Shown here in pieces: positions 1 to 64,000 of a DNA stretch of 64,000 nt. Both the position numbers and the translations under genes were made by a program. Where the stretch lies: NCBI GenBank assembly GCA_043803015.1, contig JAZDKK010000023.1:20946-84945 (forward strand), in the 5' to 3' direction. This DNA is from Verrucomicrobiota bacterium (GTDB taxonomy: Bacteria > Verrucomicrobiota > Kiritimatiellia > CAIQIC01 > JAGNIJ01). How positions within the stretch are numbered: the stretch's first letter is position 1; every line of letters starts with the position of its first letter. The notes under the pieces were generated by a model. It was not told the DNA's origin, did not search any database, and saw only the letters and a list, made by a program, of their open reading frames with translations.

Positions 1-830
1 CTGTCGTGCTGGTCAGCACCTCGGCCTTGCCCTCGCGCGATACGGCGGCAGCCAGGCCCCAATCGATCAGGAGCACTTCCCCGTAGTCCCCCAGCATGAC
101 GTTCTCGGGTTTCACGTCCCGATGAATCACCCCCCGGCTGTGCGCAAACGACACGGCGTTCGCCACCGCCATGAAGATCTCCAGGTTCTCCCGAAGCCCC
201 TTCTGGCCGAGCGACTGCGACCAGGCCCTCCCCCGGATCCGCTTCATCGCGTAGAAGGGCAGGCCCTCCTGGTTCAGGCCCAGTTCGTAGACGGGGACGA
301 TATTCGGGTGCTCCAACGCGCCGGTGGCAACGACCTCGGACAGAAACTTCTTCCGCCGTGGCTCGTCGAAGCCCGGCTCCGGCTTCATCACTTTCAGGGC
401 AACCACCCGGTCCACCGATGTCTGCCGGGCTTCGTAGATCACGCCCATGCCGCCTTCTCCCAGCGGTCCCAGCAGTTCGTAGTGCGGATGCGCCCCCGCG
501 CTCTCGGCCTCGCTCAGGACTTTCTGCTGGCGCAGGGCCAGGCGCGCGGAGACGCCTTCGACTTGCTTGTCGACGGCCTCTGGGCGCCGCAACTTGACGG
601 TCACCTCCGGCCGCGCGTTGTCATCCGTGAGCCCCCGCCAGAGCGTGGCCACCTGCTCAACCGTCAGGGCGTCGGGTGATGGCAACGGCGAAACGGCGGG
701 GGATGCGTCGGCGGAGGCGTCGCCGGTGGAAACGAGGGAGCGGCCGCAGGCGGGGCATGCGCCCTTAAGAACGTCTGTCTCCTGAAGCTCCGTCTGGCAA
801 TGCGCGCACCTGCGCATCGTACCCCCCTCC
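1..830 (-). CDS. Ser/Thr protein kinase, N-terminal zinc-ribbon plus kinase domain; the 3' end of the gene lies beyond the window start
   Basis: Minus-strand translation from ATG at 828-830 reads MRRCAHCQTELQ..CPACG (CxxC..CxxC). Kinase motifs follow: GEGGMGVIYEARQ, VALKVMK, HRDVKPENVML, DWGLA. It is a close paralog of the N-terminus of the 28377..32468 kinase. It is not in the ORF track because it has no stop inside the window. Confidence 0.8.
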
Positions 831-948
831 CTGCGCGTATCCTACCCCGGGGGGCAAGGGGCGGAAAGCGAATTAGCAAGGACTCCGAGCCGCGAGCCCC
901 GACCCGCCGTCCTCGGAGGTCGAGCGCAACAGCCCGGCGGGAGCGGGG

Positions 949-2352
949 CTAGTAGCGGTAATGATCCGCCTTGAATGGACCGCTGGCGGGAATGCCGAGG
1001 TAGTCGGCCTGCCTCTTCGAAAGCTTCTCCAGCTTGACGCCCAACTTCTTGAGGTGCAGGCGGGCGACCATCTCGTCCAGCTTCTTCGGCAGGACGTAGA
1101 CGCCGACCGGGTACTTGCCGGGGTTCGTGTAGAGCTCGATCTGGGCGAGCGTCTGGTTCGTGAAGCTGTTCGACATCACGAAGCTCGGGTGGCCGGTCGC
1201 GCAGCCGAGGTTCACCAGCCGGCCCTCGGCCAGCAGGATGATGCTCCGGCCGCTGGGGAACGTGACCTTGTGCACCTGCGGCTTGATCTCCTCCCACCGG
1301 TACTTGTGGATCGGCTCCACCTGGATCTCGTGATCGAAGTGGCCGATGTTGCAGACGATGGCCAGGTCCTTCATCTGCCGCATGTGCCGCTCGGTGATCA
1401 CGTCGCAGCAGCCGGTGGCCGTGACGAAGAGGTCGCCGATTTTGCAGGCCTCGTCCATCGTCATCACCTCGTAGCCTTCCATGGCGGCCTGGAGGGCGCA
1501 GATTGGGTCGATCTCCGTGATGATCACGCGGGCGCACTGGCCCTTCAGCGACTGCGCGCTCCCCTTGCCCACGTCGCCGTAACCCGCTACCACAGCGACC
1601 TTTCCAGAGATCAGGACGTCCGTAGCGCGCATGATGCCGTCCACGAGCGAGTGGCGGCAGCCGTAGATGTTGTCGAACTTGGACTTGGTGACCGAGTCGT
1701 TCACGTTGAACGCCGGGAACAGCAGTTCGCCCTTCGCGTTCATCTGGTACAGCCGCTTGACGCCGGTGGTCGTCTCCTCGCTGACGCCGCGGATGTGCTT
1801 CACAATCCGGTGGAACCGCTTCGGGTCGCGCCGCAGGGACTTCTTGAGCTGTGCCAGGAGGACCTTCTCCTCGTGGCTCTCCGGCTTGCGGTTGAGGATC
1901 TTCGGGTTCTCCTCGGCCCTGTAGCCGAGATGAATGAAGAGCGTCGCGTCGCCGCCGTCGTCCACGATCATGTTCGGGCCCTGGCCCCCGCCCCAGTCCA
2001 GGATGCGGTCGGTGAAGACCCAGTACTGCTCGAGCGACTCGCCCTTGTAAGCGTAGACGGGCGTGCCCCGCGCGGCGATGGCCGACGCGGCATGGTCCTG
2101 GGTCGAGAAGATGTTGCAGCTCGCCCAGCGCACCCGCGCCCCGAGCATCTGCAGCGTCTCGATGAGCACCGCCGTCTGGATCGTCATGTGGAGGGACCCG
2201 GTGATCCGCGCGCCTTTCAGGGGCTTGGAGCGGCGGTACTTCTCCCGGATGGCCATCAGGCCCGGCATCTCCTGCTCGGCGAGCTCGATCTCCCGGCGCC
2301 CGAAATCGGCCAAGCGGATGTCCTTAACAACGAAGTCTTTGCTGCGTTTCAT
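949..2352 (-). CDS. ahcY: adenosylhomocysteinase (S-adenosyl-L-homocysteine hydrolase)
   Basis: ORF 949..2406 minus. Full-length similarity to AhcY, with an NAD-binding GxGxxG region ([10 protein letters not shown]). The start was chosen at MKRSKDF (ATG 2350-2352); the upstream TTG extension is unlikely. Confidence 0.95.
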
Positions 2353-2360
2353 GGTGTCAC

Positions 2361-2875
2361 CTCGCACAACGGATTCAACGTCCAACATCCAACTCTCAAC
2401 GTCCAACGTTCAACGGGACGCCAAACGTGCGCCCGAGAATAGCATTACTGCTTGGGTTTTCTAGCTGTTTTGATGGAAGAGACAAAGATTGCGATCAACT
2501 CATCTGTTTCCGTGAGGAGGCCGTCGAGTCTCGACACCGGCTTCAGCAGAGGCACCCGCTTACACAGCCGGAGCCACCGGTAGGACTCGCGCAACTCCTT
2601 GAGGCAGACTTTTATCTTGTGGATGAAGTCACTGCGCGACTCCGCCGCCTGGGCCTCGCCATGATTCGGCAGGGGCGAGGTGCCGGACCTCAGCAGCTGG
2701 TTGGCCACGTGATTCCCCGCCCGCGTCGAAGGCAATGCTTCAACCAGCCGGATGATCCTTGCGGCGTATTCGAGCAGGCGTTCCTCGAGGTCGAACTTCC
2801 GGACCGATTTCATGCTCCCCTCCTCGTTCGATGTTGGACGTTGGGCGTTGAGCGTTGGAAGTTCAATCCGTTCTA
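2361..2875. mobile_element. putative inverted-repeat-flanked mini-cassette carrying the four-helix-bundle gene
   Basis: An imperfect inverted repeat of ~50 bp sits at 2367-2417 and again in inverted orientation at 2820-2870. The left arm is AACGGATTCAACGTCCAACATCCAACTCTCAACGTCCAACG. Both arms are built from CAACG/TCCAAC 6-7-mers and exactly bracket the 369-bp gene. Confidence 0.4.
2445..2813 (-). CDS. four-helix-bundle protein (TIGR02436 family; formerly 23S rRNA intervening-sequence protein)
   Basis: 122-aa protein MKSVRKFDLEERLLEYAARIIRLVEALP..ANQLLRSGTS.. that matches the family signature; start is the ATG at 2811-2813. Confidence 0.8.
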   Translation of the reverse strand: MKSVRKFDLEERLLEYAARIIRLVEALPSTRAGNHVANQLLRSGTSPLPNHGEAQAAESRSDFIHKIKVCLKELRESYRWLRLCKRVPLLKPVSRLDGLLTETDELIAIFVSSIKTARKPKQ

Positions 2876-4033
2876 CAGCCGATGCGCCGCGTCCCGGATG
2901 AACCTCGATTCGGAGCCCTCGGACTCGCCGCCGACCTGGCGCGCGATGTTGACGAGGACGCCGATCATGGCGAGGGACATGACGAGGCTGGAACCGCCGA
3001 AGCTGATGAACGGGAGCGGCAGTCCCTTGGTCGGGAGGCTGCCGGTGACGACGCCGATGTTGATGGCCGCCTGGAGCGTGATCATGAGCGTGACCCCGAA
3101 GCCGAGCAGCTTGCCGAACTGGTCGGGGGCGCAGAAGCTGATGCGCACTCCGCAGAGGAAGAGGCCGAGGAACAGGAGCACCACCGAGAGCGAAGCGGTC
3201 AGGCCCAGCTCCTCGCCGATGATCGCGAAGATGAAATCCGTGTGCGCCTCGGGCAGGTAGAAGTGTTTCTGCAGGCTCTGGCCCAACCCGACGCCGGCGC
3301 CACCGCCGACCACGAAGGCGTAGATGGCGTTGAGGAGCTGAAACGCCTCGTCCTTCGCGTACCGCTCCGGGTTCAGGAACGCGGTGATGCGGCGCATGCG
3401 CTCGGCGTTCTACATGATGGCCAGGGTGAAGCCGGCGAGGCCGATCACGCCGGCGATCAGCAGGTAGCTCGGCCGCGCGCCCCCGACGAACATGATCGTC
3501 ATCCCGACCATCGCCACGAGCATCGTCGTCCCGAAATCCGGCTCGATGAAGATCAGACCCAGCAGGAGCCCCAGGCCGGCCAGCGGCAGCAGGAGCCCGC
3601 GCCCGAGCTCGCCGGCGTGGCGCTGGATGCGCGCCATCCACCACGCGAGGAAAACGACGGCGGCAAACTTCGCCAGTTCCGACGGCTCGAACGTGACCGG
3701 CCCGACGCGGATCCAGCGGCTGCTCCCCTTCACGTTCAGCCCGACGCCGGGGAGCAGCGCCATGATGAGCAGGGCCGCCGTGAAAAGCATGAGGGGGACG
3801 GCGAGCGGGCGCCAGTAGTGATAATCCGCATGCGACGTCGCCAACAAGGCGATGAACGCCACGACCAGCCAGGCGATCTGCCGCTTCAGAAAGTAGCCGG
3901 GATCGTCAAACTGCGACTTCCCCTGGACGCCGCTCGTGCTGGCCAGCATCACAATGCCCACGGTGACCAGGATGAGGACGATAGCGATCAGTATGCTGAT
4001 GGTCTTCCACATCGAACAACCGGACCCGCTCAA
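2873..4033 (-). pseudogene. ftsW: FtsW/RodA/SpoVE-family (SEDS) peptidoglycan polymerase interrupted by an in-frame TAG at 3410-3412
   Basis: Two minus-strand ORFs, 3410..4033 and 2873..3397, are in the same frame. The N-terminal part is transmembrane. The C-terminal part carries MRRITAFLNPE..YLPEAHTDFIFAIIGEELG..LPTKGLPLPFISFGGSS, the hallmark of FtsW. Only the TAG plus 4 codons (NAER) separate them. Confidence 0.75.
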
Positions 4034-4102
4034 AACAAACCGACCGCCCCGAAGTCGTCGGACGTCAGGACGGTCGGAGCTGTTCTATCGTTCACAGAAA
4101 GC

Positions 4103-4987
4103 TTACAGGGCCGTCGGCGGAATTCTCAGCTTCTGCCCCGGCTTGACACTCGCCGCATCCGAGATCCCGTTCAGCTTCATGAGATCGTCCTGACGCACCA
4201 GGAACAGCTTCGCAATGGACTCGAGCGAGTCGCCCGGCTGGACCGTGTAGTCGAGCGGCTGGTCCTGCGAAGAAACCTTGGGCTCCGCCGGGGCCGGCAT
4301 CGGCGGGGGCGCCATCTCGACTTTCGGCGCGGCGGCCGCCGGCATGCCTTCCAGCGACTCGGGGGCCAGCGGCCTGCTGGTGGGGATGATGAGCTTCTGC
4401 CCTACCATGATCTTGTCGCCCTTCAGCTGGTTGGCTTCGCGCAGGGCACCGAGCTTGATGCCGTGCCGGGAGGCGATCTTCGAGAGGTTGTCGCCCGCCT
4501 GGACCACGTAAGCGTTCCCGCCCTCGGGAACCGCGGCCGCAGGAGCCGCCTCGGGCTTGGCGGCCTTCTTCTTGTGCACGGGCGCCGCGCCGGGCGGCAC
4601 CGGCTTCGCGTACTCCGGCAAAACGATCTTCTGGCCGACGCGGATCTTGTTGGCATCCTTGATGCCGTTCAGCTCGGCGATCTCGCGCGAGCTCACGCCG
4701 AAGCGGCTCGCGATCTTCGAGAGCGAATCGCCGTTCTGCACCGCGTAGGTCCTGCTCTCGGCGGGCACCGCCATGGACGGCGCTGGCTCCACGGCCACCG
4801 GGGGCTGAATCGAGGGCTTGAGCACGGTCGGGGTGCCCGTTTCCGTCTTCGGCGGCATCACGGGCGTCGGCGGGGGTTCGACCTTGCCGGCACGCTTCGT
4901 CGTGCCGCACCCCTGGATACACACTACCGCGCTGACCGCCATGATATGTACAGCAACAACAGCAACCACTAGTATCGGGGCCCTCAT
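4103..4987 (-). CDS. LysM-repeat lipoprotein (three LysM domains separated by Pro/Ala-rich linkers)
   Basis: The start MRAPILVVAVVAVHIMAVSAVVCIQGCG is a signal peptide plus lipobox. It has three copies of the YxVQxGDSLSKIAxRxG..L..N LysM motif. An RBS GGAGACAC lies upstream of the ATG at 4985-4987. Confidence 0.8.
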   Translation of the reverse strand: MRAPILVVAVVAVHIMAVSAVVCIQGCGTTKRAGKVEPPPTPVMPPKTETGTPTVLKPSIQPPVAVEPAPSMAVPAESRTYAVQNGDSLSKIASRFGVSSREIAELNGIKDANKIRVGQKIVLPEYAKPVPPGAAPVHKKKAAKPEAAPAAAVPEGGNAYVVQAGDNLSKIASRHGIKLGALREANQLKGDKIMVGQKLIIPTSRPLAPESLEGMPAAAAPKVEMAPPPMPAPAEPKVSSQDQPLDYTVQPGDSLESIAKLFLVRQDDLMKLNGISDAASVKPGQKLRIPPTAL

Positions 4988-5043
4988 TCTGTGTCTCCTT
5001 TCTGAAACGGGTTGTAGCATATCGTTCCAAGTCATTCCGGAGT

Positions 5044-6387
5044 TCATGCGGCTTCCTCCTCGGCCAGGTCTTTGACGAGTTGCGCGAAACGCTGCCCACG
5101 CTCCTCGAAGTTCCGAAACTGGTCGAAACTCGCGGTCGCGGGCGACAACAAGACCGTTTCGCCGGCGCGTGCATCGGCCCTTGCTCTCCTGACGGCTACA
5201 TCGAGTGTGCCGCACCGAAAGCAAGGAACGACATCGGACCAGGCCGAGGCCATAGCCTCCGTTGCCAGCCCGATAAGGTAAACACCCAGCACCTTTTCCG
5301 CCAGCAATTCTTTAACAAAACCGAAATCTTTTTCCTTGACAAGTCCACCAGCGATGAGGCGCACCCTGCCGGGGGACATCCGAAGCGCCGCCGACATCGC
5401 CGACAGGTTCGTGGCTTTCGAATCGTTGATGAATCGGACGCCCGAAAACTCGGCCACCAACTCCGTGCGGTGCGGCAACGGCTCGAACGCCCGAGCCGCG
5501 CGGACCACGCAACCCGCATCCGCACCGCACGCCTCAATCCCCGCCACCACCGCCGCCGCGGTGACGCCCAGGATCTCGTTGCCGAAGTAGGTGCCGCCGA
5601 CGTCCGCCAGGACTTTCCCTTCGCGCGTGATGCGCCCGGCCTCGTACCGGTAGTCGGCCGCCGCGGTGCTCCCGAACGTCCGCCACACGCCGCGCCCGCC
5701 CGCCAGCGGGCGAACGGCCGCCGCGAGCGACTCGTGGACAATACAGACATCCTTCTCCGTCGTGCGGGAGAAAAGGCGGGCCTTCATGCGCGCGTAGGTC
5801 GGCAGGTCCCCGTGCCGGTCCAGGTGGTTCGGGTTGATGTTGAGCAGAATCCCAACTTCCGGCCGGAAGTCGCGCACCGTCTCCAGTTGGAACGAGCTCA
5901 CCTCGAGGACCAGCCAGTCCAGGTCCCGCCGTTCCCGCACGACTTTCGACACCGCCGGGCCGTAGTTCCCTACCGGCGCCGCCTTCAGCCCCGCCTGCTG
6001 GAGCGACTCCGCGAACCATTTGACCGCCGTGCTCTTGCCGTTGGAACCCGTGATCGCCACGGTTCTTCCCGTGCGCCGGCTCCAGCCGAGCTCCAGTTCC
6101 GACACCACGGGCACCGCGCGACGGCTCATGTCGGCGATCCAGGGAGACGCCACGGGAACGCCGGGGCTCACCACGCAAAGGTCGAACGCGCCGTCGGGGA
6201 CACCGGCCGCCCCGAGGAGCACGCGAGCGCCGAGACCTTGAAGCCGCTGCGCGCGGGCGCGAAGCTCCGGGCTGTCCGCCTTGTCGATCGCCGTCACCTG
6301 CATTCCCTCGGCCTGCAGGAGAGCCGCGGCGGCTTCGCCGCTGTCGCCCAAGCCGAGGACCAGCGCTTTGGAGCCGGACTGCATCAT
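5044..6387 (-). CDS. murD: UDP-N-acetylmuramoyl-L-alanine--D-glutamate ligase
   Basis: 447 aa. It has the Mur ligase central motif GSNGKST, and MurD-like N- and C-terminal domains. Confidence 0.95.
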   Translation of the reverse strand: MMQSGSKALVLGLGDSGEAAAALLQAEGMQVTAIDKADSPELRARAQRLQGLGARVLLGAAGVPDGAFDLCVVSPGVPVASPWIADMSRRAVPVVSELELGWSRRTGRTVAITGSNGKSTAVKWFAESLQQAGLKAAPVGNYGPAVSKVVRERRDLDWLVLEVSSFQLETVRDFRPEVGILLNINPNHLDRHGDLPTYARMKARLFSRTTEKDVCIVHESLAAAVRPLAGGRGVWRTFGSTAAADYRYEAGRITREGKVLADVGGTYFGNEILGVTAAAVVAGIEACGADAGCVVRAARAFEPLPHRTELVAEFSGVRFINDSKATNLSAMSAALRMSPGRVRLIAGGLVKEKDFGFVKELLAEKVLGVYLIGLATEAMASAWSDVVPCFRCGTLDVAVRRARADARAGETVLLSPATASFDQFRNFEERGQRFAQLVKDLAEEEAA

Positions 6388-6405
6388 GAACGATGGCTCA
6401 TGGCT

Positions 6406-6508
6406 AATGGTTGATGGTCAATGGTTGATGGTTGATGAGAAGTCAGCGGGCGAACAGCCGCAGCGTCCCTCTGCCCTCTCCTCCGTTAACCATGAACCAT
6501 CAACCATT
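6406..6508. repeat. intergenic hairpin-forming repeat (GGTTGATG units) between mraY and murD
   Basis: AATGGTTGATGGTCAATGGTTGATGGTTGATG at 6406-6437 is complementary to CATGAACCATCAACCATT at 6486-6508. A strong SD, TAGGAGGA, overlaps the mraY stop. It is followed by a possible 29-codon ORF on the minus strand. Confidence 0.4.
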
Positions 6509-6512
6509 CCTC

Positions 6513-7655
6513 CTACCTGATCTTCAGCGTCGCCACGCCGATCAGCGCGAAGATGATGGACAGAATCCAGAACCGCGTCGTGATCATCGTCTCCACGACC
6601 TCGACGTCGCGTCCTTCCCTCTCCGCGCGCTCTTTTTCGAGCACCTCAAAGTGGTGATGGATCGGCGAGCATTTGAGGATGCGGCGGCCGCCGGTCAGTT
6701 TGAAGTAGGCGACCTGGAGCAGCACGCTCAGCGCCTCGATGACGAACACGCCGCCGACGATGACCAGCGCCAGCTCCTGGCGGATCAGGATCGCCACCAT
6801 GGCGATCGCGCCGCCGAGGGCCAGGCTGCCGGTGTCGCCCATGAACACGCGCGCCGGGTGGCAGTTGAACCAGAGGAAGCCGAGGCCGGCCCCGAGCAGG
6901 CAGGCGCAGAACACGGCGAGTTCCCCGCTCCCGGCCACGTGCGGGACCTGCAGGTACTGCGAGAACTTGAGGTGGCCGGCGACGTAGGCCATCACCAGGT
7001 ACGCCACGGCCACGGAGTTGCTGCACCCGATGGCCAGCCCGTCCAGGCCGTCGGTCAGGTTGACGGCGTTCGTCGAGCCCACCATGACGAGCGCGAGGAA
7101 AAGGAACGTGAACAGGATCCCCATGTCGCGGATCACCGGCTCCTTGAAGAACGGGACCATGAGCTGGCGCACCGGCTCGCGGGTCTCCGGCCAGGCCAGC
7201 AGCACCAGGAAGATCACGAGGGCCCACGCGGTCTGGAGGACCAGTTTGCTGCGTGCCCCCAGCCCCTTCGACTGCTTGCGGGTCACCTTGAGGTAGTCGT
7301 CGCGGAAACCGACCCAGCCCATGTAGCAGAGCGTGGCCAGCGTCAGCAGGACGTACAGGTTCGTCGGCACGGCCCAGAGGAGCGTGGAGACGACGACCGA
7401 CGCGATGATCAGGAGCCCGCCCATGGTGGGCGTGCCCGCCTTCTTGCCGTGGAAGATGTACAGTGGCGGCACCTCGCCGTTTGAGCGGACCTGCTGGCCG
7501 ATCTTGAATTCGCGGAGCTTCCGGATCACCCACGGGCCGAGCAGGACGCTGATGAGAAAGGCCGTCGCCGCGCCCGCCAGCGCGCGCACGGTGATGTACT
7601 GGAAGATGCGCAGCGGCGAGAAGTACTGGGTCAGCAGATGCAGGTAGTAAAACAT
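6513..7655 (-). CDS. mraY: phospho-N-acetylmuramoyl-pentapeptide transferase
   Basis: 380-aa polytopic membrane protein carrying the MraY motifs NAVNLTDGLDGLA and DTGSLALGG. Confidence 0.95.
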   Translation of the reverse strand: MFYYLHLLTQYFSPLRIFQYITVRALAGAATAFLISVLLGPWVIRKLREFKIGQQVRSNGEVPPLYIFHGKKAGTPTMGGLLIIASVVVSTLLWAVPTNLYVLLTLATLCYMGWVGFRDDYLKVTRKQSKGLGARSKLVLQTAWALVIFLVLLAWPETREPVRQLMVPFFKEPVIRDMGILFTFLFLALVMVGSTNAVNLTDGLDGLAIGCSNSVAVAYLVMAYVAGHLKFSQYLQVPHVAGSGELAVFCACLLGAGLGFLWFNCHPARVFMGDTGSLALGGAIAMVAILIRQELALVIVGGVFVIEALSVLLQVAYFKLTGGRRILKCSPIHHHFEVLEKERAEREGRDVEVVETMITTRFWILSIIFALIGVATLKIR

Positions 7656-7656
7656 G

Positions 7657-9036
7657 TCACAGATCCTTTCTCCATGCTTCGAGCACCCGCTCGAGGCGCT
7701 CGGCCCGCGACGCCTTCAGCAGGACGGCGTCGCCGGCGGCCACGTGCTGCTCCAGGACCCGCGCAACCTCCGCCGGATCCGAACACCGGAAAATGCGCCC
7801 CACCTCCGAATCCCCTGTCTCCGCCCCGTCGGCGATGAGCGCGCCGAGCGGGCCCACGGCGACCAGCCCTGCCCACGTCCCCTTCGCGATCTCGCCGCCC
7901 AGCGCCAGGTGTTCCTGCTTCGAGCGGGCGCCCAGCTCGAGCATGCCGCCGAGGACCAGCCAGCGGCGGCCGCGCACCGGCGTATGGACGAAAGCTTCGA
8001 GCGCGGCCCGCATGCTCATCGGGTTCGCATTATACGCGTCGTCGATGATTTCGACACCATGAAGCGCCAGCCGGTTCCAGCGCATCGGCAGGGGCACGTA
8101 TTTCCTCAGGGCCGTGCGGATCGCGTCCCACGGCACCCCGTGCCCGCGCCCGACCGCGACGGCGAAGAGCGCGTCCCGGATGACGTGGTCGCCGGGCAGC
8201 GGGACCTCGAACTCCTCGCGCTCGCCCGTGGCCTTCTCCAGCACCGTGAACCGCGCGGCGTCGGACGGGAGAACGTGGGCCCGGTAGTCCGACTCCCGCG
8301 CCAGCGAGGTGGTGATGATCTTGCCGGGAGCCGCCGCCCGGAGCACGTTGAAGTACGGCTCGTCGCGGCTCGCGACGGCGACGCCGTCCTGGGGCAGGCT
8401 CTGGAAGACCACCGACTTCTCGTACGCGATGGCCTCGACGGAGTCGAAGAACTCGATGTGGACCGGGCCGACGTTGGTGATGACGGCCCACGAGGGCTTC
8501 AGCACGTCGCAGAGCGGCGCCAGTTCGCCGGGATGGTTCATGCCGAGCTCGAAGACCCCGTAGTGATCCGCCGCGTCCATGCCGAGGAGGCTCAGGGGCA
8601 GGCCGATCTCGTTGTTCCAGTTGCCGCGCGAGCGCGCGGCGTGGGCGCGCGTGCCGAGGACGTCGCCGATCATCTCCTTGACGGTGGTCTTGCCGACGCT
8701 GCCGGTGACCGCGATCATCTCGGCGCGCAGGCTGCGCCGGTAACCCGAGGCGATCCGTCCGAGCGCCCGGAGCGTGTCGTCGACGCAGAGCACGGGCCCG
8801 AGGGAGGGGTTGGCATCGGCGAACGCGCGGGTCACGACGGCGGCCGCGGCGTTCCGGGCGAAGGCCTGGGCGACGAAGTCGTGCCCGTCATGGGTCGGGC
8901 CGCGAAGGGCTACGTAGAGGTTGCCGGGCTGCAGCGTGCGGGTGTCGTTCGAGACGCCGATGATGTCCGAAGGCTCGGAGGGCCTCCAGGTTCCGCCACT
9001 CCAGGTGGCCAGATCTCTCGCGCTGTATGCCGGCAT
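7657..9036 (-). CDS. murF: UDP-N-acetylmuramoyl-tripeptide--D-alanyl-D-alanine ligase
   Basis: 459 aa. It has the Mur ligase motif VTGSVGKTT and MurF-like architecture. Its stop lies 1 nt from the mraY start. Confidence 0.9.
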   Translation of the reverse strand: MPAYSARDLATWSGGTWRPSEPSDIIGVSNDTRTLQPGNLYVALRGPTHDGHDFVAQAFARNAAAAVVTRAFADANPSLGPVLCVDDTLRALGRIASGYRRSLRAEMIAVTGSVGKTTVKEMIGDVLGTRAHAARSRGNWNNEIGLPLSLLGMDAADHYGVFELGMNHPGELAPLCDVLKPSWAVITNVGPVHIEFFDSVEAIAYEKSVVFQSLPQDGVAVASRDEPYFNVLRAAAPGKIITTSLARESDYRAHVLPSDAARFTVLEKATGEREEFEVPLPGDHVIRDALFAVAVGRGHGVPWDAIRTALRKYVPLPMRWNRLALHGVEIIDDAYNANPMSMRAALEAFVHTPVRGRRWLVLGGMLELGARSKQEHLALGGEIAKGTWAGLVAVGPLGALIADGAETGDSEVGRIFRCSDPAEVARVLEQHVAAGDAVLLKASRAERLERVLEAWRKDL

Positions 9037-9088
9037 AGGTCCGAAACCATATCACGCCCGTCAAGCAAGTCACGGGAACGCCCGAAGC

Positions 9089-9271
9089 TCATGGACCCGA
9101 AAACAGCTGGACGACCTCCAGGTCCGCGTGGACCTTGATCAGGCAGCCCGGGCAGTAGCTGTGCGAGTATCTCCGATGGGCCGGGTCCTTGCCTTCCTCG
9201 TACTCCCACCGACCGTCGGTCCTGACCCGATGGCATTTGCAGCATTTCACGATGATCTCTGCGCGTTCCAT
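9089..9271 (-). CDS. small zinc-ribbon protein (60 aa, two CxxC pairs) inserted between murE and murF
   Basis: MERAEIIVKCCKCHRVRTDGRWEYEEGKDPAHRRYSHSYCPGCLIKVHADLEVVQLFSGP. A strong SD, GGAAGGAGGCG, lies 5 nt upstream of the ATG at 9269-9271. Confidence 0.5.
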   Translation of the reverse strand: MERAEIIVKCCKCHRVRTDGRWEYEEGKDPAHRRYSHSYCPGCLIKVHADLEVVQLFSGP

Positions 9272-9321
9272 GGCGACGCCTCCTTCCGAACCGTACTGCC
9301 GCACCTCCTGCGGACGTGTTC

Positions 9322-10791
9322 TCACATGTTTCTCAGCAGCCGCTTGACCACCTCGCGGTCGTCGAACGGCACGATCGTATTGGCGAACTCCTGGTAGTTC
9401 TCGTGGCCCTTCCCGGCGATCAACAGCGCGTCCCCGGCCCGCGCCTTGAACAGCGCCTTCAGGATCGCCTTCTCGCGGTCCACTTCCGTCTCGAAGTTGT
9501 CCGCCTCGCCGAAGCCCGGCACGATCTCCGCGACGATCGCCGCCGGGTCCTCGTTCCGCGGGTTGTCGCTGGTGACGATCGTGTAGTCTGCGAGGGCCGC
9601 CGCGGCGGCGCCCATCATCGGCCGCTTCGCGCGGTCCCGGTTTCCGCCGCAGCCGAACACCGCGATCAGGCGCCCCGCGGTGACCTCGCGCAGGGTCCGA
9701 AGGACATTGGCGAGCGCGTCCGGCGTATGCGCGTAGTCCACGAAGATCAGGACGCCGCGCGGATTGGCGATCCGCTCCAGCCGGCCGGGCACCGCCGTCA
9801 TCCGCGAGAGGACCTCGGCCATCAGCTTCGGCTCGATGCCCAGCGGGCCGCAGGCGGAGACGGCGGACAGCGCGTTGCCGACGTTGAAGCGTCCCAGCAG
9901 GTTCAGGCGCACGCGCGCCTGGCCCCACGGGCTCACCACGTCGAACGCGGAGCCGAGCGGCGTCAGCTCGATCTCCTCCGCGCGCACGTCCGCGTTCGGA
10001 TGCGTGCCGAAGGTGACCACCTGCGCGCTGAAGCCGTTGATGTTGGCCAGCTCCATGCCGAAGGGATCGTCGATGTTGATCGCGGCGAACGCTTTCTTCT
10101 CGGCCTGCCCGAGCCCCCGGAAGAGAAGGGTCTTGGCGGCGAAGTACTGCTCCATCGTGTGGTGGTAGTCGAGATGGTCCTGCGTCAGGTTCGTGAACAC
10201 GCCGACATCGTAGTCGATGCCCCACACGCGCTTCTGGTCGAGGCCGTGCGACGAAACCTCCATGACCGCGCTCTGGCAGCCGGCCCGCACCATCTGGTCG
10301 AGCATGAACTGGAGGTCCGGCGCTTCCGGCGTCGTGCGGCTCGCGGGGATCACCCGCTCGCCGATCTCGTAGCGGATGGTCCCGATGAGGCCCGGCGACC
10401 GGCCGGCGGCTTTCAGGATGTCGCGCACCATGAAGGCCGTGGTGGACTTGCCGTTCGTCCCGGTGATGCCGATCATCTGGAGGTGCTCGGAGGGCTCGCC
10501 GTAGAACGCGCAGGCGATCTCGGCTAGCGCGCGCCGGGCGTCCTCGACGCGGATGTACGTGACGTCCCGCCGGCCCCGGCCGTTCGGGTCCTCCGACACC
10601 ACGGCCACGGCGCCGCGCTGGAGGGCGTCCTCGACGAACTGCGCGCCCTCCCGGTGCTGGCCGTGCAGGGCGACGAAGAGGTAGCCGGGGCGGACCTGGC
10701 GCGAATCGTAGGCGATGCCCTCGATCTCGGCGGTCTGCGGCCCGTGGATCGTCAGGGGCTGTATGATCTTCGATATGTATTCCAGCCTCAT
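9322..10791 (-). CDS. murE: UDP-N-acetylmuramoyl-L-alanyl-D-glutamate--2,6-diaminopimelate ligase
   Basis: It has the ITGTNGKSTT motif, and DNPR near the C-terminus (meso-DAP specificity). The start was chosen at MRLEYISK; an alternative ATG lies at 10821. Confidence 0.9.
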   Translation of the reverse strand: MRLEYISKIIQPLTIHGPQTAEIEGIAYDSRQVRPGYLFVALHGQHREGAQFVEDALQRGAVAVVSEDPNGRGRRDVTYIRVEDARRALAEIACAFYGEPSEHLQMIGITGTNGKSTTAFMVRDILKAAGRSPGLIGTIRYEIGERVIPASRTTPEAPDLQFMLDQMVRAGCQSAVMEVSSHGLDQKRVWGIDYDVGVFTNLTQDHLDYHHTMEQYFAAKTLLFRGLGQAEKKAFAAINIDDPFGMELANINGFSAQVVTFGTHPNADVRAEEIELTPLGSAFDVVSPWGQARVRLNLLGRFNVGNALSAVSACGPLGIEPKLMAEVLSRMTAVPGRLERIANPRGVLIFVDYAHTPDALANVLRTLREVTAGRLIAVFGCGGNRDRAKRPMMGAAAAALADYTIVTSDNPRNEDPAAIVAEIVPGFGEADNFETEVDREKAILKALFKARAGDALLIAGKGHENYQEFANTIVPFDDREVVKRLLRNM

Positions 10792-10832
10792 GGTCTCAGA
10801 ACAGAGCTGGCCCAAAATCACGGCGGCACTCC

Positions 10833-12575
10833 TTACATCTGGCCCGACGATGTCTCTTCTTCACGCGTCTGCGCACTCTCCGTTGAAGCCGGGGGGATAT
10901 CCAGGTACCGCGCCGCCTGCGCGGCGATCTCCTGGAAGACGGGCGCCGCCACAACGCCGCCCGTGTGCAGGGGCTGCGGCTCGTCCACCACGACGATGAT
11001 GCCGATCTCCGGGTTCTCGGCCGGCAGGAACCCCACGAAGGACGCCACGTTGTCCATGTCGGAGTATCCGCCCGGAATGGCCTTCTGCGCCGTCCCGGTC
11101 TTCCCGGCCACCGAGTAGCCCTCCACACGCGCCCGCGTCCCGGTCCCGCCTTCCTCGGTCACGCGCGCGAGGAGTTTTTGCATCAGCCTCGCCGTGTCCT
11201 CGCGGATCGGCTTCGATACCACCTCCGGTTGGAACTCCATGATGGTGCGGCCCTGCTTGTCCACGATGCGCTGGACGATGCTCGGCCGCATGAGGAAGCC
11301 GTTGTTGCCGATGCAGCACAACAGGTTCAGCATCTGCAGCGAGGTCACGCCGACCTCATGCCCCATCGGAATGCGCGAGATGGTCAGGCTGCTCCACTTC
11401 GTGCGGTCGCGCAGGATGCCGGCCTCTTCGCCCGGCAGATCGAGGCCGGTGGACTTGCCGAACCCGAACGCGCGAAGGTAGTTCTCGAGGTTCCGCTCGC
11501 CGAGCTTCAGGCCGACCTTCGCCGCGCCGATGTTGCTGGACTTCTTGATGATGTCGGCCACGGTGAGGCGCCCGTACGGATGGAAATCCCTCAGCCCGCG
11601 CCCCTGGTAGAACCACATCCCGTTCTCGCAGTCGAACACGTCGTCCGGCGAGACCACCCCCTCGTTCAGCGCCGCGGTAATGACGGCCGCCTTGAACGTT
11701 GAGCCCGGCTCGTACACGTAGCCGATGGCGCGGTTCAACATACAGTCTTCGGGCGCGACCCGGAAGTTGTTCGGGTCGTACGCCGGCCGGCAGGCCAGCG
11801 CCAGGATCTCGCCGGTGCGCACGCGCTCGATGATCGCCCACGCCCCCTTGGCGCGGTGCTCCTCCACCGCCGCGTCCAGCGCCTTCTCCACCATGTACTG
11901 CAGGTTCTGGTCCACCGTGAGGTACACGTCCGCGCCTTCCTGCGGCGCGATGTCGAGGCGCCGCCGGCTGTACACCTCGATGCGCCGGCCGTCCTTCTCG
12001 CTGATCCGCAGGCCCGTCCGCCCGCGGAGGTACGAGTCCATGCGCTGCTCCACCCCGGCACTGCCCACGCCCTCGAGGTTCGCGAACCCCACGACGTGGC
12101 AGAGCATCGGGCCCTGCGGGTAGTACCGCGCGGACACGTCCTCGAAGAACACGCCGGTCAGCTGGAGGCGCCGGATCTGCTGGACGGTGTCGTCCGGCAC
12201 CAGCTTCTTGATGTACTCGAACTGGCGGCCCGGCCGGTTCAGCCGGGCGAAGACCATGGCAGGGTCGAGCTGCAGGAGGCGGGAAAGCTGGGCCGCCACG
12301 AACCGGAGGTGCCCCCGCTCGAGGATCGTTTTCGGGTCGGCCACCACGTTCTTGACCGCGAGATCAAGGGCCAGGATGTTCCCGTGGCTGTCGAGGATGC
12401 GGCCGCGGCCGACGAGGATTTCCTCTTCCACCTTGCGGATCTGGTCCACGCGCGCGCGCAGGCCTTCGTTGGGCCCCAGATGCAGAACGGCCAACCGCGC
12501 TGCCAGCCCGCCCCAGCCGGCCAGCAGTACGACGACCGCCAGCACCATGCGCCACGTGTAGCCTCGGTCAGTCAT
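10833..12575 (-). CDS. ftsI: peptidoglycan D,D-transpeptidase FtsI (class B penicillin-binding protein 3)
   Basis: It has an N-terminal transmembrane helix, a PBP dimerisation domain, and the transpeptidase motifs STFK, SSN and KTGT. The start is MTDRGY (alternative ATG at 12599). Confidence 0.9.
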   Translation of the reverse strand: MTDRGYTWRMVLAVVVLLAGWGGLAARLAVLHLGPNEGLRARVDQIRKVEEEILVGRGRILDSHGNILALDLAVKNVVADPKTILERGHLRFVAAQLSRLLQLDPAMVFARLNRPGRQFEYIKKLVPDDTVQQIRRLQLTGVFFEDVSARYYPQGPMLCHVVGFANLEGVGSAGVEQRMDSYLRGRTGLRISEKDGRRIEVYSRRRLDIAPQEGADVYLTVDQNLQYMVEKALDAAVEEHRAKGAWAIIERVRTGEILALACRPAYDPNNFRVAPEDCMLNRAIGYVYEPGSTFKAAVITAALNEGVVSPDDVFDCENGMWFYQGRGLRDFHPYGRLTVADIIKKSSNIGAAKVGLKLGERNLENYLRAFGFGKSTGLDLPGEEAGILRDRTKWSSLTISRIPMGHEVGVTSLQMLNLLCCIGNNGFLMRPSIVQRIVDKQGRTIMEFQPEVVSKPIREDTARLMQKLLARVTEEGGTGTRARVEGYSVAGKTGTAQKAIPGGYSDMDNVASFVGFLPAENPEIGIIVVVDEPQPLHTGGVVAAPVFQEIAAQAARYLDIPPASTESAQTREEETSSGQM

Positions 12576-12963
12576 TAACGACAACCCCGGCGTGTCCAAC
12601 GTCCCGCCCCCGGTCCGCCAGGACCCGAACCGTCTCGGGCTCCTGCGTGCGGTACCGGAGACGGACCACCCGGTCGTGTTGAGGCCAAGTCATTGCCAGG
12701 TTGAAGCGCTGCAAAAGGTTTTCGATGTTGCGCGGCGATTTCAGGTTCGACCACTTGTACTCTTCGTTGATCACGTGCTTGTGGAGCTCGCCCTTCTTGG
12801 CCTCGAGCACCTTGATCTGGTTGCCCAGCGCTTCGCATCGGCCGTTGAACCACAGGTAGACCAGCGAGAACACGGCGAACAGCACCAGGATCGAGGCGAA
12901 GGGCGCGGGAACGATCAGGCCCTCGGGCTGTTTCTTCCGGTTCTTCTTGTGCCGTCGAATCAT
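12568..12963 (-). CDS. ftsL: cell division protein FtsL-like (small bitopic coiled-coil protein)
   Basis: 131 aa: MIRRHKKNRKKQPEG, one transmembrane helix, then a coiled-coil region. It sits in the conserved position between rsmH and ftsI. The assignment rests on position and topology, not on sequence identity. Confidence 0.55.
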   Translation of the reverse strand: MIRRHKKNRKKQPEGLIVPAPFASILVLFAVFSLVYLWFNGRCEALGNQIKVLEAKKGELHKHVINEEYKWSNLKSPRNIENLLQRFNLAMTWPQHDRVVRLRYRTQEPETVRVLADRGRDVGHAGVVVND

Positions 12964-12965
12964 GA

Positions 12966-13889
12966 TCAGCCGACCTTCTCCACCACGCGGAGCTTCGCCG
13001 ACCTCGCGCGCGGGTTGCTCTCGATCTCCTCCTGGGAGGCCGTCACCGGCTTGCGTGTCACCCACCGCATCGCCGGCTGCTCGCCGACCCATTCTTGACC
13101 GCCCGCCGGGAGCGACTCCCAGCGGCCGACGTGCCGGGCGAACGTCTGTTTCACCGTGCGATCTTCCAGGCTGTGGAAGGCGATGACGGCCACGCGCCCG
13201 CCCGTGGTCACCAGCTTCAGCGCGCCTTCGAGCCCCGCCGTGAGGCTCTCGAGTTCGTGGTTCACCGCCATGCGAAGAGCCTGGAACGTCTGGGTCGCGG
13301 GATGGATCTTGCCGCGCCGCCCGCCCTTGGCCTTCGTCACGATCTCCACCAGGTGCGTCGTCGTCTGGATCGGCTTGCGCCGGCGCTCGGCCACGATCAG
13401 CCGCGCGATGCGCCGCGCCGCGGGCTCCTCGCCCAGCTTGCGGAGGATCTCGGCCAGCGACTCCTCGTCCAGCGTGTTGACGACCGCCGCGGCGGTGATC
13501 TGCTGGCTCCGGTCCATCCGCATGTCGAGCGGGCCCTCGCGAAGGACGCTGAAGCCGCGTTCCGCCGAATCCACCTGCGCGGACGACATGCCCAGGTCCA
13601 TGAGCACGGCGTCGGCCCGATCCAGGTTATGACGCTTGGCGATGATGATCATGTCTGCATAGTCTCCGTGTTCGAATTCGCAGTTTGCTCCCCACACCGA
13701 CAACCGCTCGCGCGCCCGCGCCAACGCTTCGGCATCCCGATCGATCCCCAGCAGCTTCGCCTTCCCCCCCACTTCCCTGAGCACGGCTTCAGCATGCCCC
13801 CCCTCCCCCAGCGTCGCGTCCACATAAACTCCACCGGCCTTCACGCCCAACAGCCCGATCACCTCCCTGACCAGGACGGGTCTATGCAT
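12966..13889 (-). CDS. rsmH: 16S rRNA (cytosine1402-N4)-methyltransferase RsmH (MraW)
   Basis: The start is MHRPVLVREVIGLL..VYVDATLGEGGHAEAVL, a canonical RsmH N-terminus with SAM-binding motif. Confidence 0.95.
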   Translation of the reverse strand: MHRPVLVREVIGLLGVKAGGVYVDATLGEGGHAEAVLREVGGKAKLLGIDRDAEALARARERLSVWGANCEFEHGDYADMIIIAKRHNLDRADAVLMDLGMSSAQVDSAERGFSVLREGPLDMRMDRSQQITAAAVVNTLDEESLAEILRKLGEEPAARRIARLIVAERRRKPIQTTTHLVEIVTKAKGGRRGKIHPATQTFQALRMAVNHELESLTAGLEGALKLVTTGGRVAVIAFHSLEDRTVKQTFARHVGRWESLPAGGQEWVGEQPAMRWVTRKPVTASQEEIESNPRARSAKLRVVEKVG

Positions 13890-13954
13890 CAAGACCTTCC
13901 CCTCCCCCTGTCCCGGCGCACCGGGCGACGGCCCGGGAACGAAATCACCCGAAC

Positions 13955-14485
13955 TCACCAGCTTGCGTAAGTATTGGCGTTCTTGCCACTTACGCTCGAA
14001 TAGCTGCGGGGGCCCGTCCGCCGCTCCCGCGGGGAATCCTCGGAGGCGATCTCCTCCTTGATGAGCTGGTACCGGCAACGGCCCGACTCCCGGCCGGGCA
14101 GAGACAGCCAACGCCCCTGGTCGCTGCCGCCGTTGAGTGATCCGTTGACGTGGAGGAACTTCGCGATCTTGAACGTGCTCATACCGGTTCCTTTCCTAGA
14201 AATCGTCTCGTCCGCCACGACCTTCACCGCGGGCTGTCTCGGCCGATCGCTGATCGGCTCGACTCTGCTCGCCGCAGGCGCCTCGACCTTCCTCGCCGCA
14301 GGCGCCCCGACCTTCCTCGGCTCGATCTTCTTCGGAGCGGCCGGCGCCGCCTGAGACTCGCCCCAGAATTCAGTTTGTTCGAGAGCCTTCTTCCTCGTCC
14401 GCGGGCGGAGATCCTGTTCCTGGTGCCGTGCGATGCGTTCCGGATCGTCCCACCACGCGACCTCTCCCGTCTCTTCGGCGGGCAC
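13955..14485 (-). CDS. hypothetical protein with Pro/Ala-rich tandem repeat (RKVGAPAARKVEAPAASRVEP), inserted between mraZ and rsmH; start uncertain
   Basis: The minus-strand ORF 13955..14596 has high GC3 downstream of the mraZ stop. Candidate starts are GTG 14485, ATG 14581/14596 (overlapping mraZ), or ATG 14182 with RBS GGAAAGGAA (a 75-aa version, MSTFKIAKF..). Confidence 0.35.
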   Translation of the reverse strand: MPAEETGEVAWWDDPERIARHQEQDLRPRTRKKALEQTEFWGESQAAPAAPKKIEPRKVGAPAARKVEAPAASRVEPISDRPRQPAVKVVADETISRKGTGMSTFKIAKFLHVNGSLNGGSDQGRWLSLPGRESGRCRYQLIKEEIASEDSPRERRTGPRSYSSVSGKNANTYASW

Positions 14486-14511
14486 GCCGAGAAGCTGGAG
14501 ACCGACCTGCG

Positions 14512-14961
14512 CTAGAAGCCGACGTAGCGCGCCGCATCCCCGAGCTTGGGCTGATCCATAGAGCCAGTCTGTTCGTTCCATCGATCGGGATTCCATAGTT
14601 CGAAACCGTCAAACGTGCCGACCATGACCACCTGGTTCACGAGTCCGGCGTAGTCGAGAAGATCGTCCTTGATGCGAATGCGGCCCTGGGAATCCCAGGG
14701 CACCAGATCGGAGCGAGAGGCGAGCGTGCGAGCGAGTTGCCGACCCTTAGTGTCGGCGATGGAGAGGTTGCGGAGTCTCTCCAGGCGACGGGTCATTTCT
14801 CGAGCGGGGTAAACGCACAGGCATTTGTCGTTGACTCCAGGGAGGACGAACAACCGCTTGGGCACGCCCGCCAACTCGCGCCAATCTGAAGGGATGGTTA
14901 ACCGTTTCTTGGAATCCAGGGAGTGCACATAGATATTGACGAACACGCCCTGCGCGGCCAT
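14512..14961 (-). CDS. mraZ: division/cell wall cluster transcriptional regulator MraZ
   Basis: 149 aa: MAAQGVFVNIYVHSLDSKKRLTIPSDWRE.. It has the duplicated MraZ (SpoVT/AbrB-like) halves, each with the DxxxR motif. Confidence 0.9.
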   Translation of the reverse strand: MAAQGVFVNIYVHSLDSKKRLTIPSDWRELAGVPKRLFVLPGVNDKCLCVYPAREMTRRLERLRNLSIADTKGRQLARTLASRSDLVPWDSQGRIRIKDDLLDYAGLVNQVVMVGTFDGFELWNPDRWNEQTGSMDQPKLGDAARYVGF

Positions 14962-15330
14962 GTCGCCATTCTGAGTCTGTTCCCTGTCCTCCACTATAGT
15001 TACCTCCTGCGACACTTTAAAACACTTCGACCCACCTCTTGTCAACAGCTTTTGAACATTTTTTTCTTCCAAGATGCCGCCGGAAGGGGCACGTTTGCCC
15101 GGAAACGCGGGGAATATGGAGGAACTATTAACAGGGAGGTGCACGACCTGACGGATTGGCGTCCCGGACCCGCTGTCCCCCACCAGGCCCCACACGTATT
15201 TGACACTCTTTTCGTCCACCATGTCCGCCGCGGTCATCCGCCTTCGCCAAGAGGCTACGGCGGACAAGCCGTCCGCGGCTGCAACTCATCGACATCGACA
15301 ACCAATTCATTTCATCACGGAGTCACGACC
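14962..15330. promoter_or_regulatory. divergent promoter region (dcw cluster / SIMPL gene)
   Basis: This 369-bp gene-free interval lies between the mraZ start and the SIMPL gene start. It is AT-enriched around 15040-15070. It contains a copy of the mini-element CGCCTTCGCCAAGAGGCTACGGCGG (15238-15262). Confidence 0.35.
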
Positions 15331-16080
15331 ATGGAAGGAACACGCATTCTCAGAAATTCGCAGATCATCGTCCTCGGCCTTTGCATCAGTCTCGCCACCA
15401 TCGCTTCGAGCCTCATCCTCTCGCAGGGCTTCATGAAGATCATGAAGTTCACGCGCGAGGTGGTCGGCGTGACCGGCTCGGCGCAGCAGACCATCACCAG
15501 CGATCTCGCCGTGTGGCAGATCGAGTTCTCGCGGCGCGAGACGGACCCAGCCATCGCCTACCGCGAGCTCGAATCGGACCTGTCCCGCGTGAAGAAGTAC
15601 CTCTCGTCCAAGGGGGTTCTGGAGCAGGAAATAGCCATTTCCCAGGTGTTTACAGCAACCCTCTTCAAGAAGAACAACGAAGGCTACGACACGAACGAGG
15701 TCGAGGGTCACCGGCTCAGCCAGCGGATCACCGTGCGCTCGCGCGACGTTCAGCGCGTGACCGCCGTTGCGCGCGACATCACCGAGCTGATCAAGGAAGG
15801 CATCTACCTCGCGTCCTTCGCGCCCGAGTACTTCTACACGAAGCTCGACGACCTGAAAGTCGAGATGCTCGCGCGCGCGACGGAGAACGCGAAGCAGCGC
15901 GCGGAGAGCATGGCGGGGTCCACGGGCAACCGCATCGGCGTCATCCGCTCGGCGAAGATGGGCGTCTTCCAGATCACGCCGCCGACGTCGACCGAGGTCT
16001 CCGACTACGGCGAGAACGACACGTCGTCGCTCGAGAAGAAAGTCATGGCCGTCGTGTCGGTGACGTTCTCTATCGAGTAA
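15331..16080 (+). CDS. SIMPL domain-containing protein (DUF541)
   Basis: 249 aa with an N-terminal transmembrane/signal segment. The family assignment is by pattern recognition of the SIMPL fold sequence (..VTGSAQQTITSDLAVWQIEF.. through ..MAVVSVTFSIE). Confidence 0.75.
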   Translation: MEGTRILRNSQIIVLGLCISLATIASSLILSQGFMKIMKFTREVVGVTGSAQQTITSDLAVWQIEFSRRETDPAIAYRELESDLSRVKKYLSSKGVLEQEIAISQVFTATLFKKNNEGYDTNEVEGHRLSQRITVRSRDVQRVTAVARDITELIKEGIYLASFAPEYFYTKLDDLKVEMLARATENAKQRAESMAGSTGNRIGVIRSAKMGVFQITPPTSTEVSDYGENDTSSLEKKVMAVVSVTFSIE

Positions 16081-16107
16081 CCAACGCAAAGACGCAGAGA
16101 TAACAAC

Positions 16108-16152
16108 AAGGCGCAAAGGAGGGACCACTCTTCTTTGCGCCCTTCCGTTTCC
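16108..16152 (+). terminator. putative rho-independent terminator hairpin after the SIMPL gene
   Basis: GGCGCAAAG (16110-16118) pairs with CTTTGCGCC (16133-16141), followed by a T-containing tract. A second CGCAAAG/CTTTGCG pair flanks it. Confidence 0.4.
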
Positions 16153-16240
16153 TTGGCGCCTTTGCGTTACTAAGCACCACCGATTGGGTTTGAGTCCGAC
16201 TCGCACCACGATATATTGTGGTCTCAATCGGAGAGCGACC

Positions 16241-17326
16241 ATGAAAGACACTCGAGTTCAGAACCTGGCAAGGATCCTCGCGCACTACAGCGTTCGGGCG
16301 AGGAGCCGTGAGCTCATCGCCATCGACGGCACCACGGAGGCCGAGCCGCTGATCGTGGCCGTGTACGAGGAACTGCTCCGCGTGGGGGCCTACCCCGTCA
16401 TCCGCATGGCGCCCGCCGGCGTGGCCGAGGTCTTCTTCCGTCACGGCAAGCCGCATCACTTCGACACCATCTCCCCGTTCCAGCGCCTGCTCGTGGACCA
16501 CCTCGACGGATCCATCTTCATCGAGTCCAGCCCCAACACCCGCTCGCTCTCCGCGGTGGATCCGAAGAGGCAGGCCCGCGTGTCGAAGACCACGAAGCCC
16601 CTGCGCGAGAAGATGGTGAGGAAGAAGTGGTGCCTCACGCTCTTCCCGACGCAGGCCTACGCGCAGGATGCGGAGATGAGCCTTTCCGATTTCGAGGACT
16701 TCGTCTACGCGGCGACCTTCGCGGACCGGAAGGATCCGATCGCCGCCTGGAAGGCGCTCGAGCAGAAACAGCAGAAGATGATTCACAAGCTTCGCGGCGG
16801 GCGGACCATCCGCCTCGTCGGTCCGGAGACCGACCTCACGCTCTCCGTCAAGGGACGCGTGTTCATCAACTCCGCGGGCCGGCACAACATGCCGTGCGGC
16901 GAAGTGTTCACCGGTCCCGTCGAGAACTCCGCGGAAGGCCACATCCGGTTCGACTACCCCGTCTGCCACGCGGGCCGCGAAGTGGACGGCATCCGTCTCG
17001 TCTTCCGCAAGGGCAAAGTCGTCGAGGCGTCAGCGGAGAAGAACGAGAAGTTCCTGGTGACGATGCTCGACATGGACCCCGGCGCGCGGCGCCTCGGCGA
17101 GCTCGGCATCGGCACCAACTACGGCATCCAGAGGTTCACCAAGAACATCCTGTTCGACGAGAAGATTGGCGGCACGGTCCATCTCGCGGTCGGCGAGTCC
17201 TACACCGAAACCGGCGGCCGCAACAAGTCCGCCCTGCACTGGGACATGATCAAAGACCTCCGCCGCGGTGGTTGTATGTACTTGGACGGCAAGGTGTTCC
17301 AGAAGGACGGCCGGTTCAGGGCGTAA
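16241..17326 (+). CDS. aminopeptidase, M29 (AmpS/PepS, thermophilic metalloprotease) family
   Basis: 361 aa from MKDTRVQNLARIL. Similar to AmpS-type aminopeptidases, with HWD..GELGIGTN metal-binding regions. Confidence 0.85.
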   Translation: MKDTRVQNLARILAHYSVRARSRELIAIDGTTEAEPLIVAVYEELLRVGAYPVIRMAPAGVAEVFFRHGKPHHFDTISPFQRLLVDHLDGSIFIESSPNTRSLSAVDPKRQARVSKTTKPLREKMVRKKWCLTLFPTQAYAQDAEMSLSDFEDFVYAATFADRKDPIAAWKALEQKQQKMIHKLRGGRTIRLVGPETDLTLSVKGRVFINSAGRHNMPCGEVFTGPVENSAEGHIRFDYPVCHAGREVDGIRLVFRKGKVVEASAEKNEKFLVTMLDMDPGARRLGELGIGTNYGIQRFTKNILFDEKIGGTVHLAVGESYTETGGRNKSALHWDMIKDLRRGGCMYLDGKVFQKDGRFRA

Positions 17327-17332
17327 GTCCTG

Positions 17333-17370
17333 CTCGCTCTCGTTCTCGATCTCGTTCTCGATCTCGAGGA
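17333..17370. repeat. hexamer-periodic (CTCGNN)n repeat downstream of the aminopeptidase gene
   Basis: CTCGCTCTCGTTCTCGATCTCGTTCTCGATCTCGAG, the same family as 18402-18472, 24341-24375 and 33098-33160. Confidence 0.5.
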
Positions 17371-17483
17371 TCGCCGCAAAGAGGCTCAAGATGCACAAGG
17401 AGTGGACCTGCGGTCCGTCCGTTCACCCTCTTGTGACTCTTGCCTGCCCTGCGAAGCCTTGGCGAAGCAGGGCGCCTCTTTGT

Positions 17484-17541
17484 GGCCATCCTGGCCTTTC
17501 CGTTGCCCCTTGCGATCTCTGCGTTCTCTTGCGGCGATTCC
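17484..17541. repeat. intergenic repeat family X copy (TTGCGATCTCTGCGTTCTCTTGCGGCGATTCC core)
   Basis: Near-identical cores sit at 18551-18610 and 24216-24262, all in the same orientation. The 17395-17430 segment shares the GGAGTGGACC head. Confidence 0.5.
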
Positions 17542-17614
17542 TTTTCCGGCGAAGCCGGGCTCGTCATCATCGTTTCTGGTTTGCGCTCCGCGCGCGGACC
17601 GCTAGGATGGCGGC

Positions 17615-18400
17615 ATGATGCGCCGGTTCCTCGCGCTTCTCCTTCTGGCCTGGCCCTGCACCGTGCGGGCGCAGACCGCCACGAATCTGATCCAGCTCCA
17701 GCGTCAGGCCGCTGCGTTCTCGGTGAATCCCCCGCACGAACAGCGGGGCTACTTCGCCGCGGGCGCACAGCTGCAGGTCCTGGGTCCGGCGACCGGCGGC
17801 ACGGTGCGCGTGCGGTGCACCACGTCGGACGGCCGGATCATCGAGGCCCTCTGCCGCGCCGCGGACCTCGGCTCGGCCCCCCCCACCCCTTCCGCCTCCC
17901 CCTCACCGGTCGTCCCCCGGTCCGCCACGGTCCCGGTCGGCCGGACCGTCCCGGGAAGCATCTACGAGAACCCCGAGTGGCTGGAGGACAGTTTGGGGCA
18001 CAAGCTGGCGGTGGAGGCGCAAGCGAGATTCGATGTGAAGATGATTGTGTTCTTCTACGCGGACTGGAACGAGGAGTGCGAGCTGTTGTGGAAGGAGCTG
18101 CTCAGCGACCGCGAGTTCAGGCGGCAGACGAGGAATCTCATCAAGGTGCGGATCAACCCGGAGCACGGGAAGGCGGAGGGCCTGCTCGCGCGGTACTACC
18201 GTTTGCGGAAATATCCGACGACGTTCGTCGTTCGCCGGCCTCATGCCGAACCGAAGTACGTGGACCTCACGTACTACTCGTTCGGGAAGCTCAGGGTCTC
18301 CAAGCTCGACTACGCGATCGCCGATATCCTGGCCGCCGGCACCACGAACATGCCCGCTTGGCGCCATCCTTCGGTCACCAACCAACCGCCAACCCCCTGA
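17615..18400 (+). CDS. secreted thioredoxin-fold protein (degenerate CxxC: WNEEC)
   Basis: Signal peptide MMRRFLALLLLAWPCTVRAQ. The thioredoxin-like segment is KMIVFFYADWNEECELLWKEL..PTTFVV. Confidence 0.55.
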   Translation: MMRRFLALLLLAWPCTVRAQTATNLIQLQRQAAAFSVNPPHEQRGYFAAGAQLQVLGPATGGTVRVRCTTSDGRIIEALCRAADLGSAPPTPSASPSPVVPRSATVPVGRTVPGSIYENPEWLEDSLGHKLAVEAQARFDVKMIVFFYADWNEECELLWKELLSDREFRRQTRNLIKVRINPEHGKAEGLLARYYRLRKYPTTFVVRRPHAEPKYVDLTYYSFGKLRVSKLDYAIADILAAGTTNMPAWRHPSVTNQPPTP

Positions 18401-18401
18401 T

Positions 18402-18472
18402 CGGCCTCGGCCTCGGACTCGGCCTCGAAGCGCCCAGGAAATCGAGGCCGAGACCGAGTACGAGACCGAGGG
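18402..18472. repeat. hexamer-periodic (CCTCGG/CTCGNN)n hairpin after the thioredoxin-like gene
   Basis: The left arm CGGCCTCGGCCTCGGACTCGGCCTCG and the right arm CGAGGCCGAGACCGAGTACGAGACCGAGG form an imperfect ~27-bp stem with a 15-nt loop, right after the stop at 18398-18400. Confidence 0.5.
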
Positions 18473-18550
18473 AACAACTTCCCTGTCCCTCCCAACCTCC
18501 GAGGAAGACCAACCGCGGATTTCGCGGATTGCACGGATAGGTAATGCGGA

Positions 18551-18610
18551 GTGGACCTCTGGTCCTTCCGTTTGCCCTTTGCGCTCTCTGCGTTCTCTCG
18601 CGGCAATTCC
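18551..18610. repeat. intergenic repeat family X copy
   Basis: GTGGACCTCTGGTCCTTCCGTTTGCCCTTTGCGCTCTCTGCGTTCTCTCGCGGCAATTCC, compared with 17484-17541 and 24216-24262. Confidence 0.5.
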
Positions 18611-18679
18611 TCTTTCGGCGAAGGCGCGAAGGAATAAGGGAAGGCGAACCGCGGACTTGTCCGCGGTGGCGGATTTCCT

Positions 18680-18727
18680 CGAAGCAGATGCTTCGCATCG
18701 CTTCGGGGCACGGCACGGATTTCACGG
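18680..18727. repeat. left boundary inverted repeat of the low-GC island
   Basis: CGAAGCAGATGCTTCGCATCGCTTCGGGGCACGGCACGGATTTCACGG matches the reverse complement of 24143-24189 at ~45 of 50 positions. The related segment 18525-18560 matches the reverse complement of 24110-24155. Confidence 0.5.
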
Positions 18728-18800
18728 GCGCCTGCGATCTGCCCACCTCGCACGCCTAATTTGCAACTCAATCACCGGCCCCGTTTTGGAGACTGCTATT

Positions 18801-19688
18801 CTAATTCTCCTTCAAGCTCTTCTCGTACTGGATGAACTCGTCTGATTCGAGGATCTCCCGGAGGTAGGACGTCGGTACGACAAGGGAGATCTTCCCCCCG
18901 GTTGCGTCAGACAACCCACCGCTGAGGATGCCGACGAAATGAAGCTCTTCTCCGCCCTTCATCCGCTGTCCGGCGATACTAACGTTCGACATGATGTCTT
19001 CAGTGTAGAACACAGGAGCTCCGCTGTATCCCTGGGCGAGAGCCTGATCGAGAAGGATGAAGAGAAGTTCAGATGATACGTTCGGGTTATCTACCGATGT
19101 AAGCCTGCTTGCTATACGAGTTTCCTTTGCCAATGGGCTCAGGTTCTGTTGAACACCTTGTCCCAAGGGAAACCCCAAAACATATGCTGCTGTCAGTAGG
19201 GGAATCTCCTTCTTCTGCTGCGGGAAGAGGTCCTCGCCAATCACTATTTGTTCGGAATCCGTTGGGTAGCAGAGTGGGTGAATGGAGATGTCGGCTTTCG
19301 GGTGATGAAACCATCTTGCCCCTTTGATGATCTGTTGTTGCGAAATCCACTCAAACGTGAGGCTCGTGCTCTTGCCCCCAGAGAGATTCATAACGATCTC
19401 TGCTTTGGCTGAAAGGGCCTTGGCGACATGCTTTGCGGTGACGAGGTAGTCACTTCCATGATATCGGATTATGAGTCCTGATCCTGACATCACGTCCAGT
19501 TTCGGCTCCAGTTTCTCCGTTTCAGGATCGCGGTACCAGACTTCGACTTGCTTGCCACCTTTCATCTCGATCGACTGGGATCGCTGGCGCAAGAACACGA
19601 CGGTCTTGCTTAGGCTATCGATTGAAATCGCGTAGGCAGTCGCATGAAGTGAAAGACCTGCAAACAGATAGAGCAAGAGTCGTTTCAT
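18801..19688 (-). CDS. secreted trypsin-like (S1 family) serine peptidase
   Basis: The start is MKRLLLYLFAGLSLHATAYA (signal peptide). There is a His motif VTAKHVA and a Ser motif GYSGAPVF (GDSGGP-like). Local GC is ~50%. Confidence 0.7.
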   Translation of the reverse strand: MKRLLLYLFAGLSLHATAYAISIDSLSKTVVFLRQRSQSIEMKGGKQVEVWYRDPETEKLEPKLDVMSGSGLIIRYHGSDYLVTAKHVAKALSAKAEIVMNLSGGKSTSLTFEWISQQQIIKGARWFHHPKADISIHPLCYPTDSEQIVIGEDLFPQQKKEIPLLTAAYVLGFPLGQGVQQNLSPLAKETRIASRLTSVDNPNVSSELLFILLDQALAQGYSGAPVFYTEDIMSNVSIAGQRMKGGEELHFVGILSGGLSDATGGKISLVVPTSYLREILESDEFIQYEKSLKEN

Positions 19689-19790
19689 ATGGTACTTCCT
19701 TTGTGTATCGTGTTGTCTTCCCAACAATGCGGCTGAGTTTCGTTTCTTCCGCCGCGGAAAAAACACAGACTCCAGCCGCTGGTCGGAGGC

Positions 19791-20300
19791 TCAATTCTCC
19801 CCGCCAACAAGCGACACACTGCGTCCGCGAACAACCAAGGCTTTAGATCCCTTGTTTCTTGCGGCTAGTTCCGCCGCGTCTTTGCAGGCGTTCGTTTTAT
19901 CATCAAGGGGTTCGGGCACATCAGGCGCGAAATATTCAAGCGAGTATGCCGTGAGTGCCGGCTTGTCGATCTCATCCGTTTTCACTTCGATAATCCACTC
20001 GCATTCGCTTCGAGATTTGTAGCCGCTCTGCTGTTTGAATGTGTCCGTGCCGTAGTACTTCTGGCCAGCTGAATCTGTGACTTCAAAGGCGGACTTGAGG
20101 GTGCCAAAAAATTGGACGCCGTATTGAGTTGTTTTGACAGTGATCAGATACACCCTCTTACCCGCTGCATCTTTCCCGAGGTTTCGAGAAACCGATCCGA
20201 TATTGGCATGGGCCTTCGACGCGGCGATTGCGTCGCGGCAACACATGGTACCGACCAGGCAAACCACCAGACACGTAACGATAGTCGTCTTTGTCTCCAT
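19791..20300 (-). CDS. hypothetical lipoprotein
   Basis: METKTTIVTCLVVCLVGTMCC.. is a signal peptide with lipobox. RBS AGGAAAGGGG. The gene is low-GC. The longer ORF-track version, 19791..20489, runs into repeat A. Confidence 0.5.
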   Translation of the reverse strand: METKTTIVTCLVVCLVGTMCCRDAIAASKAHANIGSVSRNLGKDAAGKRVYLITVKTTQYGVQFFGTLKSAFEVTDSAGQKYYGTDTFKQQSGYKSRSECEWIIEVKTDEIDKPALTAYSLEYFAPDVPEPLDDKTNACKDAAELAARNKGSKALVVRGRSVSLVGGEN

Positions 20301-20353
20301 TTCGATCCCCTTTCCTGCAACGTCTGCCTTCAGCATCCGTAGTCTGGGGTAGT

Positions 20354-20632
20354 CCGGGGTCGAACCATAGCTTTCTCTAGAGCACCAACCACTTATGACT
20401 CCCAGAACCCACTTTTCACCCCTTACAGCTTCTTTTTCAGCCCGAAAATCGCTGCTAAGGCTCCCGTTCCTTGCGCAACACCCTCCCACCCGCGCCCTTG
20501 GGAGCTCAAGACGTGGCCGAAAAGAGCCTGTAAGCCCCCGTCTTAGCCCCTCTTGCCGTCGTAGGTCGTTGCCTGCCTAGACCGACCTGCTGCGCCTCGC
20601 CGAAGCCCCGGGCGAAGGCGGGTGGTCCAACC
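20354..20632. repeat. MITE-like repeat copy A (TIR CCGGGGTCG.ACC)
   Basis: Over 20375-20590 it shares ~85% identity with 22150-22365 (TCTAGAGCACCAACC..GCTCAAGACGTGGCCGAAAAGAGCCTGTAAGCCCCCGT..). It sits immediately 5' of the gene starting at 20300. Confidence 0.6.
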
Positions 20633-20649
20633 TCGCCATCCTGTCTTCT

Positions 20650-21339
20650 TCATCCTTCAATCCACCATCTCTGAGGTCCTGGCAGGGGAAGTGAGCTCGC
20701 GATCTGGTTGACAGCTTCAGCTGCGGACCGCACCAATCCTTTCATCCAGTCAAAATGAAAACAGATCTGTTTGTAGTGCTCTGTGGATGGCGAGGACTCG
20801 GTCACGTTTACATAGCTGACATTTGCCTTCCTGTCGGTCATGGGTCTGGAAGTGGCGAACTTGCCGAGCGAGTAGTTGTGGACAAGGCCGCAACGCGCTT
20901 CACGGTAGAGAAGGTGCGCGTAGCTGAATTGCCGCAATTGTTCCTTGGAGAGTTGGGGGCATTCTATGAGAAGGTCGTCTTCCATGCCGTCAGCGTCGTC
21001 ACCTGTAATAATCAACGCGTGATGCGGTGGTAGGTACTTCTGCCGGATTGAATCTGCGGCCTGTCGTTTGATGGGGTCTGTGTCGCGTGCGAATTCCTGA
21101 ACTAGCATCGCCGTGCTTATGAACTGCGTTTGGAGGGTTGGTTTGCAGTAGGTGACAAGGAGTTCAACGAAGCGCTTGCGATCGATTCTCTCGCCCGGCC
21201 AGACGAGCGAGGCGATTCCACTCAACACGGCAAGAAGTAGGATTACGGCCTCAGGGTAGCCTGCGTCGCAGGCTCCGTCGGCGAGTCTCTCTGCGATGCC
21301 GATGCGGTGCAGGGCGAATTTGTTGATCCAGTCATTCAT
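20650..21339 (-). CDS. hypothetical protein with a possible HEPN-like Rx4H motif (RCGLVH)
   Basis: 229 aa: MNDWINKFALHRIGIAERL.. It has no recognisable family. The HEPN suggestion rests only on the Rx4HxY pattern and the island context. Confidence 0.45.
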   Translation of the reverse strand: MNDWINKFALHRIGIAERLADGACDAGYPEAVILLLAVLSGIASLVWPGERIDRKRFVELLVTYCKPTLQTQFISTAMLVQEFARDTDPIKRQAADSIRQKYLPPHHALIITGDDADGMEDDLLIECPQLSKEQLRQFSYAHLLYREARCGLVHNYSLGKFATSRPMTDRKANVSYVNVTESSPSTEHYKQICFHFDWMKGLVRSAAEAVNQIASSLPLPGPQRWWIEG

Positions 21340-21349
21340 GTTTCCGCCT

Positions 21350-21456
21350 CCGGGGTCCTCCGGGGTCGGACCACAGGTTCCTCTAGAGCACCAACCAGTT
21401 ACAGTTCCCAGAACCCCGCTTAGCGTCCAAGTGGGGTTCGCCTTCTACGACCCCGG
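21350..21456. repeat. MITE-like repeat copy B (short form, ~107 bp)
   Basis: It starts CCGGGGTCCTCCGGGGTCGGACCACAGGTTCCTCTAGAGCACCAACCAG and ends CGACCCCGG. It sits immediately 5' of the gene starting at 21339. Confidence 0.55.
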
Positions 21457-21506
21457 CAGGAAACGCAGACTTCAGACACAAGATCGAGCCTTGGTCTGGC
21501 TAACGC

Positions 21507-21710
21507 CTAGGCGTGGAAGAACTCGATCAGTTCTTCCCAGCTCTTCCTCACGCCGTTTCCTCTACGCGTCCGGCCAGCGCACCACTCGATTGTGGCCCTG
21601 CCGATTCGGAGGTCACCTAGGTGTTTGTTCTGGCCGTCGTACACATCCAGTTCAATGCCGTTGTTCCCAATCTCCATACTAACCTGGAACTCCTTCACGC
21701 TAACCTTCAT
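21507..21710 (-). CDS. hypothetical small protein (67 aa)
   Basis: MKVSVKEFQVSMEIGNNGIELDVYDGQNKHLGDLRIGRATIEW.. It may be co-transcribed with 21808..22080. The start position is within +/-1 nt by my reading. Confidence 0.35.
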   Translation of the reverse strand: MKVSVKEFQVSMEIGNNGIELDVYDGQNKHLGDLRIGRATIEWCAGRTRRGNGVRKSWEELIEFFHA

Positions 21711-21807
21711 GTTATCCTCCCTGCTTCGTCGCTTGAACGTTACGGGCGGGCCGGCCGCAAGACCCGTTCGATGGCAGCCTTCACTCGCCCCGTGGCCCGC
21801 ACGTCAA

Positions 21808-22080
21808 CTATCTCTTCTTGGGGCGACCGGGGCGATTATGCGGGACGAGCCGCTTGACTTGGCTGAAGCCTTGGTCAAGTTGTTCGAACGCCTGCCGGGC
21901 GCCATCCTTCCTCCCTTGAATGTACACGGCTTGCATGATCTGGGCGAGTTTGACGCCTTCGTACAAACTGGCATTCCTGACAATGTCCTCTACGGCTTGC
22001 ACCAAACGCCTCCCGGCGTACAGCGTTAGCTCAGTGGTTGCCAATGCGACTTTGACGGTCTTGAAACCGCGTTTGCCCAT
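21808..22080 (-). CDS. hypothetical small protein (90 aa), possibly an RHH/antitoxin-like DNA-binding protein
   Basis: MGKRGFKTVKVALATTELTLYAGRRLVQAVEDIV.. RBS GGAAAGGAGAG. The antitoxin idea comes only from its size and position upstream of a second small ORF. Confidence 0.4.
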   Translation of the reverse strand: MGKRGFKTVKVALATTELTLYAGRRLVQAVEDIVRNASLYEGVKLAQIMQAVYIQGRKDGARQAFEQLDQGFSQVKRLVPHNRPGRPKKR

Positions 22081-22104
22081 GATAGCTCTCCTTTCTTCTC
22101 GCGT

Positions 22105-22384
22105 CCGGGGTCGGACCACCCGCCTTCGCCAGAGGCTACGGCGGGCACGACAGGTTGCTCTAGAGCACCAACCAGTTACAACTCCCAGAACCCCGCTTTT
22201 CACCCCTTACAGCCTCTTTTTCGGCCCGAGAACTGGCCGCAAGACTCCCGTTCCTCAGGCAGCACCGCCGCTCACGCCCTTAGAAGCTCAAGACGTGGCC
22301 GAAAAGAGCCTGTAAGCCCCCGTTTTGGCCCTTTTGCCGTCGTAAGTCGTTGGCTCCCTAGACAGACCTGTGGTCCGACCCCGG
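22105..22384. repeat. MITE-like repeat copy C (full form, with terminal inverted repeats)
   Basis: The left end is CCGGGGTCGGACCACC.. and the right end is ..CCTGTGGTCCGACCCCGG. A nested ~30-bp insert, CCGCCTTCGCCAGAGGCTACGGCGGGCACG, lies in the left TIR. It sits immediately 5' of the gene starting at 22080. Its right TIR encodes the last 8 codons of the 22358..23092 gene. Confidence 0.6.
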
Positions 22385-23092
22385 CAAAACACCTTGTTTC
22401 TCTGGCATGGCTTTCAAGTACTCGTCCGACTGAATCACGAGATCGATCCAGTTGACTGTCATGTTCACGAGTGCCTTGAGATCCCTGAGATCCTTCTCTT
22501 CCCATTTTCTCGTGTAGTGCGTTTCATCATTCCCTAACCATGCGGCACGCTTCGCGCAGTGCTTGATGCGATCTTCGTCAATGAACTGCTCGATGCATGT
22601 GGCAAGAAATGCCTTGGCCACCGCCGCAGCCTTTGATGCATCGCTTCTGAACTTATAGTGGATGATGAAGTCCTTAATCAGGAACTCTAGCGACTTGCGA
22701 TATCCCGGACCGGCAATCTGGTCCAGGCCGTTTTCCTCGGCCACGAGCGACTGGTTGTATGTCGTGCAGAAGACAGGGGAGAGCTTGGCAACCGCGTCGG
22801 GGAACGTCACGGCGTTCGCGGCGCGGAGTATCGTTGTTTCCACGAGATTGCACATAGCGTTCTGGACGGAGGTGCTGCGGGTATTGTAGGCGGCGATGAA
22901 CATCTCCTTGCAATCGTCAGCGGGACATATGAAGGAGACGCGGATCTTGTGATCTCCTTCGCTCAGGTAGTGCCCGATAATGGGTTGTGGCTTCACGGAT
23001 GTCTGGCATGCAGGGCACGTGTCGGGAAACTTGTTGATGCTGATGATGTGCTGCTGTCCCGTTTCATCCACGGCTGTGATTTGGTGCGGCAT
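22358..23092 (-). CDS. zinc-finger plus DUF4145-type (HEPN-superfamily) protein, candidate abortive-infection/defence component
   Basis: The N-terminus has CPAC..CPADDC. The C-terminus has ..DRIKHCAKRAAWLGNDETHY.. which fits the DUF4145 R..GN...H signature. Confidence 0.55.
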   Translation of the reverse strand: MPHQITAVDETGQQHIISINKFPDTCPACQTSVKPQPIIGHYLSEGDHKIRVSFICPADDCKEMFIAAYNTRSTSVQNAMCNLVETTILRAANAVTFPDAVAKLSPVFCTTYNQSLVAEENGLDQIAGPGYRKSLEFLIKDFIIHYKFRSDASKAAAVAKAFLATCIEQFIDEDRIKHCAKRAAWLGNDETHYTRKWEEKDLRDLKALVNMTVNWIDLVIQSDEYLKAMPEKQGVLPGSDHRSV

Positions 23093-23152
23093 GTTCTGGT
23101 TCTCCTGGAGCTAACGTCAAGAATCACCGTGCCCTGAACCTGCGCAGCAGGT

Positions 23153-23419
23153 TCAGGGCACCGTGGATTCTCTGGTTCGGCCGTGTTTGGTCTCGAAGGA
23201 TCTGAATCTTGACTTCCCCTCCTTGCGCAAGGACGCCAATTCCTTCTCAAGCCACGCGATCTGTGCGTCGAGTTCCTCGTAAGTCACACACTCGGCGCCG
23301 AGTAAGGTGTGGCGACCTTCCGTGAATCGGCATTTCAGACGAATGTGGGCGCGGGGTCGGCCGGGGAGATCGCCTTTACGTGGGGTTTGAAACAACAAGC
23401 CGAAGTATAGCGTCCTCAT
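23153..23419 (-). CDS. hypothetical small protein (88 aa)
   Basis: MRTLYFGLLFQTPRKGDLPGRPRAHIRLK.. Its start overlaps the upstream membrane-protein stop (ATGA at 23416-23419). Confidence 0.35.
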   Translation of the reverse strand: MRTLYFGLLFQTPRKGDLPGRPRAHIRLKCRFTEGRHTLLGAECVTYEELDAQIAWLEKELASLRKEGKSRFRSFETKHGRTRESTVP

Positions 23420-23847
23420 TCGTTCCTCCTTCTGATGGCGCTTCGCACAACTTCTGCGAGAAGCAGCAACAATCCCACTGACAAGGTGATCCAGCCTCTC
23501 CCCCATTCGGCACCTTGGTCGGCAATCTTCGCAAATGATGCGACAAACCGGTCACTGGCATTTGCCAATCCGAGCACTCGGTGGGCGGCTGCGTGGTAGC
23601 TGAAGATGGCCCACGCAAAACCCCCGAAGGCAAGAAGACAAAGTGGTCCGGCGATGCGTTCTCGGCCGGTAAACCAGAAGTAGAACGAGAGAACGCCCAC
23701 GGCTGAGAGGAAGAGCGCGCAGAAGGGATCTAATGTCCAGAGGACTGTCCCACCAAAAAGGGCATGCTCTTCTACCCTAATCCGCGGTGCGAGCGCGAGG
23801 ATGACCGATCCGATGAGCCCGAGACCATGCGTTTGTTCTTCTGGCAT
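23416..23847 (-). CDS. hypothetical membrane protein (3-4 transmembrane helices)
   Basis: 143 aa with hydrophobic segments IGSVILALA, LWTLDPFCALFLSAVGVLSFYFWF, LCLLAFGGFAWAIF and ITLSVGLLLLLA. Confidence 0.5.
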   Translation of the reverse strand: MPEEQTHGLGLIGSVILALAPRIRVEEHALFGGTVLWTLDPFCALFLSAVGVLSFYFWFTGRERIAGPLCLLAFGGFAWAIFSYHAAAHRVLGLANASDRFVASFAKIADQGAEWGRGWITLSVGLLLLLAEVVRSAIRRRNE

Positions 23848-24142
23848 CTTTGTTCTCCTGCAGAACAGTTTGCATTACTCAGTTAGGTTCACGCTTCCCT
23901 ATCCCTGCCGAATCCGGTGCCAGGCCAACCGTTGCCTATCCTGGCTGAGGTTGTCTTCCCCTCCTGCCGCGATCCGGATGCAGTCCGCCGTAGCGGGGGC
24001 GAGTATAGCGGGAGGGAGGGAAGCGCGCAATGCGCGCTTCAGGTTCAGAGTTCAAGGTTCAACCCGCCTACGGCGGGCAAGCATCGAACTAGGAAGCAGG
24101 CGCGTAGAAAGGAGGATCGGAGGTCCACCCCATGTTACCTAT

Positions 24143-24189
24143 CCGTGTAATCCGCGCTGTGCCCTGAAGCGATGCGAAGCATCTGCTTC
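24143..24189. repeat. right boundary inverted repeat of the low-GC island
   Basis: It is the reverse complement of 18680-18727 (CGAAGCAGATGCTTCGCATCGCTTC core plus CGGATT.CACGG tail). Confidence 0.5.
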
Positions 24190-24215
24190 GGGGTAATCCG
24201 CGGTTAGGCTTTTCC

Positions 24216-24262
24216 GGTCTGTCCGTTAACCTTGCGATCTTTGCGATCTTTTGCGGCAATCC
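24216..24262. repeat. intergenic repeat family X copy
   Basis: GGTCTGTCCGTTAACCTTGCGATCTTTGCGATCTTTTGCGGCAATCC. Confidence 0.45.
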
Positions 24263-24340
24263 GGGGCCGTCCGTTAGCGCAGGCAGGCTCTTCTTGTGGG
24301 TGATCTGAGTGTTCTGTGGGCTCTCTTCACTTGTCCTTTC

Positions 24341-24375
24341 GAGCACGAGGCCGAGAACGAGGCCGAGAACGAGCT
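24341..24375. repeat. hexamer-periodic repeat (reverse-complement orientation of the CTCGTT family)
   Basis: GAGCACGAGGCCGAGAACGAGGCCGAGAACGAGCT. Confidence 0.45.
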
Positions 24376-24434
24376 GAGCAATCTGCGTGTTCTGTGGGCC
24401 CCTCTTCGGCTGTCCGCGGCGGCCGGTTCGCGGT

Positions 24435-26441
24435 TTACTTCACCACGGCCCCGCTGGAGAGATCGCCGTCGAGCGTGATGAGGCGCATGGTCTCGCCTTT
24501 GGACGCGGCGAGGAGCATGCCCTGGGATTCCACGCCGCGGATGGTCGCGGGCTTGAGGTTGGCGACGACGACCACGGTCTTGCCCACGATCTGCTCGGGC
24601 TCGTAGTGCAGAGCGATCCCGGCGATGAGCTGGCGGCGCTCCTCGCCCATCAGGACCTCGAGCTTCAGAAGTTTCGTCGCGCCGGGGACGCGCTCCGCGG
24701 CCATGATCTTGGCCGTGCGGAGCTGGACCTTGGCGAAATCGGCGTGGTCGATCAGCTCCGGCGGCGGGGCAACTTCTTTCGCGGGCGGCGCGGACGGCTG
24801 GGCCTCGGCGGGCTTGTCTTTGGGGGTGGTCTCGTTCACGGGGGTAATGTCCTTCGGGTTGGCTTCCAGTTCAAGCTGTTCCGGCGCGGGCGCCGCGTCG
24901 GCGTCCGCCACGCGCGGGAAAAGCGCGCCGATCTCCTTCACCGCCGCGCCCGGTTTCAGATGGCCCCAGGTCCGGAGGTGGGCCAGGTCGGGCTCGGCCT
25001 TCTTGACCCCCAGCGCAGTCCGGAGCTCGGCCATCTTGCCGGGCATCACGGGGTAAAACAGCGCGGAGGCCACGCGGAGCGCTTCCGCCGCCGTGTAGAG
25101 CGTCGTGCGCAGCGGCGCCTTGTCCTTCTGCTTGGCCTGCGTCCAGGGCTGTTTCACTTCGAGGTAGCGGTTGATGGCGCGCACCGCGGCCAGGACGTGC
25201 CCGACGCCCTCGTTGACCTTCATCCCGCCGACGGCGACCTCCATCCCGGTCACCGCATTCTGCGCGGTCTCCCAGAGGGCCTGCTCGTCCTTTCCCTCCA
25301 TCGCGTGCGGCTCGCACTCCGGGATCTTCGCGCCGCAGTAGCGGGTGATCATGTTCAGGATCCGGCTCAGCAGGTTGCCGAGGTCGTTCGCGAGGTCGGC
25401 ATTGTACCGGCGGACAAAGGCGTCCTCCGTGAAACTCGCGTCCTGGCCCGGCGCCATCTCCGCGATCACGAAATAGCGGAACGCGTCCACGCCGCACTTC
25501 TCGATCATGTCCAGCGGGTTGACGACGTTGCCGCGCGACTTGCTCATCTTGCTCTCGCCCGAGAGCCACCAGCCGTGCGCGAAGACCGTTTCCGGCAGGG
25601 GCACGCCCATCGCCTTCAGCATCGTCGGCCAGTACACCGTGTGCGTCGTCAGGATGTCCTTGCCGATCAGGTGGTACGTCACCGGCCACCACTTGGCGAA
25701 CAGGGCCTCGTCGCTGAGGTAGCCGATGGCGCTGATGTAGTTCACGAGCGCGTCGAACCACACGTAGCAGACGTAGTCCTTGTCGAACGGCAGGTCGATG
25801 CCCCAGCTCATCCGGCTTTTCGGGCGCGAGATGCAGAGGTCGGTCAGCGGCTTGCGCAGGAAGCCCAGGGTCTCGTTCGCGCGGAAATCGGGCTGGATGA
25901 AGCCCGGGTGCTCCCGGATGTACCCGATGAGCCAGTCCTGGTGCTTGCTCATGCGGAAGAAGTAGTTGGCCTCCTTGATCCGCTCCACCGGGCGACGGCA
26001 TTCGGGGCAGTTGCCGTCCACCAGGTCCTTCCCCATGAAGAACCGCTCATCCGGCACGCAGTACCAGCCGTCATACTCGGCGCGGTAGATCTCGCCGCGG
26101 TCGTAGAGGTCCTGGAGGATCTTCTGGACGACGCTCTTGTGGCGCTCCTCGGTCGTGCGGATGAAGTCGTCGTTCGTGATCCGGAGTTTCTTCCAGAGCT
26201 CCTGGAACCGGAGGACCATCTCGTCCGCGTGCTCCCGCGGCGTGATGCCCCGGGCTTGGGCGGCCTTCTGCACCTTCTGGCCGTGCTCGTCGGTGCCGGT
26301 CAGGAAGTACGTCGGCGCCCCCAGGAGGCGGTAGGTGCGCGCCAGCACGTCGGCCAGGATCGTCGTGTACGCGTGGCCGATGTGCGGCTTGTCGTTTACG
26401 TAGTAGATCGGCGTGGTGACGTAGAACTTCGCTCTGTCCAT
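24435..26441 (-). CDS. metG: methionine--tRNA ligase with C-terminal tRNA-binding (EMAP/Trbp111-like) domain
   Basis: 668 aa with the HIGH motif PHIGHAYT, the KMSKS motif and a CPEC zinc knuckle. The C-terminal 110 aa form a tRNA-binding domain. Confidence 0.95.
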   Translation of the reverse strand: MDRAKFYVTTPIYYVNDKPHIGHAYTTILADVLARTYRLLGAPTYFLTGTDEHGQKVQKAAQARGITPREHADEMVLRFQELWKKLRITNDDFIRTTEERHKSVVQKILQDLYDRGEIYRAEYDGWYCVPDERFFMGKDLVDGNCPECRRPVERIKEANYFFRMSKHQDWLIGYIREHPGFIQPDFRANETLGFLRKPLTDLCISRPKSRMSWGIDLPFDKDYVCYVWFDALVNYISAIGYLSDEALFAKWWPVTYHLIGKDILTTHTVYWPTMLKAMGVPLPETVFAHGWWLSGESKMSKSRGNVVNPLDMIEKCGVDAFRYFVIAEMAPGQDASFTEDAFVRRYNADLANDLGNLLSRILNMITRYCGAKIPECEPHAMEGKDEQALWETAQNAVTGMEVAVGGMKVNEGVGHVLAAVRAINRYLEVKQPWTQAKQKDKAPLRTTLYTAAEALRVASALFYPVMPGKMAELRTALGVKKAEPDLAHLRTWGHLKPGAAVKEIGALFPRVADADAAPAPEQLELEANPKDITPVNETTPKDKPAEAQPSAPPAKEVAPPPELIDHADFAKVQLRTAKIMAAERVPGATKLLKLEVLMGEERRQLIAGIALHYEPEQIVGKTVVVVANLKPATIRGVESQGMLLAASKGETMRLITLDGDLSSGAVVK

Positions 26442-26505
26442 GGTGCGGTGATTATAGGCGGGCGGACCGCCAAGGGAAGCCTGAACCGGGGACGGTGTCT
26501 AGTGT

Positions 26506-28221
26506 TCAGGGGGCGGCGACGGGCAGGGAAACGACGAAGGTCGTGCCCTTGCCCGGCGTGCTTTCGGCGGAGATGGTGCCCCCGTGGTTCTGGACAATGC
26601 CGTAGGTCATGGCGAGGCCCAGGCCCGTGCCGCCCAGGCGGCCCCCTTCCTTCTTCGTCGTGAAGAAAGGCTCGAAGAGCTTCCTCTGGACGTCCTCGGT
26701 CATGCCGAGACCGTTGTCGCGGATGGCCACGATAACGAACTGTTTCCCGTCGGACCGTTGCAGGCTGGTGCTGATCTCGATGAACCCCGGCTCTTCCTTG
26801 CGGAAAGCTTCGATGTCGTTCAGGAGGATATTGATCAGAACCTGTTTCATCTCGCTGGCGTCGGCGAGCACCTCCGGGAGGTCCGGCGCAAGCTGGGTCT
26901 CGCAACGCCCGCCGGCCTTCATAATCTCATGACGAAGGAAGGAGACCGTCTCCTCGATGATCGCGTTGATCTGCAGCCGCGTCTTCTCCGGCTTCGACTG
27001 CCGCGCGAACTTGAGCAGCTTGTCGATCACTTCCTTGCAGTGCAGCACGCCGGTCTGGATCTCGCCCACGCACTCCCCGACGTCCAACGTTCCCGCCTTC
27101 TCGACCCCCGCTTTCTTGAGAGACTGGCCGAGCAGATCGGCGTAGCCCAGGATGACCGTCATCGGGTTCTTCACGTCGTGGACGATGCCGGCCGTCATAC
27201 GCCCCATCGCCGCGAGCTTCTCGCTTCGGACCAGCACCTCCTGGGCGGCCTGGAGCGCCCGATGGGCCTTGTCGAGCTCCGCCTTCTCGCCGGCCAGCTT
27301 CTCGTAGAGCAGCGCATTCTCCAGGGCCGCGCCGGCCTGCATGCCGATCGCCATCAGCAGACGCAGATCGTCCGGCTTCAGGCAGTCCGCCGCGGCGGTC
27401 GAACTCGCGTGCAGCACGCCGAGCAGGCGGTCCCGGCTTTTCAGCGGCGCGCACAGAGCCGAACGAATCCCCTGCGCGGCGATGCTGATCTGGTCGCCGA
27501 AACGCTTGTCGACGCCGGCGTCCCGCGAGAGCACCCCCCTCCCATCACGCAGCACGACCTGGGCGATGCTCCGGCTGAAGACCGGATTCTCGCTTCGGCT
27601 GTTTTCCGCGCGGCTCCAATGGCCGACACAGCGGAGCTCGCCGGTGACTTCATCAAGACAGTGCATGGAGCAGTGCTCGACGGACGACATCTCGTGGATG
27701 ACCATCTCCGGCACCCTGCTGTAAAGCTCGGCCGTGTGGATGACGGCGTTGATCGCCTGGCCGGAGCGGTAGAGGGAGGCCAGGTCCGCGCGCGCGCGCT
27801 GCACGGCCGCCGGATCGGACTCGTCGATGCGCCGCGTCGCCAGGTCGCCTTCCTGCGCCTCCAGCGTGACCGTGTCCCCTATCCTGCCCGAGACGTCCCA
27901 CGGCACCCCCGAAGGACCGGCCGTGCCGCGCGAAAAGCGCGCCACCGTCTTGCCGATCCCGATCCGATCGCCATCCGCGAGGGTGGCCCGGGGGGCCGGG
28001 TTTCCGTTGACGAGCGTGCCGTTGCGGCGGCCCGCGTCCTCGACGATGTAGTCGGAGCCTTCGCAGAAGACGCGCGCGTGCACCCGGGAGACTTCCTCGT
28101 CGGCCAGCGTGATGTCACAGCCCTTCCGCCCGAGGGTTATCTCGTTGGATGTGAGAAAGAGGAGCTCGCCTTTTCGCGGCCCCTCGAGGAACAGCAGGTA
28201 GCTGCCCGCCTGGGATTCCAT
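26506..28221 (-). CDS. FHA-GAF sensor histidine kinase
   Basis: The N-terminus is an FHA domain (ITLGRKGCDITLADEEVSRVHARV..GTLVNG). It is followed by GAF, an H-box HDVKNPMTVILGYADLL, and the N, G1 and G2 boxes (NGLGM, GTGLGLAM). Confidence 0.9.
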   Translation of the reverse strand: MESQAGSYLLFLEGPRKGELLFLTSNEITLGRKGCDITLADEEVSRVHARVFCEGSDYIVEDAGRRNGTLVNGNPAPRATLADGDRIGIGKTVARFSRGTAGPSGVPWDVSGRIGDTVTLEAQEGDLATRRIDESDPAAVQRARADLASLYRSGQAINAVIHTAELYSRVPEMVIHEMSSVEHCSMHCLDEVTGELRCVGHWSRAENSRSENPVFSRSIAQVVLRDGRGVLSRDAGVDKRFGDQISIAAQGIRSALCAPLKSRDRLLGVLHASSTAAADCLKPDDLRLLMAIGMQAGAALENALLYEKLAGEKAELDKAHRALQAAQEVLVRSEKLAAMGRMTAGIVHDVKNPMTVILGYADLLGQSLKKAGVEKAGTLDVGECVGEIQTGVLHCKEVIDKLLKFARQSKPEKTRLQINAIIEETVSFLRHEIMKAGGRCETQLAPDLPEVLADASEMKQVLINILLNDIEAFRKEEPGFIEISTSLQRSDGKQFVIVAIRDNGLGMTEDVQRKLFEPFFTTKKEGGRLGGTGLGLAMTYGIVQNHGGTISAESTPGKGTTFVVSLPVAAP

Positions 28222-28332
28222 GGCTGCCCCGTCAGCCTTGATCGTCGCCCCCTTTTTCTGCTAGAAGAGGGTACCCGCGCGCAGGTATCGAGTAAAGCAA
28301 TGAGCTTCGGCCACGGCGCGGAGAGGATGCTT

Positions 28333-28352
28333 CTCTGACGTCTGACGCAGAG
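28333..28352. promoter_or_regulatory. imperfect 20-bp palindrome in the divergent histidine-kinase / Ser-Thr-kinase promoter region
   Basis: CTCTGACGTCTGACGCAGAG contains a TGACGTC core and lies 25 bp upstream of the kinase ATG at 28377. Confidence 0.25.
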
Positions 28353-28376
28353 GGAAGTCCAGTCACGGCGTAGCAC

Positions 28377-31300
28377 ATGGACCCGGGGCGGAACTGCAAG
28401 GTATGCGGAGCAGCGCTTCTTGACGACGCGCGGGAGGGACTTTGTCCCGTGTGCCTGCTGATCGGCGGGTCGAAGGCGGCAGGCGACGAGGGCGAACCGG
28501 CTGCCGCCGACGCGAACCAGGAAACACTCTCCCTCGTCGACAACCTCTGGCACGAGACGGTCCAGGGCACGGCGACAGCCGAGACGACCCTGAAGTCCCC
28601 GCCGTCCACGGATACGGCGGCGCCGCCGGCCGAATCCAGCCGGCTTTGCCTTCGCGCCCAGGAGGTCTCCAACGCAAAAGCCCCCGTGGTTCCCCCCGCG
28701 CACTACGAAGTCGTCCGCACGATCGGCGAGGGCGGCATGGGGACCGTGTACGAGGCACGCCAGACGTCGGCAGACCGGGTGGTCGCCATCAAGGTGATGA
28801 AGACGGGTCCGACCCGCGGCACGGAGCGGCGGGAAAGATTCCTCAGCGAGGCCGCGGCCACGGCCGACCTGGAGCATCCCAACATCGTGCCGGTGTACGA
28901 GGTGGCTACGGACCGGCAGGGCGTGCCGTTCTACGTGATGAAGCGCGTGCGGGGGGTTCCCTGGAGCCAGGTCCTTCGGCTCAAGAGCCTGACAGACAAT
29001 CTTGAAGTCCTGCTGAGGGTGGCGGACGCGGTCTCCTTTGCGCACAGCCGCGACGTCATTCACCGCGACCTGAAACCCGGAAACGTGATGCTCGGGGATT
29101 ACGGCGAGGTACTGGTGCTGGACTGGGGGCTTGCCGGTTCCGTGAGCAGGCAGGGCAAGGCGGAGCAGTTGAAGCCCGGATCCGTGCGAGGCGGCACGCC
29201 GGCGTACATGGCGCCGGAACTGGCCAGGGGCGACATCAGGCACACAGGCAAGCACAGCGACATCTACCTCCTGGGGGCCATCCTGTTCGAGATCCTTGCA
29301 GGTTACCCACCCCACCGGGATCCCGACGTATGGAAGAGCCTCGCCCTGGCCGCCGACAACGTCATCCTGCCGACGCGGGCTTCCGGCGAGCTGCTCAGGA
29401 TCGCGCTGAAGGCCATGGCCGCGGACCCTGCGGCCAGGTACCCCACGGTGAAGGACTTCCAGGCCGCGATCCGGCTGTACCTGTCTCACGTGAACAGCGT
29501 GTCCATCGCGTCCCAGGCGCAGAAAGCCCTCGATCGCGCCACGGCCTCGGGCCAATACGACGATTTCGCCGCGGCCGTCTTCGGATACCGGGAGGCGTTG
29601 AGCCTGTGGGACGGCAACGAGGCGGCCGCCGAGGGGCTTTCCGAGGCATGCCGCGCCTACGCCGAGTGTGCGTTGCGGAAGGGGGATGTGGACCTGGCCG
29701 CGTCCCTCGTTTCCGGGGACCGAGCCGAGGACAAGGATCTCGCGGGGCGGATCGCCGGGGCGCGCCGGGAGCGGGATCGGAGGCGGCGGGTCATCCGCTC
29801 GCTGAAGGTCCTGGCGGTGAGCCTTACCGCGGTGGTGGTCATCGTGGTGACGGTGGCGTTCTTCTGGATCCGGGGCGAGCAGGCCCTGACGCTGGCGGCG
29901 AAGAACAGGGCGGAAGGCGCCCTTGCCGCGGAGGAGAAGATGAGGCGCGAGGCGGAAGGGGCCCGGGCTTCCGAGGAGCGATTGAGGATCAGTGCGGAAT
30001 ACGATGCCTACGTGGGCCAGGTGGGTCTGGCCGCAAGCTGCCTCGAGCATGGCGAGGTGCTGGAGGCCAGGCGGCTGCTGGCCGCCTGCGCCCCGAAGTA
30101 CCGGAATTGGGAGTGGGCTTACCTCGCGCGTCTCCCTTTCCTGGACGAGATGACCTACAAGGCCAGCCAGAGGTTTGTCACCCATCTGGCCGTTCTCCCG
30201 GATGGGCGGCGGTTCATCACCGCGGGAGCGAATGGATCGCTCAGGCTGTGGCAGATCGGCACACCCCAGTGCTTGCGCGAGACCCGCGCCCATGCCGGCT
30301 GGGTCGACGGCATGGCCGTCTCGCCGGATGGCAAGTACGTGGCGTCCGCCGCCGGCGACAACCGACTTACCGTGCATCGCGCGGACGATTTGAGTCTTGT
30401 GCGCGAGACGAAGCTACCTGAGAAACACTGCGCTTGCATCGCCTTCTCGCCGGACGGCCGCACCATCGGAGTCGGACAAGAGGGCCTCGTATCGCTGTAC
30501 GACGCAGAGAACGGTACTCTGAAGAAGAGCATTCCCCGAAAAGGTGATGATGTCACGCTCGCCTTCTCTCCCGACGGCAAGAGCCTGGCCACGGGGGGGG
30601 TGAACCCACCACTCGAGATCTACGACATGGAGCAAGGTACGGTCAGGGGGATTGACCGCAGCGATATCCCGTGGGTCCGCTCGGTCAACTTCAGTCCCGA
30701 TGGCAAGAAGTTGCTCATTGCGCCCGGGTTCGGAGGCGCCCTCGTTCTGGACCTTCCAAGCGGCGACGCCGTTCACCTGCGAGGGCATCGGGCGCCGCTG
30801 ACGCGCATCGAGATGCTCCCGGACCAGTCGCTGGTCGCTACGGCGTCCGAGGACACCTCCTGCATCCTCTCGGATCCGGCCACCGGCCAGCCGGTGCGCA
30901 CCTTGCTCGGCCACACCGCGAGGATCACCGCCCTGGGTGTTTGCCCCGACGGCAAGAGGCTGATCACGGCGGGAGCCGACGACGAGATCAAGGTCTGGAA
31001 CATCCGTGGTCCCGACCGGTTCTCCTCGTTCAACATGGGTAACACCGTGCCCCTTTCCCTCGCGTTCTCCCCGGGTTCATCCTTGCTGGCGGTGGGAACC
31101 GCCGGCGGGGGGATCCGAATGCTGGAGACGGCAACGGAGCGCGAGGCAAGCGTCCTGAGTCTTGGGGGATGGATCTTCTCGGTCAACTTCTCGCCGGACG
31201 GGAAGTACCTGCTGGCTGCAGGCGGGTTCGCCGGGTGGGGCAAGGCGTGGCTGTACGACGTTGCGGACCGCTCCAAAATCCGGGAGTATCAGGTATCCAA

Positions 31301-32468
31301 CCGCGACTTCGATTCGGCGGCCATCTCGCCGGACGGGAAGCATATCCTGATGGGCTCGCGCGACGCGGCGATCCGCCTCCTTTCACTTGAGGGTGGGAAC
31401 GTGGAGAAGGTGTTCACGGGCAGTTCCGAGGCGGTGTTGGATCTGGCTTTCTTCCCGGACGGGCAGCACTTTCTGAGCTGTGGCCGCGATGCGACGCGAT
31501 GCTGGGAGATCGGGACGGACCATGAAGTGTGGCGCGCTTTCGAGTTGGGCCAGCCCTTTGCCGTTGCGGTGTCACCGAAAGACAACGTCTTCTACGCGGA
31601 CGGAACTCTGTATCGTGGGGTGGAGCGCGCCAATCTTCACGCCCTGCGCGGGCAACGCGGAACGATTGTTGCGGCCGGCTTCTCCCCGGACGGCGAGCGG
31701 ATCGCGACGGGAAGCAGGGACGGATCCATCAAGATCTGGGATGTCCGCACGGGACGCTCGCTTCTGACCTTGCGGCAACACAGCGGAGAAGTGAAGGATG
31801 TCCGTTTCTCGCCCAGCGGCCTCCTGCTGGCAAGCGCTGGAGCGGACGGGCAGGTCGTTCTCTGGAGGGCCGCGGACCGTGGCTCCCTGGAGGCCAAGGG
31901 ACGCATCGGCGCCGCGCTCGTCGCCGAGACAGAGGCGCCGGCTCCGCTGGCGTCCAACCTGCTCCGCAACGCCGGCTTCGACATCGCCGGAACGCAGGAG
32001 AAGAAAGCGTACGCGTGGGAGGCCGGCAACCCCGATTCCCGCGGGGACGCCTGGGGGGCCGCCTCGAGGGAGTCCTGGCGAGGCCGGAGCGGCGGCTGGG
32101 AAGGGACGATCTGCGGCTCATGGTGCGGAAAGGACTCGGGCGGCTGGTGGCAGGAGGTCGCCGTCAAGCCCGGCCGGCAGTACCGCCTGACCGCCTGGTG
32201 CTACGCGGACTGCGGAATAGCAGGCGCGTGGACGTCCGCATGGCACGGAGCGACGCTCGAGTTCTTCTCGCACGAGGGAAAGGATCGCCGCCCGCTGGGC
32301 GCCGTTTCCAGCCACTTCGGAGTGTTGCAGGAGCAATGGAGCCCCAGGGAGTTGTCAGCCACGGCACCAGCCGGTGCCAGCTGGGCACGGCTGTCGATCC
32401 TCGCGGTAACTAACGGCAACGAAGGGGCACTCCAGTTCGACGATCTCTCCCTGGAAGAAGTTCCCTGA
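28377..32468 (+). CDS. Ser/Thr protein kinase: zinc-ribbon, kinase, transmembrane helix, 14 WD40 repeats (two propellers), C-terminal CBM_4_9-like carbohydrate-binding domain
   Basis: 1363 aa: CKVCG..CPVC, GEGGMGTVYEARQ, HRDLKPGNVML, DWGLA, APE. The transmembrane helix is LKVLAVSLTAVVVIVVTVAFFWI. There are 14 units of the form xFSPDGKxL..G..DG.i.lWd. The C-terminus has ..YRLTAWCY..ARLSILAV..ALQFDDLSL. Confidence 0.9.
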   Translation: MDPGRNCKVCGAALLDDAREGLCPVCLLIGGSKAAGDEGEPAAADANQETLSLVDNLWHETVQGTATAETTLKSPPSTDTAAPPAESSRLCLRAQEVSNAKAPVVPPAHYEVVRTIGEGGMGTVYEARQTSADRVVAIKVMKTGPTRGTERRERFLSEAAATADLEHPNIVPVYEVATDRQGVPFYVMKRVRGVPWSQVLRLKSLTDNLEVLLRVADAVSFAHSRDVIHRDLKPGNVMLGDYGEVLVLDWGLAGSVSRQGKAEQLKPGSVRGGTPAYMAPELARGDIRHTGKHSDIYLLGAILFEILAGYPPHRDPDVWKSLALAADNVILPTRASGELLRIALKAMAADPAARYPTVKDFQAAIRLYLSHVNSVSIASQAQKALDRATASGQYDDFAAAVFGYREALSLWDGNEAAAEGLSEACRAYAECALRKGDVDLAASLVSGDRAEDKDLAGRIAGARRERDRRRRVIRSLKVLAVSLTAVVVIVVTVAFFWIRGEQALTLAAKNRAEGALAAEEKMRREAEGARASEERLRISAEYDAYVGQVGLAASCLEHGEVLEARRLLAACAPKYRNWEWAYLARLPFLDEMTYKASQRFVTHLAVLPDGRRFITAGANGSLRLWQIGTPQCLRETRAHAGWVDGMAVSPDGKYVASAAGDNRLTVHRADDLSLVRETKLPEKHCACIAFSPDGRTIGVGQEGLVSLYDAENGTLKKSIPRKGDDVTLAFSPDGKSLATGGVNPPLEIYDMEQGTVRGIDRSDIPWVRSVNFSPDGKKLLIAPGFGGALVLDLPSGDAVHLRGHRAPLTRIEMLPDQSLVATASEDTSCILSDPATGQPVRTLLGHTARITALGVCPDGKRLITAGADDEIKVWNIRGPDRFSSFNMGNTVPLSLAFSPGSSLLAVGTAGGGIRMLETATEREASVLSLGGWIFSVNFSPDGKYLLAAGGFAGWGKAWLYDVADRSKIREYQVSNRDFDSAAISPDGKHILMGSRDAAIRLLSLEGGNVEKVFTGSSEAVLDLAFFPDGQHFLSCGRDATRCWEIGTDHEVWRAFELGQPFAVAVSPKDNVFYADGTLYRGVERANLHALRGQRGTIVAAGFSPDGERIATGSRDGSIKIWDVRTGRSLLTLRQHSGEVKDVRFSPSGLLLASAGADGQVVLWRAADRGSLEAKGRIGAALVAETEAPAPLASNLLRNAGFDIAGTQEKKAYAWEAGNPDSRGDAWGAASRESWRGRSGGWEGTICGSWCGKDSGGWWQEVAVKPGRQYRLTAWCYADCGIAGAWTSAWHGATLEFFSHEGKDRRPLGAVSSHFGVLQEQWSPRELSATAPAGASWARLSILAVTNGNEGALQFDDLSLEEVP

Positions 32469-32523
32469 GGAACACCCGGCGGCCGGCCTTCCGTCCCGCG
32501 GTCCACCCCTTCTTCCTGTGGCC

Positions 32524-32546
32524 TTGCGGGGGCGCCGTGCTATAAT
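32524..32546 (+). promoter_or_regulatory. possible promoter (-10 TATAAT at 32541-32546) for the PEBP gene
   Basis: A perfect TATAAT lies ~43 nt upstream of the ATG at 32589. The -35 is poor (TTGCGG with short spacing). Confidence 0.25.
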
Positions 32547-32588
32547 CCGGGGCGGTTCAGCACGGCTTCGTTGAACCGGGAGGTGCCT

Positions 32589-33053
32589 ATGCTGGAACTG
32601 ACAGTATTGAGCACGGCGTTCGTCATGGGGGCGGTCATCCCGCCGAAGTTCACCTGCAAGGGCGAGAACGTTTCGCCGCCGCTGATGTGGGGCCAGGTGC
32701 CCGACAAGACCCAGAGCATCGTGGTCATGTGCGACGACCCGGATTCGCCGGGCGGAGACTGGGTTCACTGGCTGTTGTTCAACCTTCCGCCCGAGACCCA
32801 GAAACTGGACGAGAACGTCCCTCGGACTCCGCAGCTCGTCAGCGGCGCGATCCAGGGACTGAACGATTACGACAAGAACGGCTACATGGGGCCCTGCCCG
32901 CCGCCGGGCAGGCCGCACCGGTACTACTACAAGGTCTACGCGCTCGACATCAAGTTGAGCCTGACCATCTCGGCCCGCAAGCCCGACGTCCTGGAAGCGA
33001 TGGAGGGCCACGTCCTGGGGCAAGGCCAGTTGATGGGGACGTTTAAGAGGTAA
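32589..33053 (+). CDS. YbhB/YbcL family Raf-kinase-inhibitor-like (PEBP) protein
   Basis: It has the PEBP signature DPDSPGGDWVHW and ..YGPCPPPG.HRYYF-like (here YMGPCPPPGRPHRYYYKVYALD). RBS GGGAGG. Confidence 0.85.
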   Translation: MLELTVLSTAFVMGAVIPPKFTCKGENVSPPLMWGQVPDKTQSIVVMCDDPDSPGGDWVHWLLFNLPPETQKLDENVPRTPQLVSGAIQGLNDYDKNGYMGPCPPPGRPHRYYYKVYALDIKLSLTISARKPDVLEAMEGHVLGQGQLMGTFKR

Positions 33054-33097
33054 GTAATCGTTCTCGCTTGCCCGCCGCAGCCTTGGCGGAGGCGGGT

Positions 33098-33160
33098 TCT
33101 CGATCTCGTGCTCGTTCTCGGGTGCTGCGATTACGAGAACGACAACGAGAGCGAGAACGA
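33098..33160. repeat. hexamer-periodic hairpin between the convergent PEBP and fmdB genes (probable bidirectional terminator)
   Basis: The left arm is CTCGATCTCGTGCTCGTTCTCG and the right arm is CGAGAACGACAACGAGAGCGAGAACG. Confidence 0.5.
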
Positions 33161-33164
33161 TTGT

Positions 33165-33626
33165 TTACCCTTCATACAGCGTGTCGTCTCTCCCTGCCCC
33201 GCCGGGACCACCTTCGCCCTCGTCACCCATCAGGTTGCCCATGTCCTGCTCGATCTTCTCCGGGTCCTCGCCCGATTCGAGGCGGCGGCACATTTCATCC
33301 ATTTCCGGCGGCATCGCCTCGCCGGATTCCGCTGCGATCTTCCGCATCGCGCGGCCCAGCGAGCGGGGGTCGTTCTCATCCAGCCCCTCGAGCGCGGAAA
33401 GGTCCGACATGTCGCCAGGCGGCATCCCACCCTTGGGCCCCGAATCGGCCGGCGCCTCGGCGCCGGACTTCGCCCTGGCGGAAGGCGCCGCAAACCGCGA
33501 GAAGAGACGGCTCGTGTTCGGATGCCCGCACTTCGGACACGCGGGCGCCTTGTGCTTCGTGACATCGCGGACCAGGAAGTTCGAAACCTTCCGGCACTTC
33601 TCGCACTGGTATTCGTAGATCGGCAT
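33165..33626 (-). CDS. FmdB-family zinc-ribbon protein with acidic C-terminal tail
   Basis: The N-terminus MPIYEYQCEKCRKV..CPKCG is diagnostic for the FmdB/CxxC_CxxC_SSSS family. Confidence 0.7.
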   Translation of the reverse strand: MPIYEYQCEKCRKVSNFLVRDVTKHKAPACPKCGHPNTSRLFSRFAAPSARAKSGAEAPADSGPKGGMPPGDMSDLSALEGLDENDPRSLGRAMRKIAAESGEAMPPEMDEMCRRLESGEDPEKIEQDMGNLMGDEGEGGPGGAGRDDTLYEG

Positions 33627-33693
33627 GGCCAATCGCTAATTAGCACGAATTCGCGCGAACTGTCCACGCATCACGCGGGCGCTCGCTCGCGGT

Positions 33694-35913
33694 TCACAGC
33701 AGCGATAACGCGTCCACGTCCACGGCGCACGTCACGTCGTCGGGCCACTTGAAATCCTTCAGCACCTTCTTCAGCGGGGCCGTGATGGAGTTCGTCCTGG
33801 GTGCCCGGAGCATGATCTGGTAGCGGTACTGTCCCTTCGCCCGCGCCAGGGGCGCCGGCGCCGGCCCGGCGAGGAGAACGTCCTTGGACAGCGCCGGCGC
33901 AAGGACCTTCGCGAACGCGTTCCCGGCGAACGCGACCCGCTCCTCCACGGGGCCCCGGAGATTCACGCACACGAGGTGGGCGAACGGCGGGTACGTCAGC
34001 TCGCGCCGGAACTCGATTTCCTGGTCAAAGAACCCGTCGTAATCCAGCCGCCGGGCGGCCTGCACCGCGGGATGGTGCGGCGTGTAGGTCTGGACGATGA
34101 CCTCGCCGGTCACCTCGCCCCGGCCGGCGCGGCCGGCGACCTGGGTCAGGAGCTGGAACGTGCGCTCGGCCGCGCGGAAATCCGGCATGTGCAGGCTCAG
34201 GTCGGCGAACACCACGCCCACGAGCGTGACGTTGGGAAAATGCAGGCCCTTCGCGATCATCTGCGTTCCCACCAGGATGTCGATTTTGCCGGTGCGAAAA
34301 TCGCCGAGGATCAGGCGGTGCGAGTCCTTGGCCGTGGTGGTGTCGGAATCCATCCGCCGGATCCGCGCCTTCGGGAAGATGCGGCCCATCACGCTCTCGA
34401 CGCGCTGGGTGCCGAAGCCGGCGAAGCGGAAGGCGGGGTCGCGGCACTCGGCGTTCGGGCACCGCGCCGGCACCTTGCGCCGGGCGCCGCAGATGTGGCA
34501 GACCAGGTCGTCGCCCTGCTTGTGGTACGTCATGGACACGCTGCACTGGTCGCACTCCGCCACGTAGCCGCACTTGGGGCAGATCAGCGACGTGGCGAAG
34601 CCGCGGCGGTTGAGGAAGAGCATCGTCTGCTCGGAGCGCTCCAGCCTCGCCTGGATCGCCTGGACGAGCTCGCGCGAGAAGACGTTCACGTGCCCTTCGC
34701 GCTCGGCCTCGACGCGCATGTCCACCACGCGGATCACCGGCATCTTCCGGTGGTCCACGCGGTGCGGCAGGCGGATCAGCCCGTACTTCCCGCGGTCGGC
34801 ATTATAGAGCGACTCCAGCGAAGGCGTCGCCGAGCCGAGGACGACGGCGCAGTGTTCCATGCGCCCGCGCATCACGGCCACGTCGCGCGCGTTGTAGCGC
34901 GGGGCCTCCTCCTGCTTGTAGCTGGGCTCGTGCTCCTCGTCCACGACGATGAGCCCGAGGTTCTTGACCGGCGCAAAGAGCGCCGAGCGGGCGCCGATCA
35001 CGATTTGCGCCTTGCCCTCGTGAATGCGGTGCCACTCGTCGTGCCGCTCCCCCTCCCCGAGGCTGCTGTGCAGGACGGCGATGCCCTCGCCGAACCGGCC
35101 CCGGAACCGTTCCAGCGTTTGCGGCGTCAGGGAGATCTCCGGCACGAGCACGATGGCGCCCTTGCCCTGGCCGAGCGCGTACTGGATGGCCTGGAGATAA
35201 ACCTCCGTCTTGCCGCTGCCGGTGACGCCGAAGAGCAGGACGACGGGCGGCTGGAGGGTGTCGACGGATTTCCTCACCAGCGTCAGGGCCTCGGCCTGCT
35301 GGGGCATCAGCTCGAGCGGCAGGGTGCGCAGCAGGCTTTGGCTGGCCATCGGGTCGCGGCGGACCGCGCCCCGCCCGATCTGCACGAGGCCTTTCTCCTC
35401 CAGCGAGCGGATCGTCCCGCTGGTTGTGCCGGCCGCGCGGGCGAGATGGTGCAGGAACATCTGCTTCCCGCCCAGGAGGACGTCGAGCGCCGCGGCCTGC
35501 TTCGGCGCCCGCTTGCGGAGCTGCTCGACCGCCATCTCATCGGTCGCCCTCTCGGTCGGGATGACGAGCAGGCGCTCCTTGAAGCCGGCGCCCTTGCGGC
35601 GCACGGCTCCCGGCAGGACCGTGCGCACTGCCCGCTCCACGGGGGCGCAGTAGTAGTCGGCCATCCACTTCGCGAGATCCAGGATGTTCTGCTCCACGAG
35701 CGTCTTCTTGCCGACGCGGTCGCGGATCTCCTTCAGGTCCTTCCGGTCGGAGGATTCCGCCAGGGCCACCACGTAGCCGCGTGCCTCGGAGCGGCCGAAC
35801 GGCACGACGACCTGGCTCCCCACGTTGATCTCGCCCTGCAGCCGTTCGGGAATCAGGTAGTCGAACTCGCGGTCCACCGCGATCTCCACGACCACTCTGG
35901 CAATGCGTGCCAT
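33694..35913 (-). CDS. priA: primosomal protein N' (replication restart helicase PriA)
   Basis: It has the Walker A GVTGSGKTE, DEEH, a Cys-rich zinc-binding insert (CPKCG..CDQC..CHICG) and a C-terminal domain. The start is probably MARIARVV (alternative ATG at 35931). Confidence 0.9.
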   Translation of the reverse strand: MARIARVVVEIAVDREFDYLIPERLQGEINVGSQVVVPFGRSEARGYVVALAESSDRKDLKEIRDRVGKKTLVEQNILDLAKWMADYYCAPVERAVRTVLPGAVRRKGAGFKERLLVIPTERATDEMAVEQLRKRAPKQAAALDVLLGGKQMFLHHLARAAGTTSGTIRSLEEKGLVQIGRGAVRRDPMASQSLLRTLPLELMPQQAEALTLVRKSVDTLQPPVVLLFGVTGSGKTEVYLQAIQYALGQGKGAIVLVPEISLTPQTLERFRGRFGEGIAVLHSSLGEGERHDEWHRIHEGKAQIVIGARSALFAPVKNLGLIVVDEEHEPSYKQEEAPRYNARDVAVMRGRMEHCAVVLGSATPSLESLYNADRGKYGLIRLPHRVDHRKMPVIRVVDMRVEAEREGHVNVFSRELVQAIQARLERSEQTMLFLNRRGFATSLICPKCGYVAECDQCSVSMTYHKQGDDLVCHICGARRKVPARCPNAECRDPAFRFAGFGTQRVESVMGRIFPKARIRRMDSDTTTAKDSHRLILGDFRTGKIDILVGTQMIAKGLHFPNVTLVGVVFADLSLHMPDFRAAERTFQLLTQVAGRAGRGEVTGEVIVQTYTPHHPAVQAARRLDYDGFFDQEIEFRRELTYPPFAHLVCVNLRGPVEERVAFAGNAFAKVLAPALSKDVLLAGPAPAPLARAKGQYRYQIMLRAPRTNSITAPLKKVLKDFKWPDDVTCAVDVDALSLL

Positions 35914-36001
35914 GCCGGCCCCATTGTTCACTTGCGGGGGCGGGTTTCAAGCACCGAGAGGCGCAAGAAGGCGGTGTCGGGCCGGGCTCAGGGACCGGAG
36001 C

Positions 36002-36373
36002 TTAGCCGCCGCCTATGATGTGTTCGGTAGGAACCATCTTGCACACAGGGTCCGTGGCGAGGTCACCGATTTCGTAGGAACTGGCGAATGTCTTCAGGGG
36101 ATTCGCGGGGCAAAAACAGCGGGCGGGGTCACCTTTCAAATAGGGCTCGAGTCCGTTCTGGGGCGGCGTGGCGTCGGGCGGCTGTAGATACTCTAGGCCC
36201 CACTGTTCCTTGGCGGCGTCGATGAGCCGCAAGTTATTGATGCAACCCTGCTTCTGGGCGGCTCTGCGTGAGCGGACATAGGAGGGTATCGCGATCATCG
36301 ACAGCATGCCGATGATAGCGACGACGATCATGATCTCTACAAGAGTAAAAGCCCTTTTCCGGCCCGCTTTCAT
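36002..36373 (-). CDS. prepilin-type N-terminal cleavage/methylation domain protein (type II secretion / type IV pilin-like)
   Basis: MKAGRKRAFTLVEIMIVVAIIGMLSMIAIPS has the G/(A)FTLVE signature with a hydrophobic helix. Confidence 0.75.
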   Translation of the reverse strand: MKAGRKRAFTLVEIMIVVAIIGMLSMIAIPSYVRSRRAAQKQGCINNLRLIDAAKEQWGLEYLQPPDATPPQNGLEPYLKGDPARCFCPANPLKTFASSYEIGDLATDPVCKMVPTEHIIGGG

Positions 36374-36528
36374 AGCGGCTGCAGTCCTTTCCGGTCTGGC
36401 TCAGGGCAATTACCCGCTCTCTGCAAAACAGGATACACCACAAAGGACCTTTCTGTGTAGGGCACCTCCTACAGACTGAAGCCGTGTACATATAACAGCC
36501 TGGGCGGGAGATAGTTACGCTGCCGAGA

Positions 36529-39500
36529 CTACGGCTGGGTGCGCACCCGGTAGAACCTGGCGGCCGCGCCCGACGTCGCGTCGGTGTAGACGTTCTCGGG
36601 GGCCGTGGCCGGGATGCCCAGTTGGAGCTGCTGGAACCCTCCCTCCGTGTCCACGAGGTCGGTCGAGCGGAACAACCCGTACTGCCTGCCCGACACGCTG
36701 TGCCAGCGCACCACGAACCCGGTGCTGCCGCTGGAGAGCGGCGAGTACAGGCGGAAGTACGAAACGGCGTCCTTGGGGTTCGTGCCCGCGTAGCTCTCGT
36801 CGCGGTCCTGCGAGTGATCTGTGTCCCAGTCGGAAACGGCCGAGGCGATGGCCAGGCTGGCGAAATACTGCATCTCCCAGCCGTCGGAGATCCCGTCCCC
36901 GTCCGAATCGGCCAGCGCCATGCCGACCTCGATCGGGTTGAGATCCACCATGCTGAACCCGTAGTTGCCGCTGGACGTGGGCGAAGCGGACCGGGCGAGG
37001 TAGTTGCCCGAGATGTACCGGTCCTGGTTGTTCGTGCTCGTGTTGACGACCAGCCCGGCCAGCACGCAGTTCGTGATGACGCCGATCCCGTTGGTCGAGC
37101 ACCCGAGGCTGGCCAGCGGAATGCCGCACTCCCAGCGGAGCATCAGCCGGCTGCCGTCCATGTCCGTCGCCGTCACGGCCAACGTGCCGGTCCCGTCGAA
37201 CTGCGAAAGCCGCGCGCCGGCCACCGGGTCGAACCGGCCGTACCGGGACAGGTAGAACACGCCCTGGCCGAAGTCGTAGCCGTCCCCCAGGTTGAAGTTG
37301 GTGAAGGTCCCGTCGCCGTACTCGTCGCCGATCACGATGGCGATGTCTACCGGCTTGGCGAAGGTGACGTTGTGCAGGAAGTCCAGCCCGCTGGGGAAAC
37401 CGGTGATGCCCCAGAGATTCGGCTGGTCATCGGGCAGGGTGTTGAAGCCCAGGAAGATGATCATCGCGTTGTTGCTGCCGGCCATGTCGCAGCCGATGCC
37501 GCCGATGTAGAAGTTGTTCGGGTCATAGTTGACGTAGACCCGGCCGAAACTGCCGAACCCGGCCTGGTTGGACGTCTGCGCGTACCCGCCGCCCTTGTTC
37601 AGGTCGAAGTTGTCGCCGATGTTGTTCTGCTCGCCGGCGTCATCCGTGACCGTGGGCGAGCCCTCGATCAGCCGGATGCCCGCCTGGGCTACCGCGCCCG
37701 TGCAGCCGACCACCACGACCGACCAGTCCTGGGCGCCGTTGTTGTCCCAGGTGTTCGAGCCGTCCTGGAAACAGCAGTTGATCTGCTCCGTGGCTTCGGG
37801 CGGCGAGTACGTGTAGGTCCATGTGCTGCCCACCTTCCCCATCGCCACGTCCGTTACGTCCTGCCAGTTGTTCCGGCCGACATGGATGTATACCTGCGCC
37901 GCGGTCTTCAGCGGGCCCTGGTTCGGGTGATACGTGATGCCGACGTTCCCGCAGCCGACCGGGCTGGCCGGACTGAACGCGACCGAGGACGGCCCGCCCG
38001 TGCTGCAGGACGAGACGGCCACGGACCAGTACTGGCCCGTACCGCCATCCACGATCGTCGGGCTCGCGTTCGAGTTGGCGAAGAAGACCCTCATCTCGGC
38101 CGTGCCGCTCGCCACGCCGTTCGAGAACACCCACGCGCTGTTGGTCCACGCCATCTGGAACACCTCCCACCCCAAACCCCGGTGGAGGCTGACGTACACC
38201 GGCGAGGCGTTGGAGAGCGGCCGCCCGGCGGGGGTGTACGTGGTGGTGATGAAATCCGTGTCGCAGTCGCGCGGAGCGGCGGGCGAGAAGACCACGGGCG
38301 AGTTCGTGCCGGCGCAGTTCGTGACGGACACCCCGTAGTCCGAGCCGCTGTTGTTGTCCCAGGTGCCCGCACCGTTGTTGAAGCAGCAGTTGATCTGGTA
38401 CGTGCCCGGCGGCGGAGAATACGTATGCTTCCACACGACGCCCGTCTTCGTCATGGCCGGGTCCGGGCTCAGCACGCCCTGCCAGCCGTTGTAGCCGATG
38501 TGGATCCGGACCTCGGCCGCGTTGGAGAGCACGCCGTCGTTCGGCGCGTACGTGATCTCGACGGGATCGCACCCGCTCGGCGCCGGCGGGCTGAACGTGG
38601 CCGCCGCGGCCACCTGGCAGTGGGAGATCGCCACCGACCAGTTGTCGCCGTTGTTGTTGTCCACCGTCCCGCTCTCGTCCGCCGTGTTCCGGAAATACAC
38701 GATCGCGTTCGTGGAGCCGGATGGAATGGCGTTCGTGCGGATCCACGAGGCGGTCCCGGCGGAGCTCATGACGTAGTTCGAGGCGGCCGTGGCGAAGTTG
38801 TCGAACGCGATCTTGAGGTAGACCGGCGAGGCATTGCTCAGCGGCCGGCCCGAGGCGGCGTAGCGCGTCACGAGGTTGCCGCAGTCCTGCGGCTGGGCCG
38901 GCGTGAAGTCCACGGCGGTCGTCACGTTGCTGAGGCCCACGAACACGTGCAGGATGTCGCTCCGGTTCGTGTTGCCTTTGCCGTCCACGGCCTCGACGAA
39001 GTAGTCGATGAGCACGTTGTTCTGGCCCGCGATGGGCGCGCGGTACTCCTCGGCGCGGTACGTCGCTTCCGGCACGATGTTGTCGGGGCCCTTCACCTTG
39101 GGATCCCACTGGTTCGTCATGGTCTGGGTGTTCCACGCGTTGACCTCACCCCCGCCGAAGTAGGTCTCGTTCTGGATCGAGGAGATGGGGTTGCGTCCGT
39201 CCTTGTCCGTGCGCCAGTAGAGCCGCGCCACCGCCACCGTGTTGACGTCGTACACGTACGTCCAGACCTCGAAGTCCGACGACGCCGGCGTGGCCTCGTT
39301 CCACATGTAGCCGCCGGGGTTGTAGGAGTTCCGCTGCGGCGGGAAGAGGCTGGGCCCGTTGGTGTCGACGCCCGGATGCCGGCCGATCACCTGGTCCGCA
39401 TACCACACGGCCGTGTTGCAGGCGCGCGTCGCATTGCCGTCCCAGGGGTTGCCGCGGTCCAGGTCCCAGTACCAGTAGCAGGACGTCTCGCCGTTGAGGT

Positions 39501-40854
39501 AGAAGTGCCAGGCCTTGGCCGTGTCCGAACCGATGCCCCACTCCACGTCGTTCATAGAGTAGCTGTTCTCCAGGCTGTCGGCCAGGATCACGCGGTTCTG
39601 CGCGGCGACGAGCACCGACCACGACCAGTGGTCCGGGTTCTCCCCGTTCACGTACGTCGAGGAGAGCCATTTTTCGAAGTACGGAGTCCCGCCGTCGATG
39701 CCCACCCATGAACCCGGCTCCACGTGGATGACGACGCCGGGGTCGGGCGGATACATCTGGAGGTAGTCCTGCACCGTGGTGTTCTCGAAATCGTTGTTGT
39801 TCTGGCACATGTCGAGGAAGTACCCGTGCTGGGCGTGCCAGGCGTCGGAGTTCTTCAGGCCGTAGTTGTCGCCGTCGCTGTGGCAGAGCAGGAGCATGGG
39901 ATGCTGGGCGTTGTTGTTGACGGCGGACACGTGGGCGCCCCACACGTTCTCCGGCTTGAACGCGCCGTACCCGCCGCGCCCGTTCTCGTTGCCCTCGTAC
40001 CGGCCGGCCGGCACCGCGACGATCTTCTGGATGGTCCCGTTCCACGGGTTGACGTGCTGAACGTAGTGCGGCTGGTACGCCCAGGGCGCGAGCACTTTCG
40101 TGGGCGCCCAGACGTTCTGGAGCTGGACCCACTGGCTGCCCAGAGCCTCCGCGCTCGGGTTCAGCACGTCCGCCGGGTTGGGCCGGCAGGAACTCCCGCT
40201 GTTCCAGGGGAACCCCTCGACGGCGCGGAACAGGTGCCCGTTGTCCACGATCACCCATTCCATCCCCTCCTCGACCAGCGCGGGGATGATCGATTCGGCA
40301 AAGGCGCACTCGGGCGGCCAGAATCCCTTGGAGTAGTCGCCGCCCGTGTTCCACAGGTCCTTGTACTGCTCCTTGTGCAGGCGGATCTGCATCTTCATGG
40401 CTTCCTTGCACGTCAGCGGCATGAGGCTGTGGTGGTACGGGATGCCGACCATGTCCAGGCGCGGGTTGTTCCGGCTCGTCCTCAGGCCGTTCCGGGCCCA
40501 CCGGTAATCGCCCGGCCACGAACCGCCCCACATGTTGTTCAGGTTCTCGCCCAGCGACCCGGAGAAGCTGCACTGCGCGCCGGCGTGCGCCATGCTGCGG
40601 TCTGCCCCCTGCTGGACCGCGTCTTTCGGCCACGACGTGTAGTTCGGCGTTCGGTCGTTGATCACGCCCTGCACGCTGAAATTGAACCGCCCGTTGGCGT
40701 CGATCGTCTGCGGCGACTCATACGGGAAGTAGATCGGCTGGTGCATGTGCCACAGGTAGGTCACATGGATGGGTTCGGAGGCCCGGGCGGCGACGACGGC
40801 CGACGCCGCCAGCGCCACCAGGCCCAGCTTGAGGGCAGCGCGAGTCTGCTTCAT
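36529..40854 (-). CDS. secreted GH57-family glycoside hydrolase with four tandem CBM25/26-like starch-binding modules and a C-terminal DxDxDG calcium-binding-like tail
   Basis: Signal peptide present. GH57 motifs are HMHQPIY, GFWPPECAF (nucleophile Glu), EWVIVDNGHLF and LLCHSDGDNYG (acid/base Asp). A ~95-aa module carrying ..WDNN.G.D(W/Y)SV.. recurs four times. Then DSDGDGISDGWE follows. Confidence 0.85.
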   Translation of the reverse strand: MKQTRAALKLGLVALAASAVVAARASEPIHVTYLWHMHQPIYFPYESPQTIDANGRFNFSVQGVINDRTPNYTSWPKDAVQQGADRSMAHAGAQCSFSGSLGENLNNMWGGSWPGDYRWARNGLRTSRNNPRLDMVGIPYHHSLMPLTCKEAMKMQIRLHKEQYKDLWNTGGDYSKGFWPPECAFAESIIPALVEEGMEWVIVDNGHLFRAVEGFPWNSGSSCRPNPADVLNPSAEALGSQWVQLQNVWAPTKVLAPWAYQPHYVQHVNPWNGTIQKIVAVPAGRYEGNENGRGGYGAFKPENVWGAHVSAVNNNAQHPMLLLCHSDGDNYGLKNSDAWHAQHGYFLDMCQNNNDFENTTVQDYLQMYPPDPGVVIHVEPGSWVGIDGGTPYFEKWLSSTYVNGENPDHWSWSVLVAAQNRVILADSLENSYSMNDVEWGIGSDTAKAWHFYLNGETSCYWYWDLDRGNPWDGNATRACNTAVWYADQVIGRHPGVDTNGPSLFPPQRNSYNPGGYMWNEATPASSDFEVWTYVYDVNTVAVARLYWRTDKDGRNPISSIQNETYFGGGEVNAWNTQTMTNQWDPKVKGPDNIVPEATYRAEEYRAPIAGQNNVLIDYFVEAVDGKGNTNRSDILHVFVGLSNVTTAVDFTPAQPQDCGNLVTRYAASGRPLSNASPVYLKIAFDNFATAASNYVMSSAGTASWIRTNAIPSGSTNAIVYFRNTADESGTVDNNNGDNWSVAISHCQVAAAATFSPPAPSGCDPVEITYAPNDGVLSNAAEVRIHIGYNGWQGVLSPDPAMTKTGVVWKHTYSPPPGTYQINCCFNNGAGTWDNNSGSDYGVSVTNCAGTNSPVVFSPAAPRDCDTDFITTTYTPAGRPLSNASPVYVSLHRGLGWEVFQMAWTNSAWVFSNGVASGTAEMRVFFANSNASPTIVDGGTGQYWSVAVSSCSTGGPSSVAFSPASPVGCGNVGITYHPNQGPLKTAAQVYIHVGRNNWQDVTDVAMGKVGSTWTYTYSPPEATEQINCCFQDGSNTWDNNGAQDWSVVVVGCTGAVAQAGIRLIEGSPTVTDDAGEQNNIGDNFDLNKGGGYAQTSNQAGFGSFGRVYVNYDPNNFYIGGIGCDMAGSNNAMIIFLGFNTLPDDQPNLWGITGFPSGLDFLHNVTFAKPVDIAIVIGDEYGDGTFTNFNLGDGYDFGQGVFYLSRYGRFDPVAGARLSQFDGTGTLAVTATDMDGSRLMLRWECGIPLASLGCSTNGIGVITNCVLAGLVVNTSTNNQDRYISGNYLARSASPTSSGNYGFSMVDLNPIEVGMALADSDGDGISDGWEMQYFASLAIASAVSDWDTDHSQDRDESYAGTNPKDAVSYFRLYSPLSSGSTGFVVRWHSVSGRQYGLFRSTDLVDTEGGFQQLQLGIPATAPENVYTDATSGAAARFYRVRTQP

Positions 40855-40934
40855 AAGGAAGAGAATACCCCAATCCGCCCCGCCGTAGAGCCCCCTTTAC
40901 GCGGGCTACCCTAGCCCGGATAAACCGGGCTCTA

Positions 40935-42065
40935 CTAGTCGAGCCGCTTGTGGAATTTCATGACGGCCAGGCTGAGAATGCCCACGCCCCAGACCAGCAG
41001 GATCGCGGCGTCCGGCCAGAGCTCCGCCCACCCGGTCCCCTTGAGGAAGATCCCGCGGACGATGATCAGGTAGTACTTCAGCGGGATCATGTGGGCGATC
41101 CAGCGGATGGGCACCGGCATGTTCTCCACCGGGAAAATGAACCCGGAGAGGAGCACGAACGGCATCATGACGAAGAACGCCGCCAGCATCATGGCCTGCT
41201 GCTGCGTCTTCACCAGCGTGGAGACAAAGGTGCCCAGTCCGAGCGTAGTGAGCAGGAAGAGGCCCGAGCAGAGGTACAGCAGGAGCAGGCTTCCCCTCAG
41301 GGGCACGCGGAAAACCAGGAAGATCACGGCGAGCGCCAGCGTGACCTCGATGAAGCCGATGACCACGAACGGGAGCAGCTTGCCGGCGATCACCTCGCTG
41401 GACCGCAGGGGGGTCACGAGGACCTGCTCCATCGTGCCCTCCTCGCGCTCCTTGACCAGCGCCATGCTGGACACCACCATCGTGGTGACCATCAACAGCA
41501 GGCCCATGAGCGCGGGCACCGTGAAGAAACGGGAGAGCAGCTCCGGGTTGTACCACGCCCGGGTTTCCGAGACCACGGCCGGCAGGCGCACGCCCCGCCG
41601 CGCGAGCTCATCCGCCACCACCTGCACGAGCCGCTGGGAATAGAGCCGCGTCGCCTTCTGGAGGTAGTTCAGCCCCTGCACCGCAAAGTTGCTGTCTGCA
41701 CCATCCACCAGGACCTGGACCTGCGAGGGACGCCCGCCGACGAGCTTCTGGCCGAATCCTCTCGGGATGACCAGCAGCAGGCCCGCACGGCCCTCGACCA
41801 GCAGGTCCCCGTCGCCGCCTTCGGCGCCCGTCAGCATGGTGGTCTGGAAGTAGCCCGACGACGCCACGGTTCGGACGTACTCGCGGCTCTGGTACGAGCG
41901 GTCCTGGTCGCGGACCGCCAGCGAGATCTGCCGGAGGTCGGTCGTCACCGCGAAGCCCATGATCGTCAGTTGAATGAGCGGCGCGATGATCAGGATTCCG
42001 AACAGGGTCCTGTCCCGCCGGATCTGCTTAAGTTCCTTGATGACAAGTACTTTGATGCGTTTCAT
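40935..42065 (-). CDS. ABC-2 type transporter permease
   Basis: The start is MKRIKVLVIKELKQIRRDRTLF. It has a large periplasmic loop and a 6-TM ABC-2 domain. Confidence 0.85.
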   Translation of the reverse strand: MKRIKVLVIKELKQIRRDRTLFGILIIAPLIQLTIMGFAVTTDLRQISLAVRDQDRSYQSREYVRTVASSGYFQTTMLTGAEGGDGDLLVEGRAGLLLVIPRGFGQKLVGGRPSQVQVLVDGADSNFAVQGLNYLQKATRLYSQRLVQVVADELARRGVRLPAVVSETRAWYNPELLSRFFTVPALMGLLLMVTTMVVSSMALVKEREEGTMEQVLVTPLRSSEVIAGKLLPFVVIGFIEVTLALAVIFLVFRVPLRGSLLLLYLCSGLFLLTTLGLGTFVSTLVKTQQQAMMLAAFFVMMPFVLLSGFIFPVENMPVPIRWIAHMIPLKYYLIIVRGIFLKGTGWAELWPDAAILLVWGVGILSLAVMKFHKRLD

Positions 42066-42066
42066 G

Positions 42067-43191
42067 TCAAATCGACTTCCGCGTGTTGTGCGCCGCCAAG
42101 ATGTTGAACAGGATGCCGAGGGCAAGCATCCCCCCGAGCTGCGGCCAGAGATCGTGGAGCGCCGCGCCCTTCAGGATGATCTCGCGCAGGGCGGCCACGA
42201 AGTACCGCGGGATCACCACCACGGTCAGCGCCTGGATCGGGACCGGCATGTTCTTGATCGGGAAGATGAGCCCGGAAAGGATGACCGACGGCAGGAGCGA
42301 CGTGATGATGGCGATCTCGAAGGCCACGCGCTGCGACTTCGTCACCGACGAGATCAGCACGCCCATCCCCAGCGCGGCGAAGAGGAACAGCAGGGTGGCC
42401 AGGCCGAGGAGGAAGAACGAGCCGCGGACCACCACGCCGAACAGGACGTAGCCCAGGATCAGGATGATCGTCATGGTGACCAGGCAGATGAACACATACG
42501 GCAGGAGCTTGCCCAGGATCAGCTCCTCCGGCCGGAGCGGCGACACCATCATCTGCTCCATGGTCTCCCGTTCCTTCTCGCGCACGATGGACATCGAGGT
42601 CGCCACCACCGCCGAGAGCATCAGCAGCATGCCGATGAGGCCCGGCACCAGGAACCGCGCGCTGATCAGCTCCGGGTTGAACCAGATGCGCGGCTCCGGG
42701 ACCACGAAGGGAAGCGCCGCCGGCACGCCGGCTTTTCCCAGCGCGTCCGCGCGGAGTTTTCGCGTGGCGCGATCGGTCAGCGCATCCATGTAGCCCACCG
42801 CCGTCAGGGCCGCGTTCGCATCGGATCCATCCACGAGGAACTGCACCTTGACCGTTTCGCCGCGCGAGAGCCCACGGGCGTATCCCCGGGGGACGGCCAG
42901 CACGGCCCGCACGCGCCCGCGGTTGAGCAGGTCGTCCGCTTCCTGGATCCTCGAGAGCGTGCGGACGCGGTCGAAGTAGGGATTCTGAAACAGGCTGTCG
43001 AGGAAGGCCCGGCTCTCCTGCGTCCGGTCGAGGTCGAGCACGCCCACGCGGATATGCTTCACGTCGAACGACAGGGCATAGCCGTAGATCACCAGCAGGA
43101 AGGCCGGCACGAGGATGAGGACGCCGAGCGACAGCGGGTCGCGGCCAATCTGCCGGAACTCCTTCTTGAAGACCGCCCAGAAGCGCCTCAT
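42067..43191 (-). CDS. ABC-2 type transporter permease (paralog)
   Basis: MRRFWAVFKKEFRQIGRDPLSL.. It has the same architecture as the downstream permease. Confidence 0.85.
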   Translation of the reverse strand: MRRFWAVFKKEFRQIGRDPLSLGVLILVPAFLLVIYGYALSFDVKHIRVGVLDLDRTQESRAFLDSLFQNPYFDRVRTLSRIQEADDLLNRGRVRAVLAVPRGYARGLSRGETVKVQFLVDGSDANAALTAVGYMDALTDRATRKLRADALGKAGVPAALPFVVPEPRIWFNPELISARFLVPGLIGMLLMLSAVVATSMSIVREKERETMEQMMVSPLRPEELILGKLLPYVFICLVTMTIILILGYVLFGVVVRGSFFLLGLATLLFLFAALGMGVLISSVTKSQRVAFEIAIITSLLPSVILSGLIFPIKNMPVPIQALTVVVIPRYFVAALREIILKGAALHDLWPQLGGMLALGILFNILAAHNTRKSI

Positions 43192-44147
43192 GATTTCTGC
43201 CTTTCAGCCTGCCGCTGCACCAGCCGCACGAACGCATCCTCCAGGGACACCGCCACGGCCTCCACGGCGCGCACGTCAAGCCCGCGCCCGCGGATCGCCT
43301 GTTCCAGCGTCCCCGGCGTGTACGCCCCGCGCCGGCAGAACACGTGCAGGTGCTGGCCGAAGTACGTGGCCGCCGCCACTCCGGCCAGTCCCTCCATCTC
43401 GTCGAGGGCGCCGCGAAAACGGAGCAGCGTCACCTCGAACAGGTCCTCGTCCACCGCCGTCCCCTTGATGGCCCTGGGCGTGTCGAGGGCCACCAGTTGT
43501 CCCCCGCTGATGAAGCCGAGCCGTCCGCAGTATTCCGCTTCGTCCATGAAGTGCGTGGTGATCAGTATGGTTACGCCGCGAGCCGACATGTCCTGGATCA
43601 GGTCCCAGAACAGGCGCCGCGACACCGGATCGACGCCGCTCGTGGGTTCGTCGAGGAACAGGATGGGCGGCTCGTGCAGAATGGCGCATCCAAGCGCCAG
43701 CCTTTGCTGGAGCGCGCCCGAGAGGGTTCCGGTCAGATGGCTCTCAAACCCTTTGAGCCCCGCCATCCCGATGACTGATGCCTCCCGGTCGCGGAGCCGG
43801 CGGCCTTCGAGCCCGTACACCCCGCCGAAGAACGCGATGTTCTCCTCCACGGTCAGGTCCTTGTAGAGACTGAACTTCTGGGACATGTAGCCGATGTTCT
43901 GGCGCACCTTCTCCGGGTCCCGGTTGATGTCGAACCCGCCGACGGTGGCGGTGCCGACTGTCGACGACAGCAGCCCGCAGAGCATCCGGATCGTGGTGGA
44001 CTTGCCGGCGCCGTTGGGCCCAAGGAAGCCGAAGATCTCGCCCCGGGTTACGCTGAAGCTGAGCCGGTCCACGGCGGTGAACTTGCCGAAGACCTTGGTC
44101 AGGTCCCGCACTTCGATCACCGGTGCGCTGTTATCGCCTAGGTCCAC
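43188..44147 (-). CDS. ABC transporter ATP-binding protein
   Basis: It has the Walker A GPNGAGKST, the signature LSGALQQRL and the Walker B ILFLDEP. It overlaps the permease start by 4 nt. Confidence 0.9.
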   Translation of the reverse strand: MDLGDNSAPVIEVRDLTKVFGKFTAVDRLSFSVTRGEIFGFLGPNGAGKSTTIRMLCGLLSSTVGTATVGGFDINRDPEKVRQNIGYMSQKFSLYKDLTVEENIAFFGGVYGLEGRRLRDREASVIGMAGLKGFESHLTGTLSGALQQRLALGCAILHEPPILFLDEPTSGVDPVSRRLFWDLIQDMSARGVTILITTHFMDEAEYCGRLGFISGGQLVALDTPRAIKGTAVDEDLFEVTLLRFRGALDEMEGLAGVAAATYFGQHLHVFCRRGAYTPGTLEQAIRGRGLDVRAVEAVAVSLEDAFVRLVQRQAERQKS

Positions 44148-44165
44148 GGCTTCGATTCCTTTCGC

Positions 44166-45530
44166 TCATGGCTTCCCGGCCCGAAGCAGGCCCATGGCGT
44201 GGTCCAGCCCAGCCCGGGCCAGGGCCACGTCCGCCCGGGCCGCGATGACTTGGTTCTGTGCCTCGGTGAGCTGGGCATGCGCATCGAGCACGTCGGAATG
44301 ACGGGCCAGGCCGTTCTTCCAGAGGTCCGTTGCCGCGGCGAGGTTGCGCGTGGCGCTCAACTCCGCGCGCTCGGCGACGGTCACCCGCTCCAGGGCATCC
44401 TTCAGGTTGATGCCCGCTTCCTTGACCTCGAGCGTGATCTGTTCGTTCTTGTGCTGGAGCCGCAGGTGGGCCTGGGTGGCGCGGGCGGCGGCCTCCGAGG
44501 CTCGCGCGCGGGTGAGTCCCCAGTCCAGCAGGTTCCATGTCACGGCCACGCCCACGTACGTGTCGTCCTGCCACTCGTCCGCCGGCGGGATGTTGAGGAT
44601 GTTCGGATTTGCCTGTTCGTAGTGCGCGGTCAGGAAAAGCTGGGGCCGTAGGCCCGCTCGGCTTGCCTTCGCTGCGGCTTCGGAGGATTTCGCCTCCAGT
44701 TCGCCCGCGGCCCGGTCCGGCCGGTTGGAGGCCGCCGCGCCCAGCGACTCCACTTCGGGCGGCACGGTCTGGCCGGGCGGCACGGCGGCCTGCTGGGGAA
44801 CCGCGTTGCCGGGGAGCTCGCGGCAGGTGAGGAAGGTGATCCGGGCGCGGGATACCTCCGTGCGGCGCCGCGCTTCTTCAAGGCGAAGGCGGGTCTGGTC
44901 GAGCAGCACGTCGGTGGCCAGCGCGTCGTTGTCGGTGGCGAGGCCTGCCGCGTGGAGGTTGTGCATGTCCGTGGCGTGGGCCGCCATCCGGTCCGTCGCC
45001 GCTTTCAGCGCCTCGAGCGAGTAGTAGGCTTTGGACCAGTTCCAGTAGGCTGTCAGCGCTTGCAGGGCGAGATCCGACTCGGTGCTGCGGCGCGTCTCGC
45101 GGACCGCTTGACGCTGGTAGTTCGCTCCCTTCTTCTCGTTCCCGATCCGGCCACCGGTGTAGACCGGCTGGGAGAGCCGCACGGCGGCGCCGTAGCGGTC
45201 CGGGATGGCCGGGATCACCATGCCGGGGCCCAAGGCCGAATCCGTCAGGCCCTCGTAGTGTCCGGCGTGGGCGTCAAGGCTGAGCGAGGGAAACGCCTGG
45301 GCATCGGCCTGTGTCTTCTGCGCCTGGGCGACAGCCACCTCCTGATCCGAGAGCTTGAGCACAGGGCTGTACGCCAGCGCGTCAGCCACCACCCGCTCGG
45401 GACTGACGGTGGGGTTGTTCTCCTCGGCTCGCACCAGCGCAGGCAAGCCGACCAGAAGCAGAGTCAACCCGCCCAACAGGACCCGACATTCGGCATTCGG
45501 CCATCGGCCATCGGCCATGGTGCGTTTCAT
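44166..45530 (-). CDS. TolC-family outer membrane efflux protein
   Basis: The start is MKRTMADGRW.., followed by a signal peptide. It has the duplicated TolC coiled-coil/beta-barrel repeat architecture. The ORF-track 711-aa version over-extends upstream. Confidence 0.85.
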   Translation of the reverse strand: MKRTMADGRWPNAECRVLLGGLTLLLVGLPALVRAEENNPTVSPERVVADALAYSPVLKLSDQEVAVAQAQKTQADAQAFPSLSLDAHAGHYEGLTDSALGPGMVIPAIPDRYGAAVRLSQPVYTGGRIGNEKKGANYQRQAVRETRRSTESDLALQALTAYWNWSKAYYSLEALKAATDRMAAHATDMHNLHAAGLATDNDALATDVLLDQTRLRLEEARRRTEVSRARITFLTCRELPGNAVPQQAAVPPGQTVPPEVESLGAAASNRPDRAAGELEAKSSEAAAKASRAGLRPQLFLTAHYEQANPNILNIPPADEWQDDTYVGVAVTWNLLDWGLTRARASEAAARATQAHLRLQHKNEQITLEVKEAGINLKDALERVTVAERAELSATRNLAAATDLWKNGLARHSDVLDAHAQLTEAQNQVIAARADVALARAGLDHAMGLLRAGKP

Positions 45531-46474
45531 GTCTTGTCTCCTTGTCCCAAAAGCGCCACGAACACATCCTCCAGCGACGGCGGCACTTCCCTGAACGTGG
45601 CCGGCCCCAAGCCCTGCTCGCCGAGCCACCGTTCCGATGCTCGCGCGTCCTGCTCGCCTTCCCGGGTCCAGTAGTGCACGCGGTCTCCGTACAGCACGAC
45701 GCTGGCCGTGGTCCGCTTCGCGCGGAGCGCCTTGTACACGGCCGCCGGTGCGTCCGTCTCCACGCTGTACACCTTGCCCGGCATGGCAGCCTTCACCTCG
45801 TCCGGCGTCCCCGTCATGAACATCCGGCCGTGGTGGATCAGTCCGATGCGGTGGCAGCGCTCGGCCTCGTCCAGGTACGGGGTTGTCATCACGATTGTCA
45901 CGCCCCGCTCGAGGATCCCGCTCAGGATGTTCCAAAACTCGCCGCGGGAGACGGGATCCACGCCCGTGGACGGCTCGTCCAGGAAGAGGAGGTCGGGCGT
46001 GTGGACCAGCGTGCACGCGAGGGCCAGCTTCTTCTTCATGCCGCCGGAGAGCGCCTGGGCGAGCCGGCGACGAAACGGCGTCAGCCGGGTGAACTCCAGC
46101 AGCTCGTCCCTGCGCGCCTGGAAGCCGCTGACCCCATGAAGCTCCGCGAGGAACTCGATGTTCTCGTCCACCGTGAGATCGCCGTACAGCGTGAAGTTCT
46201 GCGAGAGGTAGCCGATGCGCTTCTTGATCTGTTCGGCTTCGCGGCGAAGGTCGAACCCCAGGACCTGCCCCTGGCCGCCGGTGGGTTTCAGGATGCCGCA
46301 CAGGAGCCGGATAGCCGTGCTCTTGCCGGCGCCGTCCGGTCCGACCAGTCCGAACATCTCCCCCCGCCGTACATCAAGGTCCAGGCTCGCCACGGCGGCC
46401 ACGTCCCCAAACAGCCGCGCGAGACCTTGGGTCGTCACTGCTGGAACATCTTCTGTAGTAATCTGTTGCATCAC
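45527..46474 (-). CDS. ABC transporter ATP-binding protein (second ATPase)
   Basis: It has the Walker A GPDGAGKST, the signature LSGGMKKKL and the Walker B LLFLDEP. Confidence 0.9.
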   Translation of the reverse strand: MMQQITTEDVPAVTTQGLARLFGDVAAVASLDLDVRRGEMFGLVGPDGAGKSTAIRLLCGILKPTGGQGQVLGFDLRREAEQIKKRIGYLSQNFTLYGDLTVDENIEFLAELHGVSGFQARRDELLEFTRLTPFRRRLAQALSGGMKKKLALACTLVHTPDLLFLDEPSTGVDPVSRGEFWNILSGILERGVTIVMTTPYLDEAERCHRIGLIHHGRMFMTGTPDEVKAAMPGKVYSVETDAPAAVYKALRAKRTTASVVLYGDRVHYWTREGEQDARASERWLGEQGLGPATFREVPPSLEDVFVALLGQGDKT

Positions 46475-47235
46475 TTCGCCGATTCAATGTATCCGTCCGC
46501 CGGCATTCCGGGCTTGAAGACACCTTCGGGGTTCTCGAGCGTGATCTTGACGCGATAGACGAGCTTCGCCCTCTCGTCCGGCGTCTGCACGTTGCGCGGC
46601 GTGAACTCCGCCTCCGGCGAAACGAAGGTTACTTTGCCGAGGTACATCTTGTGGTCGCCGTCGATCTTCACGTTCGCCGGCTGGCCCAGTTTCACCCGGC
46701 CCAGGCGGTCCTCCGGGACGTAGATCGAAAGCCACACCTCGTCGAGCCGCGACAATGTCACGAGCGGCGCACCGATGGCAACCATCTCCCCTTCTTCTCG
46801 GCTCCGCACGGTAACCACCCCGTCCATGGGGGCCCTCACCGTGCAGTCGGCAACGGCCTTCTCCGCCAGCGCCAGCCGGGCGCGGGCCAGGTCCAGCGCG
46901 GCCTGTGCATCATCCAACTGCTTCTGCGTCGCGCTCTTCCGCTCGAAGACCTGCTGGATGCGTCTCAGGTCGGCCTCCGCGGCGCGGGCGGCCGCGGCAG
47001 ACTCATCGCGCCGGAACTGGTAGTCGGTCGGGTCGATCTGGGCCACGAGGTCGCCCTTCTTCAGCGCATCGCCCTCCTGGGGCGGAAGGCTCTGGAGCCG
47101 TCCCGCGACCTGCGGCGCCACCTCGACCTGCGTGCACTCGATCGTTCCGGATCTGTCGGGCTTGCCGTTACCCAGCCCGCAGCCTGACGCCAGCAGGGCC
47201 AGCGCTGCAGCAGCCATGAGCCATCTTGCGTTCAT
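46471..47235 (-). CDS. HlyD-family efflux periplasmic adaptor (membrane fusion protein), lipoprotein
   Basis: The lipobox is LLASGCG. It has a coiled-coil hairpin and a beta-barrel domain. Confidence 0.85.
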   Translation of the reverse strand: MNARWLMAAAALALLASGCGLGNGKPDRSGTIECTQVEVAPQVAGRLQSLPPQEGDALKKGDLVAQIDPTDYQFRRDESAAAARAAEADLRRIQQVFERKSATQKQLDDAQAALDLARARLALAEKAVADCTVRAPMDGVVTVRSREEGEMVAIGAPLVTLSRLDEVWLSIYVPEDRLGRVKLGQPANVKIDGDHKMYLGKVTFVSPEAEFTPRNVQTPDERAKLVYRVKITLENPEGVFKPGMPADGYIESAK

Positions 47236-47256
47236 CGGTGTGGTCTCCTTGTTCGG

Positions 47257-47883
47257 TCAGTGCTCGACACTCGAAGGCAGCGCCCAGCCGTGCACCAGCA
47301 GGTCCACGATCTGGGCCCTTCTTTCTTCCGGGTCAAAGGGCGGAATCGGCGCTGATTTCAGGGTCATGTACGGGATGATGTCTTTCACCTGCAGGTTGAA
47401 GAGGCATATGCCCATGATGCTCCACCAGGCGTGGACAGGGTGTATTTCCCTCAGCTCCCCGGCTTGCATCCCCTCCCTTAGGATTTCGAGCGGCGTGAGC
47501 ACTCTGCTCTTGAGGAAGCCAGCCAGCGTCTGTCCCAGGAGATCGCCATGCACGCTGAACGCGAGCAGCATCAGGCGCATGCGATGCGGGTACGCGGTGT
47601 AGTAGTCAAACACACCGTTGACCAAGCAGGCGAGACGCTCGCGCGCGCCGCGGAAGGCGCGCTTCTGCTGGCGCAGGTGTTCGAGAAATCCGGCGAGCAC
47701 CATCCGGATGCACTCCATGAACAGGGTATGCTTGTTCTCGAAGTAGTAGTAGATCAGCGCGCTGTTCACGCCCGCCGCCCGTCCGACCCGGCGGATCGTC
47801 GCGCCCTTCCATCCCTCCTTCGCGAATATGTCCACGGCTGAATGGAGGATCTTCTTGCGCTGTTCCGACTCGTATCTTCCCAT
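47257..47883 (-). CDS. TetR/AcrR family transcriptional regulator
   Basis: N-terminal HTH ILHSAVDIFAKEGWKGATIRRVGRAAGVNSALIYYYFENK. Confidence 0.85.
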   Translation of the reverse strand: MGRYESEQRKKILHSAVDIFAKEGWKGATIRRVGRAAGVNSALIYYYFENKHTLFMECIRMVLAGFLEHLRQQKRAFRGARERLACLVNGVFDYYTAYPHRMRLMLLAFSVHGDLLGQTLAGFLKSRVLTPLEILREGMQAGELREIHPVHAWWSIMGICLFNLQVKDIIPYMTLKSAPIPPFDPEERRAQIVDLLVHGWALPSSVEH

Positions 47884-48471
47884 GGATCCATCTCCTTGCC
47901 ATTCGGCCGCCGGCTCCCGCGGCGGCAGTCTGACGTCTCAGTCCTCGCCTCGTCCCTCGCCCATGCCGGCCTCTTTCACGAACCGCTCCCACAGCAGGCT
48001 CCCATGGCAACCCCGAGAACATGCGCCAGCGCGATGCTGCCGGCAAGAAGGCCAGCCAGCGTCCTTGTGATTCGGCCAGAGAACACTGCTACGCACCTGT
48101 TCATCCCTTCTATCCGTGTGATGTAATCGTCTGATTAAATTATGTCATCAGCATGCTTTTGTCAATGGCGTCCCGGCGCTTAGTTCCGGCCCAGCCTGAT
48201 GGCTCCCACCCACCGTCTCCAGCCTGTCCCCCCCACCGTCCGCACGCCCCACTCAATGTGTCCCCACTCAGCGTGCCCCCAGCCCGTCGGCGTGTGGTCC
48301 GCAGGCACGCAGCTATTGGGCCGGAAGTCCCTGCCCCTTGACCCCGTCCGCGCCCGCGAGACCCCCCCTGCCTGCTCGGTGGAACTGGGACAGACCATCT
48401 CTGATGGAACGCGTCCGCCTGCAGAGAGCGAAATACGCTGTGCGCGTCCGCCAGGGCGGGAAGCTTGTCCC

Positions 48472-48888
48472 CTATTCCCCGATCACTTTGACCAGGACCC
48501 GCTTCCGCCGTCGGCCATCGAATTCCCCGTAGAAGATCTGCTCCCAGGGGCCGAAGTCCAACTCGCCATCCGTCACGGCGACCACCACCTCGCGGCCCAT
48601 GACCGTCCGCTTGAGGTGAGCATCCGCGTTGTCCTCGCCGTTGTTGTGCGCGTACTGCGAGTACGGCTTCTCCGGCGCCAGCTTCTCCAGCCATTTCTCG
48701 AAGTCGGCATGAAGCCCGCTTTCGTTGTCGTTGATGAACACGCTGGCGGTGATGTGCATGGCGTTCACCAGGACGAACCCCTCGCGGACGCCGCTCTCGC
48801 GCACGCACTCCTCGACCTGCGGCGTGATGTTCACGAACGCCCGCCGCGTCGGCGTGTTGAACCAAAGCTCCTTCCGAAACGATTTCAT
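48472..48888 (-). CDS. YjbQ/UPF0047 family protein (secondary thiamine-phosphate synthase-like)
   Basis: 138 aa: [33 protein letters not shown]..; ATG at 48886-48888 with RBS GGGGGAGGGA. Confidence 0.8.
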
Positions 48889-49020
48889 ATCCCTCCCCCG
48901 CTGCTGACAACCCATCCTATCAGAGCCCCGGGGGCGCGGGCAATCCGGACACAAGCCGGGGTGAGGGTGGGGTGCTTTGGAACGTGGACAAGACAGAGCC
49001 GTCAATTGTAGACTCCGGCC

Positions 49021-49575
49021 ATGCGGACCGTCTCCCGTTCGACAGCGCTCAAGATCATCTACTGGAACGTCGCGCTGGCCGTGACCATCGTGTGCATGGC
49101 CGGCGTGTCGTTCATCCGCCGCATCCACCGGTACGACGACCTGATCGTGAGGATCAGCCGTGAGCGCGGCCTGGATCCGCGCCTCGTCTCCTCGCTCATC
49201 TGGCGCGAGAGCCGGTTCGAGGCCGACCGCGTCGGCACGCACAAGGAGGTCGGGCTTATGCAGGTCACGGAGACCGCCGGCCAAGAGTGGGCCAAGGCCA
49301 GCGGCGTCATCGGCTTCTCGCGCGACACGCTCTTCAACCCAGCCACGAATATCCAGGCCGGCACCTGGTACTTGGCGCGGGCGATCCGGCGCTGGTCCGA
49401 CCGCCCCGATCCCCTCCCCTTCGCCCTGGCCGAGTACAACGCCGGCCGCTCCAACGCCCAGCGCTGGTCCGCCGCCAGCGGGCCCAACAGCCGCAGGTTC
49501 TGGGAAACCATCGACTACCCCACCACGAAGCGGTACATCCGGGACATCCTCAGGCGGTACCGCGGAGGCGTGTAG
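49021..49575 (+). CDS. lytic transglycosylase (SLT domain) protein, membrane-anchored
   Basis: It has an N-terminal transmembrane helix. The SLT motifs are [20 protein letters not shown] and AEYNAG. Confidence 0.75.
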
Positions 49576-49579
49576 CCTT

Positions 49580-50236
49580 ATGCTCCGGGCAGTCCTTTTC
49601 GACAGCGATGGCGTGCTGGTGGACACCGAGCGGCCGTTCTACGAAACGACCCGAACGGTGTTCGCCGCAGACGGGGCCACGCTGACGGAGCCGCAGTGGG
49701 CGCGCTGGTACCTGGCGGAGGGAAGGCGATCCAGGGACATCGCCGGCCTGGCCGGCATTCCAGCCGGCCGTGTGGACCGCGTGATCGAGGACCGCGACAA
49801 GGCTTTCTGGGGGCGGATTGCGCAAGGCGTTCGCGTGCTGCCCGGCGTGCGCCGCACCCTCCGCGCTCTTGCCGAACGCTTCCGCCTGGCGGTCGTCACC
49901 GGCGCCTCGCGGGCGCATTTCGAACGGGTGCATTCCTCCACCGGCCTCCTGCCCTACTTCGAACTCGTAGTGACCAGCGACGACTGCGGCGAAGCCAAGC
50001 CCAGCCCACAGGCCTACCTGACCGCCCTCCGCGGCCTCGGCCTGCCCGGCCGCGAATGCCTGGCCGTGGAGGATTCCCCGCGCGGCGCCGCGTCGGCGCT
50101 TGCCGCCGGGATCCGCTGTCTGGTCGTGCCGCACCGTCTTACGGCCATCGAGCTCTGCCCCCGCGGGTCTGAGATCGTGGACCGCGTCGACCGCGTGATC
50201 GAGGCAACCACCCAGCCATCAGGGGGTATCGCATGA
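49580..50236 (+). CDS. HAD-family hydrolase
   Basis: The start is [17 protein letters not shown] (motif I DxDG). Other motifs are ..VVTGASRA.. and ..LAVEDSPRG.. (motif IV). Confidence 0.8.
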
Positions 50237-50883
50237 AATCCTTGTCGCACCTCTTCGAGAACAACCGCGCGTGGGCCGCGCACATGACCGGGTCGGACCC
50301 GGCGTTCTTCTCCAGGCTCTCTCACCAGCAGTCGCCGGAGTACCTGTGGATCGGATGCTCCGACAGCCGGGTTCCCGCGAACGAGATCGTCGGCCTGCTC
50401 CCGGGCGAGCTCTTCGTCCACCGCAACGTGGCCAACCTGGTCCACCACACCGACATGAACTGTCTCTCCGTGCTGCAGTATGCGGTGCAGACCCTGCGGG
50501 TCCGGCACGTGATCGTGTGCGGACACTACGGGTGCGGAGGGGTTCGGGCAGCCCTCGAACCCCACGCCCACGGGCTGATCGACAACTGGCTTCGCTCCAT
50601 ACGGGACGTCCACCGGGGACATGCGGCCGACCTGGCAGGCGTGGCCGACCGCGAGCGGATGCTGGATCGTCTCTGCGAGCTGAACGTGGTCCAGCAGGTC
50701 CTGAACGTCGCCCATACCACCATCATCCGCGAGGCGTGGGAGGGAGGCCAAGCCGTGGCCATCCACGGCTGGATCTACAGCATCACGAACGGGCTGTTGA
50801 AGGATCTCGGCGTGTCGTGCTCCTCGACCCGGGAACTGGAAGAGCTGGAGCGGCGCAACCCGGCGGTCAGTCCAGGTCCTTGA
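50233..50883 (+). CDS. beta-class carbonic anhydrase
   Basis: It has the zinc ligands in CSDSRV and HYGCGG. Its start overlaps the HAD-hydrolase stop (ATGA). Confidence 0.85.
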   Translation: MKSLSHLFENNRAWAAHMTGSDPAFFSRLSHQQSPEYLWIGCSDSRVPANEIVGLLPGELFVHRNVANLVHHTDMNCLSVLQYAVQTLRVRHVIVCGHYGCGGVRAALEPHAHGLIDNWLRSIRDVHRGHAADLAGVADRERMLDRLCELNVVQQVLNVAHTTIIREAWEGGQAVAIHGWIYSITNGLLKDLGVSCSSTRELEELERRNPAVSPGP

Positions 50884-52630
50884 ACTGCAGATCGTACAGG
50901 TACTTGTAAACGCCGCCGCGCTCGAGCAGTTCCCTGTGCGTGCCTTCTTCGACGATCACTCCCTTGTCGAGCACGACGATCCGGTGGGCGTGCATGATCG
51001 TGGACAGCCGGTGGGCGATCGCGAACACGGTGCGGCCGGCCATCAGCTCGTCGAGCGCGGCCTGGACCTGCCGCTCGGACTCTGTGTCCAGGGCGCTCGT
51101 GGCCTCGTCCAGGATCAGGATCGGCGGATTGCGCAGGATCGCCCGCGCGATGGCGAGCCGCTGGCACTGACCGCCCGACAGCCGCACGCCCCGCTCGCCG
51201 ACCACGGTGTCGTAGCCCTCGGGCATCTCCAAGATGAAGTCGTGCGCGTGAGCGCGCCTCGCCGCCTGCACGATGGCGTCGCGGGATGCCTCCGTGTGCC
51301 CGTAGGCGATGTTGCTGGACACCGTGTCGTTGAACAGAAAGGTCTCCTGCGTGACGATGCCGATCTGCCCGCGCAGGGACTTGAGCGTGAAGCCGCGGAT
51401 ATCCTGCCCGTTGATCAGGATCCGGCCCGACGTCACGTCGTAGAAGCGCGGGAGCAGGCTCACCAGCGTGGACTTGCCCGCGCCCGAGCTGCCGACCAGC
51501 GCCACGAGCTGGCCGGCGTCGACCGACAGGCTGATCCGGCTCAGGACCGGCGCGGCGTCGTACGTGAATGTAACATCCTCCAGCTGAACGTGTTGCACGG
51601 GCCCGGCGAACTCGCTGGCGCCCTGCTGGTCCTTGACCGTGATCTCGGCGTCCATGACTTCGAAGATGCGTTCCGCCGCAGCGGAGCTCTGCTGGATGCT
51701 CATCTGGACCTTGCTGAGCTTTTTGACCGGATCGTAGAGCGCGACCAGCGCGGCGCCGAAGGCAAAGAACTTGTCCACCGTCATGTGCGCCCACCGCGCG
51801 TAGACCAAGACCAGCGACAGGCCGACCACGGAGATGAAAACGATGATCGGCTCGACGGAAGCGCGGGCCCGCGTGACGCGCATGGTGCGGCTGAACACGG
51901 AGCGCGCGCCCGTGTTGAACCGTTTGCGCTCGTAGTCCTCCATGCCGAACGCCTTGACGATGCGGACGCCGGTCAGCGTTTCCTGGAGAATGGACACCAG
52001 GTCGGCGAGCTTCTGCTGGCCTTCCTTCGTGAACTGCCGGACGCGGCGCCCGAACAGGGCCACGGGGATAATGCAGACAGGAAAGAGGACAAAGCTGATG
52101 AGGGCCAGGCGCGGGTCGAGCCAGAAGGCGAACCCGACCATGGCGATCAGCGTGAACGGCTCGCGGATGAGGTCGCTCAGCACCGTCGAGACCGCGCGCT
52201 CCACCATGCTCGTGTCGTTGGTGGTCCGCGAGATCAGTTCCCCGGTCCGGCTGCCGGTGAAGTACATGACCGACAGCTCCTGCAGGTGGTCGAACGTCTG
52301 CACGCGGAGGTCCATCACCACGCGGTTGCCCACCCACTCGATGAAGTACGTGCTGAGGAAGTACCCGATGCCGCGGATGGTCGCGAACAGCGGGAGGAGC
52401 GCGGCCACCGCCAGCGTCGCCTTGAGCGACATCGTGCCCGGGTCGAAGATCCGGGCGATGGTGCCCTTGAGCGCGGCCAGCATGCCCGTGGTCGAGCCGG
52501 CGAAGAGGAGGCCGAAGACCGCGCCGAGCAGGAGCCGCGGGAAATAAGGGTACACGTAGCGGAAGAGCCTGCGGTAGGTCTCCCACTCGCTCCCGCGTAT
52601 GCCCAGGATGGATCGTCCCGAGTCGCTCAT
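50867..52630 (-). CDS. ABC transporter permease/ATP-binding protein (MsbA-like exporter)
   Basis: 587 aa from [10 protein letters not shown]. It has a 6-TM domain, the Walker [10 protein letters not shown], the signature LSGGQCQRL and the Walker [12 protein letters not shown]. Confidence 0.9.
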
Positions 52631-53550
52631 GAAGGATGCGCCTCCAGGTAGCGATGGACTTCCAGCGCCGCCATGCAGCCGGTGCCTGCCGCCGTGATGG
52701 CTTGGCGATAGACGGGGTCCTGCACGTCGCCCGCCGCGAAAACGCCGGGCACGCTGGTCCGCGTGTCCTCCGCCTTGATGTAGCCCACCGCGTCCATCTC
52801 CAGCTGGCCCCGGAACGGGTCCGTGTTCGGCTGGTGGCCGATGGCCGAGAAGTAGCCCTTGACCTCCAGGTGCGAGGTCGCGCCCGTCTTCACGTTCTTC
52901 AGCCGGAGGCCCGTGACCTCGTTCCTCGCCACGTCCAGCACGTCCTCCACCACGGTGTTCCAGATCACCTTGATCTTGGGATGCTTCAGCGCGCGCTCGG
53001 CCATGATCTCCGACGCACGGAACTGGTCGCGGCGATGGATCAGGTACACCGCGGAGGCAAAATGGGTCAGGAAGAGGGCTTCCTCCATGGCCGTGTCGCC
53101 GCCGCCCACGACCGCCACGGGCACATTCCGGAAGAAGGCCCCGTCGCACGTGGCGCAGGCGGACACGCCGCGCCCGATCAGCTTCTGCTCCGAGGCCAGC
53201 CCCAGGTACTTCGCCGACGCCCCGGTGGCGATGATGACGGTCAGCGCCTCGTACGGGCCGGCGCCCTCGACGCTGACCTTGAACGGCTTGCCCTTCAGGT
53301 TCACGGAGGCCACGTTGCCGGACACGAAACGGGCACCGAACCGCTCGGCCTGCTTGCGCATCTTGTCCATAAGCTCGGGCCCCATGATCCCCTGCGGGAA
53401 GCCGGGGTAATTCTCAACCTCCGTCGTGGTGGTGAGCTGTCCCCCCGGCTGGAGCCCCTCGACCACCAGCGGGCTGAAGCTGGCCCGCGCCGTGTAGATG
53501 GCCGCGGTCAGTCCCGCCGCGCCGGTACCCAAGATGATTACTTTCTCCAT
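52627..53550 (-). CDS. trxB: thioredoxin-disulfide reductase
   Basis: It has the FAD motif ILGTGAAG, the redox-active site CATCDG and the NADPH site GGGDTA. Confidence 0.95.
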
Positions 53551-53689
53551 CCTGCCGTTTTCTCCTGAAAGACGTCCTTTCTCCTATAGCAGAAAAACGC
53601 GGCGCGTTCATAGCCTAATTGACGCCCCGCGGACCAGCGTCTATCCTGCCTTATCATTTCCTAGGAACACACGGAACGGGAGCGACACC

Positions 53690-54070
53690 ATGACACAGCG
53701 AGACATGCTCGAGCACATTTTCGACATGCAGGCCCAGCTGAACCGGCGGATCGGCGTGGACACCACGAGCCTGCCGGAGGACCAGCAGAAGGTGTGGCTG
53801 CTGAACTACTGCCGCGCGATGACCCAGGAGATTGCGGAACTGACCGACAGCGTGCCCTGGAAGTGGTGGGCGAAGTACCAGAAGTACGACCGGCAGAACG
53901 CGCGCGTGGAGATCGTGGACGTCCTCCACTTCCTGGTTTCGGCGGCGCAGGTGGTCGGGCTCACGGCCCAGGACATCTACGAGGCCTACCTCGAAAAGAA
54001 CAACGTCAACTTCCAGCGGCAGGATTCGGGCTACGCCACGAAGGACGAGAACGACAGCAAGCACATCTGA
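53690..54070 (+). CDS. dimeric all-alpha dUTPase family (dUTPase_2) nucleotide pyrophosphohydrolase
   Basis: MTQRDMLEHIFDMQAQLNRRI..EIAELTDSVPWKWWAKYQKYD..VDVLHFLVSAA; RBS GGGAG. Confidence 0.65.
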   Translation: MTQRDMLEHIFDMQAQLNRRIGVDTTSLPEDQQKVWLLNYCRAMTQEIAELTDSVPWKWWAKYQKYDRQNARVEIVDVLHFLVSAAQVVGLTAQDIYEAYLEKNNVNFQRQDSGYATKDENDSKHI

Positions 54071-54225
54071 CCCGGCAGCGCGACGGCAAGAGTATCCGCC
54101 CCCTGATTCCGCCCCGAGATTCCTCGTCGCTCCGAGCAGCTCGTCGCTCCTCGGAATGACAAACATGCCGGTTGAGGGGTTGTGTCATCCCGAGTCGCGC
54201 GCCGCGCGTGACGAGGGATCTCACG

Positions 54226-54350
54226 ATTCACCCACGGGCACGTCCGCGCTGGGAGCAGCACCCGAAATAGGCACGGCAGGGATGCCGGGCCTCCCTGCCG
54301 TGACCGTCACTCCCACGTCTCGGAGGGTCATGGGAGGTTGTGTGATCGCG
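54226..54350 (-). repeat. conserved structured 3' element downstream of PEP-CTERM gene 1
   Basis: It shares ~80% identity with 55116-55225. Its hairpins are GGCAGGGA.TCCCTGCC and CTCCCATG..CGTGGGAG. It lies directly after the stop at 54351-54353. Confidence 0.5.
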
Positions 54351-54941
54351 CTATTTCTTCCTCGACCTGCGGATCGCGACCGCCGCCAGCCCCGCGCCGA
54401 CCAGCATGGCCAGGGTCGTCGGCTCCGGGATGGTCGAGACGATGTCCATTTCCGCCAGCTCCATCTGCTGGTTGCCGAGGCCCGTGCTGATGGTGACCTT
54501 GGGCTTGACCAGCTTGGTGTTGGCATCCCAGGAGAACCCTTGAAGCGCATGATTCGTGTTGCCCACGAAGGTTCCGTCGGGATGAATCGTCAGCGCGGAC
54601 AGGTAGTTCGAGCTGGCGTCGAACTGATCGAAGCCGACCTGGTAGCTCATCGAGCCGGAGATGTTGCTGACCGCGAATGAGAGGGTGGCCGCGCTCCACG
54701 TGTTGCTGTCGAAGGCCAGGTACTCGACGGGCGAGTACGCGATCGCCGCGCTGTTCGACAGCACGGAGAACATCCCGTTCGAGCCGTCCGAGAACCAGAA
54801 CGGCCCGGCATCGGGCTGCGACTGCCAGACGTAGGTCCAGCCGCTGACGCTTGAAAGGTCGTCGTGGTACAAGATGACGTCCGCCGAGGCCGCCCGGCCC
54901 CACATCAAGGCGCTCCCTACAACCAGCCATATCTTTCTCAT
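54351..54941 (-). CDS. PEP-CTERM sorting domain-containing protein
   Basis: Signal peptide MRKIWLVVGSALMWGRAASA. The C-terminus IPEPTTLAMLVGAGLAAVAIRRSRKK is the PEP motif plus a transmembrane helix plus a basic tail. Confidence 0.8.
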   Translation of the reverse strand: MRKIWLVVGSALMWGRAASADVILYHDDLSSVSGWTYVWQSQPDAGPFWFSDGSNGMFSVLSNSAAIAYSPVEYLAFDSNTWSAATLSFAVSNISGSMSYQVGFDQFDASSNYLSALTIHPDGTFVGNTNHALQGFSWDANTKLVKPKVTISTGLGNQQMELAEMDIVSTIPEPTTLAMLVGAGLAAVAIRRSRKK

Positions 54942-55037
54942 CGCGTGCTTGCTCCTCTGATGGTGTTTCCTAGTTCCCGGGAACCACTCCCGTAAGAGTT
55001 ACGGCGTTCTCACTCCCGCCGCGCCCGGGCCAGAGTG

Positions 55038-55063
55038 TGATAAACTTTATCAACCGTGTCAAC
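55038..55063. promoter_or_regulatory. palindromic motif TGATAAACTTTATCAA next to TTGACA, upstream of PEP-CTERM gene 1
   Basis: GATAAA-C-TTTATC is a perfect palindrome. On the minus strand it reads GTTGACACGGTTGATAAAGTTTATCAC, ~100 nt upstream of the start at 54941. Confidence 0.35.
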
Positions 55064-55115
55064 CACAAAAAGGGCATCCGCTCCTCGCCGAGCGAATGAG
55101 GCGGCAGAATCTCCC

Positions 55116-55225
55116 GATTCACCCAGGGCCGCAGGACCCCAAAAGAGGCATGGCAGGGATGTCGGAGCATCCCTGCCATGACCGTCACTCCCATCTCTCG
55201 GAGGTAATGGGAGGTTGTGTGATTG
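55116..55225 (-). repeat. conserved structured 3' element downstream of PEP-CTERM gene 2
   Basis: Homologous to 54226-54350. Its stem is CTCCCAT..ATGGGAG, whereas copy 1 has CTCCCATG..CGTGGGAG (a U-G pair versus a U-A pair). Confidence 0.5.
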
Positions 55226-55233
55226 TCGTTGTT

Positions 55234-55920
55234 CTATTTGCTTCGACGACGGCGCAGAACCGTCAACCCGGCGACCGCGAGTCCCAGCATACCCAGCGTT
55301 GCCGGCTCAGGCACGGCCTGCGCGAAGGGGTTATCGTCCCTGAACTGGACACGGCGCACCATGAACCCTTCCGTGCTGAGCTCTGAGTTGCCTTCGCCCA
55401 CCAGGATGAATTGGGTGTTGGTGTAGGCACCGCCGACCCCTGGCTGCCAGATCGAGAGATCATAAACGTAGGCTCCGGGGTTGTAGATCACCGTGCCATT
55501 TCCCTGGTCGCCACCAGAAGTCCCGAAGCAGTTCGTCTGCATCTGGATCTCCATGTAGCCTGCGCTCGACTCCCCCGACACGCCGATCTTGACGTCGCCC
55601 CTCACGTCCCACAGATCAATGTACAGATATTTGTACGTCTGCAGGTTCGCCGCGTCCACGCCCGTGCCGTACCAGATGCTTCCGTAACCCGGCCCGTTCG
55701 TGATTGTCGCATTCCCGGCATACTCGCCGTTCGTGTAGTACGGCACAAAGGCTGTTGGCTCCAACAGCTTGTCTCGGCCCCACTCATCGATATTCCCATC
55801 CGCCGGGTTCACGTCGTTCGTCCACGTCTCGTACCCCCAGATGATGGTGGCCGGAGCCGTCACTGCTCCGCACAGCACCAGCCCTGCCACCATACCCATC
55901 AACAACAACTTCTTCATCAC
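55234..55920 (-). CDS. PEP-CTERM sorting domain-containing protein
   Basis: The start is GTG-ATG MMKKLLLMGMVAGLVLCGAVTA, with RBS GGAGGA. The C-terminus is VPEPATLGMLGLAVAGLTVLRRRRSK. Confidence 0.8.
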   Translation of the reverse strand: MMKKLLLMGMVAGLVLCGAVTAPATIIWGYETWTNDVNPADGNIDEWGRDKLLEPTAFVPYYTNGEYAGNATITNGPGYGSIWYGTGVDAANLQTYKYLYIDLWDVRGDVKIGVSGESSAGYMEIQMQTNCFGTSGGDQGNGTVIYNPGAYVYDLSIWQPGVGGAYTNTQFILVGEGNSELSTEGFMVRRVQFRDDNPFAQAVPEPATLGMLGLAVAGLTVLRRRRSK

Positions 55921-55988
55921 TCGTCCTCCGTCTGAGTACGGATTCCCAACAGCGGGAATCTCAACTCTGCCGTAAACCTTACAGCAGA

Positions 55989-56007
55989 TTGATAAACGAT
56001 GTCAATA
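55989..56007. promoter_or_regulatory. TTGATAAACGATGTCAA motif upstream of PEP-CTERM gene 2
   Basis: On the minus strand it reads TATTGACATCGTTTATCAATC, ~65 nt upstream of the start. It shares the TTGACA..GTT.AT.AA pattern with 55038-55063. Confidence 0.3.
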
Positions 56008-56111
56008 CAGTTTTCACATGTTTTGCCGCCTGCCCCTGCCCTTCCCCGTCTAACCCATGCTAGTCAGTAATATCGGGCGTATTCCTCGTATTTCGCCAAG
56101 CTATTTCCTTG

Positions 56112-56140
56112 TTGACATATTGACAGTATTTATCAATAAT
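56112..56140 (+). promoter_or_regulatory. near-consensus sigma70-type promoter for the giant downstream gene
   Basis: TTGACA (56112-56117), a 17-nt spacer, then AATAAT (56135-56140). It lies ~80 nt upstream of the ATG at 56222 in an AT-rich divergent region. Confidence 0.45.
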
Positions 56141-56221
56141 CGCTACCGCTGCGGCCGGGCGAGAGGGAAACCGTGAGGTTTACGCCCGCTCGGGCAGACC
56201 ACAGGCAGGTGTAGGCAGTTC

Positions 56222-59200
56222 ATGAGGCACGGAAGGCGGCTGGAACGGGCGGGAGGAGCGGCGCTTGGAGGCGCCGGCACGGTCGCGGGACTGTTGTCGG
56301 TCTTGTTTCTCTGCCGTGCGGCAGGCGCGGGCGGGCCGGCGGCGTCCTGGTCGTGGTCCTTCAACCGCCCTCTGCAGGCCACGGAGGTGATGTGGACAAA
56401 CGTGACGTGGTCGCTGAACGTTGACGGTAACACGGCCCTTTCTTCGACCTCCGGTGCGGCAGGTTATGTCATGTTCACGAACATCGCCGTGAACCTCGAC
56501 ACCCACCCTATCCTGGAACTCGATGCCCCTGGGGCCCAGGGCCACTGGACGCTGGAGGCCGGCCTGCACGGCTCCTCCCTCTCCAACGTGCACGCGAGCG
56601 TGAAGCCGGGCGCCGTGTCGGTGAACCTGAGCGAGCGGTTCGGCTGGACCGGGGCGCAGAGCCTTGACCTCCGCGTGTCATGCTCGAACCGGGTCGAACT
56701 GCGGGAGTTGAGCCTTTCCGTGAAACCCGGCTGGGTGCTCGTGGACGGCTTCGACACGCATCACTGGGAGGGCGAGTTCCAAAGCCTCTTCTTCGGCATC
56801 AATCCGCACGTGACTAACAACGGCGGCTGGATCCATCCCTGTACCGGGACCTACTCCACGGCGCATCCCGTGGAGGGAGAAACTGCCCTGCGCGTTTCCG
56901 CCCCCATCGTCCCGGGCGACGCGGCCAATTTCGCCTACCTCAAGGCGGTGCTGCCGGAGCCGGAGGACTGGTCGAATCACCGGTTCCTGACCTTCGACGG
57001 CTACGTCGAGCAGGCTCCGCTAATCATGCCCTCCGGCGGCTTGGTCCTGAGGAACGATCGAGGCGAGGAGAACCACGTGACGCTGATCCTCGGCTGGCAG
57101 ATGTTCGAGTGGGAGAACCGCCAGACCACGTTCCCGCTCCAAGGCAACATGATGAAGGGTGTCCAGAACAACTACACGAACTGGGAAATACGGCCGATAC
57201 CCGGGAGCCTACTGACCAACGTGACCGAGGTCACCGTGGGATTCGAGTACTACTCCGACCCCGAGCTCCAAACCAACTTCGTGCACCTGGACAACATGCG
57301 CCTGGATTCGGTCCGCATGTGGGACGCGTTCGAGGGGCCTGAGTACGGGTGGCACGGCACGAACCCCGCCGTCCGAACGGGGATCAGCGGCAACCGGACG
57401 TTGAGCGGCAGCGCGGGGGCGCTCTGCATCAGGTGGACCAACTCCTCCGGCCGGATATCGGCGGACACGCGCGGGGCGGCCCGGGAGGACAACTGGAGCT
57501 CCTACGCCTACGTGAAAGCCCACGCGTGGGCCGATCAGACCAACACGCGCGTCCGTCTCGTCGTCAACGGAACGCACACGACCACCGTCGCCGCCGTCGG
57601 CACGACGGGGACGTGGAACGCCATCGCCTGGAACAGGCCCGCCGGCGTGACCTCCGTGTCCAACCTGGCGTTCGAAATCGTGGACCCGCCGGCCGAGGGG
57701 CGGGTCTACATCGACCAGCTCATGGTGGGCGCCTACCCGAGCCGGATCGAGTCCGTCCAGGCCCTGGCCCTCCGGGACCGCAACCGGCTGACGTGGTCGC
57801 TCTCCGACACCGCCGGCGTGAAGAGGGTTCGCGTGGTCTGCAATACGAACGCCCTGCCGACCGGCCCCTCGGACGGCACGGTCGTGCTGGACCAGCCGCC
57901 GGGGAGCAGCGGAGATTTCTCCTTCGACCACGAGGGCGTTTCGGCAGGCGTCGTATACCACTACGCCGTCTTCACGCAGTACGACGACGACAGCTTCTCG
58001 CCGGTGACGGCGGACGCCGCGGCCGAAGTGTCCCGGGATTTCCTGGCGTTGGACGGCGGCGGCTACGAGGCGGCGTTCAGCAAGGTCAACGGTGCCCTGT
58101 TGTATCTCTACGACCGCGGCACGGGCCGCACCCTCTCCTACGGCAACGAGGCGCTGAGCCTGTGGCGCGTGGTCTTCGTCCACGAGTCCATCCCGGCGAT
58201 CGAATCCGGCTGGTTCAGCCCGGAGGAGGACACGCTGAAGTTCTCCTACACGCAGAGCCCCCTGACGCTCCGCTACAGCTACCTCAACGGCACGCAGTCG
58301 CTGGACGTCGCGGTGACGGTGGACACGTGGTCGACCAACCGGCTGGTCCTGCGGGTCGGCGTCAGCAACCACACGGCCGAGGCGATCCGGCGCGTCGGCG
58401 CGCCCCGGCAGCTCCTCTTCGCGATCACCAACATCAACGGCGTCGTATTCCCCGTGCAGGAAGGCGTGAGGCTGACGAGGGAGTACTTCGAGAAGGGCCA
58501 CTACATGTTCGAGCCGCGGCCGTGGCTGTTCGCGGACTTCATCGGCCTGGACTCAAGCGACGGCCTGTTGAGCTTCTACGCCATCCAGGACAGCACGTAC
58601 GAGGCCGAGCTGTTTCCGAGGCACGACCCGGCGCGCCCGATGTTCCAGCCCTGCGTGCTGGGCGTCGGCGCGGCCATGAACACCCGGGGCATGGCGATCA
58701 TGGACTACGACGCCGTCACCTACATCCCGCCCGGCGGCCACTGGACCAGCCCTGCCCTGGTCCTGGAGACCGGCGGCGGGTCGACCCGGGACGCCGTGGC
58801 CAGCTACAAGCAGCTCAACAGCTTCAACGACACGAATCTCTTCCCGACGCTGCAGCAGAAGCTCGACGCGTTCGGATGGTTCGACCGGATCGCCCGGGCC
58901 CCCGTCCTGACCATCGAGTGCGAGCTCTCCGTGGACTGGCAGAAGGCGCCGCAGGGCCGGCTCTGGCAGACGATCGAGAACGAGTGGGTTAACGTGCTGC
59001 CTCGGGACAGCATCCTGCATTTCACCCACTGGCAGGAGGGAACGCTCGAGGACCGGCACCCCGACAGCCAGCCGATCGTGGAGTCGAAGTTCGGGTCCAC
59101 CAACGACCTCATCCACATGCTGGCCGCGCTCCACCAGACCAACGACTGGCTGGTGATGCCCTTCTGCGATTGGCTGGTCTGGAACAAGCCCGAGGACCTG

Positions 59201-62200
59201 GTCTACCAGGACGGGAAGCTGGTCCCCCGCCCGGAATCCTGCACCAAGGTGCGCAGCCCCGACACGCCGCTCCTCGACTACCGCGGCTACATGGTCAAGC
59301 CCTGGCACACCAACGTCTGGCAGGCCAACACCAACCTCATGGGGTTCTACACGACGAACCAGCCGGTCGACCTGATGTTCATGGACATGACCTGCGAGCG
59401 GAGCTGGCGCTACACGCGCGTCGACCAGGACGCGAACGGGGTCGACGACCGGATCGTCGTGGGCTACACGCAGGGCGTCATCGACGAGAACCACGAGCTC
59501 AAGCGGCTCAAGCCCATCTTCACCGAGGGCCTGTTCGACCGGATGATGGGCGAGGTGTCAGGCTACTGCGGCTCCCTGCGGCAGAAACGACTCCTGGACT
59601 GGCTGGCCCACATGGGGAACGAGTTCGAGGACTGGGTGGTTTACCCGCTGGCCGCCGACGTTGCCCACCTGCACGTGGGCTTCTACCAGCACAACCTCAA
59701 CACGCCGGTGTTCCCGGACAGGAAGCTGCTGCTCACGCATTACACCTTGATGGGCTACGGCTACCTCGTGGATGTGGCCCACTGGTACAAAGAGAACAAC
59801 GAGCGCGGCGAGAACTGGATGTATATCTGCGACGCCTTCCAGAAGGCCGTGGCGGCCAAGTACTTCGGCAAGCCGCTCAGCGCGTACGTGCCGGCCGCCG
59901 GCGGCGACCCGCGCGTGATCCAGATGTCCTACGGAAGCGGCCCCGACGAGATCACGATCCTGGCCAACTTCCACAGCAACGAGACGTACAGCACCGGCGG
60001 TTACGTCCTATCCCCGGAAGGGTTCCTGGCCACCACGCCGGATAACCGCGTGATGGCCGACATCTTCACCAATCTCTTCCACGGCGCCGCGCTCACGCCC
60101 GGCGAGCACTTCATCGCGATCGACCGCACGTCCGCGACCGAGATCACCGTCCGGCACCCGCACGGGCCCGACACGCCGCTGCGCCTGCCGCGGCCGGCCG
60201 CCTGGACCAACAAGGTGTTCGCTCGCTGCGTGCTGGAGGACGGCTCGGAACTGCTCGCACCGGATTGGGTGTCGACGTCCGGCTCCGACCTGGTGCTGGA
60301 CTGCCGCCAGCGCACGCCCGGCGGGAGCAAGATCTCGAAGTTCATCCTGTTCGATGCACCGCTCAGCGCCAACCTGCCGCTCTACTTCCTCTCGGAGCCC
60401 CTTTTCGAGCTCGAGAACGAGACGCAGACGTGGGTCCGCGTGCGCGCCAGTAAGCCGGTCACGGCGGTCGTCCAGTACGGCGTGAACGGCGGTTCGAGCT
60501 GGGCCGTGACAAACCATGTCTTCTCCTATTCGCAAATGAGCTTGGTCGACCTTCCAATCCTTGGAACCGACTACTGGTTCCGGGTCACGATCACGGACGC
60601 GCAGGCGAACTCGGTCTCGAGCGGCACGGCGACCTACACCGCGCTTCGGAGCTTCTGGGGAGATGATTTCCTGACACCGAAGATCCACGTGAGCTTCGAC
60701 CTGGGTCCGTACGTCGAGAAGGATATCGTGTACAACGAGGGCGATGCCGCCAACGACGTGTTCGGCGACCGGCCGGGTGATGTCCACGGCTTCTGCGAAG
60801 ACGGCTGGTCCAACGGCGCCACGCGGGCAGCCGGCCTGCCGGCCAACCGGATCGTGCGGAGCACGGCGCAGGGCCTCGAGTACCGCCTCCTCCCCTACAG
60901 CACCGCCAACGTCATCGAGCTGTGCACATGGAGCAATGCCCCGGCCGAATCCTATGTGCTCGATGCGCCGGTCACGGCGCGCTACGCCCGCATCGGCATC
61001 CTGGCGGCCTCGGTGGGAGGCGATGCGACCTTCACGATCCTGTTGCGCTACGCCGACGGCACCGTCGCGACCAGCACGTGGGAGGCGGCCGACTGGCGTC
61101 AGCCGGCGGCGACCAACGTCGCGTTCGTCTTCACCAACCTGAATCACGTGGTGGCCGCGGACGGCACGATCCAGGGCGCCGCTGAACACCGGCTGTGCGA
61201 GTACGTGCTCGACAGCAACCGGGGCCTCGACAGCACGAGAGATCTGGCCGGTGTCACGATCGCCAATCGTCCGCTCTACGGTCCCGCCGCGACCAATGCC
61301 TACGCCGCGATCTTCGCTGTCAGCGGCTACGAGATCACCAGCGGCTGGCGCGACGACTACAACCACGACGGCCCGTGGCCGTGGAATGCGCGGCTCTACA
61401 CCAGCAACGGCTGGGGCGTCGTGACGGCGGACGCCGCGCTGTGGCAAAGCACGAACTACGGCAAGGTGCTTTCCGGCATCCTGCAGGCCGACCTGGTCCA
61501 GTTCCCGATCCTGGAAGTCTTTGTGCCGAAGACCGAGATGTGGGGCCGGAGCTGGTGGGTCCTCTCCCTGCAGGACCAGGACCCGCCCTACTCCAGGGTC
61601 CAGCTCTTCGAGGACCGCCAGCTCGGCACGGGCCGGCTGATCCTGAACATCCCGGAGATGACCGGCTGGTCCGGCCACAAGAAGTTCGCCGTTGAATTCG
61701 GGATCTACAACACCGAGATGGCGGAGCAGCACCTCTTCATCGACTACGTGCATCTCCGGCGGGACACGAGCGTGGGATGGGGGGACGGGTTTGCGCCGCC
61801 GCTCGATTCCTGGATCACGGAGGGCAATTCGCCCGGCACCCATGCGTGGCTGATCGACAACCACAACGGCACCGCCACGCTGGCCCAGGACGGCCATGCG
61901 CAGGGCTGGGGTGCCGCGTATTCCGAGCGTGTGGTCATGGACCTCGGGGACTACCCATGGCTCAACGTGCGCGTGGCCGGCATCACGAATCCGGCCGAGG
62001 GCGCCCATTTCAAAGTCAACGTCAACGACCAGCTCGGCCCGGCCTACCAGCAGGTCATCCCGGCCCGGTACGCGCCGTTTGAGGATTCGGGCCGCGTCGA
62101 CAAGTTCGGGACGAACGCGCTCGACCAGTTCCGCGTGGCGATGGTCATCGGGGGCTCCAACCAGCTGGCCGTGGTCGACTACGTGGAGTTCGGCAAGCGC

Positions 62201-64000
62201 GGCCCGACGGCAGGACGGCTGGTGTGGGACTCGGAGACGGCGTCCCTCAAGGCCGGGCTGGGCGAGGCGATCTGGCTGGCACTGACCGCGACGGATGCGG
62301 ACGGGAATCCCATCCACTACAGCCATCGCGGCCTGCCCCCGGCGGCCACCTACGACGGCATTCTCAGGTGGACCGCGCCCACGGCCGCCGGCACATACCG
62401 CTTCGACGTATTGGCAAGCAGCGACGGCCGGATCGTGACGAGCCGCGTTTCCGTCACGGTCGTCGACAGCACCATCCAGCATGAAGCCCCGGCCTGGGAA
62501 GCCCCCTGGAAGGCTGTGGCCACGGGCGCGGTCACCCTGGCCGGAACGTACGTGCCCGAAACCACCAACCTTCTGGTCGAAGTGAGCGTCAACGGCGACC
62601 CGTACAGCACCGCCGGCGTGACACAATCGCTCGACAGCTTCACCTGGTCGGGCACGGTCTCGAGCAGCCCGGTGACGCTCGACGCGCGTGTGCGCGACAC
62701 CGACACGTCGAAGCTCAGCTCGGCCGACCGGTGCACGCTCTACTCCACGATCCTCGGTCCCGGGTTCCGCCACGCACCCGCGGTCATGATGAGGGATGCG
62801 ACGTCGGCCTGGGTCCTCGTGAAGTCGCCGACGCAGGTCGCGGCGGAAGTCCGGTACGGGATCGGCGCCATGTACCTCGCCGCAACCAGCGCGGCCCTCT
62901 CGCTGACCCATGCCCTGCCGCTCCCGGACCTGTCCCCGGCCGATCCGTATTCCTACCAGGTCATCATCACGGACGGGGCCGGGGACGCCAGGATCAGCGG
63001 CGTGCAGGCCCTCCCCGCCGCCGGCGCGCACTGGGTTGAGGAGTTCGACGGCGAACCGGCGGGCTGGGGGGAATACCTCGGCGCCTCCATCACGGCCAGC
63101 AACGGCCAGGGCATCATGGTTTTCGAAGCGACGACCTCCACGTGGGCGAAGGTTCTCTCCCCCGCGCTCGACGTGGACGTGGACCAGTTCCCGGTTCTCG
63201 AGATATCGATCGCCGAGCCCTCCCTGTGGCCGGGCGCCTACGAGATCGGCCTGCAGGAAATGGAGGGTGACTGGACCTATGTCTCCCTCGCCAACAACCA
63301 CCTGCCCGGTACGATCATCGCCAATATCCCGCGCCTATCCGGCTGGGGCGGCCGGAAGAAGTTCGCCGTAGAGATCCGGATCTACAAGGACCTTCTGGAC
63401 ACCAAGCGGCTTTTCATCAACTACGTCGAGCTGCGCAGCGCCGCGAACGTGGCCTGGTCGGAGGAGTTCAACCCGCCGCGCACCACCTGGGGCTACGCGT
63501 ACAACGCGCTCCTCACGAACATCGGGGGCGGCACGGCGACGCTCCGGCAGTCCGGCGGCAGCGAGGGCTGGGGCTGGCTGTTCTCCGAGTTGATCGTCGC
63601 CGACAGCCGGGAATACCCGTGGATGAGGGCCGGCGTGACCGCCATGGACATGGGGGCCAACTTCAAGGGCGTCATCAAGGATGAATGGCGCACCAACTAT
63701 GTGACGGCCATTGACCGATGGGACACCTCGTTTACCGCCTCGGGCCGTTTCGGCATCCCCCGGGCCGGCGTGAGCAGGCTCGACGTCCTCCGCGCGGGGC
63801 TCGCGATCGCCGGCGCGGGCGCTGATGCCGTGGTGGATTCGGTCGAACTCGTAAAACTGGCGCCGGGCGCGACGCTGGCCTGGGACCCCGTCTCCGCCTC
63901 GTACAAGTCCGGCCCGAGCGCTGCGCTTTCCCTCCCGCTTACGGCGACGGAATATGGCGGCAGCCCCATCCAATACTCGGCACAGCACCTGCCGCAAGGC
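56222..64000 (+). CDS. giant secreted multi-domain protein (>2590 aa, continues past the window end) with repeated CBM-like beta-sandwich modules, FN3-like and cadherin-like Ig domains and a possible glycoside-hydrolase-like core
   Basis: Frame 2 stays open from the ATG at 56222 to the window end. No ORF-track entry in this frame starts after 56222, which fits there being no stop. It has a signal-like N-terminus MRHGRRLERAGG..LLSVLFLC. The module ..DQFP(I/V)LE(I/V)..W..GW(S/G)G(H/R)KKFAVE..IY..LFI(D/N)YV.LR recurs at ~61.5 kb and ~63.2 kb. A second module type lies at ~61.9 kb and ~63.6 kb. All antisense ORFs here have mirror-image high-GC composition. Confidence 0.7.
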   Translation, partial: MRHGRRLERAGGAALGGAGTVAGLLSVLFLCRAAGAGGPAASWSWSFNRPLQATEVMWTNVTWSLNVDGNTALSSTSGAAGYVMFTNIAVNLDTHPILELDAPGAQGHWTLEAGLHGSSLSNVHASVKPGAVSVNLSERFGWTGAQSLDLRVSCSNRVELRELSLSVKPGWVLVDGFDTHHWEGEFQSLFFGINPHVTNNGGWIHPCTGTYSTAHPVEGETALRVSAPIVPGDAANFAYLKAVLPEPEDWSNHRFLTFDGYVEQAPLIMPSGGLVLRNDRGEENHVTLILGWQMFEWENRQTTFPLQGNMMKGVQNNYTNWEIRPIPGSLLTNVTEVTVGFEYYSDPELQTNFVHLDNMRLDSVRMWDAFEGPEYGWHGTNPAVRTGISGNRTLSGSAGALCIRWTNSSGRISADTRGAAREDNWSSYAYVKAHAWADQTNTRVRLVVNGTHTTTVAAVGTTGTWNAIAWNRPAGVTSVSNLAFEIVDPPAEGRVYIDQLMVGAYPSRIESVQALALRDRNRLTWSLSDTAGVKRVRVVCNTNALPTGPSDGTVVLDQPPGSSGDFSFDHEGVSAGVVYHYAVFTQYDDDSFSPVTADAAAEVSRDFLALDGGGYEAAFSKVNGALLYLYDRGTGRTLSYGNEALSLWRVVFVHESIPAIESGWFSPEEDTLKFSYTQSPLTLRYSYLNGTQSLDVAVTVDTWSTNRLVLRVGVSNHTAEAIRRVGAPRQLLFAITNINGVVFPVQEGVRLTREYFEKGHYMFEPRPWLFADFIGLDSSDGLLSFYAIQDSTYEAELFPRHDPARPMFQPCVLGVGAAMNTRGMAIMDYDAVTYIPPGGHWTSPALVLETGGGSTRDAVASYKQLNSFNDTNLFPTLQQKLDAFGWFDRIARAPVLTIECELSVDWQKAPQGRLWQTIENEWVNVLPRDSILHFTHWQEGTLEDRHPDSQPIVESKFGSTNDLIHMLAALHQTNDWLVMPFCDWLVWNKPEDLVYQDGKLVPRPESCTKVRSPDTPLLDYRGYMVKPWHTNVWQANTNLMGFYTTNQPVDLMFMDMTCERSWRYTRVDQDANGVDDRIVVGYTQGVIDENHELKRLKPIFTEGLFDRMMGEVSGYCGSLRQKRLLDWLAHMGNEFEDWVVYPLAADVAHLHVGFYQHNLNTPVFPDRKLLLTHYTLMGYGYLVDVAHWYKENNERGENWMYICDAFQKAVAAKYFGKPLSAYVPAAGGDPRVIQMSYGSGPDEITILANFHSNETYSTGGYVLSPEGFLATTPDNRVMADIFTNLFHGAALTPGEHFIAIDRTSATEITVRHPHGPDTPLRLPRPAAWTNKVFARCVLEDGSELLAPDWVSTSGSDLVLDCRQRTPGGSKISKFILFDAPLSANLPLYFLSEPLFELENETQTWVRVRASKPVTAVVQYGVNGGSSWAVTNHVFSYSQMSLVDLPILGTDYWFRVTITDAQANSVSSGTATYTALRSFWGDDFLTPKIHVSFDLGPYVEKDIVYNEGDAANDVFGDRPGDVHGFCEDGWSNGATRAAGLPANRIVRSTAQGLEYRLLPYSTANVIELCTWSNAPAESYVLDAPVTARYARIGILAASVGGDATFTILLRYADGTVATSTWEAADWRQPAATNVAFVFTNLNHVVAADGTIQGAAEHRLCEYVLDSNRGLDSTRDLAGVTIANRPLYGPAATNAYAAIFAVSGYEITSGWRDDYNHDGPWPWNARLYTSNGWGVVTADAALWQSTNYGKVLSGILQADLVQFPILEVFVPKTEMWGRSWWVLSLQDQDPPYSRVQLFEDRQLGTGRLILNIPEMTGWSGHKKFAVEFGIYNTEMAEQHLFIDYVHLRRDTSVGWGDGFAPPLDSWITEGNSPGTHAWLIDNHNGTATLAQDGHAQGWGAAYSERVVMDLGDYPWLNVRVAGITNPAEGAHFKVNVNDQLGPAYQQVIPARYAPFEDSGRVDKFGTNALDQFRVAMVIGGSNQLAVVDYVEFGKRGPTAGRLVWDSETASLKAGLGEAIWLALTATDADGNPIHYSHRGLPPAATYDGILRWTAPTAAGTYRFDVLASSDGRIVTSRVSVTVVDSTIQHEAPAWEAPWKAVATGAVTLAGTYVPETTNLLVEVSVNGDPYSTAGVTQSLDSFTWSGTVSSSPVTLDARVRDTDTSKLSSADRCTLYSTILGPGFRHAPAVMMRDATSAWVLVKSPTQVAAEVRYGIGAMYLAATSAALSLTHALPLPDLSPADPYSYQVIITDGAGDARISGVQALPAAGAHWVEEFDGEPAGWGEYLGASITASNGQGIMVFEATTSTWAKVLSPALDVDVDQFPVLEISIAEPSLWPGAYEIGLQEMEGDWTYVSLANNHLPGTIIANIPRLSGWGGRKKFAVEIRIYKDLLDTKRLFINYVELRSAANVAWSEEFNPPRTTWGYAYNALLTNIGGGTATLRQSGGSEGWGWLFSELIVADSREYPWMRAGVTAMDMGANFKGVIKDEWRTNYVTAIDRWDTSFTASGRFGIPRAGVSRLDVLRAGLAIAGAGADAVVDSVELVKLAPGATLAWDPVSASYKSGPSAALSLPLTATEYGGSPIQYSAQHLPQG

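Follow-up and report, generated by a model that had tools for sequence, protein, structure and literature searches.

rRNA intervening sequences (IVSs) are excised by RNase III, the DGR protein Avd is a nucleic-acid-binding pentamer, and no long simple repeat is commoner in bacteria than the tandem heptamer. We know of no Avd genes that are flanked by heptamer arrays. The role of the ORF in 23S rRNA IVSs, the purpose of the heptamer arrays (STRR, GGGAATC, and TAACTGA), and the origin of Avd are three separate, decades-old puzzles, the first dating from 1993 and the second from 1990.

PF05635 is a Pfam family that resembles Avd (PMC10053308). In the Coxiella IVS, three to four copies of GACAGAT stand ahead of the S23p ORF, with a copy number that varies among strains (PMC4990558), and a four-unit GGGAATC array spans the start codon of Xcc0516 (PDB 2GSC; PMC4692102). 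The cyanobacterial STRR, the Xanthomonas GGGAATC repeats, the TAACTGA repeats of Beggiatoaceae and cyanobacteria, and the four-/five-unit sites of Geobacter are each made of 4–6 tandem units of 7 nt and occupy short intergenic spacers, for the most part where the neighbouring ORFs are co-oriented; they often form convergent pairs (70 in X. campestris), are transcribed, and are distributed patchily across phyla (PMC4692102, PMC4679880, PMC2700814). In these papers, a link to a four-helix-bundle gene is not drawn, and a full-text search for literature linking the family to flanking heptamer arrays returned only the Coxiella note. Separately, BOGUAY_0693 is present in 29 copies in a TAACTGA-rich genome.

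The 64-kb stretch of DNA analysed here (the window) carries on its minus strand a four-helix-bundle protein gene of 369 bp including the stop codon (2445–2813; ATG 2811–2813, TAA 2445–2447), which encodes 122 aa. A candidate Shine-Dalgarno sequence of its own, GAGGAGGG (2817–2824, minus strand), was read from the sequence 5 nt upstream of the ATG. The protein exceeded both curated cut-offs, with TIGR02436 at 78.9 bits (cut-off 24) and PF05635 at 41.1 bits (cut-off 33.8); these were its only profile matches, with no HUH/Y1/DDE transposase among them. The AF2 model, which was built with the shallower alignment that left out the distant plasmid homologues, has a four-helix-bundle fold (pLDDT 92.4), and Foldseek gave TM values of 0.81 to 2RLD (BT_0352) and 0.82 to 2GSC (Xcc0516), compared with 0.65–0.67 to DGR Avd at 16–18% sequence identity. 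The phmmer comparison of the window protein with 2RLD gave E = 2.4e-14. The window gene is a genuine member of the 23S-rRNA-IVS/four-helix-bundle family: the profile scores, phmmer, and fold agree, and the TIGR02436-type gene of 369 bp that had been named from the letters of the sequence is confirmed, as is its membership in a family first described from 23S rRNA IVSs.

The family motif QLxRSxxS...N..E...S..DF..K...E..E...WL is present in the window protein, where Q39, R42, S43, T45, S46, N50, E53, S59, D62, F63, K66, E73, E76, and W80 are invariant or at least 90% conserved, as computed over the close and the 30–43% identical members. The predicted pI is 10.0. The family dN/dS, estimated at 0.094, shows strong purifying selection on the protein. 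By analogy with the crystal entries 2RLD and 2GSC, which hold five chains each, and with the published work on Avd, the window protein would assemble as a pentamer; the match between a pentamer and about five heptamer units is only suggestive. No nuclease or recombinase motif was recognisable in the window protein, which cannot move DNA on its own. PADLOC returned no defence-system match.

The gene is enclosed by an inverted repeat whose arms (2368–2415 and 2825–2872) are 48 nt long, complementary at 38/48 positions (79%), and separated by 409 nt. The sequence-only reading had described an imperfect repeat of ~50 bp and ~38/48 around the gene; the repeat is real, and the coordinates given for its arms (2367–2417 and 2820–2870) were right to within a few bases. 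Each arm is composed of an 8-nt terminus followed by six tandem heptamers (SAACRTY), so that the tandem units of the same reading stand, whereas its mixture of 6- and 7-mers does not, the period being 7 throughout. On the minus strand, the upstream (mRNA 5′) arm opens with its outer terminus AACGGATT (2865–2872), an 8-mer that also opens arrays in 22 metagenome loci, and continues as GAACTTC, CAACGCT, CAACGCC, CAACGTC, CAACATC, and GAACGAG (2823–2864), the final unit overlapping the Shine-Dalgarno sequence. The downstream arm, read on the plus strand, opens with the same AACGGATT (2368–2375), which is AATCCGTT on the mRNA strand, and continues as CAACGTC, CAACATC, CAACTCT, CAACGTC, CAACGTT, and CAACGGG (2376–2417), which are GTT-type units on the mRNA strand. 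The whole cassette (2368–2872, minus strand, 505 bp) runs from terminus to heptamer array, Shine-Dalgarno sequence, gene, heptamer array, and terminus.

With up to three mismatches allowed, an arm 19-mer had four matches in the 64-kb window, all within the two arms, and 0 in 100 shuffles. The window contains no further arm copies beyond these two arms, and no further gene copies were found by phmmer among all six-frame ORFs. Over the same 64 kb, no Rfam family, rRNA included, reached the gathering threshold, and at E <= 1 only a chance match to a flavivirus xrRNA appeared; a gene-less hairpin likewise gave only chance matches, to miRNA precursors. When the two arms were joined by GAAA, they folded at -53.3 kcal/mol, compared with -26.0 ± 3.5 in shuffles (z = -7.7), and in the fold of a 561-nt transcript the arms closed a long stem.

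The upstream neighbour of the cassette is ftsW (2873–4012, minus strand), which matches TIGR02614/PF01098 on both halves, and the downstream neighbour is ahcY (949–2352, minus strand; TIGR00936, 614 bits; Shine-Dalgarno sequence GAGGTG at 2358–2363, ATG at 2350–2352). No gap separates the right arm (last base 2872) from the ftsW stop codon (2873–2875), and the left arm, with 2368 as its first base, lies 15 nt from the ahcY ATG and just outside the ahcY Shine-Dalgarno sequence. The four-helix-bundle gene lies in sense orientation within the operon. No transposase gene adjoins the cassette in the window.

The landing of the cassette had been tied to an interrupted ftsW at the broken end of the dcw cluster, and neither part of this picture was supported by comparison with relatives. 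An in-frame TAG is located at 3410–3412 of ftsW, where 6/7 relatives have Gln; it lies ~540 bp away from the cassette, and the rest of the gene is intact. The "interruption" is a single CAG-to-TAG change that is unrelated to the cassette. In relatives whose FtsW is 75–79% identical, the order is murF-mraY-murD-LysM-ftsW-ahcY, and the ftsW-ahcY spacer is 116–143 nt long, without the four-helix-bundle gene and without the hairpin. On this conserved gene order, the ftsW-ahcY junction is ancestral, and the absence of the gene from these syntenic relatives and their short spacers shows that the cassette was gained by the window lineage in the ancestral spacer. Because the relatives are distant (75–80% identical in FtsW) and their spacers cannot be aligned with that of the window, no junction or duplication was definable against these "empty" sites, and an insertion and a replacement would look alike at ftsW-ahcY. 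In one relative, L082, the ftsW-ahcY spacer holds a different, direct heptamer-like array.

A strong hairpin in an intergenic region may be an ordinary host feature or a coincidence, namely a terminator, an attenuator, or a chance palindrome, and a gene whose fold matches Avd at TM 0.65–0.67 may be the Avd accessory gene of a DGR. We regard this explanation as scarcely credible. A scan of 2250–3000 found no promoter-like or terminator-like sites and no T-run, the shuffles gave no match to the arms, and the hairpin is absent from the relatives. The flanking genes are ftsW and ahcY, with no reverse transcriptase beside the cassette, and no direct repeat of at least 40 nt (a template/variable pair) touches the region; a DGR was rejected, since neither component was found nearby. 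An integron cassette was also rejected, with two symmetric arms in place of a single attC-like site, as was a CRISPR-like array, there being no spacers.

For the close homologues of the window gene (64–78% identity), opposed SAACRTY arrays were observed at 67/78 loci, the layout being defined by a "+" array at most 200 nt upstream and a "-" array downstream; the loci come from several phyla, by MAG taxonomic labels that are partly unreliable. The arrays peak at 4–6 units, the median gap being 22 nt on the start-codon side of the gene and 21 nt on the stop-codon side, and 326 were counted compared with 34 in shuffles. The SAACRTY unit was unchanged across host GC contents of 37–70%, where conservation of the core is inflated because detection demanded an exact AAC. 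These comparisons indicate that opposed heptamer arrays characterise the gene family across many bacterial phyla. The neighbouring genes were co-oriented in 119/147 crude calls, and both neighbours were co-oriented in 11/14 annotated plasmid loci; from this orientation and the lack of promoter-like and terminator-like sites in 2250–3000, we infer that the cassette is expressed by transcriptional read-through.

For the distant homologues (30–43% identity), 14/16 had period-7 flanks with other units, among them AATCCCC and TAACTG-like units. The cores sort by protein clade into AATTC, AATC, and AAC, the last being that of the window's clade. A cyanobacterium and a Chloroflexota have the core CTTC/GAAG in common, and a Bacteroidota and a cyanobacterium have CAGTT/AACTG. 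Across the loci compared, these results show that the 4-nt core of the heptamer tracks the protein clade across phyla, not the host. Two family members located in gut phage contigs had no heptamer flanks. In a Nostoc flagelliforme plasmid, two stretches of 50 kb contain 13 arrays, only one pair of which flanks the gene, and a single annotated four-helix-bundle gene; a 125-aa ORF beside an AATTACG array on this plasmid was considered and is not a family member.

Paralogues within the same MAG share the gene and the arrays only (L060/L070, 91%; L042/L061, 85%), with sharp ends, AAAAGATGAAC...GTTCATCTTTT, and orthologous retention was observed for L053/L059/L073. These observations support the view that the gene and its arms behave as a discrete unit. 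The window terminus recurs on metagenome contigs unrelated to the window; among the 22 genuine loci that have it, three carry the gene, 10 are hairpins (8 distinct), and nine are single arms, the loops of the gene-less hairpins being 25–130 nt long. The cassette ends match the termini of two gene-less hairpins (L108 and L136), and solo "+/-" array pairs occur in L002, L006, L033, L045, L052, L057, and L067. These results show that the window termini and arrays occur more often without the gene, as hairpins in short spacers between co-oriented genes.

The sequence-only reading had taken the cassette to be selfish or mobile. The discrete unit is upheld by the recurrent layout, the paralogues, the termini found elsewhere, and the gene-free relatives; mobility would follow from the distribution, and neither a target-site duplication nor a transposase was found. 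An absence of other copies, together with relatives carrying the gene without flanking repeats, had been named as arguing against mobility; what was found is copies in many phyla, with arrays. No recent filled/empty pair was found.

The sharp conserved ends, the several copies per genome, and the frequent gene-less copies with identical termini are also what a non-autonomous, MITE-like DNA transposon would produce, its arms being the TIRs of an unlinked transposase and the four-helix-bundle gene a passenger; the arm mismatches, which lack strand bias, are likewise expected from symmetry at the DNA level. We consider this improbable, however. Neither the window junctions nor the 10 hairpins showed a target-site duplication or a target consensus, and no transposase gene is adjacent to the window cassette. 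In addition, all cassettes carry a gene of this one family, its clade and the heptamer core vary together across phyla, and strong purifying selection acts on it.

The same frequency of gene-free arrays would suit repeats that arise and spread on their own, by polymerase slippage or as host regulatory sites, with four-helix-bundle genes tending to land in or beside them. This alternative could also draw on published accounts in which heptamers abound between the genes of Xanthomonas, Nostoc, Beggiatoaceae, and Geobacter and the four-helix-bundle gene goes unmentioned, and on the heptamer-like array in the L082 spacer. It is very unlikely, in that SAACRTY accompanies the close homologues over hosts of 37–70% GC and several phyla, proteins that are nearest neighbours have a core in common also when they come from different phyla, and the termini beyond the arrays are conserved along with the gene.

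The more serious contender is a pure IVS-type RNA element, in which RNase III would cut the arm stem, freeing the four-helix-bundle mRNA and parting the ftsW mRNA from the ahcY mRNA, and the heptamers would be incidental products of slippage that the protein does not read. The sense orientation inside a transcription unit, the long stem in the 561-nt fold with its energy of about -53 kcal/mol for the arms alone (z = -7.7), and the Coxiella 5′ cut, which falls at the first heptamer (PMC4990558), are all consistent with it. Against it, arms from the same cassette matched each other at 0.715, compared with 0.703 when the unit order was shuffled (p = 0.2), indicating no pair covariation beyond unit composition, and transition mismatches showed no G·U bias on the mRNA strand (99 vs 89), so that neither test singles out an mRNA-strand stem. 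The antisense strand of the arms folds equally well (-56 kcal/mol), and partnerless single arms are common. We regard such an RNA element as unlikely, though the likeliest of the alternatives.

Each arm is, at the same time, tightly constrained. The free positions of the SAACRTY unit (S, R, and Y) are limited to two bases each. One subgroup keeps an A·C arm-to-arm mismatch, GAACATC versus GAACGTC (9/12 each), and array conservation in this subgroup is 0.83–0.87, and ~0.70–0.77 outside the AAC core, compared with 0.54 for codon position 3 of the gene; the arms are conserved singly. Such constraint in the absence of pair covariation and G·U bias favours heptamers that serve as recognition sites in a 7-nt register, with the encoded Avd-like pentamer as their probable reader. 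On this view, the RNA stem that resembles an IVS would be secondary.

Taken together, the joint reading that we favour, and hold to be reasonably probable, is that window positions 2368–2872 belong, as a single copy, to a family of compact cassettes that is very large and crosses phyla. A cassette of this type consists of a gene for a basic four-helix-bundle protein of ~120 aa between ~4–6 tandem heptamers per side, with convergent arrays and short conserved termini. Some trans factor, in all likelihood the encoded pentamer, would read the heptamers at 7-nt register, on DNA or RNA. The gene-bearing cassette would be the "autonomous" form of a hairpin-repeat family, with the gene-less hairpins as its derivatives. 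In a read-through transcript, the two arms would pair into an imperfect stem of ~48 bp, as in the rRNA IVSs excised by RNase III, and this stem may seal the insert off, so that an operon can accommodate it.

We put forward a broader proposal only tentatively, as one that may well prove wrong: PF05635/TIGR02436 pentamers would be the sequence-specific partners of the bacterial tandem heptamers, each clade recognising a 4-nt core of its own that recurs every 7 nt. Cassettes with the gene and heptamer elements without it would then form one huge selfish or semi-domesticated class that includes STRR, GGGAATC, TAACTGA, the Geobacter sites, and the ORF-bearing 23S rRNA IVSs. The gene layout ties the four-helix-bundle family to bacterial heptamer repeats of long-unexplained function, and it brings the three puzzles into one testable hypothesis, namely that a pentameric protein reads 7-nt repeats. 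Two crystallised members and the culturable Nostoc and Xanthomonas are at hand for testing it. If true, the partnership of pentamer and heptamer would explain the origin of ORF-bearing IVSs and the abundance of heptamer repeats, and the Avd of DGRs would be a recruited member of a family that binds nucleic-acid arrays. For annotation, cassettes inside operons, defence and cas operons included, can be mistaken for working parts, and, because of the arrays, start codons are probably annotated further upstream than they should be.

Among the described systems, DGR Avd (PDB 4DWL, 8UB7) resembles the window protein in being a small, basic four-helix bundle, whereas the reverse transcriptase and the template/variable repeat pair of a DGR were not found near the window gene. 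REPIN/RAYT systems and MITEs share with the window a gene between inverted repeat copies and the scattering of the same repeat as gene-less intergenic hairpins. The REPIN/RAYT protein, however, is an HUH/Y1 transposase and its repeat a single palindrome, whereas the window protein is not such a transposase and has no known catalytic motif, and the window repeat is a heptamer array at which no target-site duplication was found.

The 23S rRNA IVSs of Leptospira and Coxiella burnetii are similar to the window cassette in carrying a homologous PF05635/TIGR02436 ORF, in their length of a few hundred bases, and in the terminal inverted repeats, which pair into a stem around the ORF. They are located in helix 25/45 of the 23S rRNA, whereas the window cassette is located in an mRNA spacer of protein-coding genes, and the Coxiella IVS ORF is reported to be decaying, in contrast to the strong purifying selection on the window protein. 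The bacterial tandem heptamers share their arrangement with the window, where the arms have six units each, converge, and stand between two co-oriented genes, ftsW and ahcY. The window unit, SAACRTY, differs in sequence from the published heptamers, and the window arrays are the ends of a gene cassette.

On the minus strand, ftsW (2873-4012), a 122-codon four-helix-bundle ORF (2445-2813) and ahcY (949-2352) follow one another in reading order. In a profile search the ORF scored 78.9 bits against TIGR02436 (cut-off 24) and 41.1 bits against PF05635 (cut-off 33.8), and a repeat search revealed one outstanding inverted repeat around it, with 48-nt arms (2368-2415 and 2825-2872; 38/48 complementary). 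These results bear out the inverted-repeat-bracketed gene proposed in the sequence-only reading; the tandem short repeats that it saw in the arms as 6-7-mers are present, with a period of 7. Each arm is made of an 8-nt terminus (AACGGATT) and, after it, six heptamers in tandem. The arm 19-mer, at up to three mismatches, matched four times in the window, always within an arm, with no match in 100 shuffles, and the two arms joined by a tetraloop folded at -53.3 kcal/mol (z = -7.7). The right arm ends one base short of the ftsW stop codon and the left arm starts 15 nt upstream of the ahcY ATG and just clear of the ahcY SD; the gene with its arms (505 bp; hereafter, the cassette) makes up nearly all of the 520-nt spacer.

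Contigs encoding the nearest recorded FtsW proteins (75-80% identity) are ordered murF-mraY-murD-LysM protein-ftsW-ahcY, and in them the ftsW-ahcY spacer is 116-143 nt long and contains no four-helix-bundle gene. Because these relatives keep the order with a short, gene-less spacer, the ftsW-ahcY junction is ancestral in the group and the cassette was acquired in the window lineage; the spacers are too diverged for junction definition. Immediately after the ftsW stop codon, the relatives' spacers hold other tandem repeats: heptamer-like in L082 (TTCCAGA TTCCAGG TTTCAAG..., 5141-5190) and 10-mers with CACGGAC in L085 (5141-5170). In L081, the closest relative, murD is called as two overlapping ORFs (1584-2931; 322 and 136 aa), pointing to either a frameshift or a misassembly of that contig.

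In ftsW, a single in-frame TAG (3410-3412, minus strand) occurs in an otherwise intact and fully conserved gene, at a position occupied by Gln (CAG) in six of seven close relatives and by His in one. The TAG probably reflects a point mutation, polymorphism between strains, or an error in the MAG consensus or assembly. It is unrelated to the cassette, which the earlier reading had described as lying next to the interrupted ftsW. Two relatives (L081, noted at 5220-5260, and L082) have a promoter-like TTGTCT-17-TATCTT before ahcY, a site that the window lacks. No promoter-like or terminator-like site was found in 2250-3000, and transcription of both ahcY and the cassette gene therefore probably begins upstream.

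A genome-collection scan gave 80 loci with 64-78% identical homologues (78 usable), in MAGs labelled Verrucomicrobiota, Lentisphaerota, Kiritimatiellota, Planctomycetota, Desulfobacterota, Chlamydiota and others, with a flank GC of 37 to 70%. At 67 of the 78 usable loci, an AAC-phased heptamer array lies within 200 nt upstream of the gene and a reverse-complement array lies downstream. Arrays peak at 4-6 units across the usable loci, and median gaps are 22 nt from array to start codon and 21 nt from stop codon to array. The unit is S-A-A-C-R-T-Y, every free position being nearly limited to two bases; AAC-phased arrays numbered 326 in 523 kb vs 34 in shuffles. The GC of the cassette gene tracks that of its host (r = 0.92), yet is about 10 points lower. 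Elsewhere in the window, a short period-7 array (CATTCGG CATTCGG CCATCGG CCATCGG, 45487-45518) occupies the first codons of an ORF on the minus strand (start at 45529), in a signal-peptide-like region; it is neither a hairpin pair nor of the SAACRTY type.

The distant set comprised 16 homologues (30-43% identity): 14 annotated-plasmid copies, from cyanobacteria, Chloroflexota, Bacteroidota, Spirochaetota and Bacillota, and two copies on gut phage contigs. All 14 plasmid copies are flanked by period-7 tandem repeats, mostly inverted pairs and several of them perfect (for example AATTCAA x4 / TTTTGAA x4; AATTCGC x4 / TTGCGAA x4; TAATTCG x4 / TTACGAA x4); none were found flanking the two phage-contig members. 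Among the distant members the core tracks the protein clade, not the host: AATTC in loci L089, L093 and L095; AATC in L087, L094 and L096; CTTC/GAAG in L088 (cyanobacterium) and L090 (Chloroflexota); and CAGTT/AACTG in L098 (Bacteroidota) and L099 (cyanobacterium). Two published observations agree with this gene-heptamer pattern: a supplementary table of the Xanthomonas GGGAATC study places a four-unit array over the start of XCC0516 (PMC4692102), and three to four GACAGAT units precede the ORF of the Coxiella 23S rRNA intervening sequence (IVS) (PMC4990558). XCC0516 is a crystallised member of the four-helix-bundle family.

Same-MAG paralogues are alike over the gene and arrays only (L060/L070, 91%; L042/L061, 85%), with sharp ends in this subgroup (AAAAGATGAAC...GTTCATCTTTT), and the cassette has kept its position in related species (L053/L059/L073). 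A metagenome scan with the window terminal 19-mer returned 38 stretches, about 16 of them chance matches without arrays and 22 genuine. Among the 22, three have a gene of 65-67% identity, with 414 nt separating the arms on its two sides, ten (eight distinct) are gene-less hairpins with ends AACGGATT...A(A/G)TCCGTT and loops of 25-130 nt, and nine are single arms. The gene-less hairpins occupy very short spacers between co-oriented genes, where neither a target duplication nor a target motif can be seen. We conclude that 2368-2872 is one member of a family of cassettes in which the gene and two opposed heptamer arrays are inherited together as a unit.

Other repeats were seen around such units. 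At the Desulfobacterota MAG locus L042 (2260-2300 and 2830-2870), and equivalently in L060, L061 and L070, the cassette lies within a larger second inverted repeat (CGCTAAGTTGTTTTTGCCCAGGAGG ... CAACCTGTGAACGTTTACAAAATAACTTAGCG), suggesting either that it inserted into a different repeated palindrome or that the element is composite. Several gene-less hairpins contain, inside a heptamer arm, a small GC-rich palindrome (GGTGCGCACTGCGCACC), an element within an element (L110, about 4830-4967; L114, 1858-2080, = L119; L127, 3519-3740). A 118-nt unit with one 5' arm (AACGGATTGAAC... six heptamers) forms at least three tandem copies at a contig end (L115, 10737-10991; L107, 1500-1631). In the window, a 59-nt inverted repeat (90% complementary; 18523-18727 and 24113-24201), with a second 44-nt pair beside it, encloses about 5.4 kb holding two or three copies of 64-86-nt segments (20343-20549, 21349-21416, 22126-22384); the region could be a mobile element of composite structure or an intergenic module that is repeated.

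By crude ORF calls, 119 of 147 neighbours lie on the gene's strand, and both neighbours are co-oriented at 11 of the 14 annotated plasmid loci. Cassettes are often found within operons (those of helicase-methylase, hsdS-hsdR, RND pump and cas genes), and an earlier published report placed such genes between cmr2 and cmr3. We conclude that the cassette was gained in an operon spacer and is probably expressed by read-through. Members in defence operons (L097, Anabaena cylindrica pANACY.01; L088, Pseudanabaena pPg_04; L090, L094, L095, L100) stand between cas2 and cas1 or ahead of cas1, separate helicase from methylase genes or hsdS from hsdR (the latter in Monoglobus, where the copy is frame-broken), or adjoin a Swt1-HEPN gene; such placements may explain the reported 23S_rRNA_IVP 'associations' with CRISPR-Cas loci.

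The AlphaFold2 model of the cassette protein (44 homologues; pLDDT 92.4) has four long helices and resembles BT_0352 (2RLD, TM-score 0.81) and Xcc0516 (2GSC, 0.82), entries with five chains each, and Avd, the accessory protein of diversity-generating retroelements (DGR) (4DWL and 8UB7, 0.65-0.67). The protein is basic (pI 10.0), and the motif of the family, QLLRSGTS..N..E...S..DF..K...E..E...WL, is preserved in it. Its family is very large: a search of 1.84 billion representatives found 7,950 clusters (50% identity) at E <= 0.001, and of 8,000 word-sharing candidates only 21 failed to reach E <= 1e-5. The median dN/dS of 0.094, over 226 cassette-gene pairs of 80-97% DNA identity, indicates that the protein is maintained by selection. 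Many homologues (P0010, P0013, P0083, P0116, P0243 and others) are recorded as 140-240 aa with homology from residue 20-60; their annotated start codons probably lie too far upstream, with the stop-free heptamer array read as coding sequence.

If pairing of the arms were selected, paired units would be expected to match; their match at variable positions was 0.715 vs 0.703 with unit order shuffled (p = 0.2), and there is therefore no partner covariation. A G·U bias of transition mismatches on the mRNA strand was also absent (99 vs 89, p = 0.5), and the antisense strand of the arms folds as well (-56 kcal/mol). These tests give no sign of pairing as the primary constraint. Each arm is under tight constraint all the same. 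In the ATGAAC-terminus subgroup, unit order is conserved, the first unit being GAACATC upstream vs GAACGTC downstream (9/12 each), and identity within the arrays is 0.83-0.87 (about 0.70-0.77 once the AAC core, on which detection relied, is left out), exceeding the gene's codon position 3 (0.54) and at least matching positions 1+2 (0.68). With 3-4 core nucleotides fixed, a choice of two bases elsewhere, a strict 7-nt register and no partner covariation, the arms look, as a sequence pattern, like tandem recognition sites rather than a maintained helix.

Our most likely working model, still a tentative one, is that the encoded protein would act as an Avd-like pentamer recognising the heptamers in register. 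The abundant gene-less hairpins and arrays would then be non-autonomous relatives, by analogy with REPINs, gene-less repeat hairpins, and their RAYT transposase genes. The arms could also pair in RNA, as in RNase III-cut rRNA intervening sequences, and this pairing may be what makes insertion tolerable. No catalytic motif was found in the cassette protein; new copies could arise by recombination between arrays, through a host nuclease or reverse transcriptase, or by hairpin-directed events.

Heptamer arrays, convergent pairs between aligned ORFs among them, have been described in Xanthomonas and Nostoc (PMC4692102), in Beggiatoaceae, cyanobacteria and Bacteroidetes (PMC4679880) and in Geobacter (PMC2700814); these papers declare the function and transfer mechanism unknown and do not mention the four-helix-bundle gene. 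In the full-text papers searched, few of them from subscription journals, no link between this gene family and flanking heptamers was found beyond the Coxiella note, and an earlier description is possible. The family-wide gene-heptamer link is the part that deserves follow-up. Compared with known systems, the window element lies outside the location that defines 23S IVSs, has beside it neither the reverse transcriptase nor the repeats of DGRs, and is like REPIN-RAYT systems in architecture only. In sequence, fold and motif it belongs to TIGR02436/PF05635.

Follow-up and report, generated by a model that had tools for sequence, protein, structure and literature searches.

The DNA analyzed here, a stretch of 64,000 nucleotides (hereafter, the window) from an uncultured bacterium of the Kiritimatiellota type, contained on its minus strand a gene for the SEDS peptidoglycan polymerase FtsW (2873..4012). 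Translation from the ATG at 4012 gave a frame of 379 codons (4012..2873) followed by a natural TAG terminator (2873..2875), which lies at the same alignment column as the ends of the homologs (...AAHRL). Codon 201 of this frame is also TAG (3412..3410) and is the only internal stop. The minus strand reads GGC TTC ACC CTG GCC ATC ATG TAG AAC GCC GAG CGC ATG CGC CGC ATC ACC GCG TTC at this site, which translates locally as LAIM*NAERMRRITAF. A previous sequence-only reading had regarded the open reading frames 3410..4033 and 2873..3397 as the N- and C-terminal halves of FtsW in a single frame, separated by the TAG at 3412..3410 and four codons (NAER). The second one starts from Met206. These coordinates are right, and the list of open reading frames, the translation, and the matches to PF01098 and TIGR02614 all agree with this assignment. 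The N-terminal fragment (3413..4012, minus strand; residues 1-200) covers transmembrane helices TM1-7 without the catalytic loop and corresponds to positions 4-190 of PF01098. The C-terminal frame (2876..3397, minus strand), whose first codon is Met206 (ATG, 3397..3395; 12 nt past the TAG), covers extracellular loop 4 (ECL4) and TM8-10 and corresponds to positions 201-353. Of 3,411 possible single-base substitutions in ftsW, 72 (2.1%) would create a stop codon, but chance is not at issue for this TAG, since it is read directly from the sequence. By descent, the locus is thus an ftsW gene, but with the TAG at codon 201 it encodes no complete FtsW as written. Other open reading frames overlapping ftsW (plus strand, 2855..4972 and 2427..3260; minus strand, 2445..3644) were considered and rejected as high-GC shadow frames; they contained no family matches except for the gene of a four-helix-bundle protein.

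The identity of the gene was assessed on the joined product with codon 201 masked as X. It matched PF01098 with 307.8 bits in one unbroken alignment (residues 8-359 on positions 4-353 of 356) and the FtsW model TIGR02614 with 375.8 bits (cutoff 337.5; residues 7-359 aligned to positions 3-356 of 357). Scores for the RodA model (258 bits; cutoff 336.7) and the SpoVE model (351 bits; cutoff 448.8) were under the cutoffs. The nearest database proteins were intact FtsW of 378-379 aa with 75%-80% identity from Kiritimatiellia, Lentisphaerota, and "Verrucomicrobia" metagenome-assembled genomes (MAGs). Hydropathy analysis revealed seven hydrophobic segments ahead of residue 201, a loop of 67 residues (200 to 267), and three further segments, and the AlphaFold model obtained from the alignment (pLDDT 80.9, pTM 0.84) contained helices at residues 181-199 and 203-213 joined by a coil at 200-202. 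Both agree with the 10-helix SEDS topology (7 + 3). In the predicted model, the break would be located in the three-residue coil joining TM7 and the first helix of ECL4, that is, at a domain boundary rather than in the middle of a helix.

The HMMER alignment to FtsW of P. aeruginosa (PDB 8P1U and 8BH1) was ungapped, with residue 214 of the query corresponding to residue 230 of the chain, and hence 259 to 275; the stop codon 201 falls on residue 217 of the P. aeruginosa chain. Asp259 (codon 3236..3238, minus strand) is within the EAHTDFIF motif, and its column is invariant in the 42-sequence alignment. Residue D275 of the P. aeruginosa protein, with which it aligns, is the catalytic Asp of that enzyme. 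Since Asp259, the active-site loop, and TM8-10 are all encoded past the stop, an N-terminal fragment of 200 residues would lack them. Overall, the joined product resembles FtsW (TIGR02614/PF01098; P. aeruginosa 8BH1 and 8P1U) in its full-length colinear match above the equivalog cutoff, in the layout of 10 helices with a long loop from helix 7 to helix 8, and in the invariant EAHTDFIF motif together with a location in a division and cell wall (dcw) cluster with ftsI. It differs in that its frame is broken by TAG at codon 201; no homolog was found to be broken in this way.

Upstream of ftsW, on the same strand, were rsmH, ftsI, murE, murF, mraY, murD, and a LysM-repeat gene, and downstream of it were a four-helix-bundle gene of the 23S rRNA intervening sequence (IVS) family, ahcY, and a gene for a Ser/Thr kinase. 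The order rsmH-ftsL-ftsI-murE-murF-mraY-murD-LysM-ftsW-ahcY matches that in relatives, and the context, in which the gene for the cognate class B PBP (ftsI) belongs to the same dcw cluster, is the one typical of FtsW. The previous placement of ftsW inside a dcw cluster was correct as regards the cluster itself, but the gene order shows that ftsW closes a shortened cluster and is not internal to it, being followed by the four-helix-bundle gene and ahcY. Compared with the standard dcw cluster, murG, murC, and ftsQAZ were missing downstream, and a LysM gene was present between murD and ftsW, an arrangement also found in relatives. This gene (4103..5047, minus strand) contained three stretches matching PF01476 (167.8 bits), and its ATG overlaps the murD stop (ATGA). 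Three-LysM-repeat genes between murD and ftsW were conserved in the loci L081-L085 and L090-L093; this arrangement, with the dcw cluster ending after ftsW, is typical of the lineage. A terminator-like hairpin with a T-run (4041..4057, minus strand; a 5-bp stem followed by GTTTGTTTTG) was found in the 90-nt spacer separating the LysM gene from the start codon of ftsW. It is a consensus match only; a terminator here would mean that ftsW has its own promoter or is subject to attenuation. The four-helix-bundle gene located between ftsW and ahcY (2445..2813, minus strand) had a strong ribosome-binding site (GGAGG). The closest relatives, L081 and L082, have ahcY directly after ftsW, and a gene of the four-helix-bundle type occurs further downstream in L093.

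The consensus of the 42-sequence alignment at the stop site was LAIMQNAERMRRITAF, and the residue aligned with the stop in the 41 close homologs was mostly Gln, in some cases His or Glu. At the DNA level, CAG was present at this position in all nine close relatives compared (loci L001, L002, L081-L085, L086, and L087), representing seven distinct sequences since L082-L085 carry one identical allele. The context ATGCAGAAC (ATCATG-CAG-AAC) is common to L001, L002, and L081, and the window has ATCATGTAGAACGCC. The occurrence of CAG in all nine relatives, in three of them in an identical context, points to a single C>T transition on the coding strand, converting the ancestral CAG codon of Gln201 into TAG (G>A at position 3412 of the plus strand). 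Thus, of the two changes proposed previously, CAG-to-TAG is borne out by nine of nine related DNA loci, while TAC/TAT-to-TAG finds no support because Gln is the majority residue within the close relatives only and the column is variable outside them (H, Q, N, F, L, K, and others over 80 wider SEDS loci). The stop had also been assigned to the conserved aromatic/Gln position of the Y-Q-x-R-x-R-(I/V) segment (YQRQR in RodA); HMMER alignment with E. coli MrdB places it instead on a His located 2-3 residues upstream. Stop codons at this position were found in none of the 41 protein homologs and in none of the nine related DNA loci. Met206 is kept in most relatives (RMRR), and therefore the ATG at 3397 was not newly created.

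Apart from the stop, the gene showed no signs of decay. The window FtsW retained all 80 of the columns invariant in the 42-sequence alignment and deviated at 2 of the 153 columns with at least 90% conservation among the 41 relatives (for intact homologs, the number of deviating columns is 0-16). The GC content at third codon positions (GC3) was 0.93 in one half of the gene and 0.94 in the other. Decaying pseudogenes are characterized by several lesions and relaxed constraint, neither of which was observed: there is one lesion, and both the conserved residues and GC3 are retained. The change is therefore either not real or very recent. The best 120 protein matches to FtsW were all intact or cut only by contig ends. 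V. spinosum, a relative within the PVC group, cannot do without either of its COG0772 genes (ftsW/rodA), and Kiritimatiellota show conservation of the dcw genes (PMC12283558). Given the strong purifying selection and an N-terminal fragment without Asp259, a true null allele of ftsW should be strongly counter-selected.

An exact-sequence look-up identified the window proteins as GenBank entries MFH0953042-085, described as "MAG: ... Verrucomicrobiota bacterium" and belonging to one contig of 97,722 bp. Among them are the products of ahcY (MFH0953042.1), the four-helix-bundle gene (...043), murD (...045), mraY (...046), and murF (...047), as well as MetRS (...065) and TrxB (...085). A single accession (...044) is available between the four-helix-bundle gene and murD, where both the LysM gene and ftsW are located, and neither half of ftsW was present as a protein record in the exact-sequence look-up. 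Since the numbering leaves ftsW without a protein record, we infer that the depositor's annotation already treats it as a pseudogene; for every other predicted gene the numbering is consistent with a protein record.

Independent copies of the gene were sought in several collections. A sister strain with 96%-99% amino acid identity for MraY, MurF, and an ABC permease was found in short Logan contigs. Full-length, C-half, and N-half queries of the protein collection revealed no ftsW fragment of this strain and no FtsW protein with more than 83% identity to that of the window. In the contig index, no exact match was found for either half of ftsW or for mraY or murD, and in the genome-contig scan the best identity among the matches listed was 71%, with no copy of the same species. 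A metagenome scan with the window's own sequence carrying N at the mutated base yielded no matches, and a wobble-degenerate scan yielded two contigs, both with CAG. When the differences in MraY and MurF between the window and the sister strain were polarized, five changes were window-derived and four sister-derived, which is uninformative but not abnormal.

Disrupted copies of ftsW do occur in metagenome assemblies. Two loci from one study, L088 and the intact L090, have 100% identical ftsW sequences except for about 30 scrambled nucleotides at codons 197-203 (L088:985..1025). The scrambled segment amounts to an 11-nt net insertion and splits the gene at the spot of the window TAG; its probable cause is an artefact of scaffolding or assembly. 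In the Logan contig L093 (1600..2735), ftsW is distributed over three frames, the shifts being located near residues 73-93 and at 203/204. In L094 (900..1533), what remains of ftsW is its C-terminal half, beginning at about residue 199 and adjoining ahcY, and upstream of this remnant there is an alpha/beta-hydrolase gene on the opposite strand. The ftsW genes of L093 and L094 are pseudogenes or parts of chimeric contigs, that of L094 being explained by truncation or a chimera. The closest relative, L081 (the 150-kb ENA contig_13850), has an intact ftsW, but its murE is truncated to 394 aa and followed by a gap (L081:3152..4905), and its murD is in two pieces of 322 and 136 aa (L081:7584..8931); these breaks look like assembly frameshift errors. 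The search with the C-terminal half also found short FtsW proteins starting at or near Met206. A recurrent split of FtsW at the site of codon 201 was considered on this basis and rejected as unproven: P0163, P0136, and P0138 are partial genes at contig edges, and such a query favors fragments that start there, so neither a hotspot nor a conserved split is demonstrated.

Taken together, these data identify the ftsW TAG as a non-programmed single-base lesion involving no special decoding system. We infer that the error lies in the assembled sequence and not in the cells themselves, and assign a probability of about 50% to the TAG being an erroneous base of the MAG consensus that is absent from the living population. 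The organism would then make an ordinary FtsW of 379 aa with Gln at position 201, and the error could have arisen from base calling or assembly, from cytosine-deamination damage, or from the choice of a minority or defective allele by the assembler. A lone lesion in a gene that shows no decay, is under strong purifying selection, and has CAG at this site in all nine relatives argues for such an error, as do the origin of the window from a MAG and the case of L088 and L090, where a single ftsW sequence came out locally disrupted in one assembly and intact in the other. Internal-stop pseudogene calls in automatically annotated assemblies are a known kind of feature, and many of them are assembly artefacts (Cooley & Wright 2024, PMC11017572). 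The window resembles the reported cases (PMC11017572, PMC12516126) in that one premature stop cuts a highly conserved morphogenetic gene in an assembly annotated automatically, with ftsW apparently lacking a protein record; the difference is that these studies dealt with isolate genomes and explicitly left out MAGs, while the window is from a MAG. Several observations speak against a consensus error. The remainder of the window looks clean, with about 40 genes free of frameshifts and splits and an accession numbering that fits protein records for all other predicted genes. The flanking MraY and MurF carry no excess of window-specific changes relative to the sister strain with 96%-99% identity. 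An error at any single site is improbable a priori since the overall error rate is low, and no reads or second assembly of the same species were found in the collections searched.

The same apparent accuracy of the assembly near the site, with about 40 genes lacking other lesions, means that the TAG may match the reads. It is therefore possible, though on balance doubtful, that the TAG is a real and very recent nonsense mutation producing a null or near-null ftsW, which is either transient or covered by another SEDS polymerase (RodA or a second FtsW encoded elsewhere in the genome). GC>AT transitions are the commonest spontaneous mutations. Pseudogenization of ftsI, murE, mrdA, spoVE, and ftsL in otherwise conserved dcw loci has been reported for reference genomes, where it is usually accompanied by a spare synthase pair (PMC12516126), and broken ftsW genes in related metagenome contigs (the frameshifts of L093 and the truncation of L094) point in the same direction. 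On the other hand, constraint is not relaxed, and the mutation would therefore have to be extremely recent. All relatives have the family in intact and highly conserved form, and V. spinosum requires both ftsW and rodA (PMC12283558). A tblastn search revealed no second SEDS gene within the 64-kb window. Moreover, the consensus of a MAG reflects the population majority, and a lethal allele would not be expected to prevail there.

A real TAG that leaves ftsW working is unlikely. Two routes could be envisaged: near-cognate readthrough by tRNA-Gln(CUG), which even at a low level would restore exactly the ancestral Gln201, and re-initiation at Met206, with two fragments (TM1-7, and ECL4 with TM8-10) that would assemble into a split SEDS enzyme. 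That the TAG is both genuine and fixed, with FtsW activity kept by Gln-inserting readthrough or by Met206 re-initiation and a split at the TM7/ECL4 linker, seems very improbable. Near-cognate tRNAs reading UAG can insert Gln, among other amino acids, and since the stop replaces a Gln codon, insertion of Gln would regenerate the ancestral FtsW, as in amber suppression or near-cognate UAG readthrough of the supE type (tRNA-Gln). Basal readthrough, however, is normally far below 10%. The window also differs from amber suppression systems in lacking a suppressor tRNA, a conserved stop, and a stimulatory structure, and in having several genes that end in TAG.

Re-initiation gains some plausibility from the in-frame ATG 12 nt past the stop and from the predicted position of the break in the three-residue TM7/ECL4 coil rather than in the middle of a helix. 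Polytopic membrane proteins with natural or artificial splits can be co-expressed as two fragments, and termination-reinitiation coupling is known in bacteria; the break in an inter-helix linker with a start codon shortly after it is reminiscent of both. However, Met206 is an ancestral internal residue without a clear Shine-Dalgarno sequence ahead of it, and no related lineage shows a conserved split, the 175-aa "half FtsW" proteins being contig-edge artefacts. In addition, the N-terminal tail of the C-terminal fragment, about 62 residues long and starting with Arg-Arg, would need to be translocated to the periplasm without a signal sequence.

Neither route is favored by the decoding signals in the window. 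No tRNA genes, and hence no tRNA with a CUA anticodon, and no matches to Rfam families were found within the 64-kb window, and the RNA fold of 111 nt at the stop was no better than that of shuffled sequences (z = 0.20). The programmed readthrough or suppression that the sequence-only reading had listed among its options is thus unsupported, since the stop is unique to the window and not conserved in orthologs, TAG is a terminator elsewhere, and neither a tRNA nor an RNA signal was found in the window.

TAG is a normal terminator in this genome. It terminates ftsW and at least five other family-confirmed genes of the window, namely ahcY, mraY, and the genes for a 1,441-aa GH57/CBM protein, an ABC-2 permease, and an SLT protein, all of normal length and domain coverage. 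The C-terminal end of MraY is identical in position to that of its 99%-identical copy in the sister strain. The terminal TAG of ftsW itself, at the end column of the homologs, serves as an internal control that TAG means stop here. A stop-to-stop scan revealed no other in-frame TAG in the high-GC3 frames of the window, so in-frame TAGs are not spread over many genes, as a reassigned code would require. Three other pairs of adjacent open reading frames in the same frame were considered as split genes and rejected, since Pfam showed them to be unrelated neighboring genes; no other split gene and no frameshift were found among about 40 window genes examined. Routine reading of TAG through a reassigned code, pyrrolysine, or a dedicated amber-suppressor tRNA is close to refuted: nothing more than an in-frame TAG at a Gln position speaks for it, and against it are the TAG-terminated genes, the lack of further in-frame TAGs and of tRNAs in the window, and the presence of Gln, His, or Glu, not Lys/Pyl, at this site in relatives.

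In its present form, the finding flags the quality of a single MAG base and has little further importance. The lesson is that internal-stop "pseudogenes" of essential genes should be checked against reads ahead of biological inference. If the TAG were true and at high frequency, either FtsW would be dispensable in this lineage of Kiritimatiellota, or there would be a two-fragment SEDS enzyme or efficient amber readthrough; either outcome, if true, would be of interest to the field of cell division.

Several other features were observed in the window. One open frame on the plus strand (56177..64000) is more than 2,607 codons long and continues beyond the window end, has a GC3 of 0.91, and has no Pfam match at 1e-5; by this measure, it encodes a giant protein outside recognized families. 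The GC content of the region at about 18000..24000 is 0.56-0.57, compared with about 0.65 elsewhere in the window. This stretch, which may be a foreign island, includes four minus-strand open reading frames without Pfam matches (18801-19766, 19791-20489, 20650-21339, and 22358-23092). Two other large genes encode a 1,363-aa Ser/Thr kinase fused to many WD40 repeats (28377..32468, plus strand) and the 1,441-aa protein mentioned above, which contains GH57, CBM53, CBM25, and TSP3-repeat domains (36529..40854, minus strand).

What the first reader, a model, noticed from the sequence alone, without database searches (positions are those of the whole stretch)
18401..24434. Low-GC island (~50% versus ~68% GC) encoding HEPN-type proteins, a secreted S1 protease, a lipoprotein and small proteins, bounded by inverted mosaic repeats: a candidate defence or toxin island
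Between the thioredoxin-like gene and metG, the GC content drops sharply across 18.8-23.85 kb. All eight genes are on the minus strand and none has a housekeeping function.

The gene products are:
- a trypsin-like serine peptidase with signal peptide;
- a lipoprotein;
- a 229-aa protein with an Rx4H (RCGLVH) motif;
- two small proteins of 90 aa and 67 aa in tandem, laid out like a toxin-antitoxin pair;
- a zinc-finger plus DUF4145 (HEPN-superfamily) protein;
- an 88-aa protein translationally coupled to a membrane protein.

DUF4145/HEPN proteins are RNase components of abortive-infection and toxin-antitoxin systems. Each intergenic gap holds a conserved MITE-like repeat.

The island is bounded by sequences that are inverted copies of each other (18680-18727 versus 24143-24189, and 18525-18560 versus 24110-24155). 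The combination looks like a horizontally acquired, possibly still mobile, defence module of an undescribed type.
Basis: partly seen in the sequence, partly recalled or inferred. Interest (0 to 1): 0.75.

Follow-up and report, generated by a model that had tools for sequence, protein, structure and literature searches.

The report
Foreign gene islet with two HEPN RNases
A 5-kb stretch of foreign, lower-GC DNA in an uncultured Kiritimatiellota/Verrucomicrobiota genome is a patchwork of independently travelling genes, two of which look like phage-defence RNases (one built like the known RAZR protein, one from an uncurated family), so it is a fairly ordinary small defence islet rather than a new multi-gene system.

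Summary
The low-GC island is real. Its core (18801-23847) is 55.4% GC against 65.8% elsewhere, and its genes have GC3 of 0.58-0.74 against 0.82-0.95. The nearest available relative has a GH31 gene in the same metG-M29 slot.

The "single undescribed module" reading fails. In about 20 comparative loci no two island genes co-occur. The protease is an exported S1 enzyme that occurs as a solo gene in low-GC genomes. The "lipoprotein" has no canonical lipobox, and the toxin-antitoxin idea has no support.

The flanking inverted repeats are shuffled mosaic intergenic repeats, with a further copy outside the island. MITE-like elements fill 3 of 7 gaps. No integrase, tRNA or attC site was found.

The parts
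18401..18800 (.). Left flank. Host-type (about 60% GC) mosaic intergenic repeats: a hexamer array at 18401-18470 and modules B (18523-18566), C (18551-18626) and A (18669-18727).
   Evidence: Module C and a neighbouring module are also present at 17399-17557, outside the island.
18801..19691 (-). Sec-exported S1 (trypsin-like) serine protease, 296 aa, 51.5% GC.
   Evidence: Pfam Trypsin_2 3e-4; PADLOC PDC-S45 2.2e-11; phrog_7688 3e-15. At least 156 homologues. Signal peptide and H87/D133/S222 are conserved. Occurs as a solo gene between housekeeping genes in 37-45% GC genomes.
19791..20297 (-). 168-aa exported or N-terminally anchored protein of unknown function. The start may be at 20333. It is not a canonical lipoprotein.
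   Evidence: ORF. No hit in Pfam, PADLOC, PHROGs or NCBIfam. The exact sequence with this start is not in the protein collection.
20343..20640 (-). MITE-like element, copy 1. It is 84% identical over 223 nt to copy 2. Its left inverted repeat is interrupted by a REP-like hairpin.
   Evidence: It has no stable overall fold (z = -0.07).
20650..21339 (-). 229-aa member of an uncurated HEPN-like family, with R149-x4-H154.
21349..21462 (-). MITE-like element, copy 3. It is internally deleted, keeping 9 nt of the left end and about 70 nt of the right end.
21507..21710 (-). 67-aa orphan protein (present in the deposited NCBI annotation).
   Evidence: No family or relative found.
21808..22080 (-). 90-aa orphan protein (present in the deposited NCBI annotation).
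   Evidence: No family or relative found.
22106..22384 (-). MITE-like element, copy 2, with complete terminal inverted repeats of about 43 nt (81%). A REP-like hairpin is nested in its right end. Its left end overlaps the last 27 nt of the upstream gene.
   Evidence: It folds as one long hairpin (z = -5.3). The gene's C-terminal extension relative to its family is seen.
22358..23092 (-). 244-aa protein with a zinc ribbon and a DUF4145 (HEPN) domain, the same architecture as RAZR/PD-T7-4.
23129..23161 (-). Hairpin with a 15-bp stem (10 G-C pairs) between the membrane/88-aa unit and the zinc-ribbon-DUF4145 gene; terminator-like.
   Evidence: (I14)
23153..23419 (-). 88-aa ORF, absent from the deposited NCBI annotation but plausible. 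It has a GGAGG ribosome-binding site and an ATGA overlap with the membrane gene.
23416..23847 (-). 143-aa multi-pass membrane protein of unknown function.
   Evidence: no family
23848..24434 (.). Right flank. Mosaic intergenic repeats: B' (24113-24156) and A' (24143-24201) inverted, C (24216-24260) direct, and a hexamer array at 24340-24373.

Best explanation
This is a small, horizontally acquired accessory islet. It sits in a variable slot between metG and an M29 aminopeptidase gene of an uncultured Kiritimatiellota/Verrucomicrobiota bacterium. It is not one system but an accretion of independently distributed, mostly single-gene modules.

Two of the modules are probably stand-alone abortive-infection-type HEPN ribonucleases.
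- The 244-aa zinc-ribbon-DUF4145 protein has the RAZR/PD-T7-4 architecture. By analogy (inferred), its variable zinc-ribbon domain senses a phage protein assembly and this activates non-specific RNA cleavage by the HEPN domain.
- The 229-aa protein belongs to an uncurated HEPN-like family with a nearly invariant R-x4-H motif. It is inferred to be an RNase toxin or effector, because its relatives sit in defence islands.

The remaining cargo is not demonstrably defensive. It comprises an exported S1 protease, an exported 168-aa protein, a membrane protein with an 88-aa ORF, and two orphan small proteins.

Three copies of a MITE-like element lie between the genes. One of them rewrote the 3' end of the RAZR-like gene. 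The edges of the islet are host-type mosaic (BIME-like) intergenic repeats, not transposon ends.

Shown here: composition, the family assignments, the predicted folds, motif conservation, the gene contexts and the lack of co-occurrence. Inferred: RNase activity, anti-phage function and the trigger.
For: - Foreign origin. GC is 55.4% against 65.8% and GC3 is 0.58-0.74 against 0.88-0.94. In the nearest relative, L001 (metG 75% identical, M29 83%), one GH31 gene of normal GC lies between metG and M29. The closest protease relatives (59-75% identical) sit in 37-45% GC contigs and match their GC.
- Independence of the modules. tblastn of all island proteins against all comparative loci finds only the gene that was used to fetch each locus. 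A strong hairpin separates two of the units.
Against: - No enzymatic or phage-resistance data exist for either family.
- No PADLOC model matches the 244-aa protein or any of 33 relatives.
- Its Arg-His spacing is R182-x9-H192, against R146-x7-H154 in E. coli RAZR.
- The PDB profile and Foldseek searches did not retrieve the RAZR entries.
- Only one informative relative was available for the empty-site argument, and it is distant.
- Five of the eight ORFs remain without any assignment, so a functional link among some neighbours cannot be excluded. Candidate pairs are membrane protein plus 88-aa ORF, and 90-aa plus 67-aa proteins.
Confidence: 0.6

Rival explanations
1. The islet is the decayed remnant of a prophage or integrative element. 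What remains is its accessory ('moron' or lysogeny-module) cargo, after the integrase and structural genes were lost.
For: - The zinc-ribbon-DUF4145 family (phrog_1305) is typical of temperate-phage lysogeny modules.
- The protease hits phrog_7688.
- All genes are co-oriented and of lower GC.
Against: - No integrase, transposase, tRNA, att-like direct repeat or phage structural gene is present in the island or the window (ORF list).
- The protease has no match in 50,697 phage records.
- The genes differ in GC (51.5-57%) and have unrelated distributions, which suggests several separate acquisitions.
Confidence: 0.15
2. One reading: the eight genes form one multi-gene defence or toxin system of an undescribed type, mobilised as a unit between inverted repeats.
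For: - The genes are co-oriented and tightly packed, and two are HEPN-type.
- Inverted matches exist on both flanks.
Against: - No two island genes co-occur in about 20 comparative loci.
- A terminator-like hairpin and MITE insertions separate the genes.
- The flank repeats are shuffled, partly in direct orientation, and also present outside the island.
Confidence: 0.07
3. The islet is an integron-like cassette array (a CALIN). The inter-gene repeats would be attC recombination sites and each gene a promoterless cassette.
For: - Co-oriented small genes are separated by similar imperfect inverted repeats in one orientation.
- PD-T7-4 is among the most frequent defence systems in sedentary chromosomal integrons (bioRxiv 10.1101/2024.07.02.601686).
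Against: - There are no R''/R' (RYYYAAC...GTTRRRY) box pairs in the intergenic gaps. One pair was found, in the flank, against 0.38 expected by chance.
- The elements are 280-300 nt with 43-nt inverted ends, and the pairing extends about 30 nt beyond any AAC/GTT core. From memory, attC sites are 57-141 nt.
- Only 3 of 7 gaps carry an element.
- No tyrosine recombinase motif was found in the window.
Confidence: 0.03
4. The region is native and AT-richer, or it is a MAG assembly chimera, and no horizontal transfer is involved.
For: - Only one distant relative could be compared.
- The sequence is a metagenome-assembled genome.
Against: - The GC3 shift is gene-wide and sharp at both borders.
- The island is embedded in a 97.7-kb contig with host-type sequence on both sides.
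- A REP-like hairpin nested in the MITE resembles a host copy at 15235-15266, 90.6% over 32 nt, which argues for residence in this genome.
- The nearest relative has a different gene in the slot.
Confidence: 0.06

Closest known systems
RAZR (ring-activated zinc-finger RNase; PD-T7-4), Zhang et al., Nature 2026 (PMC13017515)
   Same: A single polypeptide with an N-terminal zinc-binding domain (four invariant Cys) and a C-terminal DUF4145-type HEPN domain with an invariant His. The size is similar, about 230 aa. The neighbours vary, as expected for a stand-alone gene. Relatives occur on prophages and mobile DNA.
   Different: - No PADLOC model matches it or any of 33 relatives.
- The zinc-ribbon domain is longer (about 95 aa against about 65 aa) and rich in beta-strands.
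- The Arg-His spacing is x9 (R182...H192), not x7 (R146...H154).
- No direct sequence or structure match to RAZR could be obtained here.
- The host is a PVC-group bacterium, and the gene's 3' end has been rewritten by a MITE.
Stand-alone or minimal HEPN abortive-infection and toxin proteins (AbiV, HEPN toxins of HEPN-MNT pairs, 'Esos' from Vibrio integrons)
   Different: It has no detectable sequence similarity to any curated HEPN family. It carries an extra C-terminal beta-hairpin plus helix. It has no MNT or other conserved partner. The family comprises only about 500 clusters at 50% identity.
Defence islands or islets in variable chromosomal hot spots
   Same: Lower GC, patchy distribution, a mix of unrelated small defence-type genes, and different content in the same slot in a relative.
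   Different: It is very small (5 kb) and has no integrase or tRNA. More than half of the genes have no defence signature, and one is an exported protease.
MITEs and BIME/REP mosaic intergenic repeats
   Same: The internal elements are 115-300 nt, non-coding and end in inverted repeats of about 43 nt, with nested and deleted derivatives. The flanks are mosaics of short palindromic or hexamer modules in mixed orientation, like BIMEs.
   Different: No target-site duplication, cognate transposase or copy elsewhere in the 64 kb was seen. A 20-mer scan of metagenome contigs found only chance matches.
PADLOC candidate PDC-S45 (single-gene trypsin-like candidate)
   Same: It shares a trypsin-like fold and gives a partial HMM match of 2.2e-11 over positions 38-254 of 293.
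   Different: The whole protease family carries a Sec signal peptide and sits between housekeeping genes. PDC-S45 is itself only a candidate. For comparison, bona fide hits in the literature score about 1e-94.

Membership tests
RAZR / PD-T7-4 | N-terminal zinc-finger domain | tested here: met
   C26, C29, C56 and C61 are invariant in 33 relatives. There is a weak Zn-ribbon profile match to RPC10. The N-terminal part of the model is rich in beta-strands.
RAZR / PD-T7-4 | C-terminal DUF4145-type HEPN domain | tested here: met
RAZR / PD-T7-4 | Catalytic Arg and His (R146 and H154 in E. coli RAZR, spacing x7) | tested here: inconclusive
   H192 is invariant. R182 is present in 31 of 33 relatives, but at spacing x9. 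R132 is invariant elsewhere in the protein. No RAZR sequence was available for a direct alignment.
RAZR / PD-T7-4 | Recognised by the defence-system HMM library | tested here: not met
   No PADLOC v2.0.0 model matches at E of 0.1 or below for the window protein, or at 1 or below for 33 relatives. That PADLOC holds a PD-T7-4 model is from memory.
RAZR / PD-T7-4 | Abortive-infection RNase activated by ring-shaped phage proteins | not testable with these tools
   This needs phage challenge and biochemistry.
HEPN superfamily (229-aa protein) | Alpha-helical HEPN core fold | tested here: met
HEPN superfamily (229-aa protein) | Conserved R-x4-6-H motif | tested here: met
   R149 is 100% and H154 is 99% conserved in 122 representatives. 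Both are invariant in the 15-sequence alignment.
HEPN superfamily (229-aa protein) | Sequence-profile link to a curated HEPN family | tested here: not met
   No Pfam, NCBIfam, PADLOC or PHROG hit for the protein or for 10 relatives. A PDB profile search found nothing.
Integron cassette array / CALIN | attC sites (R''/R' boxes, 57-141 nt) between cassettes | tested here: not met
   There are no box pairs in the internal gaps. The elements are 115-300 nt with 43-nt inverted ends. No covariance-model test was possible.
Integron cassette array / CALIN | Integron integrase nearby | tested here: not met
   No tyrosine-recombinase motif was found in the six-frame translation of the 64 kb. The rest of the genome was not available.
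Classical genomic island | Deviant composition and absence from relatives | tested here: met
   for composition. Absence is shown in only one relative, at 75% metG identity.
Classical genomic island | tRNA target, integrase, flanking direct repeats | tested here: not met
   There is no tRNA in the window and no integrase motif. The flank repeats are mosaic and mixed in orientation.
MITE | Short non-coding element with terminal inverted repeats, in several copies | tested here: met
   Three copies are present. The inverted ends are about 43 nt and 81% matched. Copy 2 folds as a hairpin with z = -5.3.
MITE | Target-site duplication and a related autonomous element | tested here: not met
   No duplication is seen at the ends (read). 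There is no transposase in the window. The metagenome 20-mer scan gave only chance hits.
Type II toxin-antitoxin pair (90-aa and 67-aa proteins) | Match to known toxin or antitoxin families, and a tight operon | tested here: not met
   No family hit at E of 10 or below. The two genes are 97 nt apart. No relatives were found in the phage, plasmid or viral collections.
Bacterial lipoprotein (168-aa protein) | Lipobox [LVI][ASTVI][GAS]C after an n- and h-region | tested here: not met
   The N-terminus reads METKTTIVTCLVVCLVGTMCCRDAIAASKA and has no canonical lipobox (sequence, pattern from memory). An AxA signal-peptidase I site is more likely.

The most novel reading that the evidence does not exclude
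The 229-aa protein defines a previously unrecognised stand-alone HEPN immune effector family. The family has about 500 clusters and is absent from Pfam, PADLOC, NCBIfam and PHROGs. Through its invariant R-x4-H site it would act as a single-gene abortive-infection, or anti-plasmid, RNase. Occasional fusions, such as to the antitoxin-like DUF2442 domain, hint at how it is kept in check.
Probability: 0.4. Interest if true: 0.55.

Novelty: new variant of a known kind. Interest (0 to 1): 0.4.

Why it matters
- It places a protein with the architecture of RAZR, an abortive-infection RNase characterised in 2026, in a PVC-group bacterium. The protein's whole subfamily (at least 1750 members) is invisible to PADLOC. 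This suggests that defence annotation undercounts zinc-ribbon-DUF4145 proteins.
- It flags an uncurated HEPN-like family with clear defence-island neighbourhoods as a cheap, testable single-gene candidate.
- For genome-scanning practice, it shows that co-orientation, low GC and flanking inverted matches do not make a 'system'. Co-occurrence analysis dissolved the proposed module into independent parts.

Tried and rejected
- Exact-protein look-ups of the window's 244-aa and 229-aa proteins found no contig on record.
- Rfam, searched at E of 1 or below over 17-25 kb, gave only a spurious lncRNA hit. No tRNA or tmRNA was found.
- Viral-contig scans for the 229-aa family, the protease and the 67-aa and 90-aa proteins found nothing.
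- Plasmid and phage tblastn for the 229-aa, 90-aa and 67-aa proteins and the protease found no match.
- PDB sequence and profile searches for both HEPN candidates gave no significant hit, and RAZR entries 9Y9C and 9Y6U were not retrieved.
- I tested whether the 67-aa protein resembles the DUF2442 extension fused to one relative of the 229-aa protein. No alignment was found.
- The metagenome scan with the 20-mer core of the MITE returned three loci that match only over the 20-23 nt seed, which is chance level.
- A search for attC boxes gave nothing above shuffled expectation.
- I considered a conserved RNA structure in the repeats. Copy 2 folds only through its inverted ends and copy 1 does not fold better than shuffles, so a structured-RNA reading was rejected.
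- I considered that the repeat core was tRNA-derived, because of GGTTCGA-like strings. ARAGORN and Rfam give no support.
- The sigma-70 promoter scan found none in the island. This is uninformative for this phylum.

Full report
**Observation**

The composition trough is real. One-kilobase windows from 19 to 24 kb are 51-58% GC, while the rest of the window runs at 60-70%. The gene-bearing core, 18801-23847, is 55.4% GC against a background of 65.8%. Outside this locus, 1-kb windows have an sd of 2.3% and a minimum of 57.9%. The shift also appears in codon usage. Island ORFs have GC3 of 0.58-0.74, whereas metG, the M29 peptidase gene and the thioredoxin-like gene have 0.88-0.94. The thioredoxin-like gene is therefore host-like and is not part of the foreign segment. 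All ORFs lie on the minus strand as listed. Judged from consecutive locus tags and protein accessions, the deposited NCBI annotation of this MAG (a Verrucomicrobiota bacterium, locus tags V1873_01875 to V1873_01910) calls seven of them. The 88-aa ORF is not called, although it has a GGAGG ribosome-binding site and an ATGA overlap with the membrane gene.

**Source organism and the empty-site test**

The best metG relatives in 185,579 species representatives are Kiritimatiellia and Verrucomicrobiota MAGs at no more than 75% identity, so no close relative was available. Only the nearest one, L001, keeps the neighbourhood. There, metG is followed by a single 599-aa glycoside-hydrolase-like gene of normal GC and then by the M29 peptidase gene, which is 83% identical. 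The metG-M29 interval is therefore a variable slot, and the eight-ORF block is absent from the one informative relative. There is no tRNA in the window and no tyrosine-recombinase motif in any frame.

**The 244-aa protein (22358-23092)**

- Family matches. It matches PHROG 1305 over its full length (3.6e-36) and Pfam DUF4145 weakly (0.01, below the curated cut-off).
- Family size and conservation. The family has at least 1750 members. In 33 diverse relatives the four cysteines C26, C29, C56 and C61, the GxGxRKxLE motif (R132) and the WLGNDExH motif (H192) are invariant, and R182 is present in 31. 21 of the 33 relatives hit DUF4145 at or below 0.01.
- What is known of the family. DUF4145 is an established HEPN family with zinc-ribbon fusions (PMC3710099). 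The zinc-finger plus DUF4145 architecture is that of RAZR (PD-T7-4). RAZR is an abortive-infection RNase that assembles around ring-forming phage proteins through its zinc-finger domain and then cleaves RNA non-specifically. R146 and H154 are essential for its defence activity (PMC13017515).
- Gene contexts. Phage relatives of the window protein lie in lysogeny modules. In Streptococcus phage Spn1 the order is integrase, Abi gene, cI repressor, then this gene. In Aeribacillus phage AP45 it lies next to a NERD-domain gene, with a HicAB pair a few genes away. Bacterial relatives lie next to a RelA_SpoT-domain gene, or among small mobile-element-type ORFs a few genes from a methyltransferase-helicase gene pair.
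- Caveats. No PADLOC model matches it or its relatives. The Arg-His spacing is x9 rather than x7. I could not obtain a RAZR sequence or a structural match. I therefore file it as having the RAZR architecture and as a probable distant member, not as a proven orthologue.

**The 229-aa protein (20650-21339)**

- No curated library recognises it.
- The word-indexed search found only 15 relatives. A full HMM scan of 1.84 billion representatives found 493 clusters, 236 of them at or below 1e-30. Nearly all are 215-240 aa single-domain proteins. Ten longer members also lack Pfam hits.
R149 is conserved in 100% and H154 in 99% of 122 representatives.
- The neighbourhoods of its relatives are informative. 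One sits between Hachiman (HamA plus helicase) and integrase plus TIR-NB-ARC-WD40 genes (L086). One sits between hsdR and hsdS/hsdM of a type I R-M locus (L087). One sits beside caspase and DUF4384 genes (L089). One is fused to a DUF2442 domain in a planctomycete-type locus.
- I conclude that this is an uncurated HEPN-like family with a defence-island distribution. RNase activity and immunity are inferred, not shown.

**The protease (18801-19691)**

The catalytic H87, D133 and S222 are conserved in at least 95% of 113 relatives. A Sec-type signal peptide is present throughout the family. Relatives are solo genes wedged between housekeeping genes (hyp genes; trpF and topA; serS) in contigs of 37-45% GC, whose composition they match. 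Two conclusions follow. The window's copy, at 51.5% GC and 75% identical to a gene in a 45% GC contig, probably came from a lower-GC lineage. An exported enzyme is also an unlikely intracellular defence component. The PADLOC PDC-S45 match (2.2e-11) is a fold-level resemblance to a system that is only a candidate.

**The remaining ORFs**

The 168-aa protein has a hydrophobic N-terminus but no canonical lipobox, so the lipoprotein call is not supported. The 90-aa and 67-aa proteins are real enough to be annotated. They have no family and no relatives in the phage, plasmid or viral collections, and they are 97 nt apart. The toxin-antitoxin idea rests on size alone. The membrane protein and the 88-aa ORF are unassigned.

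**One system or many?**

tblastn of every island protein against all loci fetched for any of them finds only the gene that was used to fetch each locus. These loci comprise nine for the 229-aa family, five for the protease, and four bacterial plus two phage loci for the 244-aa family. A hairpin with a 15-bp stem separates the membrane/88-aa unit from the 244-aa gene. The genes also fall into slightly different GC classes, 51.5-52.5% and 54-57%. The island is therefore an accretion of independent modules, not a conserved multi-gene system.

**The repeats**

There are two unrelated classes.

- Flank repeats. The flanks at 18401-18750 and 24060-24375 are host-GC mosaics of short modules. However, their order is not mirror-symmetric, and module C is in direct orientation on both sides. 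Copies of two modules also lie at 17399-17557, between the M29 and Trx-like genes, and the CGAGAACGAG hexamer array recurs at 33.1 kb. They resemble BIME/REP-type intergenic mosaics, not transposon ends.
- Internal repeats. Three copies of a MITE-like element lie at 22106-22384, 20343-20640 and 21349-21462, all in the same orientation. Copy 2 has imperfect terminal inverted repeats of about 43 nt and folds as one long hairpin (z = -5.3). Copy 1 has a degenerate left end (z = -0.07). Copy 3 is internally deleted.
- Further details of the internal copies. A REP-like hairpin is nested in copy 2, and a mirrored version is nested in copy 1. It resembles a host sequence at 15235-15266. The left end of copy 2 supplies the last nine codons and the stop codon of the 244-aa gene. 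This explains that gene's C-terminal extension relative to its family.
- Tests that were negative. They occupy 3 of 7 gaps. No target-site duplication, transposase or copy elsewhere in the window was found, and the metagenome scan gave only chance seeds. An integron/attC reading was tested and rejected.

**Verdict**

The region is best described as a small horizontally acquired islet in a variable slot. It carries a protein with the RAZR architecture and a member of an uncurated HEPN-like family, plus unrelated cargo, and it is peppered with MITE-like elements. It is neither a coherent new defence module nor demonstrably mobile. The most useful product of this check is the 229-aa family as a testable single-gene defence candidate.

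Noticed in passing
window 22358-22384: The left inverted repeat of MITE-like copy 2 encodes the last nine codons and the stop codon of the zinc-ribbon-DUF4145 gene. This gives the protein a C-terminal tail (LPGSDHRSV) that most of its 32 aligned relatives lack.
   Followed up: partly
window 21349-21368 and 20343-20362: At the right end of two MITE-like copies the terminal ~10 nt are tandemly duplicated (ACCCCGGAGG ACCCCGGAGG; ACCCCGGACT ACCCCAGACT), directly upstream of the next gene's ribosome-binding site. The meaning is unknown.
   Followed up: no
window 15235-15266 and 22113-22144: A REP-like hairpin (CCGCCTTCGCCAGAGGCTACGGCGG) nested in the MITE has a 90.6% match over 32 nt upstream of the mraZ region. 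This suggests a host-resident short palindromic repeat family.
   Followed up: partly
window 17327-17366, 18401-18470, 24340-24373, 33093-33161: Arrays of the hexamer repeat CGAGAACGAG (and variants) occur at four sites on both strands. The three at this locus are intergenic.
   Followed up: partly
window 2368-2415 / 2825-2872: A 48-nt inverted repeat (79%) built of CAACG/TCCAAC-type short repeats brackets about 400 nt. It is a different repeat family from those at the island.
   Followed up: no
window 14516-14962 (minus strand): An ORF that by eye resembles MraZ lies in a second, milder GC dip (55-59% at 14.8-15.6 kb), next to an AT-rich stretch that may be a promoter. This was not checked with any tool.
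   Followed up: no
L083 8001-8891 (protein P0009): A relative of the 229-aa protein is fused at its N-terminus to a DUF2442 domain. From memory, this domain is otherwise known as the antitoxin-like partner of DUF4160. This is a possible clue to how the HEPN-like protein is regulated.
   Followed up: partly
L001 2188-3987: In the closest relative, the slot between metG and the M29 peptidase gene holds a 599-aa glycoside-hydrolase-like gene instead of the Trx-like gene plus the island.
   Followed up: yes
window 23153-23419: An 88-aa ORF with a GGAGG ribosome-binding site and an ATGA overlap with the upstream membrane gene is missing from the deposited NCBI annotation.
   Followed up: partly

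Follow-up and report, generated by a model that had tools for sequence, protein, structure and literature searches.

Small elements bounded by inverted repeats lie between the genes of a foreign island in the genome of an uncultured Verrucomicrobiota bacterium

The window analysed here, a 64-kb stretch of an uncultured Verrucomicrobiota genome, contains a 5.4-kb island whose GC content (51-57%) is well under that of the host (65%). It is flanked by a thioredoxin-like gene/M29 peptidase gene on one side and metG on the other, and carries eight small genes, all on the minus strand (g0-g5, g7 and g8). Among relatives the slot between metG and the M29 peptidase gene is variable, and it is empty in one relative, at L015 and L016. 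No tRNA or tmRNA gene was found within the 64-kb window, and a tRNA-derived attachment site was therefore rejected. Gaps between the foreign genes are occupied by three small repeats bounded by terminal inverted repeats (TIRs), designated A, B and C. The features are as follows.

18730..24110, minus strand: low-GC island of 5.4 kb with eight small genes (g0-g5, g7, g8)
20343..20636, plus strand: copy A, long form, 294 bp with an 11-nt terminal duplication or 283 bp from 20354 (nhmmer E 2e-82)
20598..20626, minus strand: nested host-type hairpin in the right arm of A, CCCGCCTTCGCC..GGCGAGG, its position mirroring that in C
21349..21456, plus strand: copy B, short form, 108 bp, or 97 bp from 21360 (nhmmer E 4e-26)
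22105..22384, plus strand: copy C, intact long form, 280 bp, with perfect 15-nt TIRs at 22105-22119 and 22370-22384
22118..22147, plus strand: nested host-type hairpin in the left arm of C, CCCGCCTTCGCCAGAGGCTACGGCGGGCA, splitting the arm between GGACCAC and CAGGTT
22358..22384, minus strand: 3' end of g5 derived from C, the last eight codons (PGSDHRSV) and TAG lying within the right TIR of C, from translation and from homologues, which for the most part end 0-6 residues after MPE

The three copies, of 97-294 bp, are related to one another. Identity is 84.3% over 223 bp between A and C (E 3e-62), and for B it is 92% over 52 bp with C and 82% over 68 bp with A. The arm CTCTAGAGCACCAACC is common to all three, and a 22-nt core, CTCTAGAGCACCAACCAGTTAC, occurs three times vs 0.00 expected in shuffled sequences. 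Perfect matches to CCGGGGTCGGACCAC are confined to three sites, namely the left ends of B and C and, in inverted form, the right end of C. Over 43-46 nt, the right arm of C shows 78-81% complementarity with the left arms of A and B. In every copy, similarity begins and stops at (T)CCGGGG...CCCCGG, and each of the three copies, set in an independent context with unrelated flanks, is bounded exactly at the TIR tips. All copies have the same orientation, and the next ATG is 53 nt from A (at 20300), 20 nt from B (at 21339) and 24 nt from C (at 22080). These measurements bear out the preliminary description, which had reported a discrete TIR-bounded family in one orientation between successive genes of an acquired island, within 20-60 bp upstream of their starts, with B as a short form keeping the ends and ~70 bp. 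Its coordinates for C (22105-22384) stand, and those for A (20354-20632) and B (21350-21456) are here corrected to 20343/20354-20636 and 21349/21360-21456. The alternative starts arise because the terminal 10 nt are tandemly duplicated at the left of A and B, which thus begin 11 nt further left (20343 and 21349). Similarly, the reported likeness of A and C holds, with its figure revised from ~85% over 215 bp to that given above.

The copies differ in how much of the unit they preserve. In addition to its perfect outer TIRs, C has long, imperfect arms and an inner inverted repeat (CTTACAGCCTCTTTTTCGGCC / GGCCGAAAAGAGCCTGTAAG) and is predicted to fold whole as a single hairpin of ~280 nt, with z-scores of -3.2 as DNA and -5.0 as RNA (0 of 200 shuffles being as stable). 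The ends of A are degraded, its own two ends being ~59% complementary by manual count, and its fold is no better than that of shuffled sequences (z -0.1 for DNA and +0.4 for RNA). B is an internally deleted stub: its left arm is intact, divergence sets in after CCCAGAACCCCGCTT, the interior and most of the right end are gone, and the right terminus is reduced to CGACCCCGG (9 nt), with fold z-scores of -1.7 as RNA and -2.0 as single-strand DNA. Only the intact copy C retains the hairpin. The repeats have no coding capacity: every reading frame is disrupted by 1-2-nt indels that distinguish A from C, and no ORF is conserved among the six frames. A block of 39 nt is identical in A and C against a background of 84% (estimated P ~0.03), which hints at some constraint beyond pure decay.

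If the repeats were three copies of a structured non-coding RNA gene or of a riboswitch-like leader, this would account both for the fold of C, far above that of shuffled sequences, and for the internal block conserved in A and C. However, of the 100 base pairs in the predicted fold of C, A keeps 69 (only one of them by compensatory change) and breaks 19, with 12 in gaps, and most of the structure is missing from B. At gathering score, the 64 kb gave no match to any Rfam family, and a search of 18-25 kb at E<=5 returned only chance-level matches to microRNAs and lncRNAs. Given the lack of an Rfam match, the loss of the fold in A and the single compensatory pair, a structured RNA or riboswitch was rejected as largely refuted, and it is now extremely improbable. 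Retention of the fold in C and not in A fits termini that were relevant only to copying, followed by neutral decay.

A and C each also carry one nested hairpin of ~30 nt, a motif that is present in the host chromosome and in relatives. The nested hairpins are 90-96% identical to the host motif at 15235-15266 of the window (90.6% for that of C), and 90% identical to a motif in relatives L012 and L013. This host-lineage motif suggests that A and C have spent time in this host lineage, and it was counted in favor of the interpretation preferred below. A GC content clearly above that of the island, as a sign of host origin, is a weak argument: without the nested hairpin the elements are at 58-59%, vs 54-66% in other spacers of the island.

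Two of the copies contribute to the genes beside them. The ORF of g5 (22358-23092, minus strand) ends in ...KQGVL-PGSDHRSV*, and its last eight codons and stop are encoded by the right TIR of C, as had been noted previously. Among the 42 g5 homologues with a locatable C-terminal motif, most stop 2-6 residues past a conserved 'MPE', and their tails are not conserved; therefore, the possibility that the right arm of C is the native 3' end of g5 was rejected. A few homologues (P0004, P0005 and P0018) have vaguely similar tails. The label 'DUF4145' attached to g5 comes only from the source name of homologue P0081 and from PHROG 1305, no Pfam match having been found for g5 at E<0.01. At the start of g2, the complement of the duplicated tip of B supplies GGAGG 7 nt before the ATG (21339), and B is the only one of the three copies to contribute to a ribosome-binding site. 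The left arm of A is nearest to g1, and its right end is 13 nt from the g2 stop codon (20650-20652). The flanking proteins, g1-g5, have no similarity to one another, and a tandem segmental duplication of gene plus spacer was rejected for this reason.

The positions of the copies relative to start codons raise the possibility that they are regulatory modules, i.e., copies of a promoter, 5' leader or intercistronic RNA, possibly an invertible promoter, serving the downstream minus-strand gene. Consistent with this, all three have the same orientation (although this has a chance probability of 0.25), the best-conserved arm is 20-53 nt upstream of the next start codon, the 39-nt block is perfect between A and C, and part of the g2 Shine-Dalgarno sequence comes from B. 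In addition, C has the architecture of an invertible promoter, and is the only copy with inverted repeats 100-750 bp apart beside a gene: its 15-nt perfect repeats are separated by 250 bp and located 24 nt from the ATG of g4. When the nested hairpin is taken as a marker, the interior of A appears flipped relative to that of C in the author's reading of the alignments, which could trace a past inversion. However, A and B have no usable inverted repeats, the distance to the ATG varies, and no invertase gene is present in the window. Sigma-70-like promoters numbered zero on both strands of 18.5-24.4 kb, against a chance expectation of 2.0, with the caveat that promoters of this phylum may deviate from the consensus. 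The compensatory pairs (1 of 100) and the Rfam searches likewise speak against a regulatory module. A regulatory role is thus quite unlikely, and the earlier proposal that the elements may supply promoters is not sustained.

It was also considered whether the repeats are cassette-junction sites, at which a site-specific recombinase encoded elsewhere joined independently acquired genes, either as attC/CALIN-like sites or as an analogue outside integrons. The island genes are small, of unknown function, arrayed in one direction and well under the host in GC content, and the slot they occupy varies among relatives or is empty. Palindromic elements follow g7 (a hairpin at 23119-23174), g5 (C), g3 (B) and g2 (A), and in two cases the element overlaps the stop codon of the preceding gene, a frequent feature of attC sites. 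Moreover, the repeats carry a host-lineage motif and the genes look foreign. The total size of attC sites is ~57-141 nt, which A (283-294 nt) and C (280 nt) exceed and only B (97-108 nt) fits. By eye, the motifs AGCCAAC/GTTGGTG sit within the arms and not at the ends, and the palindrome does not stop at any AAC/GTT boxes but continues out to the CCGGGG tips. When the window was scanned heuristically for the layout of R-box, spacer and L-box, 33 matches were obtained, none of them in the island. A folded-strand hairpin is not present in every site (DNA z -3.2 for C, -0.1 for A and -2.0 for B), that of A having decayed, and the hairpin at 23119-23174 has no evident extrahelical bases. Among ~58 ORF translations of the window, no recombinase of the tyrosine or serine type was detected, and no comparable repeats were found in the contexts of g5 homologues (L005-L010). 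On the size of A and C and the box layout, membership of the attC class was rejected, and the analogy to a cassette array drawn in the preliminary description fails with it. Its premise that attC sites are conserved only in structure is also inaccurate. In chromosomal integron arrays, attC sites are often conserved in sequence. Sites within one integron are more similar to each other, and more so in longer arrays (Cury et al., PMC4889954). Integrons have been reported in Verrucomicrobia (PMC4889954), and junction sites in the broad sense nevertheless remain an unlikely account of these repeats.

Very unlikely is the narrower proposal that the repeats are junction sites of a gene-capture system outside integrons, active at a hotspot on the metG side. 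Under such a system, foreign genes would accrue one or two at a time, and a recombinase or transposase whose gene lies elsewhere in the genome would join them via a host-type fold-back site of ~280 bp; in an equivalent version, genes would arrive as units bracketed by pairs of these elements. Protein binding would then fall to the conserved left arm and the perfect 39-nt block.

Searches for further copies and for enzymes bear on whether the elements are mobile. BLAST and profile search of the remaining 62 kb of the window gave no fourth copy, profile searches of 20 further loci gave none either, and none was present in ~250 kb of DNA from relatives' loci. A scan for the left-arm pattern in one representative genome each for 185,579 species gave four matches, which share nothing beyond the pattern (~8 expected, by estimate). 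No copy was found in JGI metagenomes (left-arm pattern and inner block), viral contigs (left-arm pattern and 19-nt terminus), or plasmids and phages (blastn), and a chimeric six-frame protein query against translated ORFs among 5.8 billion proteins returned nothing. Because the pattern scans of these collections need exact matches and the source genome itself lies outside the collections, absence elsewhere is weak evidence. A Pfam search of ~58 ORF translations from the window gave no transposase or recombinase domain, PF00589 included, and no Tn3-family transposase was found in the window. Inspection of the flanks for direct repeats of 2-9 bp gave no target-site duplication at any copy, including the intact C (flanked by ...CGCGT and CAAAA...), and the only repeat near A and B is their own terminal 10 nt in tandem. 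Mobility, as put forward earlier, is thus not upheld: as far as the window, relatives and collections reach, copies occur at one locus only, within a 2-kb stretch, which is the outcome that the preliminary description had itself named as refuting mobility.

These results could also be read as local copying, in which a single ancestral intergenic palindrome, without function, multiplied while the island was being assembled, through gene conversion or through homologous or illegitimate recombination. The confinement of the copies to 2 kb, the lack of a target-site duplication, enzyme or copy found elsewhere, and the divergence of at least 16% with deletions among the copies are all compatible with such an origin. 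However, the boundaries equal the TIR tips in three unrelated contexts, which random segmental duplication would not yield, and the same end sequence, inverted, at both ends is the hallmark of an enzyme-recognised end. Local copying is therefore rather improbable.

The reading that best accommodates these observations, with a probability of about one in two, is that A, B and C constitute a small, locus-restricted family of MITE-like, non-autonomous fold-back repeats at different stages of decay. The expected TIRs are present and the units are small and non-coding, but a target-site duplication is absent. The position of C, directly against the end of g5, whose family normally stops at 'MPE', also agrees with this reading. 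The copies would have arisen via insertion or copying of a TIR-bounded unit by an enzyme acting in trans, which may since have been lost. Of the three stages, C would be the intact one, A would be eroded at its termini, and B would be stripped of its interior and of most of its right end. Genes lying between two copies may have been bracketed and moved by them, as in MITE-flanked composite units, and the copies are now probably mostly passive. Their side-effects would be that g5 gains a non-conserved tail of 13 residues and a new stop, g2 part of its Shine-Dalgarno sequence, and any g5-g4 co-transcript a hairpin of ~280 nt formed by C. Genome-wide MITE families are usually dispersed. The occurrence of all copies within 2 kb, the lack of a target-site duplication and of an enzyme, and the perfect 39-nt block run against a MITE-like reading.

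Overall, the repeats look like decaying selfish or leftover DNA. They explain the odd C-terminal tail of g5, and over-long ORFs that run into them can be treated as artefacts, which is of value for annotation. They also delimit a foreign island that occupies a variable slot of the chromosome. The repeats would matter more if they were gene-capture joints outside integrons or phase-variable switches, neither of which has positive support here.

Several known systems resemble these repeats in part. REP/BIME extragenic palindromes (PMC3733652) are comparable to the nested 30-nt hairpin, which is a short GC-rich palindrome in host intergenic DNA, is common to relatives, and can form mosaics with other repeats. 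In contrast, the A/B/C units of 100-290 bp are far larger than REPs and are not dispersed, and no REP-associated (RAYT) transposase was seen here. Invertons, such as fimS and the capsule promoters of Bacteroides, are likewise segments of 100-750 bp with short perfect inverted repeats upstream of a gene, and several loci can share the same repeats. Here, however, no promoter was detected within the repeats, no invertase is nearby, and the inverted repeats are intact in C only. With attC sites and CALIN elements (Cury et al. 2016, PMC4889954), the island shares imperfect palindromes after each gene or pair of genes, one-directional small foreign genes, and a repeat that may hold the stop codon of the upstream gene; a CALIN, moreover, needs no nearby integrase. 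Conversely, attC sites have the layout R''-spacer-L'' ... L'-spacer-R' with conserved AAC/GTT triplets and a variable terminal structure of 20-100 nt (PMC4889954). A and C are two to three times too long and have no R-box/spacer/L-box with terminal AAC/GTT, the palindrome reaches the very tips, and the hairpin is not maintained in A.

A further, putative likeness is to the Tn3-derived TIMEs and the integron mobilization unit, which are 100-300 bp in size with inverted repeats of ~38-46 bp whose outer end reads GGGGTC..., and copy pairs of which can bracket and mobilise genes. A, B and C differ from TIMEs in having no 5-bp target duplication, two extra C residues at the termini, no Tn3-type TAAG at the inner end, and no Tn3-family transposase in the window. 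Correia elements of Neisseria duplicate TA, and bacterial MITEs and similar repeat-enclosed elements occur as tens to hundreds of dispersed copies. The present repeats differ from such elements in having no target-site duplication, no identified partner transposase, three copies in 2 kb, and no sequence relative in the searched collections. The family is previously unseen, but it is of a known kind: like MITEs and the Correia (CREE), ERIC and RUP elements, its members are ~100-300 bp, non-coding and TIR-bounded, can fold back as hairpins, occur in long and internally deleted short forms, and lie in intergenic DNA near gene ends, where such elements may provide neighbouring genes with stop codons or expression signals.

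The window comes from a metagenome-assembled genome of an uncultured Verrucomicrobiota. The products of g5 (22358-23092, minus strand) and metG are 100% identical to NCBI proteins encoded on a single 97.7-kb contig, and because the closest MetRS beyond the source's own is merely 75-76% identical, there is no close relative with which to compare it. Gene order in relatives is conserved (metG, M29 peptidase, SIMPL, mraZ, mraW, PBP), and in the comparison loci the interval separating metG from the peptidase gene holds no gene (88 bp; L015 and L016), one ORF (L014), a GH31 gene (L012 and L013), or three genes (L018-L020). This gap (17327-24434 in the window; compare L012, L014, L015, and L018) is a gene-gain hotspot and, since its content differs among relatives, the island described here is an insertion in a variable slot. 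GC content is 65% for the window, falling to 51-57% at about 18.7-24.1 kb, where eight small genes are present, all on the minus strand and almost none with a recognisable family:

18801-19766, minus strand: g0, trypsin-like protease, weakly matching proteases of defence systems (PADLOC PDC-S45, LmuA, RT-protease)
19791-20300, minus strand: g1
20650-21339, minus strand: g2
21507-21710, minus strand: g3
21808-22080, minus strand: g4
22358-23092, minus strand: g5, match to PHROG 1305; the source name of one homologue is DUF4145
23153-23422, minus strand: g7
23416-23847, minus strand: g8

The island may be defence-related. At the edges of its 5.4 kb are inverted host-type spacer repeats (18523-18727 and 24113-24201), which contain CGCGGATTnCACGGAT units and have complementary stretches of 59 nt (90%) and 44 nt (84%). 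A second spacer repeat is present nearby in three direct copies (17482-17557, 18551-18626, and 24230-24260). The island may have landed within a mosaic repeat, or the entire segment may be invertible. The longest ORF there (17440-18540, plus strand) is probably spurious, as its translation is Arg/Pro/Gly-rich and it overlaps a spacer repeat; nested within it is ORF 17615-18400 (plus strand), with a weak thioredoxin-like match (E 5.6e-5). Elsewhere, 2368-2415 and 2825-2872 pair up as inverted repeats of 48 nt, made up of CAACGTCCAAC-like units (79% complementarity, spaced by 409 nt).

Three repeats in the island, A, B, and C (22105-22384), are a genuine family, as the preliminary description had claimed: A and C are 84.3% identical across 223 bp (E 3e-62), and B matches both (92% across 52 bp of C and 82% across 68 bp of A). 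The core CTCTAGAGCACCAACCAGTTAC occurs three times where none is expected, and the exact terminus CCGGGGTCGGACCAC is found at the left ends of B and C and, inverted, at the right end of C, and nowhere else. The limits first proposed hold for C, but A and B begin further left, at 20343 and 21349, counting an additional tandem copy of the terminal 10 nt that C does not have:

20343-20364: left tip of A, tandem, slightly diverged repeat of the first 10 nt, TCTGGGGTAG then TCCGGGGTCGA
21349-21370: left tip of B, tandem, slightly diverged repeat of the first 10 nt, TCCGGGGTCC then TCCGGGGTCGG

All three share one orientation and, as described, lie just upstream of the next start, with 53 nt (A), 20 nt (B), and 24 nt (C) from the left end to the next minus-strand ATG. 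Because their flanking genes are unrelated to one another, the repeats are discrete units and not by-products of segmental duplication. The best-supported reading, at about even odds (roughly 0.5), is that they are MITE-like fold-back repeats of a small family that is new, with C intact and A and B decaying.

C is a single long imperfect palindrome whose perfect 15-nt tips bear out the clear terminal inverted repeats reported for it; its arms pair over about 45 nt, and it has an inner inverted repeat (CTTACAGCCTCTTTTTCGGCC / GGCCGAAAAGAGCCTGTAAG). Relative to shuffled sequence, C folds far more stably (z of -3.2 for DNA and -5.0 for RNA), B is marginal, and A, with badly eroded ends, shows no gain (z -0.1 and +0.4, respectively). 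The left arm (CTCTAGAGCACCAACC) and right arm (GGTTGGCTCCCTAGA in C) have the same mutual differences in A and C, and are thus two distinct conserved ends. Indels of 1-2 nt leave A and C without a common reading frame. A (20509-20547) and C (22291-22329) share one 39-nt block, AGCTCAAGACGTGGCCGAAAAGAGCCTGTAAGCCCCCGT, without mismatch, against about 80% identity in the remainder (P of about 0.03 by rough estimate); the block could be a protein-binding core or a gene-conversion product. When the 100 predicted pairs of C are mapped onto A, 69 are kept, 19 are broken, and 12 fall in gaps, with both-sided change at one of the 69. No Rfam family was matched and no tRNA gene was found. A structured RNA would accord with the RNA fold of C; beside these counts, it is a very improbable reading.

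A GC-rich hairpin of ~30 nt, CCCGCCTTCGCC.GAGGCT.CGGCGGGCA, splits the left arm of C after GGACCAC, and its reverse complement splits the right arm of A at the mirror position. The ancestor may have had the hairpin in both arms, or the interior may once have been inverted relative to the ends. The hairpin is located as follows:

22118-22147: in C
20598-20626: in A, reverse complement
15235-15266: host chromosome, SIMPL-mraZ spacer
24066-24090: short form, close to the island's right boundary
L012 16250-16279 and L013 13673-13702: relatives, syntenic SIMPL-mraZ spacer, 90% identity

It resembles a REP-type repeat specific to this lineage, or else a regulatory hairpin conserved upstream of the dcw cluster. 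The presence of this host-lineage hairpin inside A and C indicates that their family spent time in this lineage or was assembled from its repeats.

The right terminus of C encodes the final eight codons and stop of g5, as previously noted and now confirmed by translation. Since the majority of the g5 protein family stop 2-6 residues past a conserved 'MPE', this tail is an add-on. The family is large (PHROG 1305, DUF4145-like), and its neighbours in L005 and L008 are toxin-antitoxin and RelA/SpoT-like genes. Of the three, only B helps to form a ribosome-binding site, through a GGAGG in the complement of the duplicated tip, 7 nt before the g2 ATG. The promoter role proposed for the elements found no support, as no sigma-70-like promoter was found on either strand at 18.5-24.4 kb. 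A promoter, leader, or invertible switch would suit repeats that precede gene starts; with no such promoter detected, this seems distinctly unlikely. On the favoured MITE-like reading, effects on neighbours are incidental, and the repeats occupy the sole sites that an operon-like island tolerates.

No direct repeat was seen at the flanks of A, B, or C, and no transposase, integrase, or invertase was detected when about 58 translated ORFs from the window were scanned with Pfam. Further copies were sought by BLAST and a profile from the three copies in the window's remaining 62 kb, and none was found; coverage of the source genome was the 64-kb window, part of a 98-kb contig. Nor did any turn up in loci of relatives and g5 homologues (about 250 kb in all), or among plasmids and phages (blastn). 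Collection scans, which register exact matches only, gave no copy in JGI metagenomes (left-arm pattern plus inner block) or viral contigs (two patterns), and in 185,579 genomes, one per species, the left-arm pattern had four matches without similarity beyond the pattern, where about 8 are expected by chance (estimate). A chimeric query of six-frame translations from the three copies, designed to pick up any further copy over which a false ORF had been annotated, matched none of 5.8 billion proteins. Purely local copying would fit this confinement to one locus, and it is unlikely for units with such discrete ends, which argue for recognition by an enzyme. Mobility, as first suggested, we infer only, since no target duplication, partner enzyme in the window, or dispersed copy accompanies the repeats.

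The locus resembles an integron array, and integrons are known in Verrucomicrobia (PMC4889954): small foreign genes run in one direction, with a palindrome after each gene or pair. One of these palindromes, in the gap between g7 and g5 (23119-23174), is a near-perfect 27 bp hairpin (3-nt loop, fold z -6.0) that holds the final codons and stop of g7; it is flanked by GCCGAAC and GTTAGCT and has no sequence relationship to the three repeats. The cassette likeness drawn in the preliminary description stands for the layout, but not for the defining features of attC sites: R and L boxes carrying AAC/GTT triplets, spacers that stay unpaired, extrahelical bases, and a variable loop of 20-100 nt (PMC4889954). 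A heuristic scan for the attC box layout gave 0 matches in the island and 33 background matches in the window. A and C are also two to three times the length of attC sites, and, unlike in attC, their palindrome extends to the tips; together these count against attC identity. Cassette-junction sites, which the one-directional layout would suggest, are accordingly improbable. Overall, A, B, and C are of modest importance, a new family of a kind already known.
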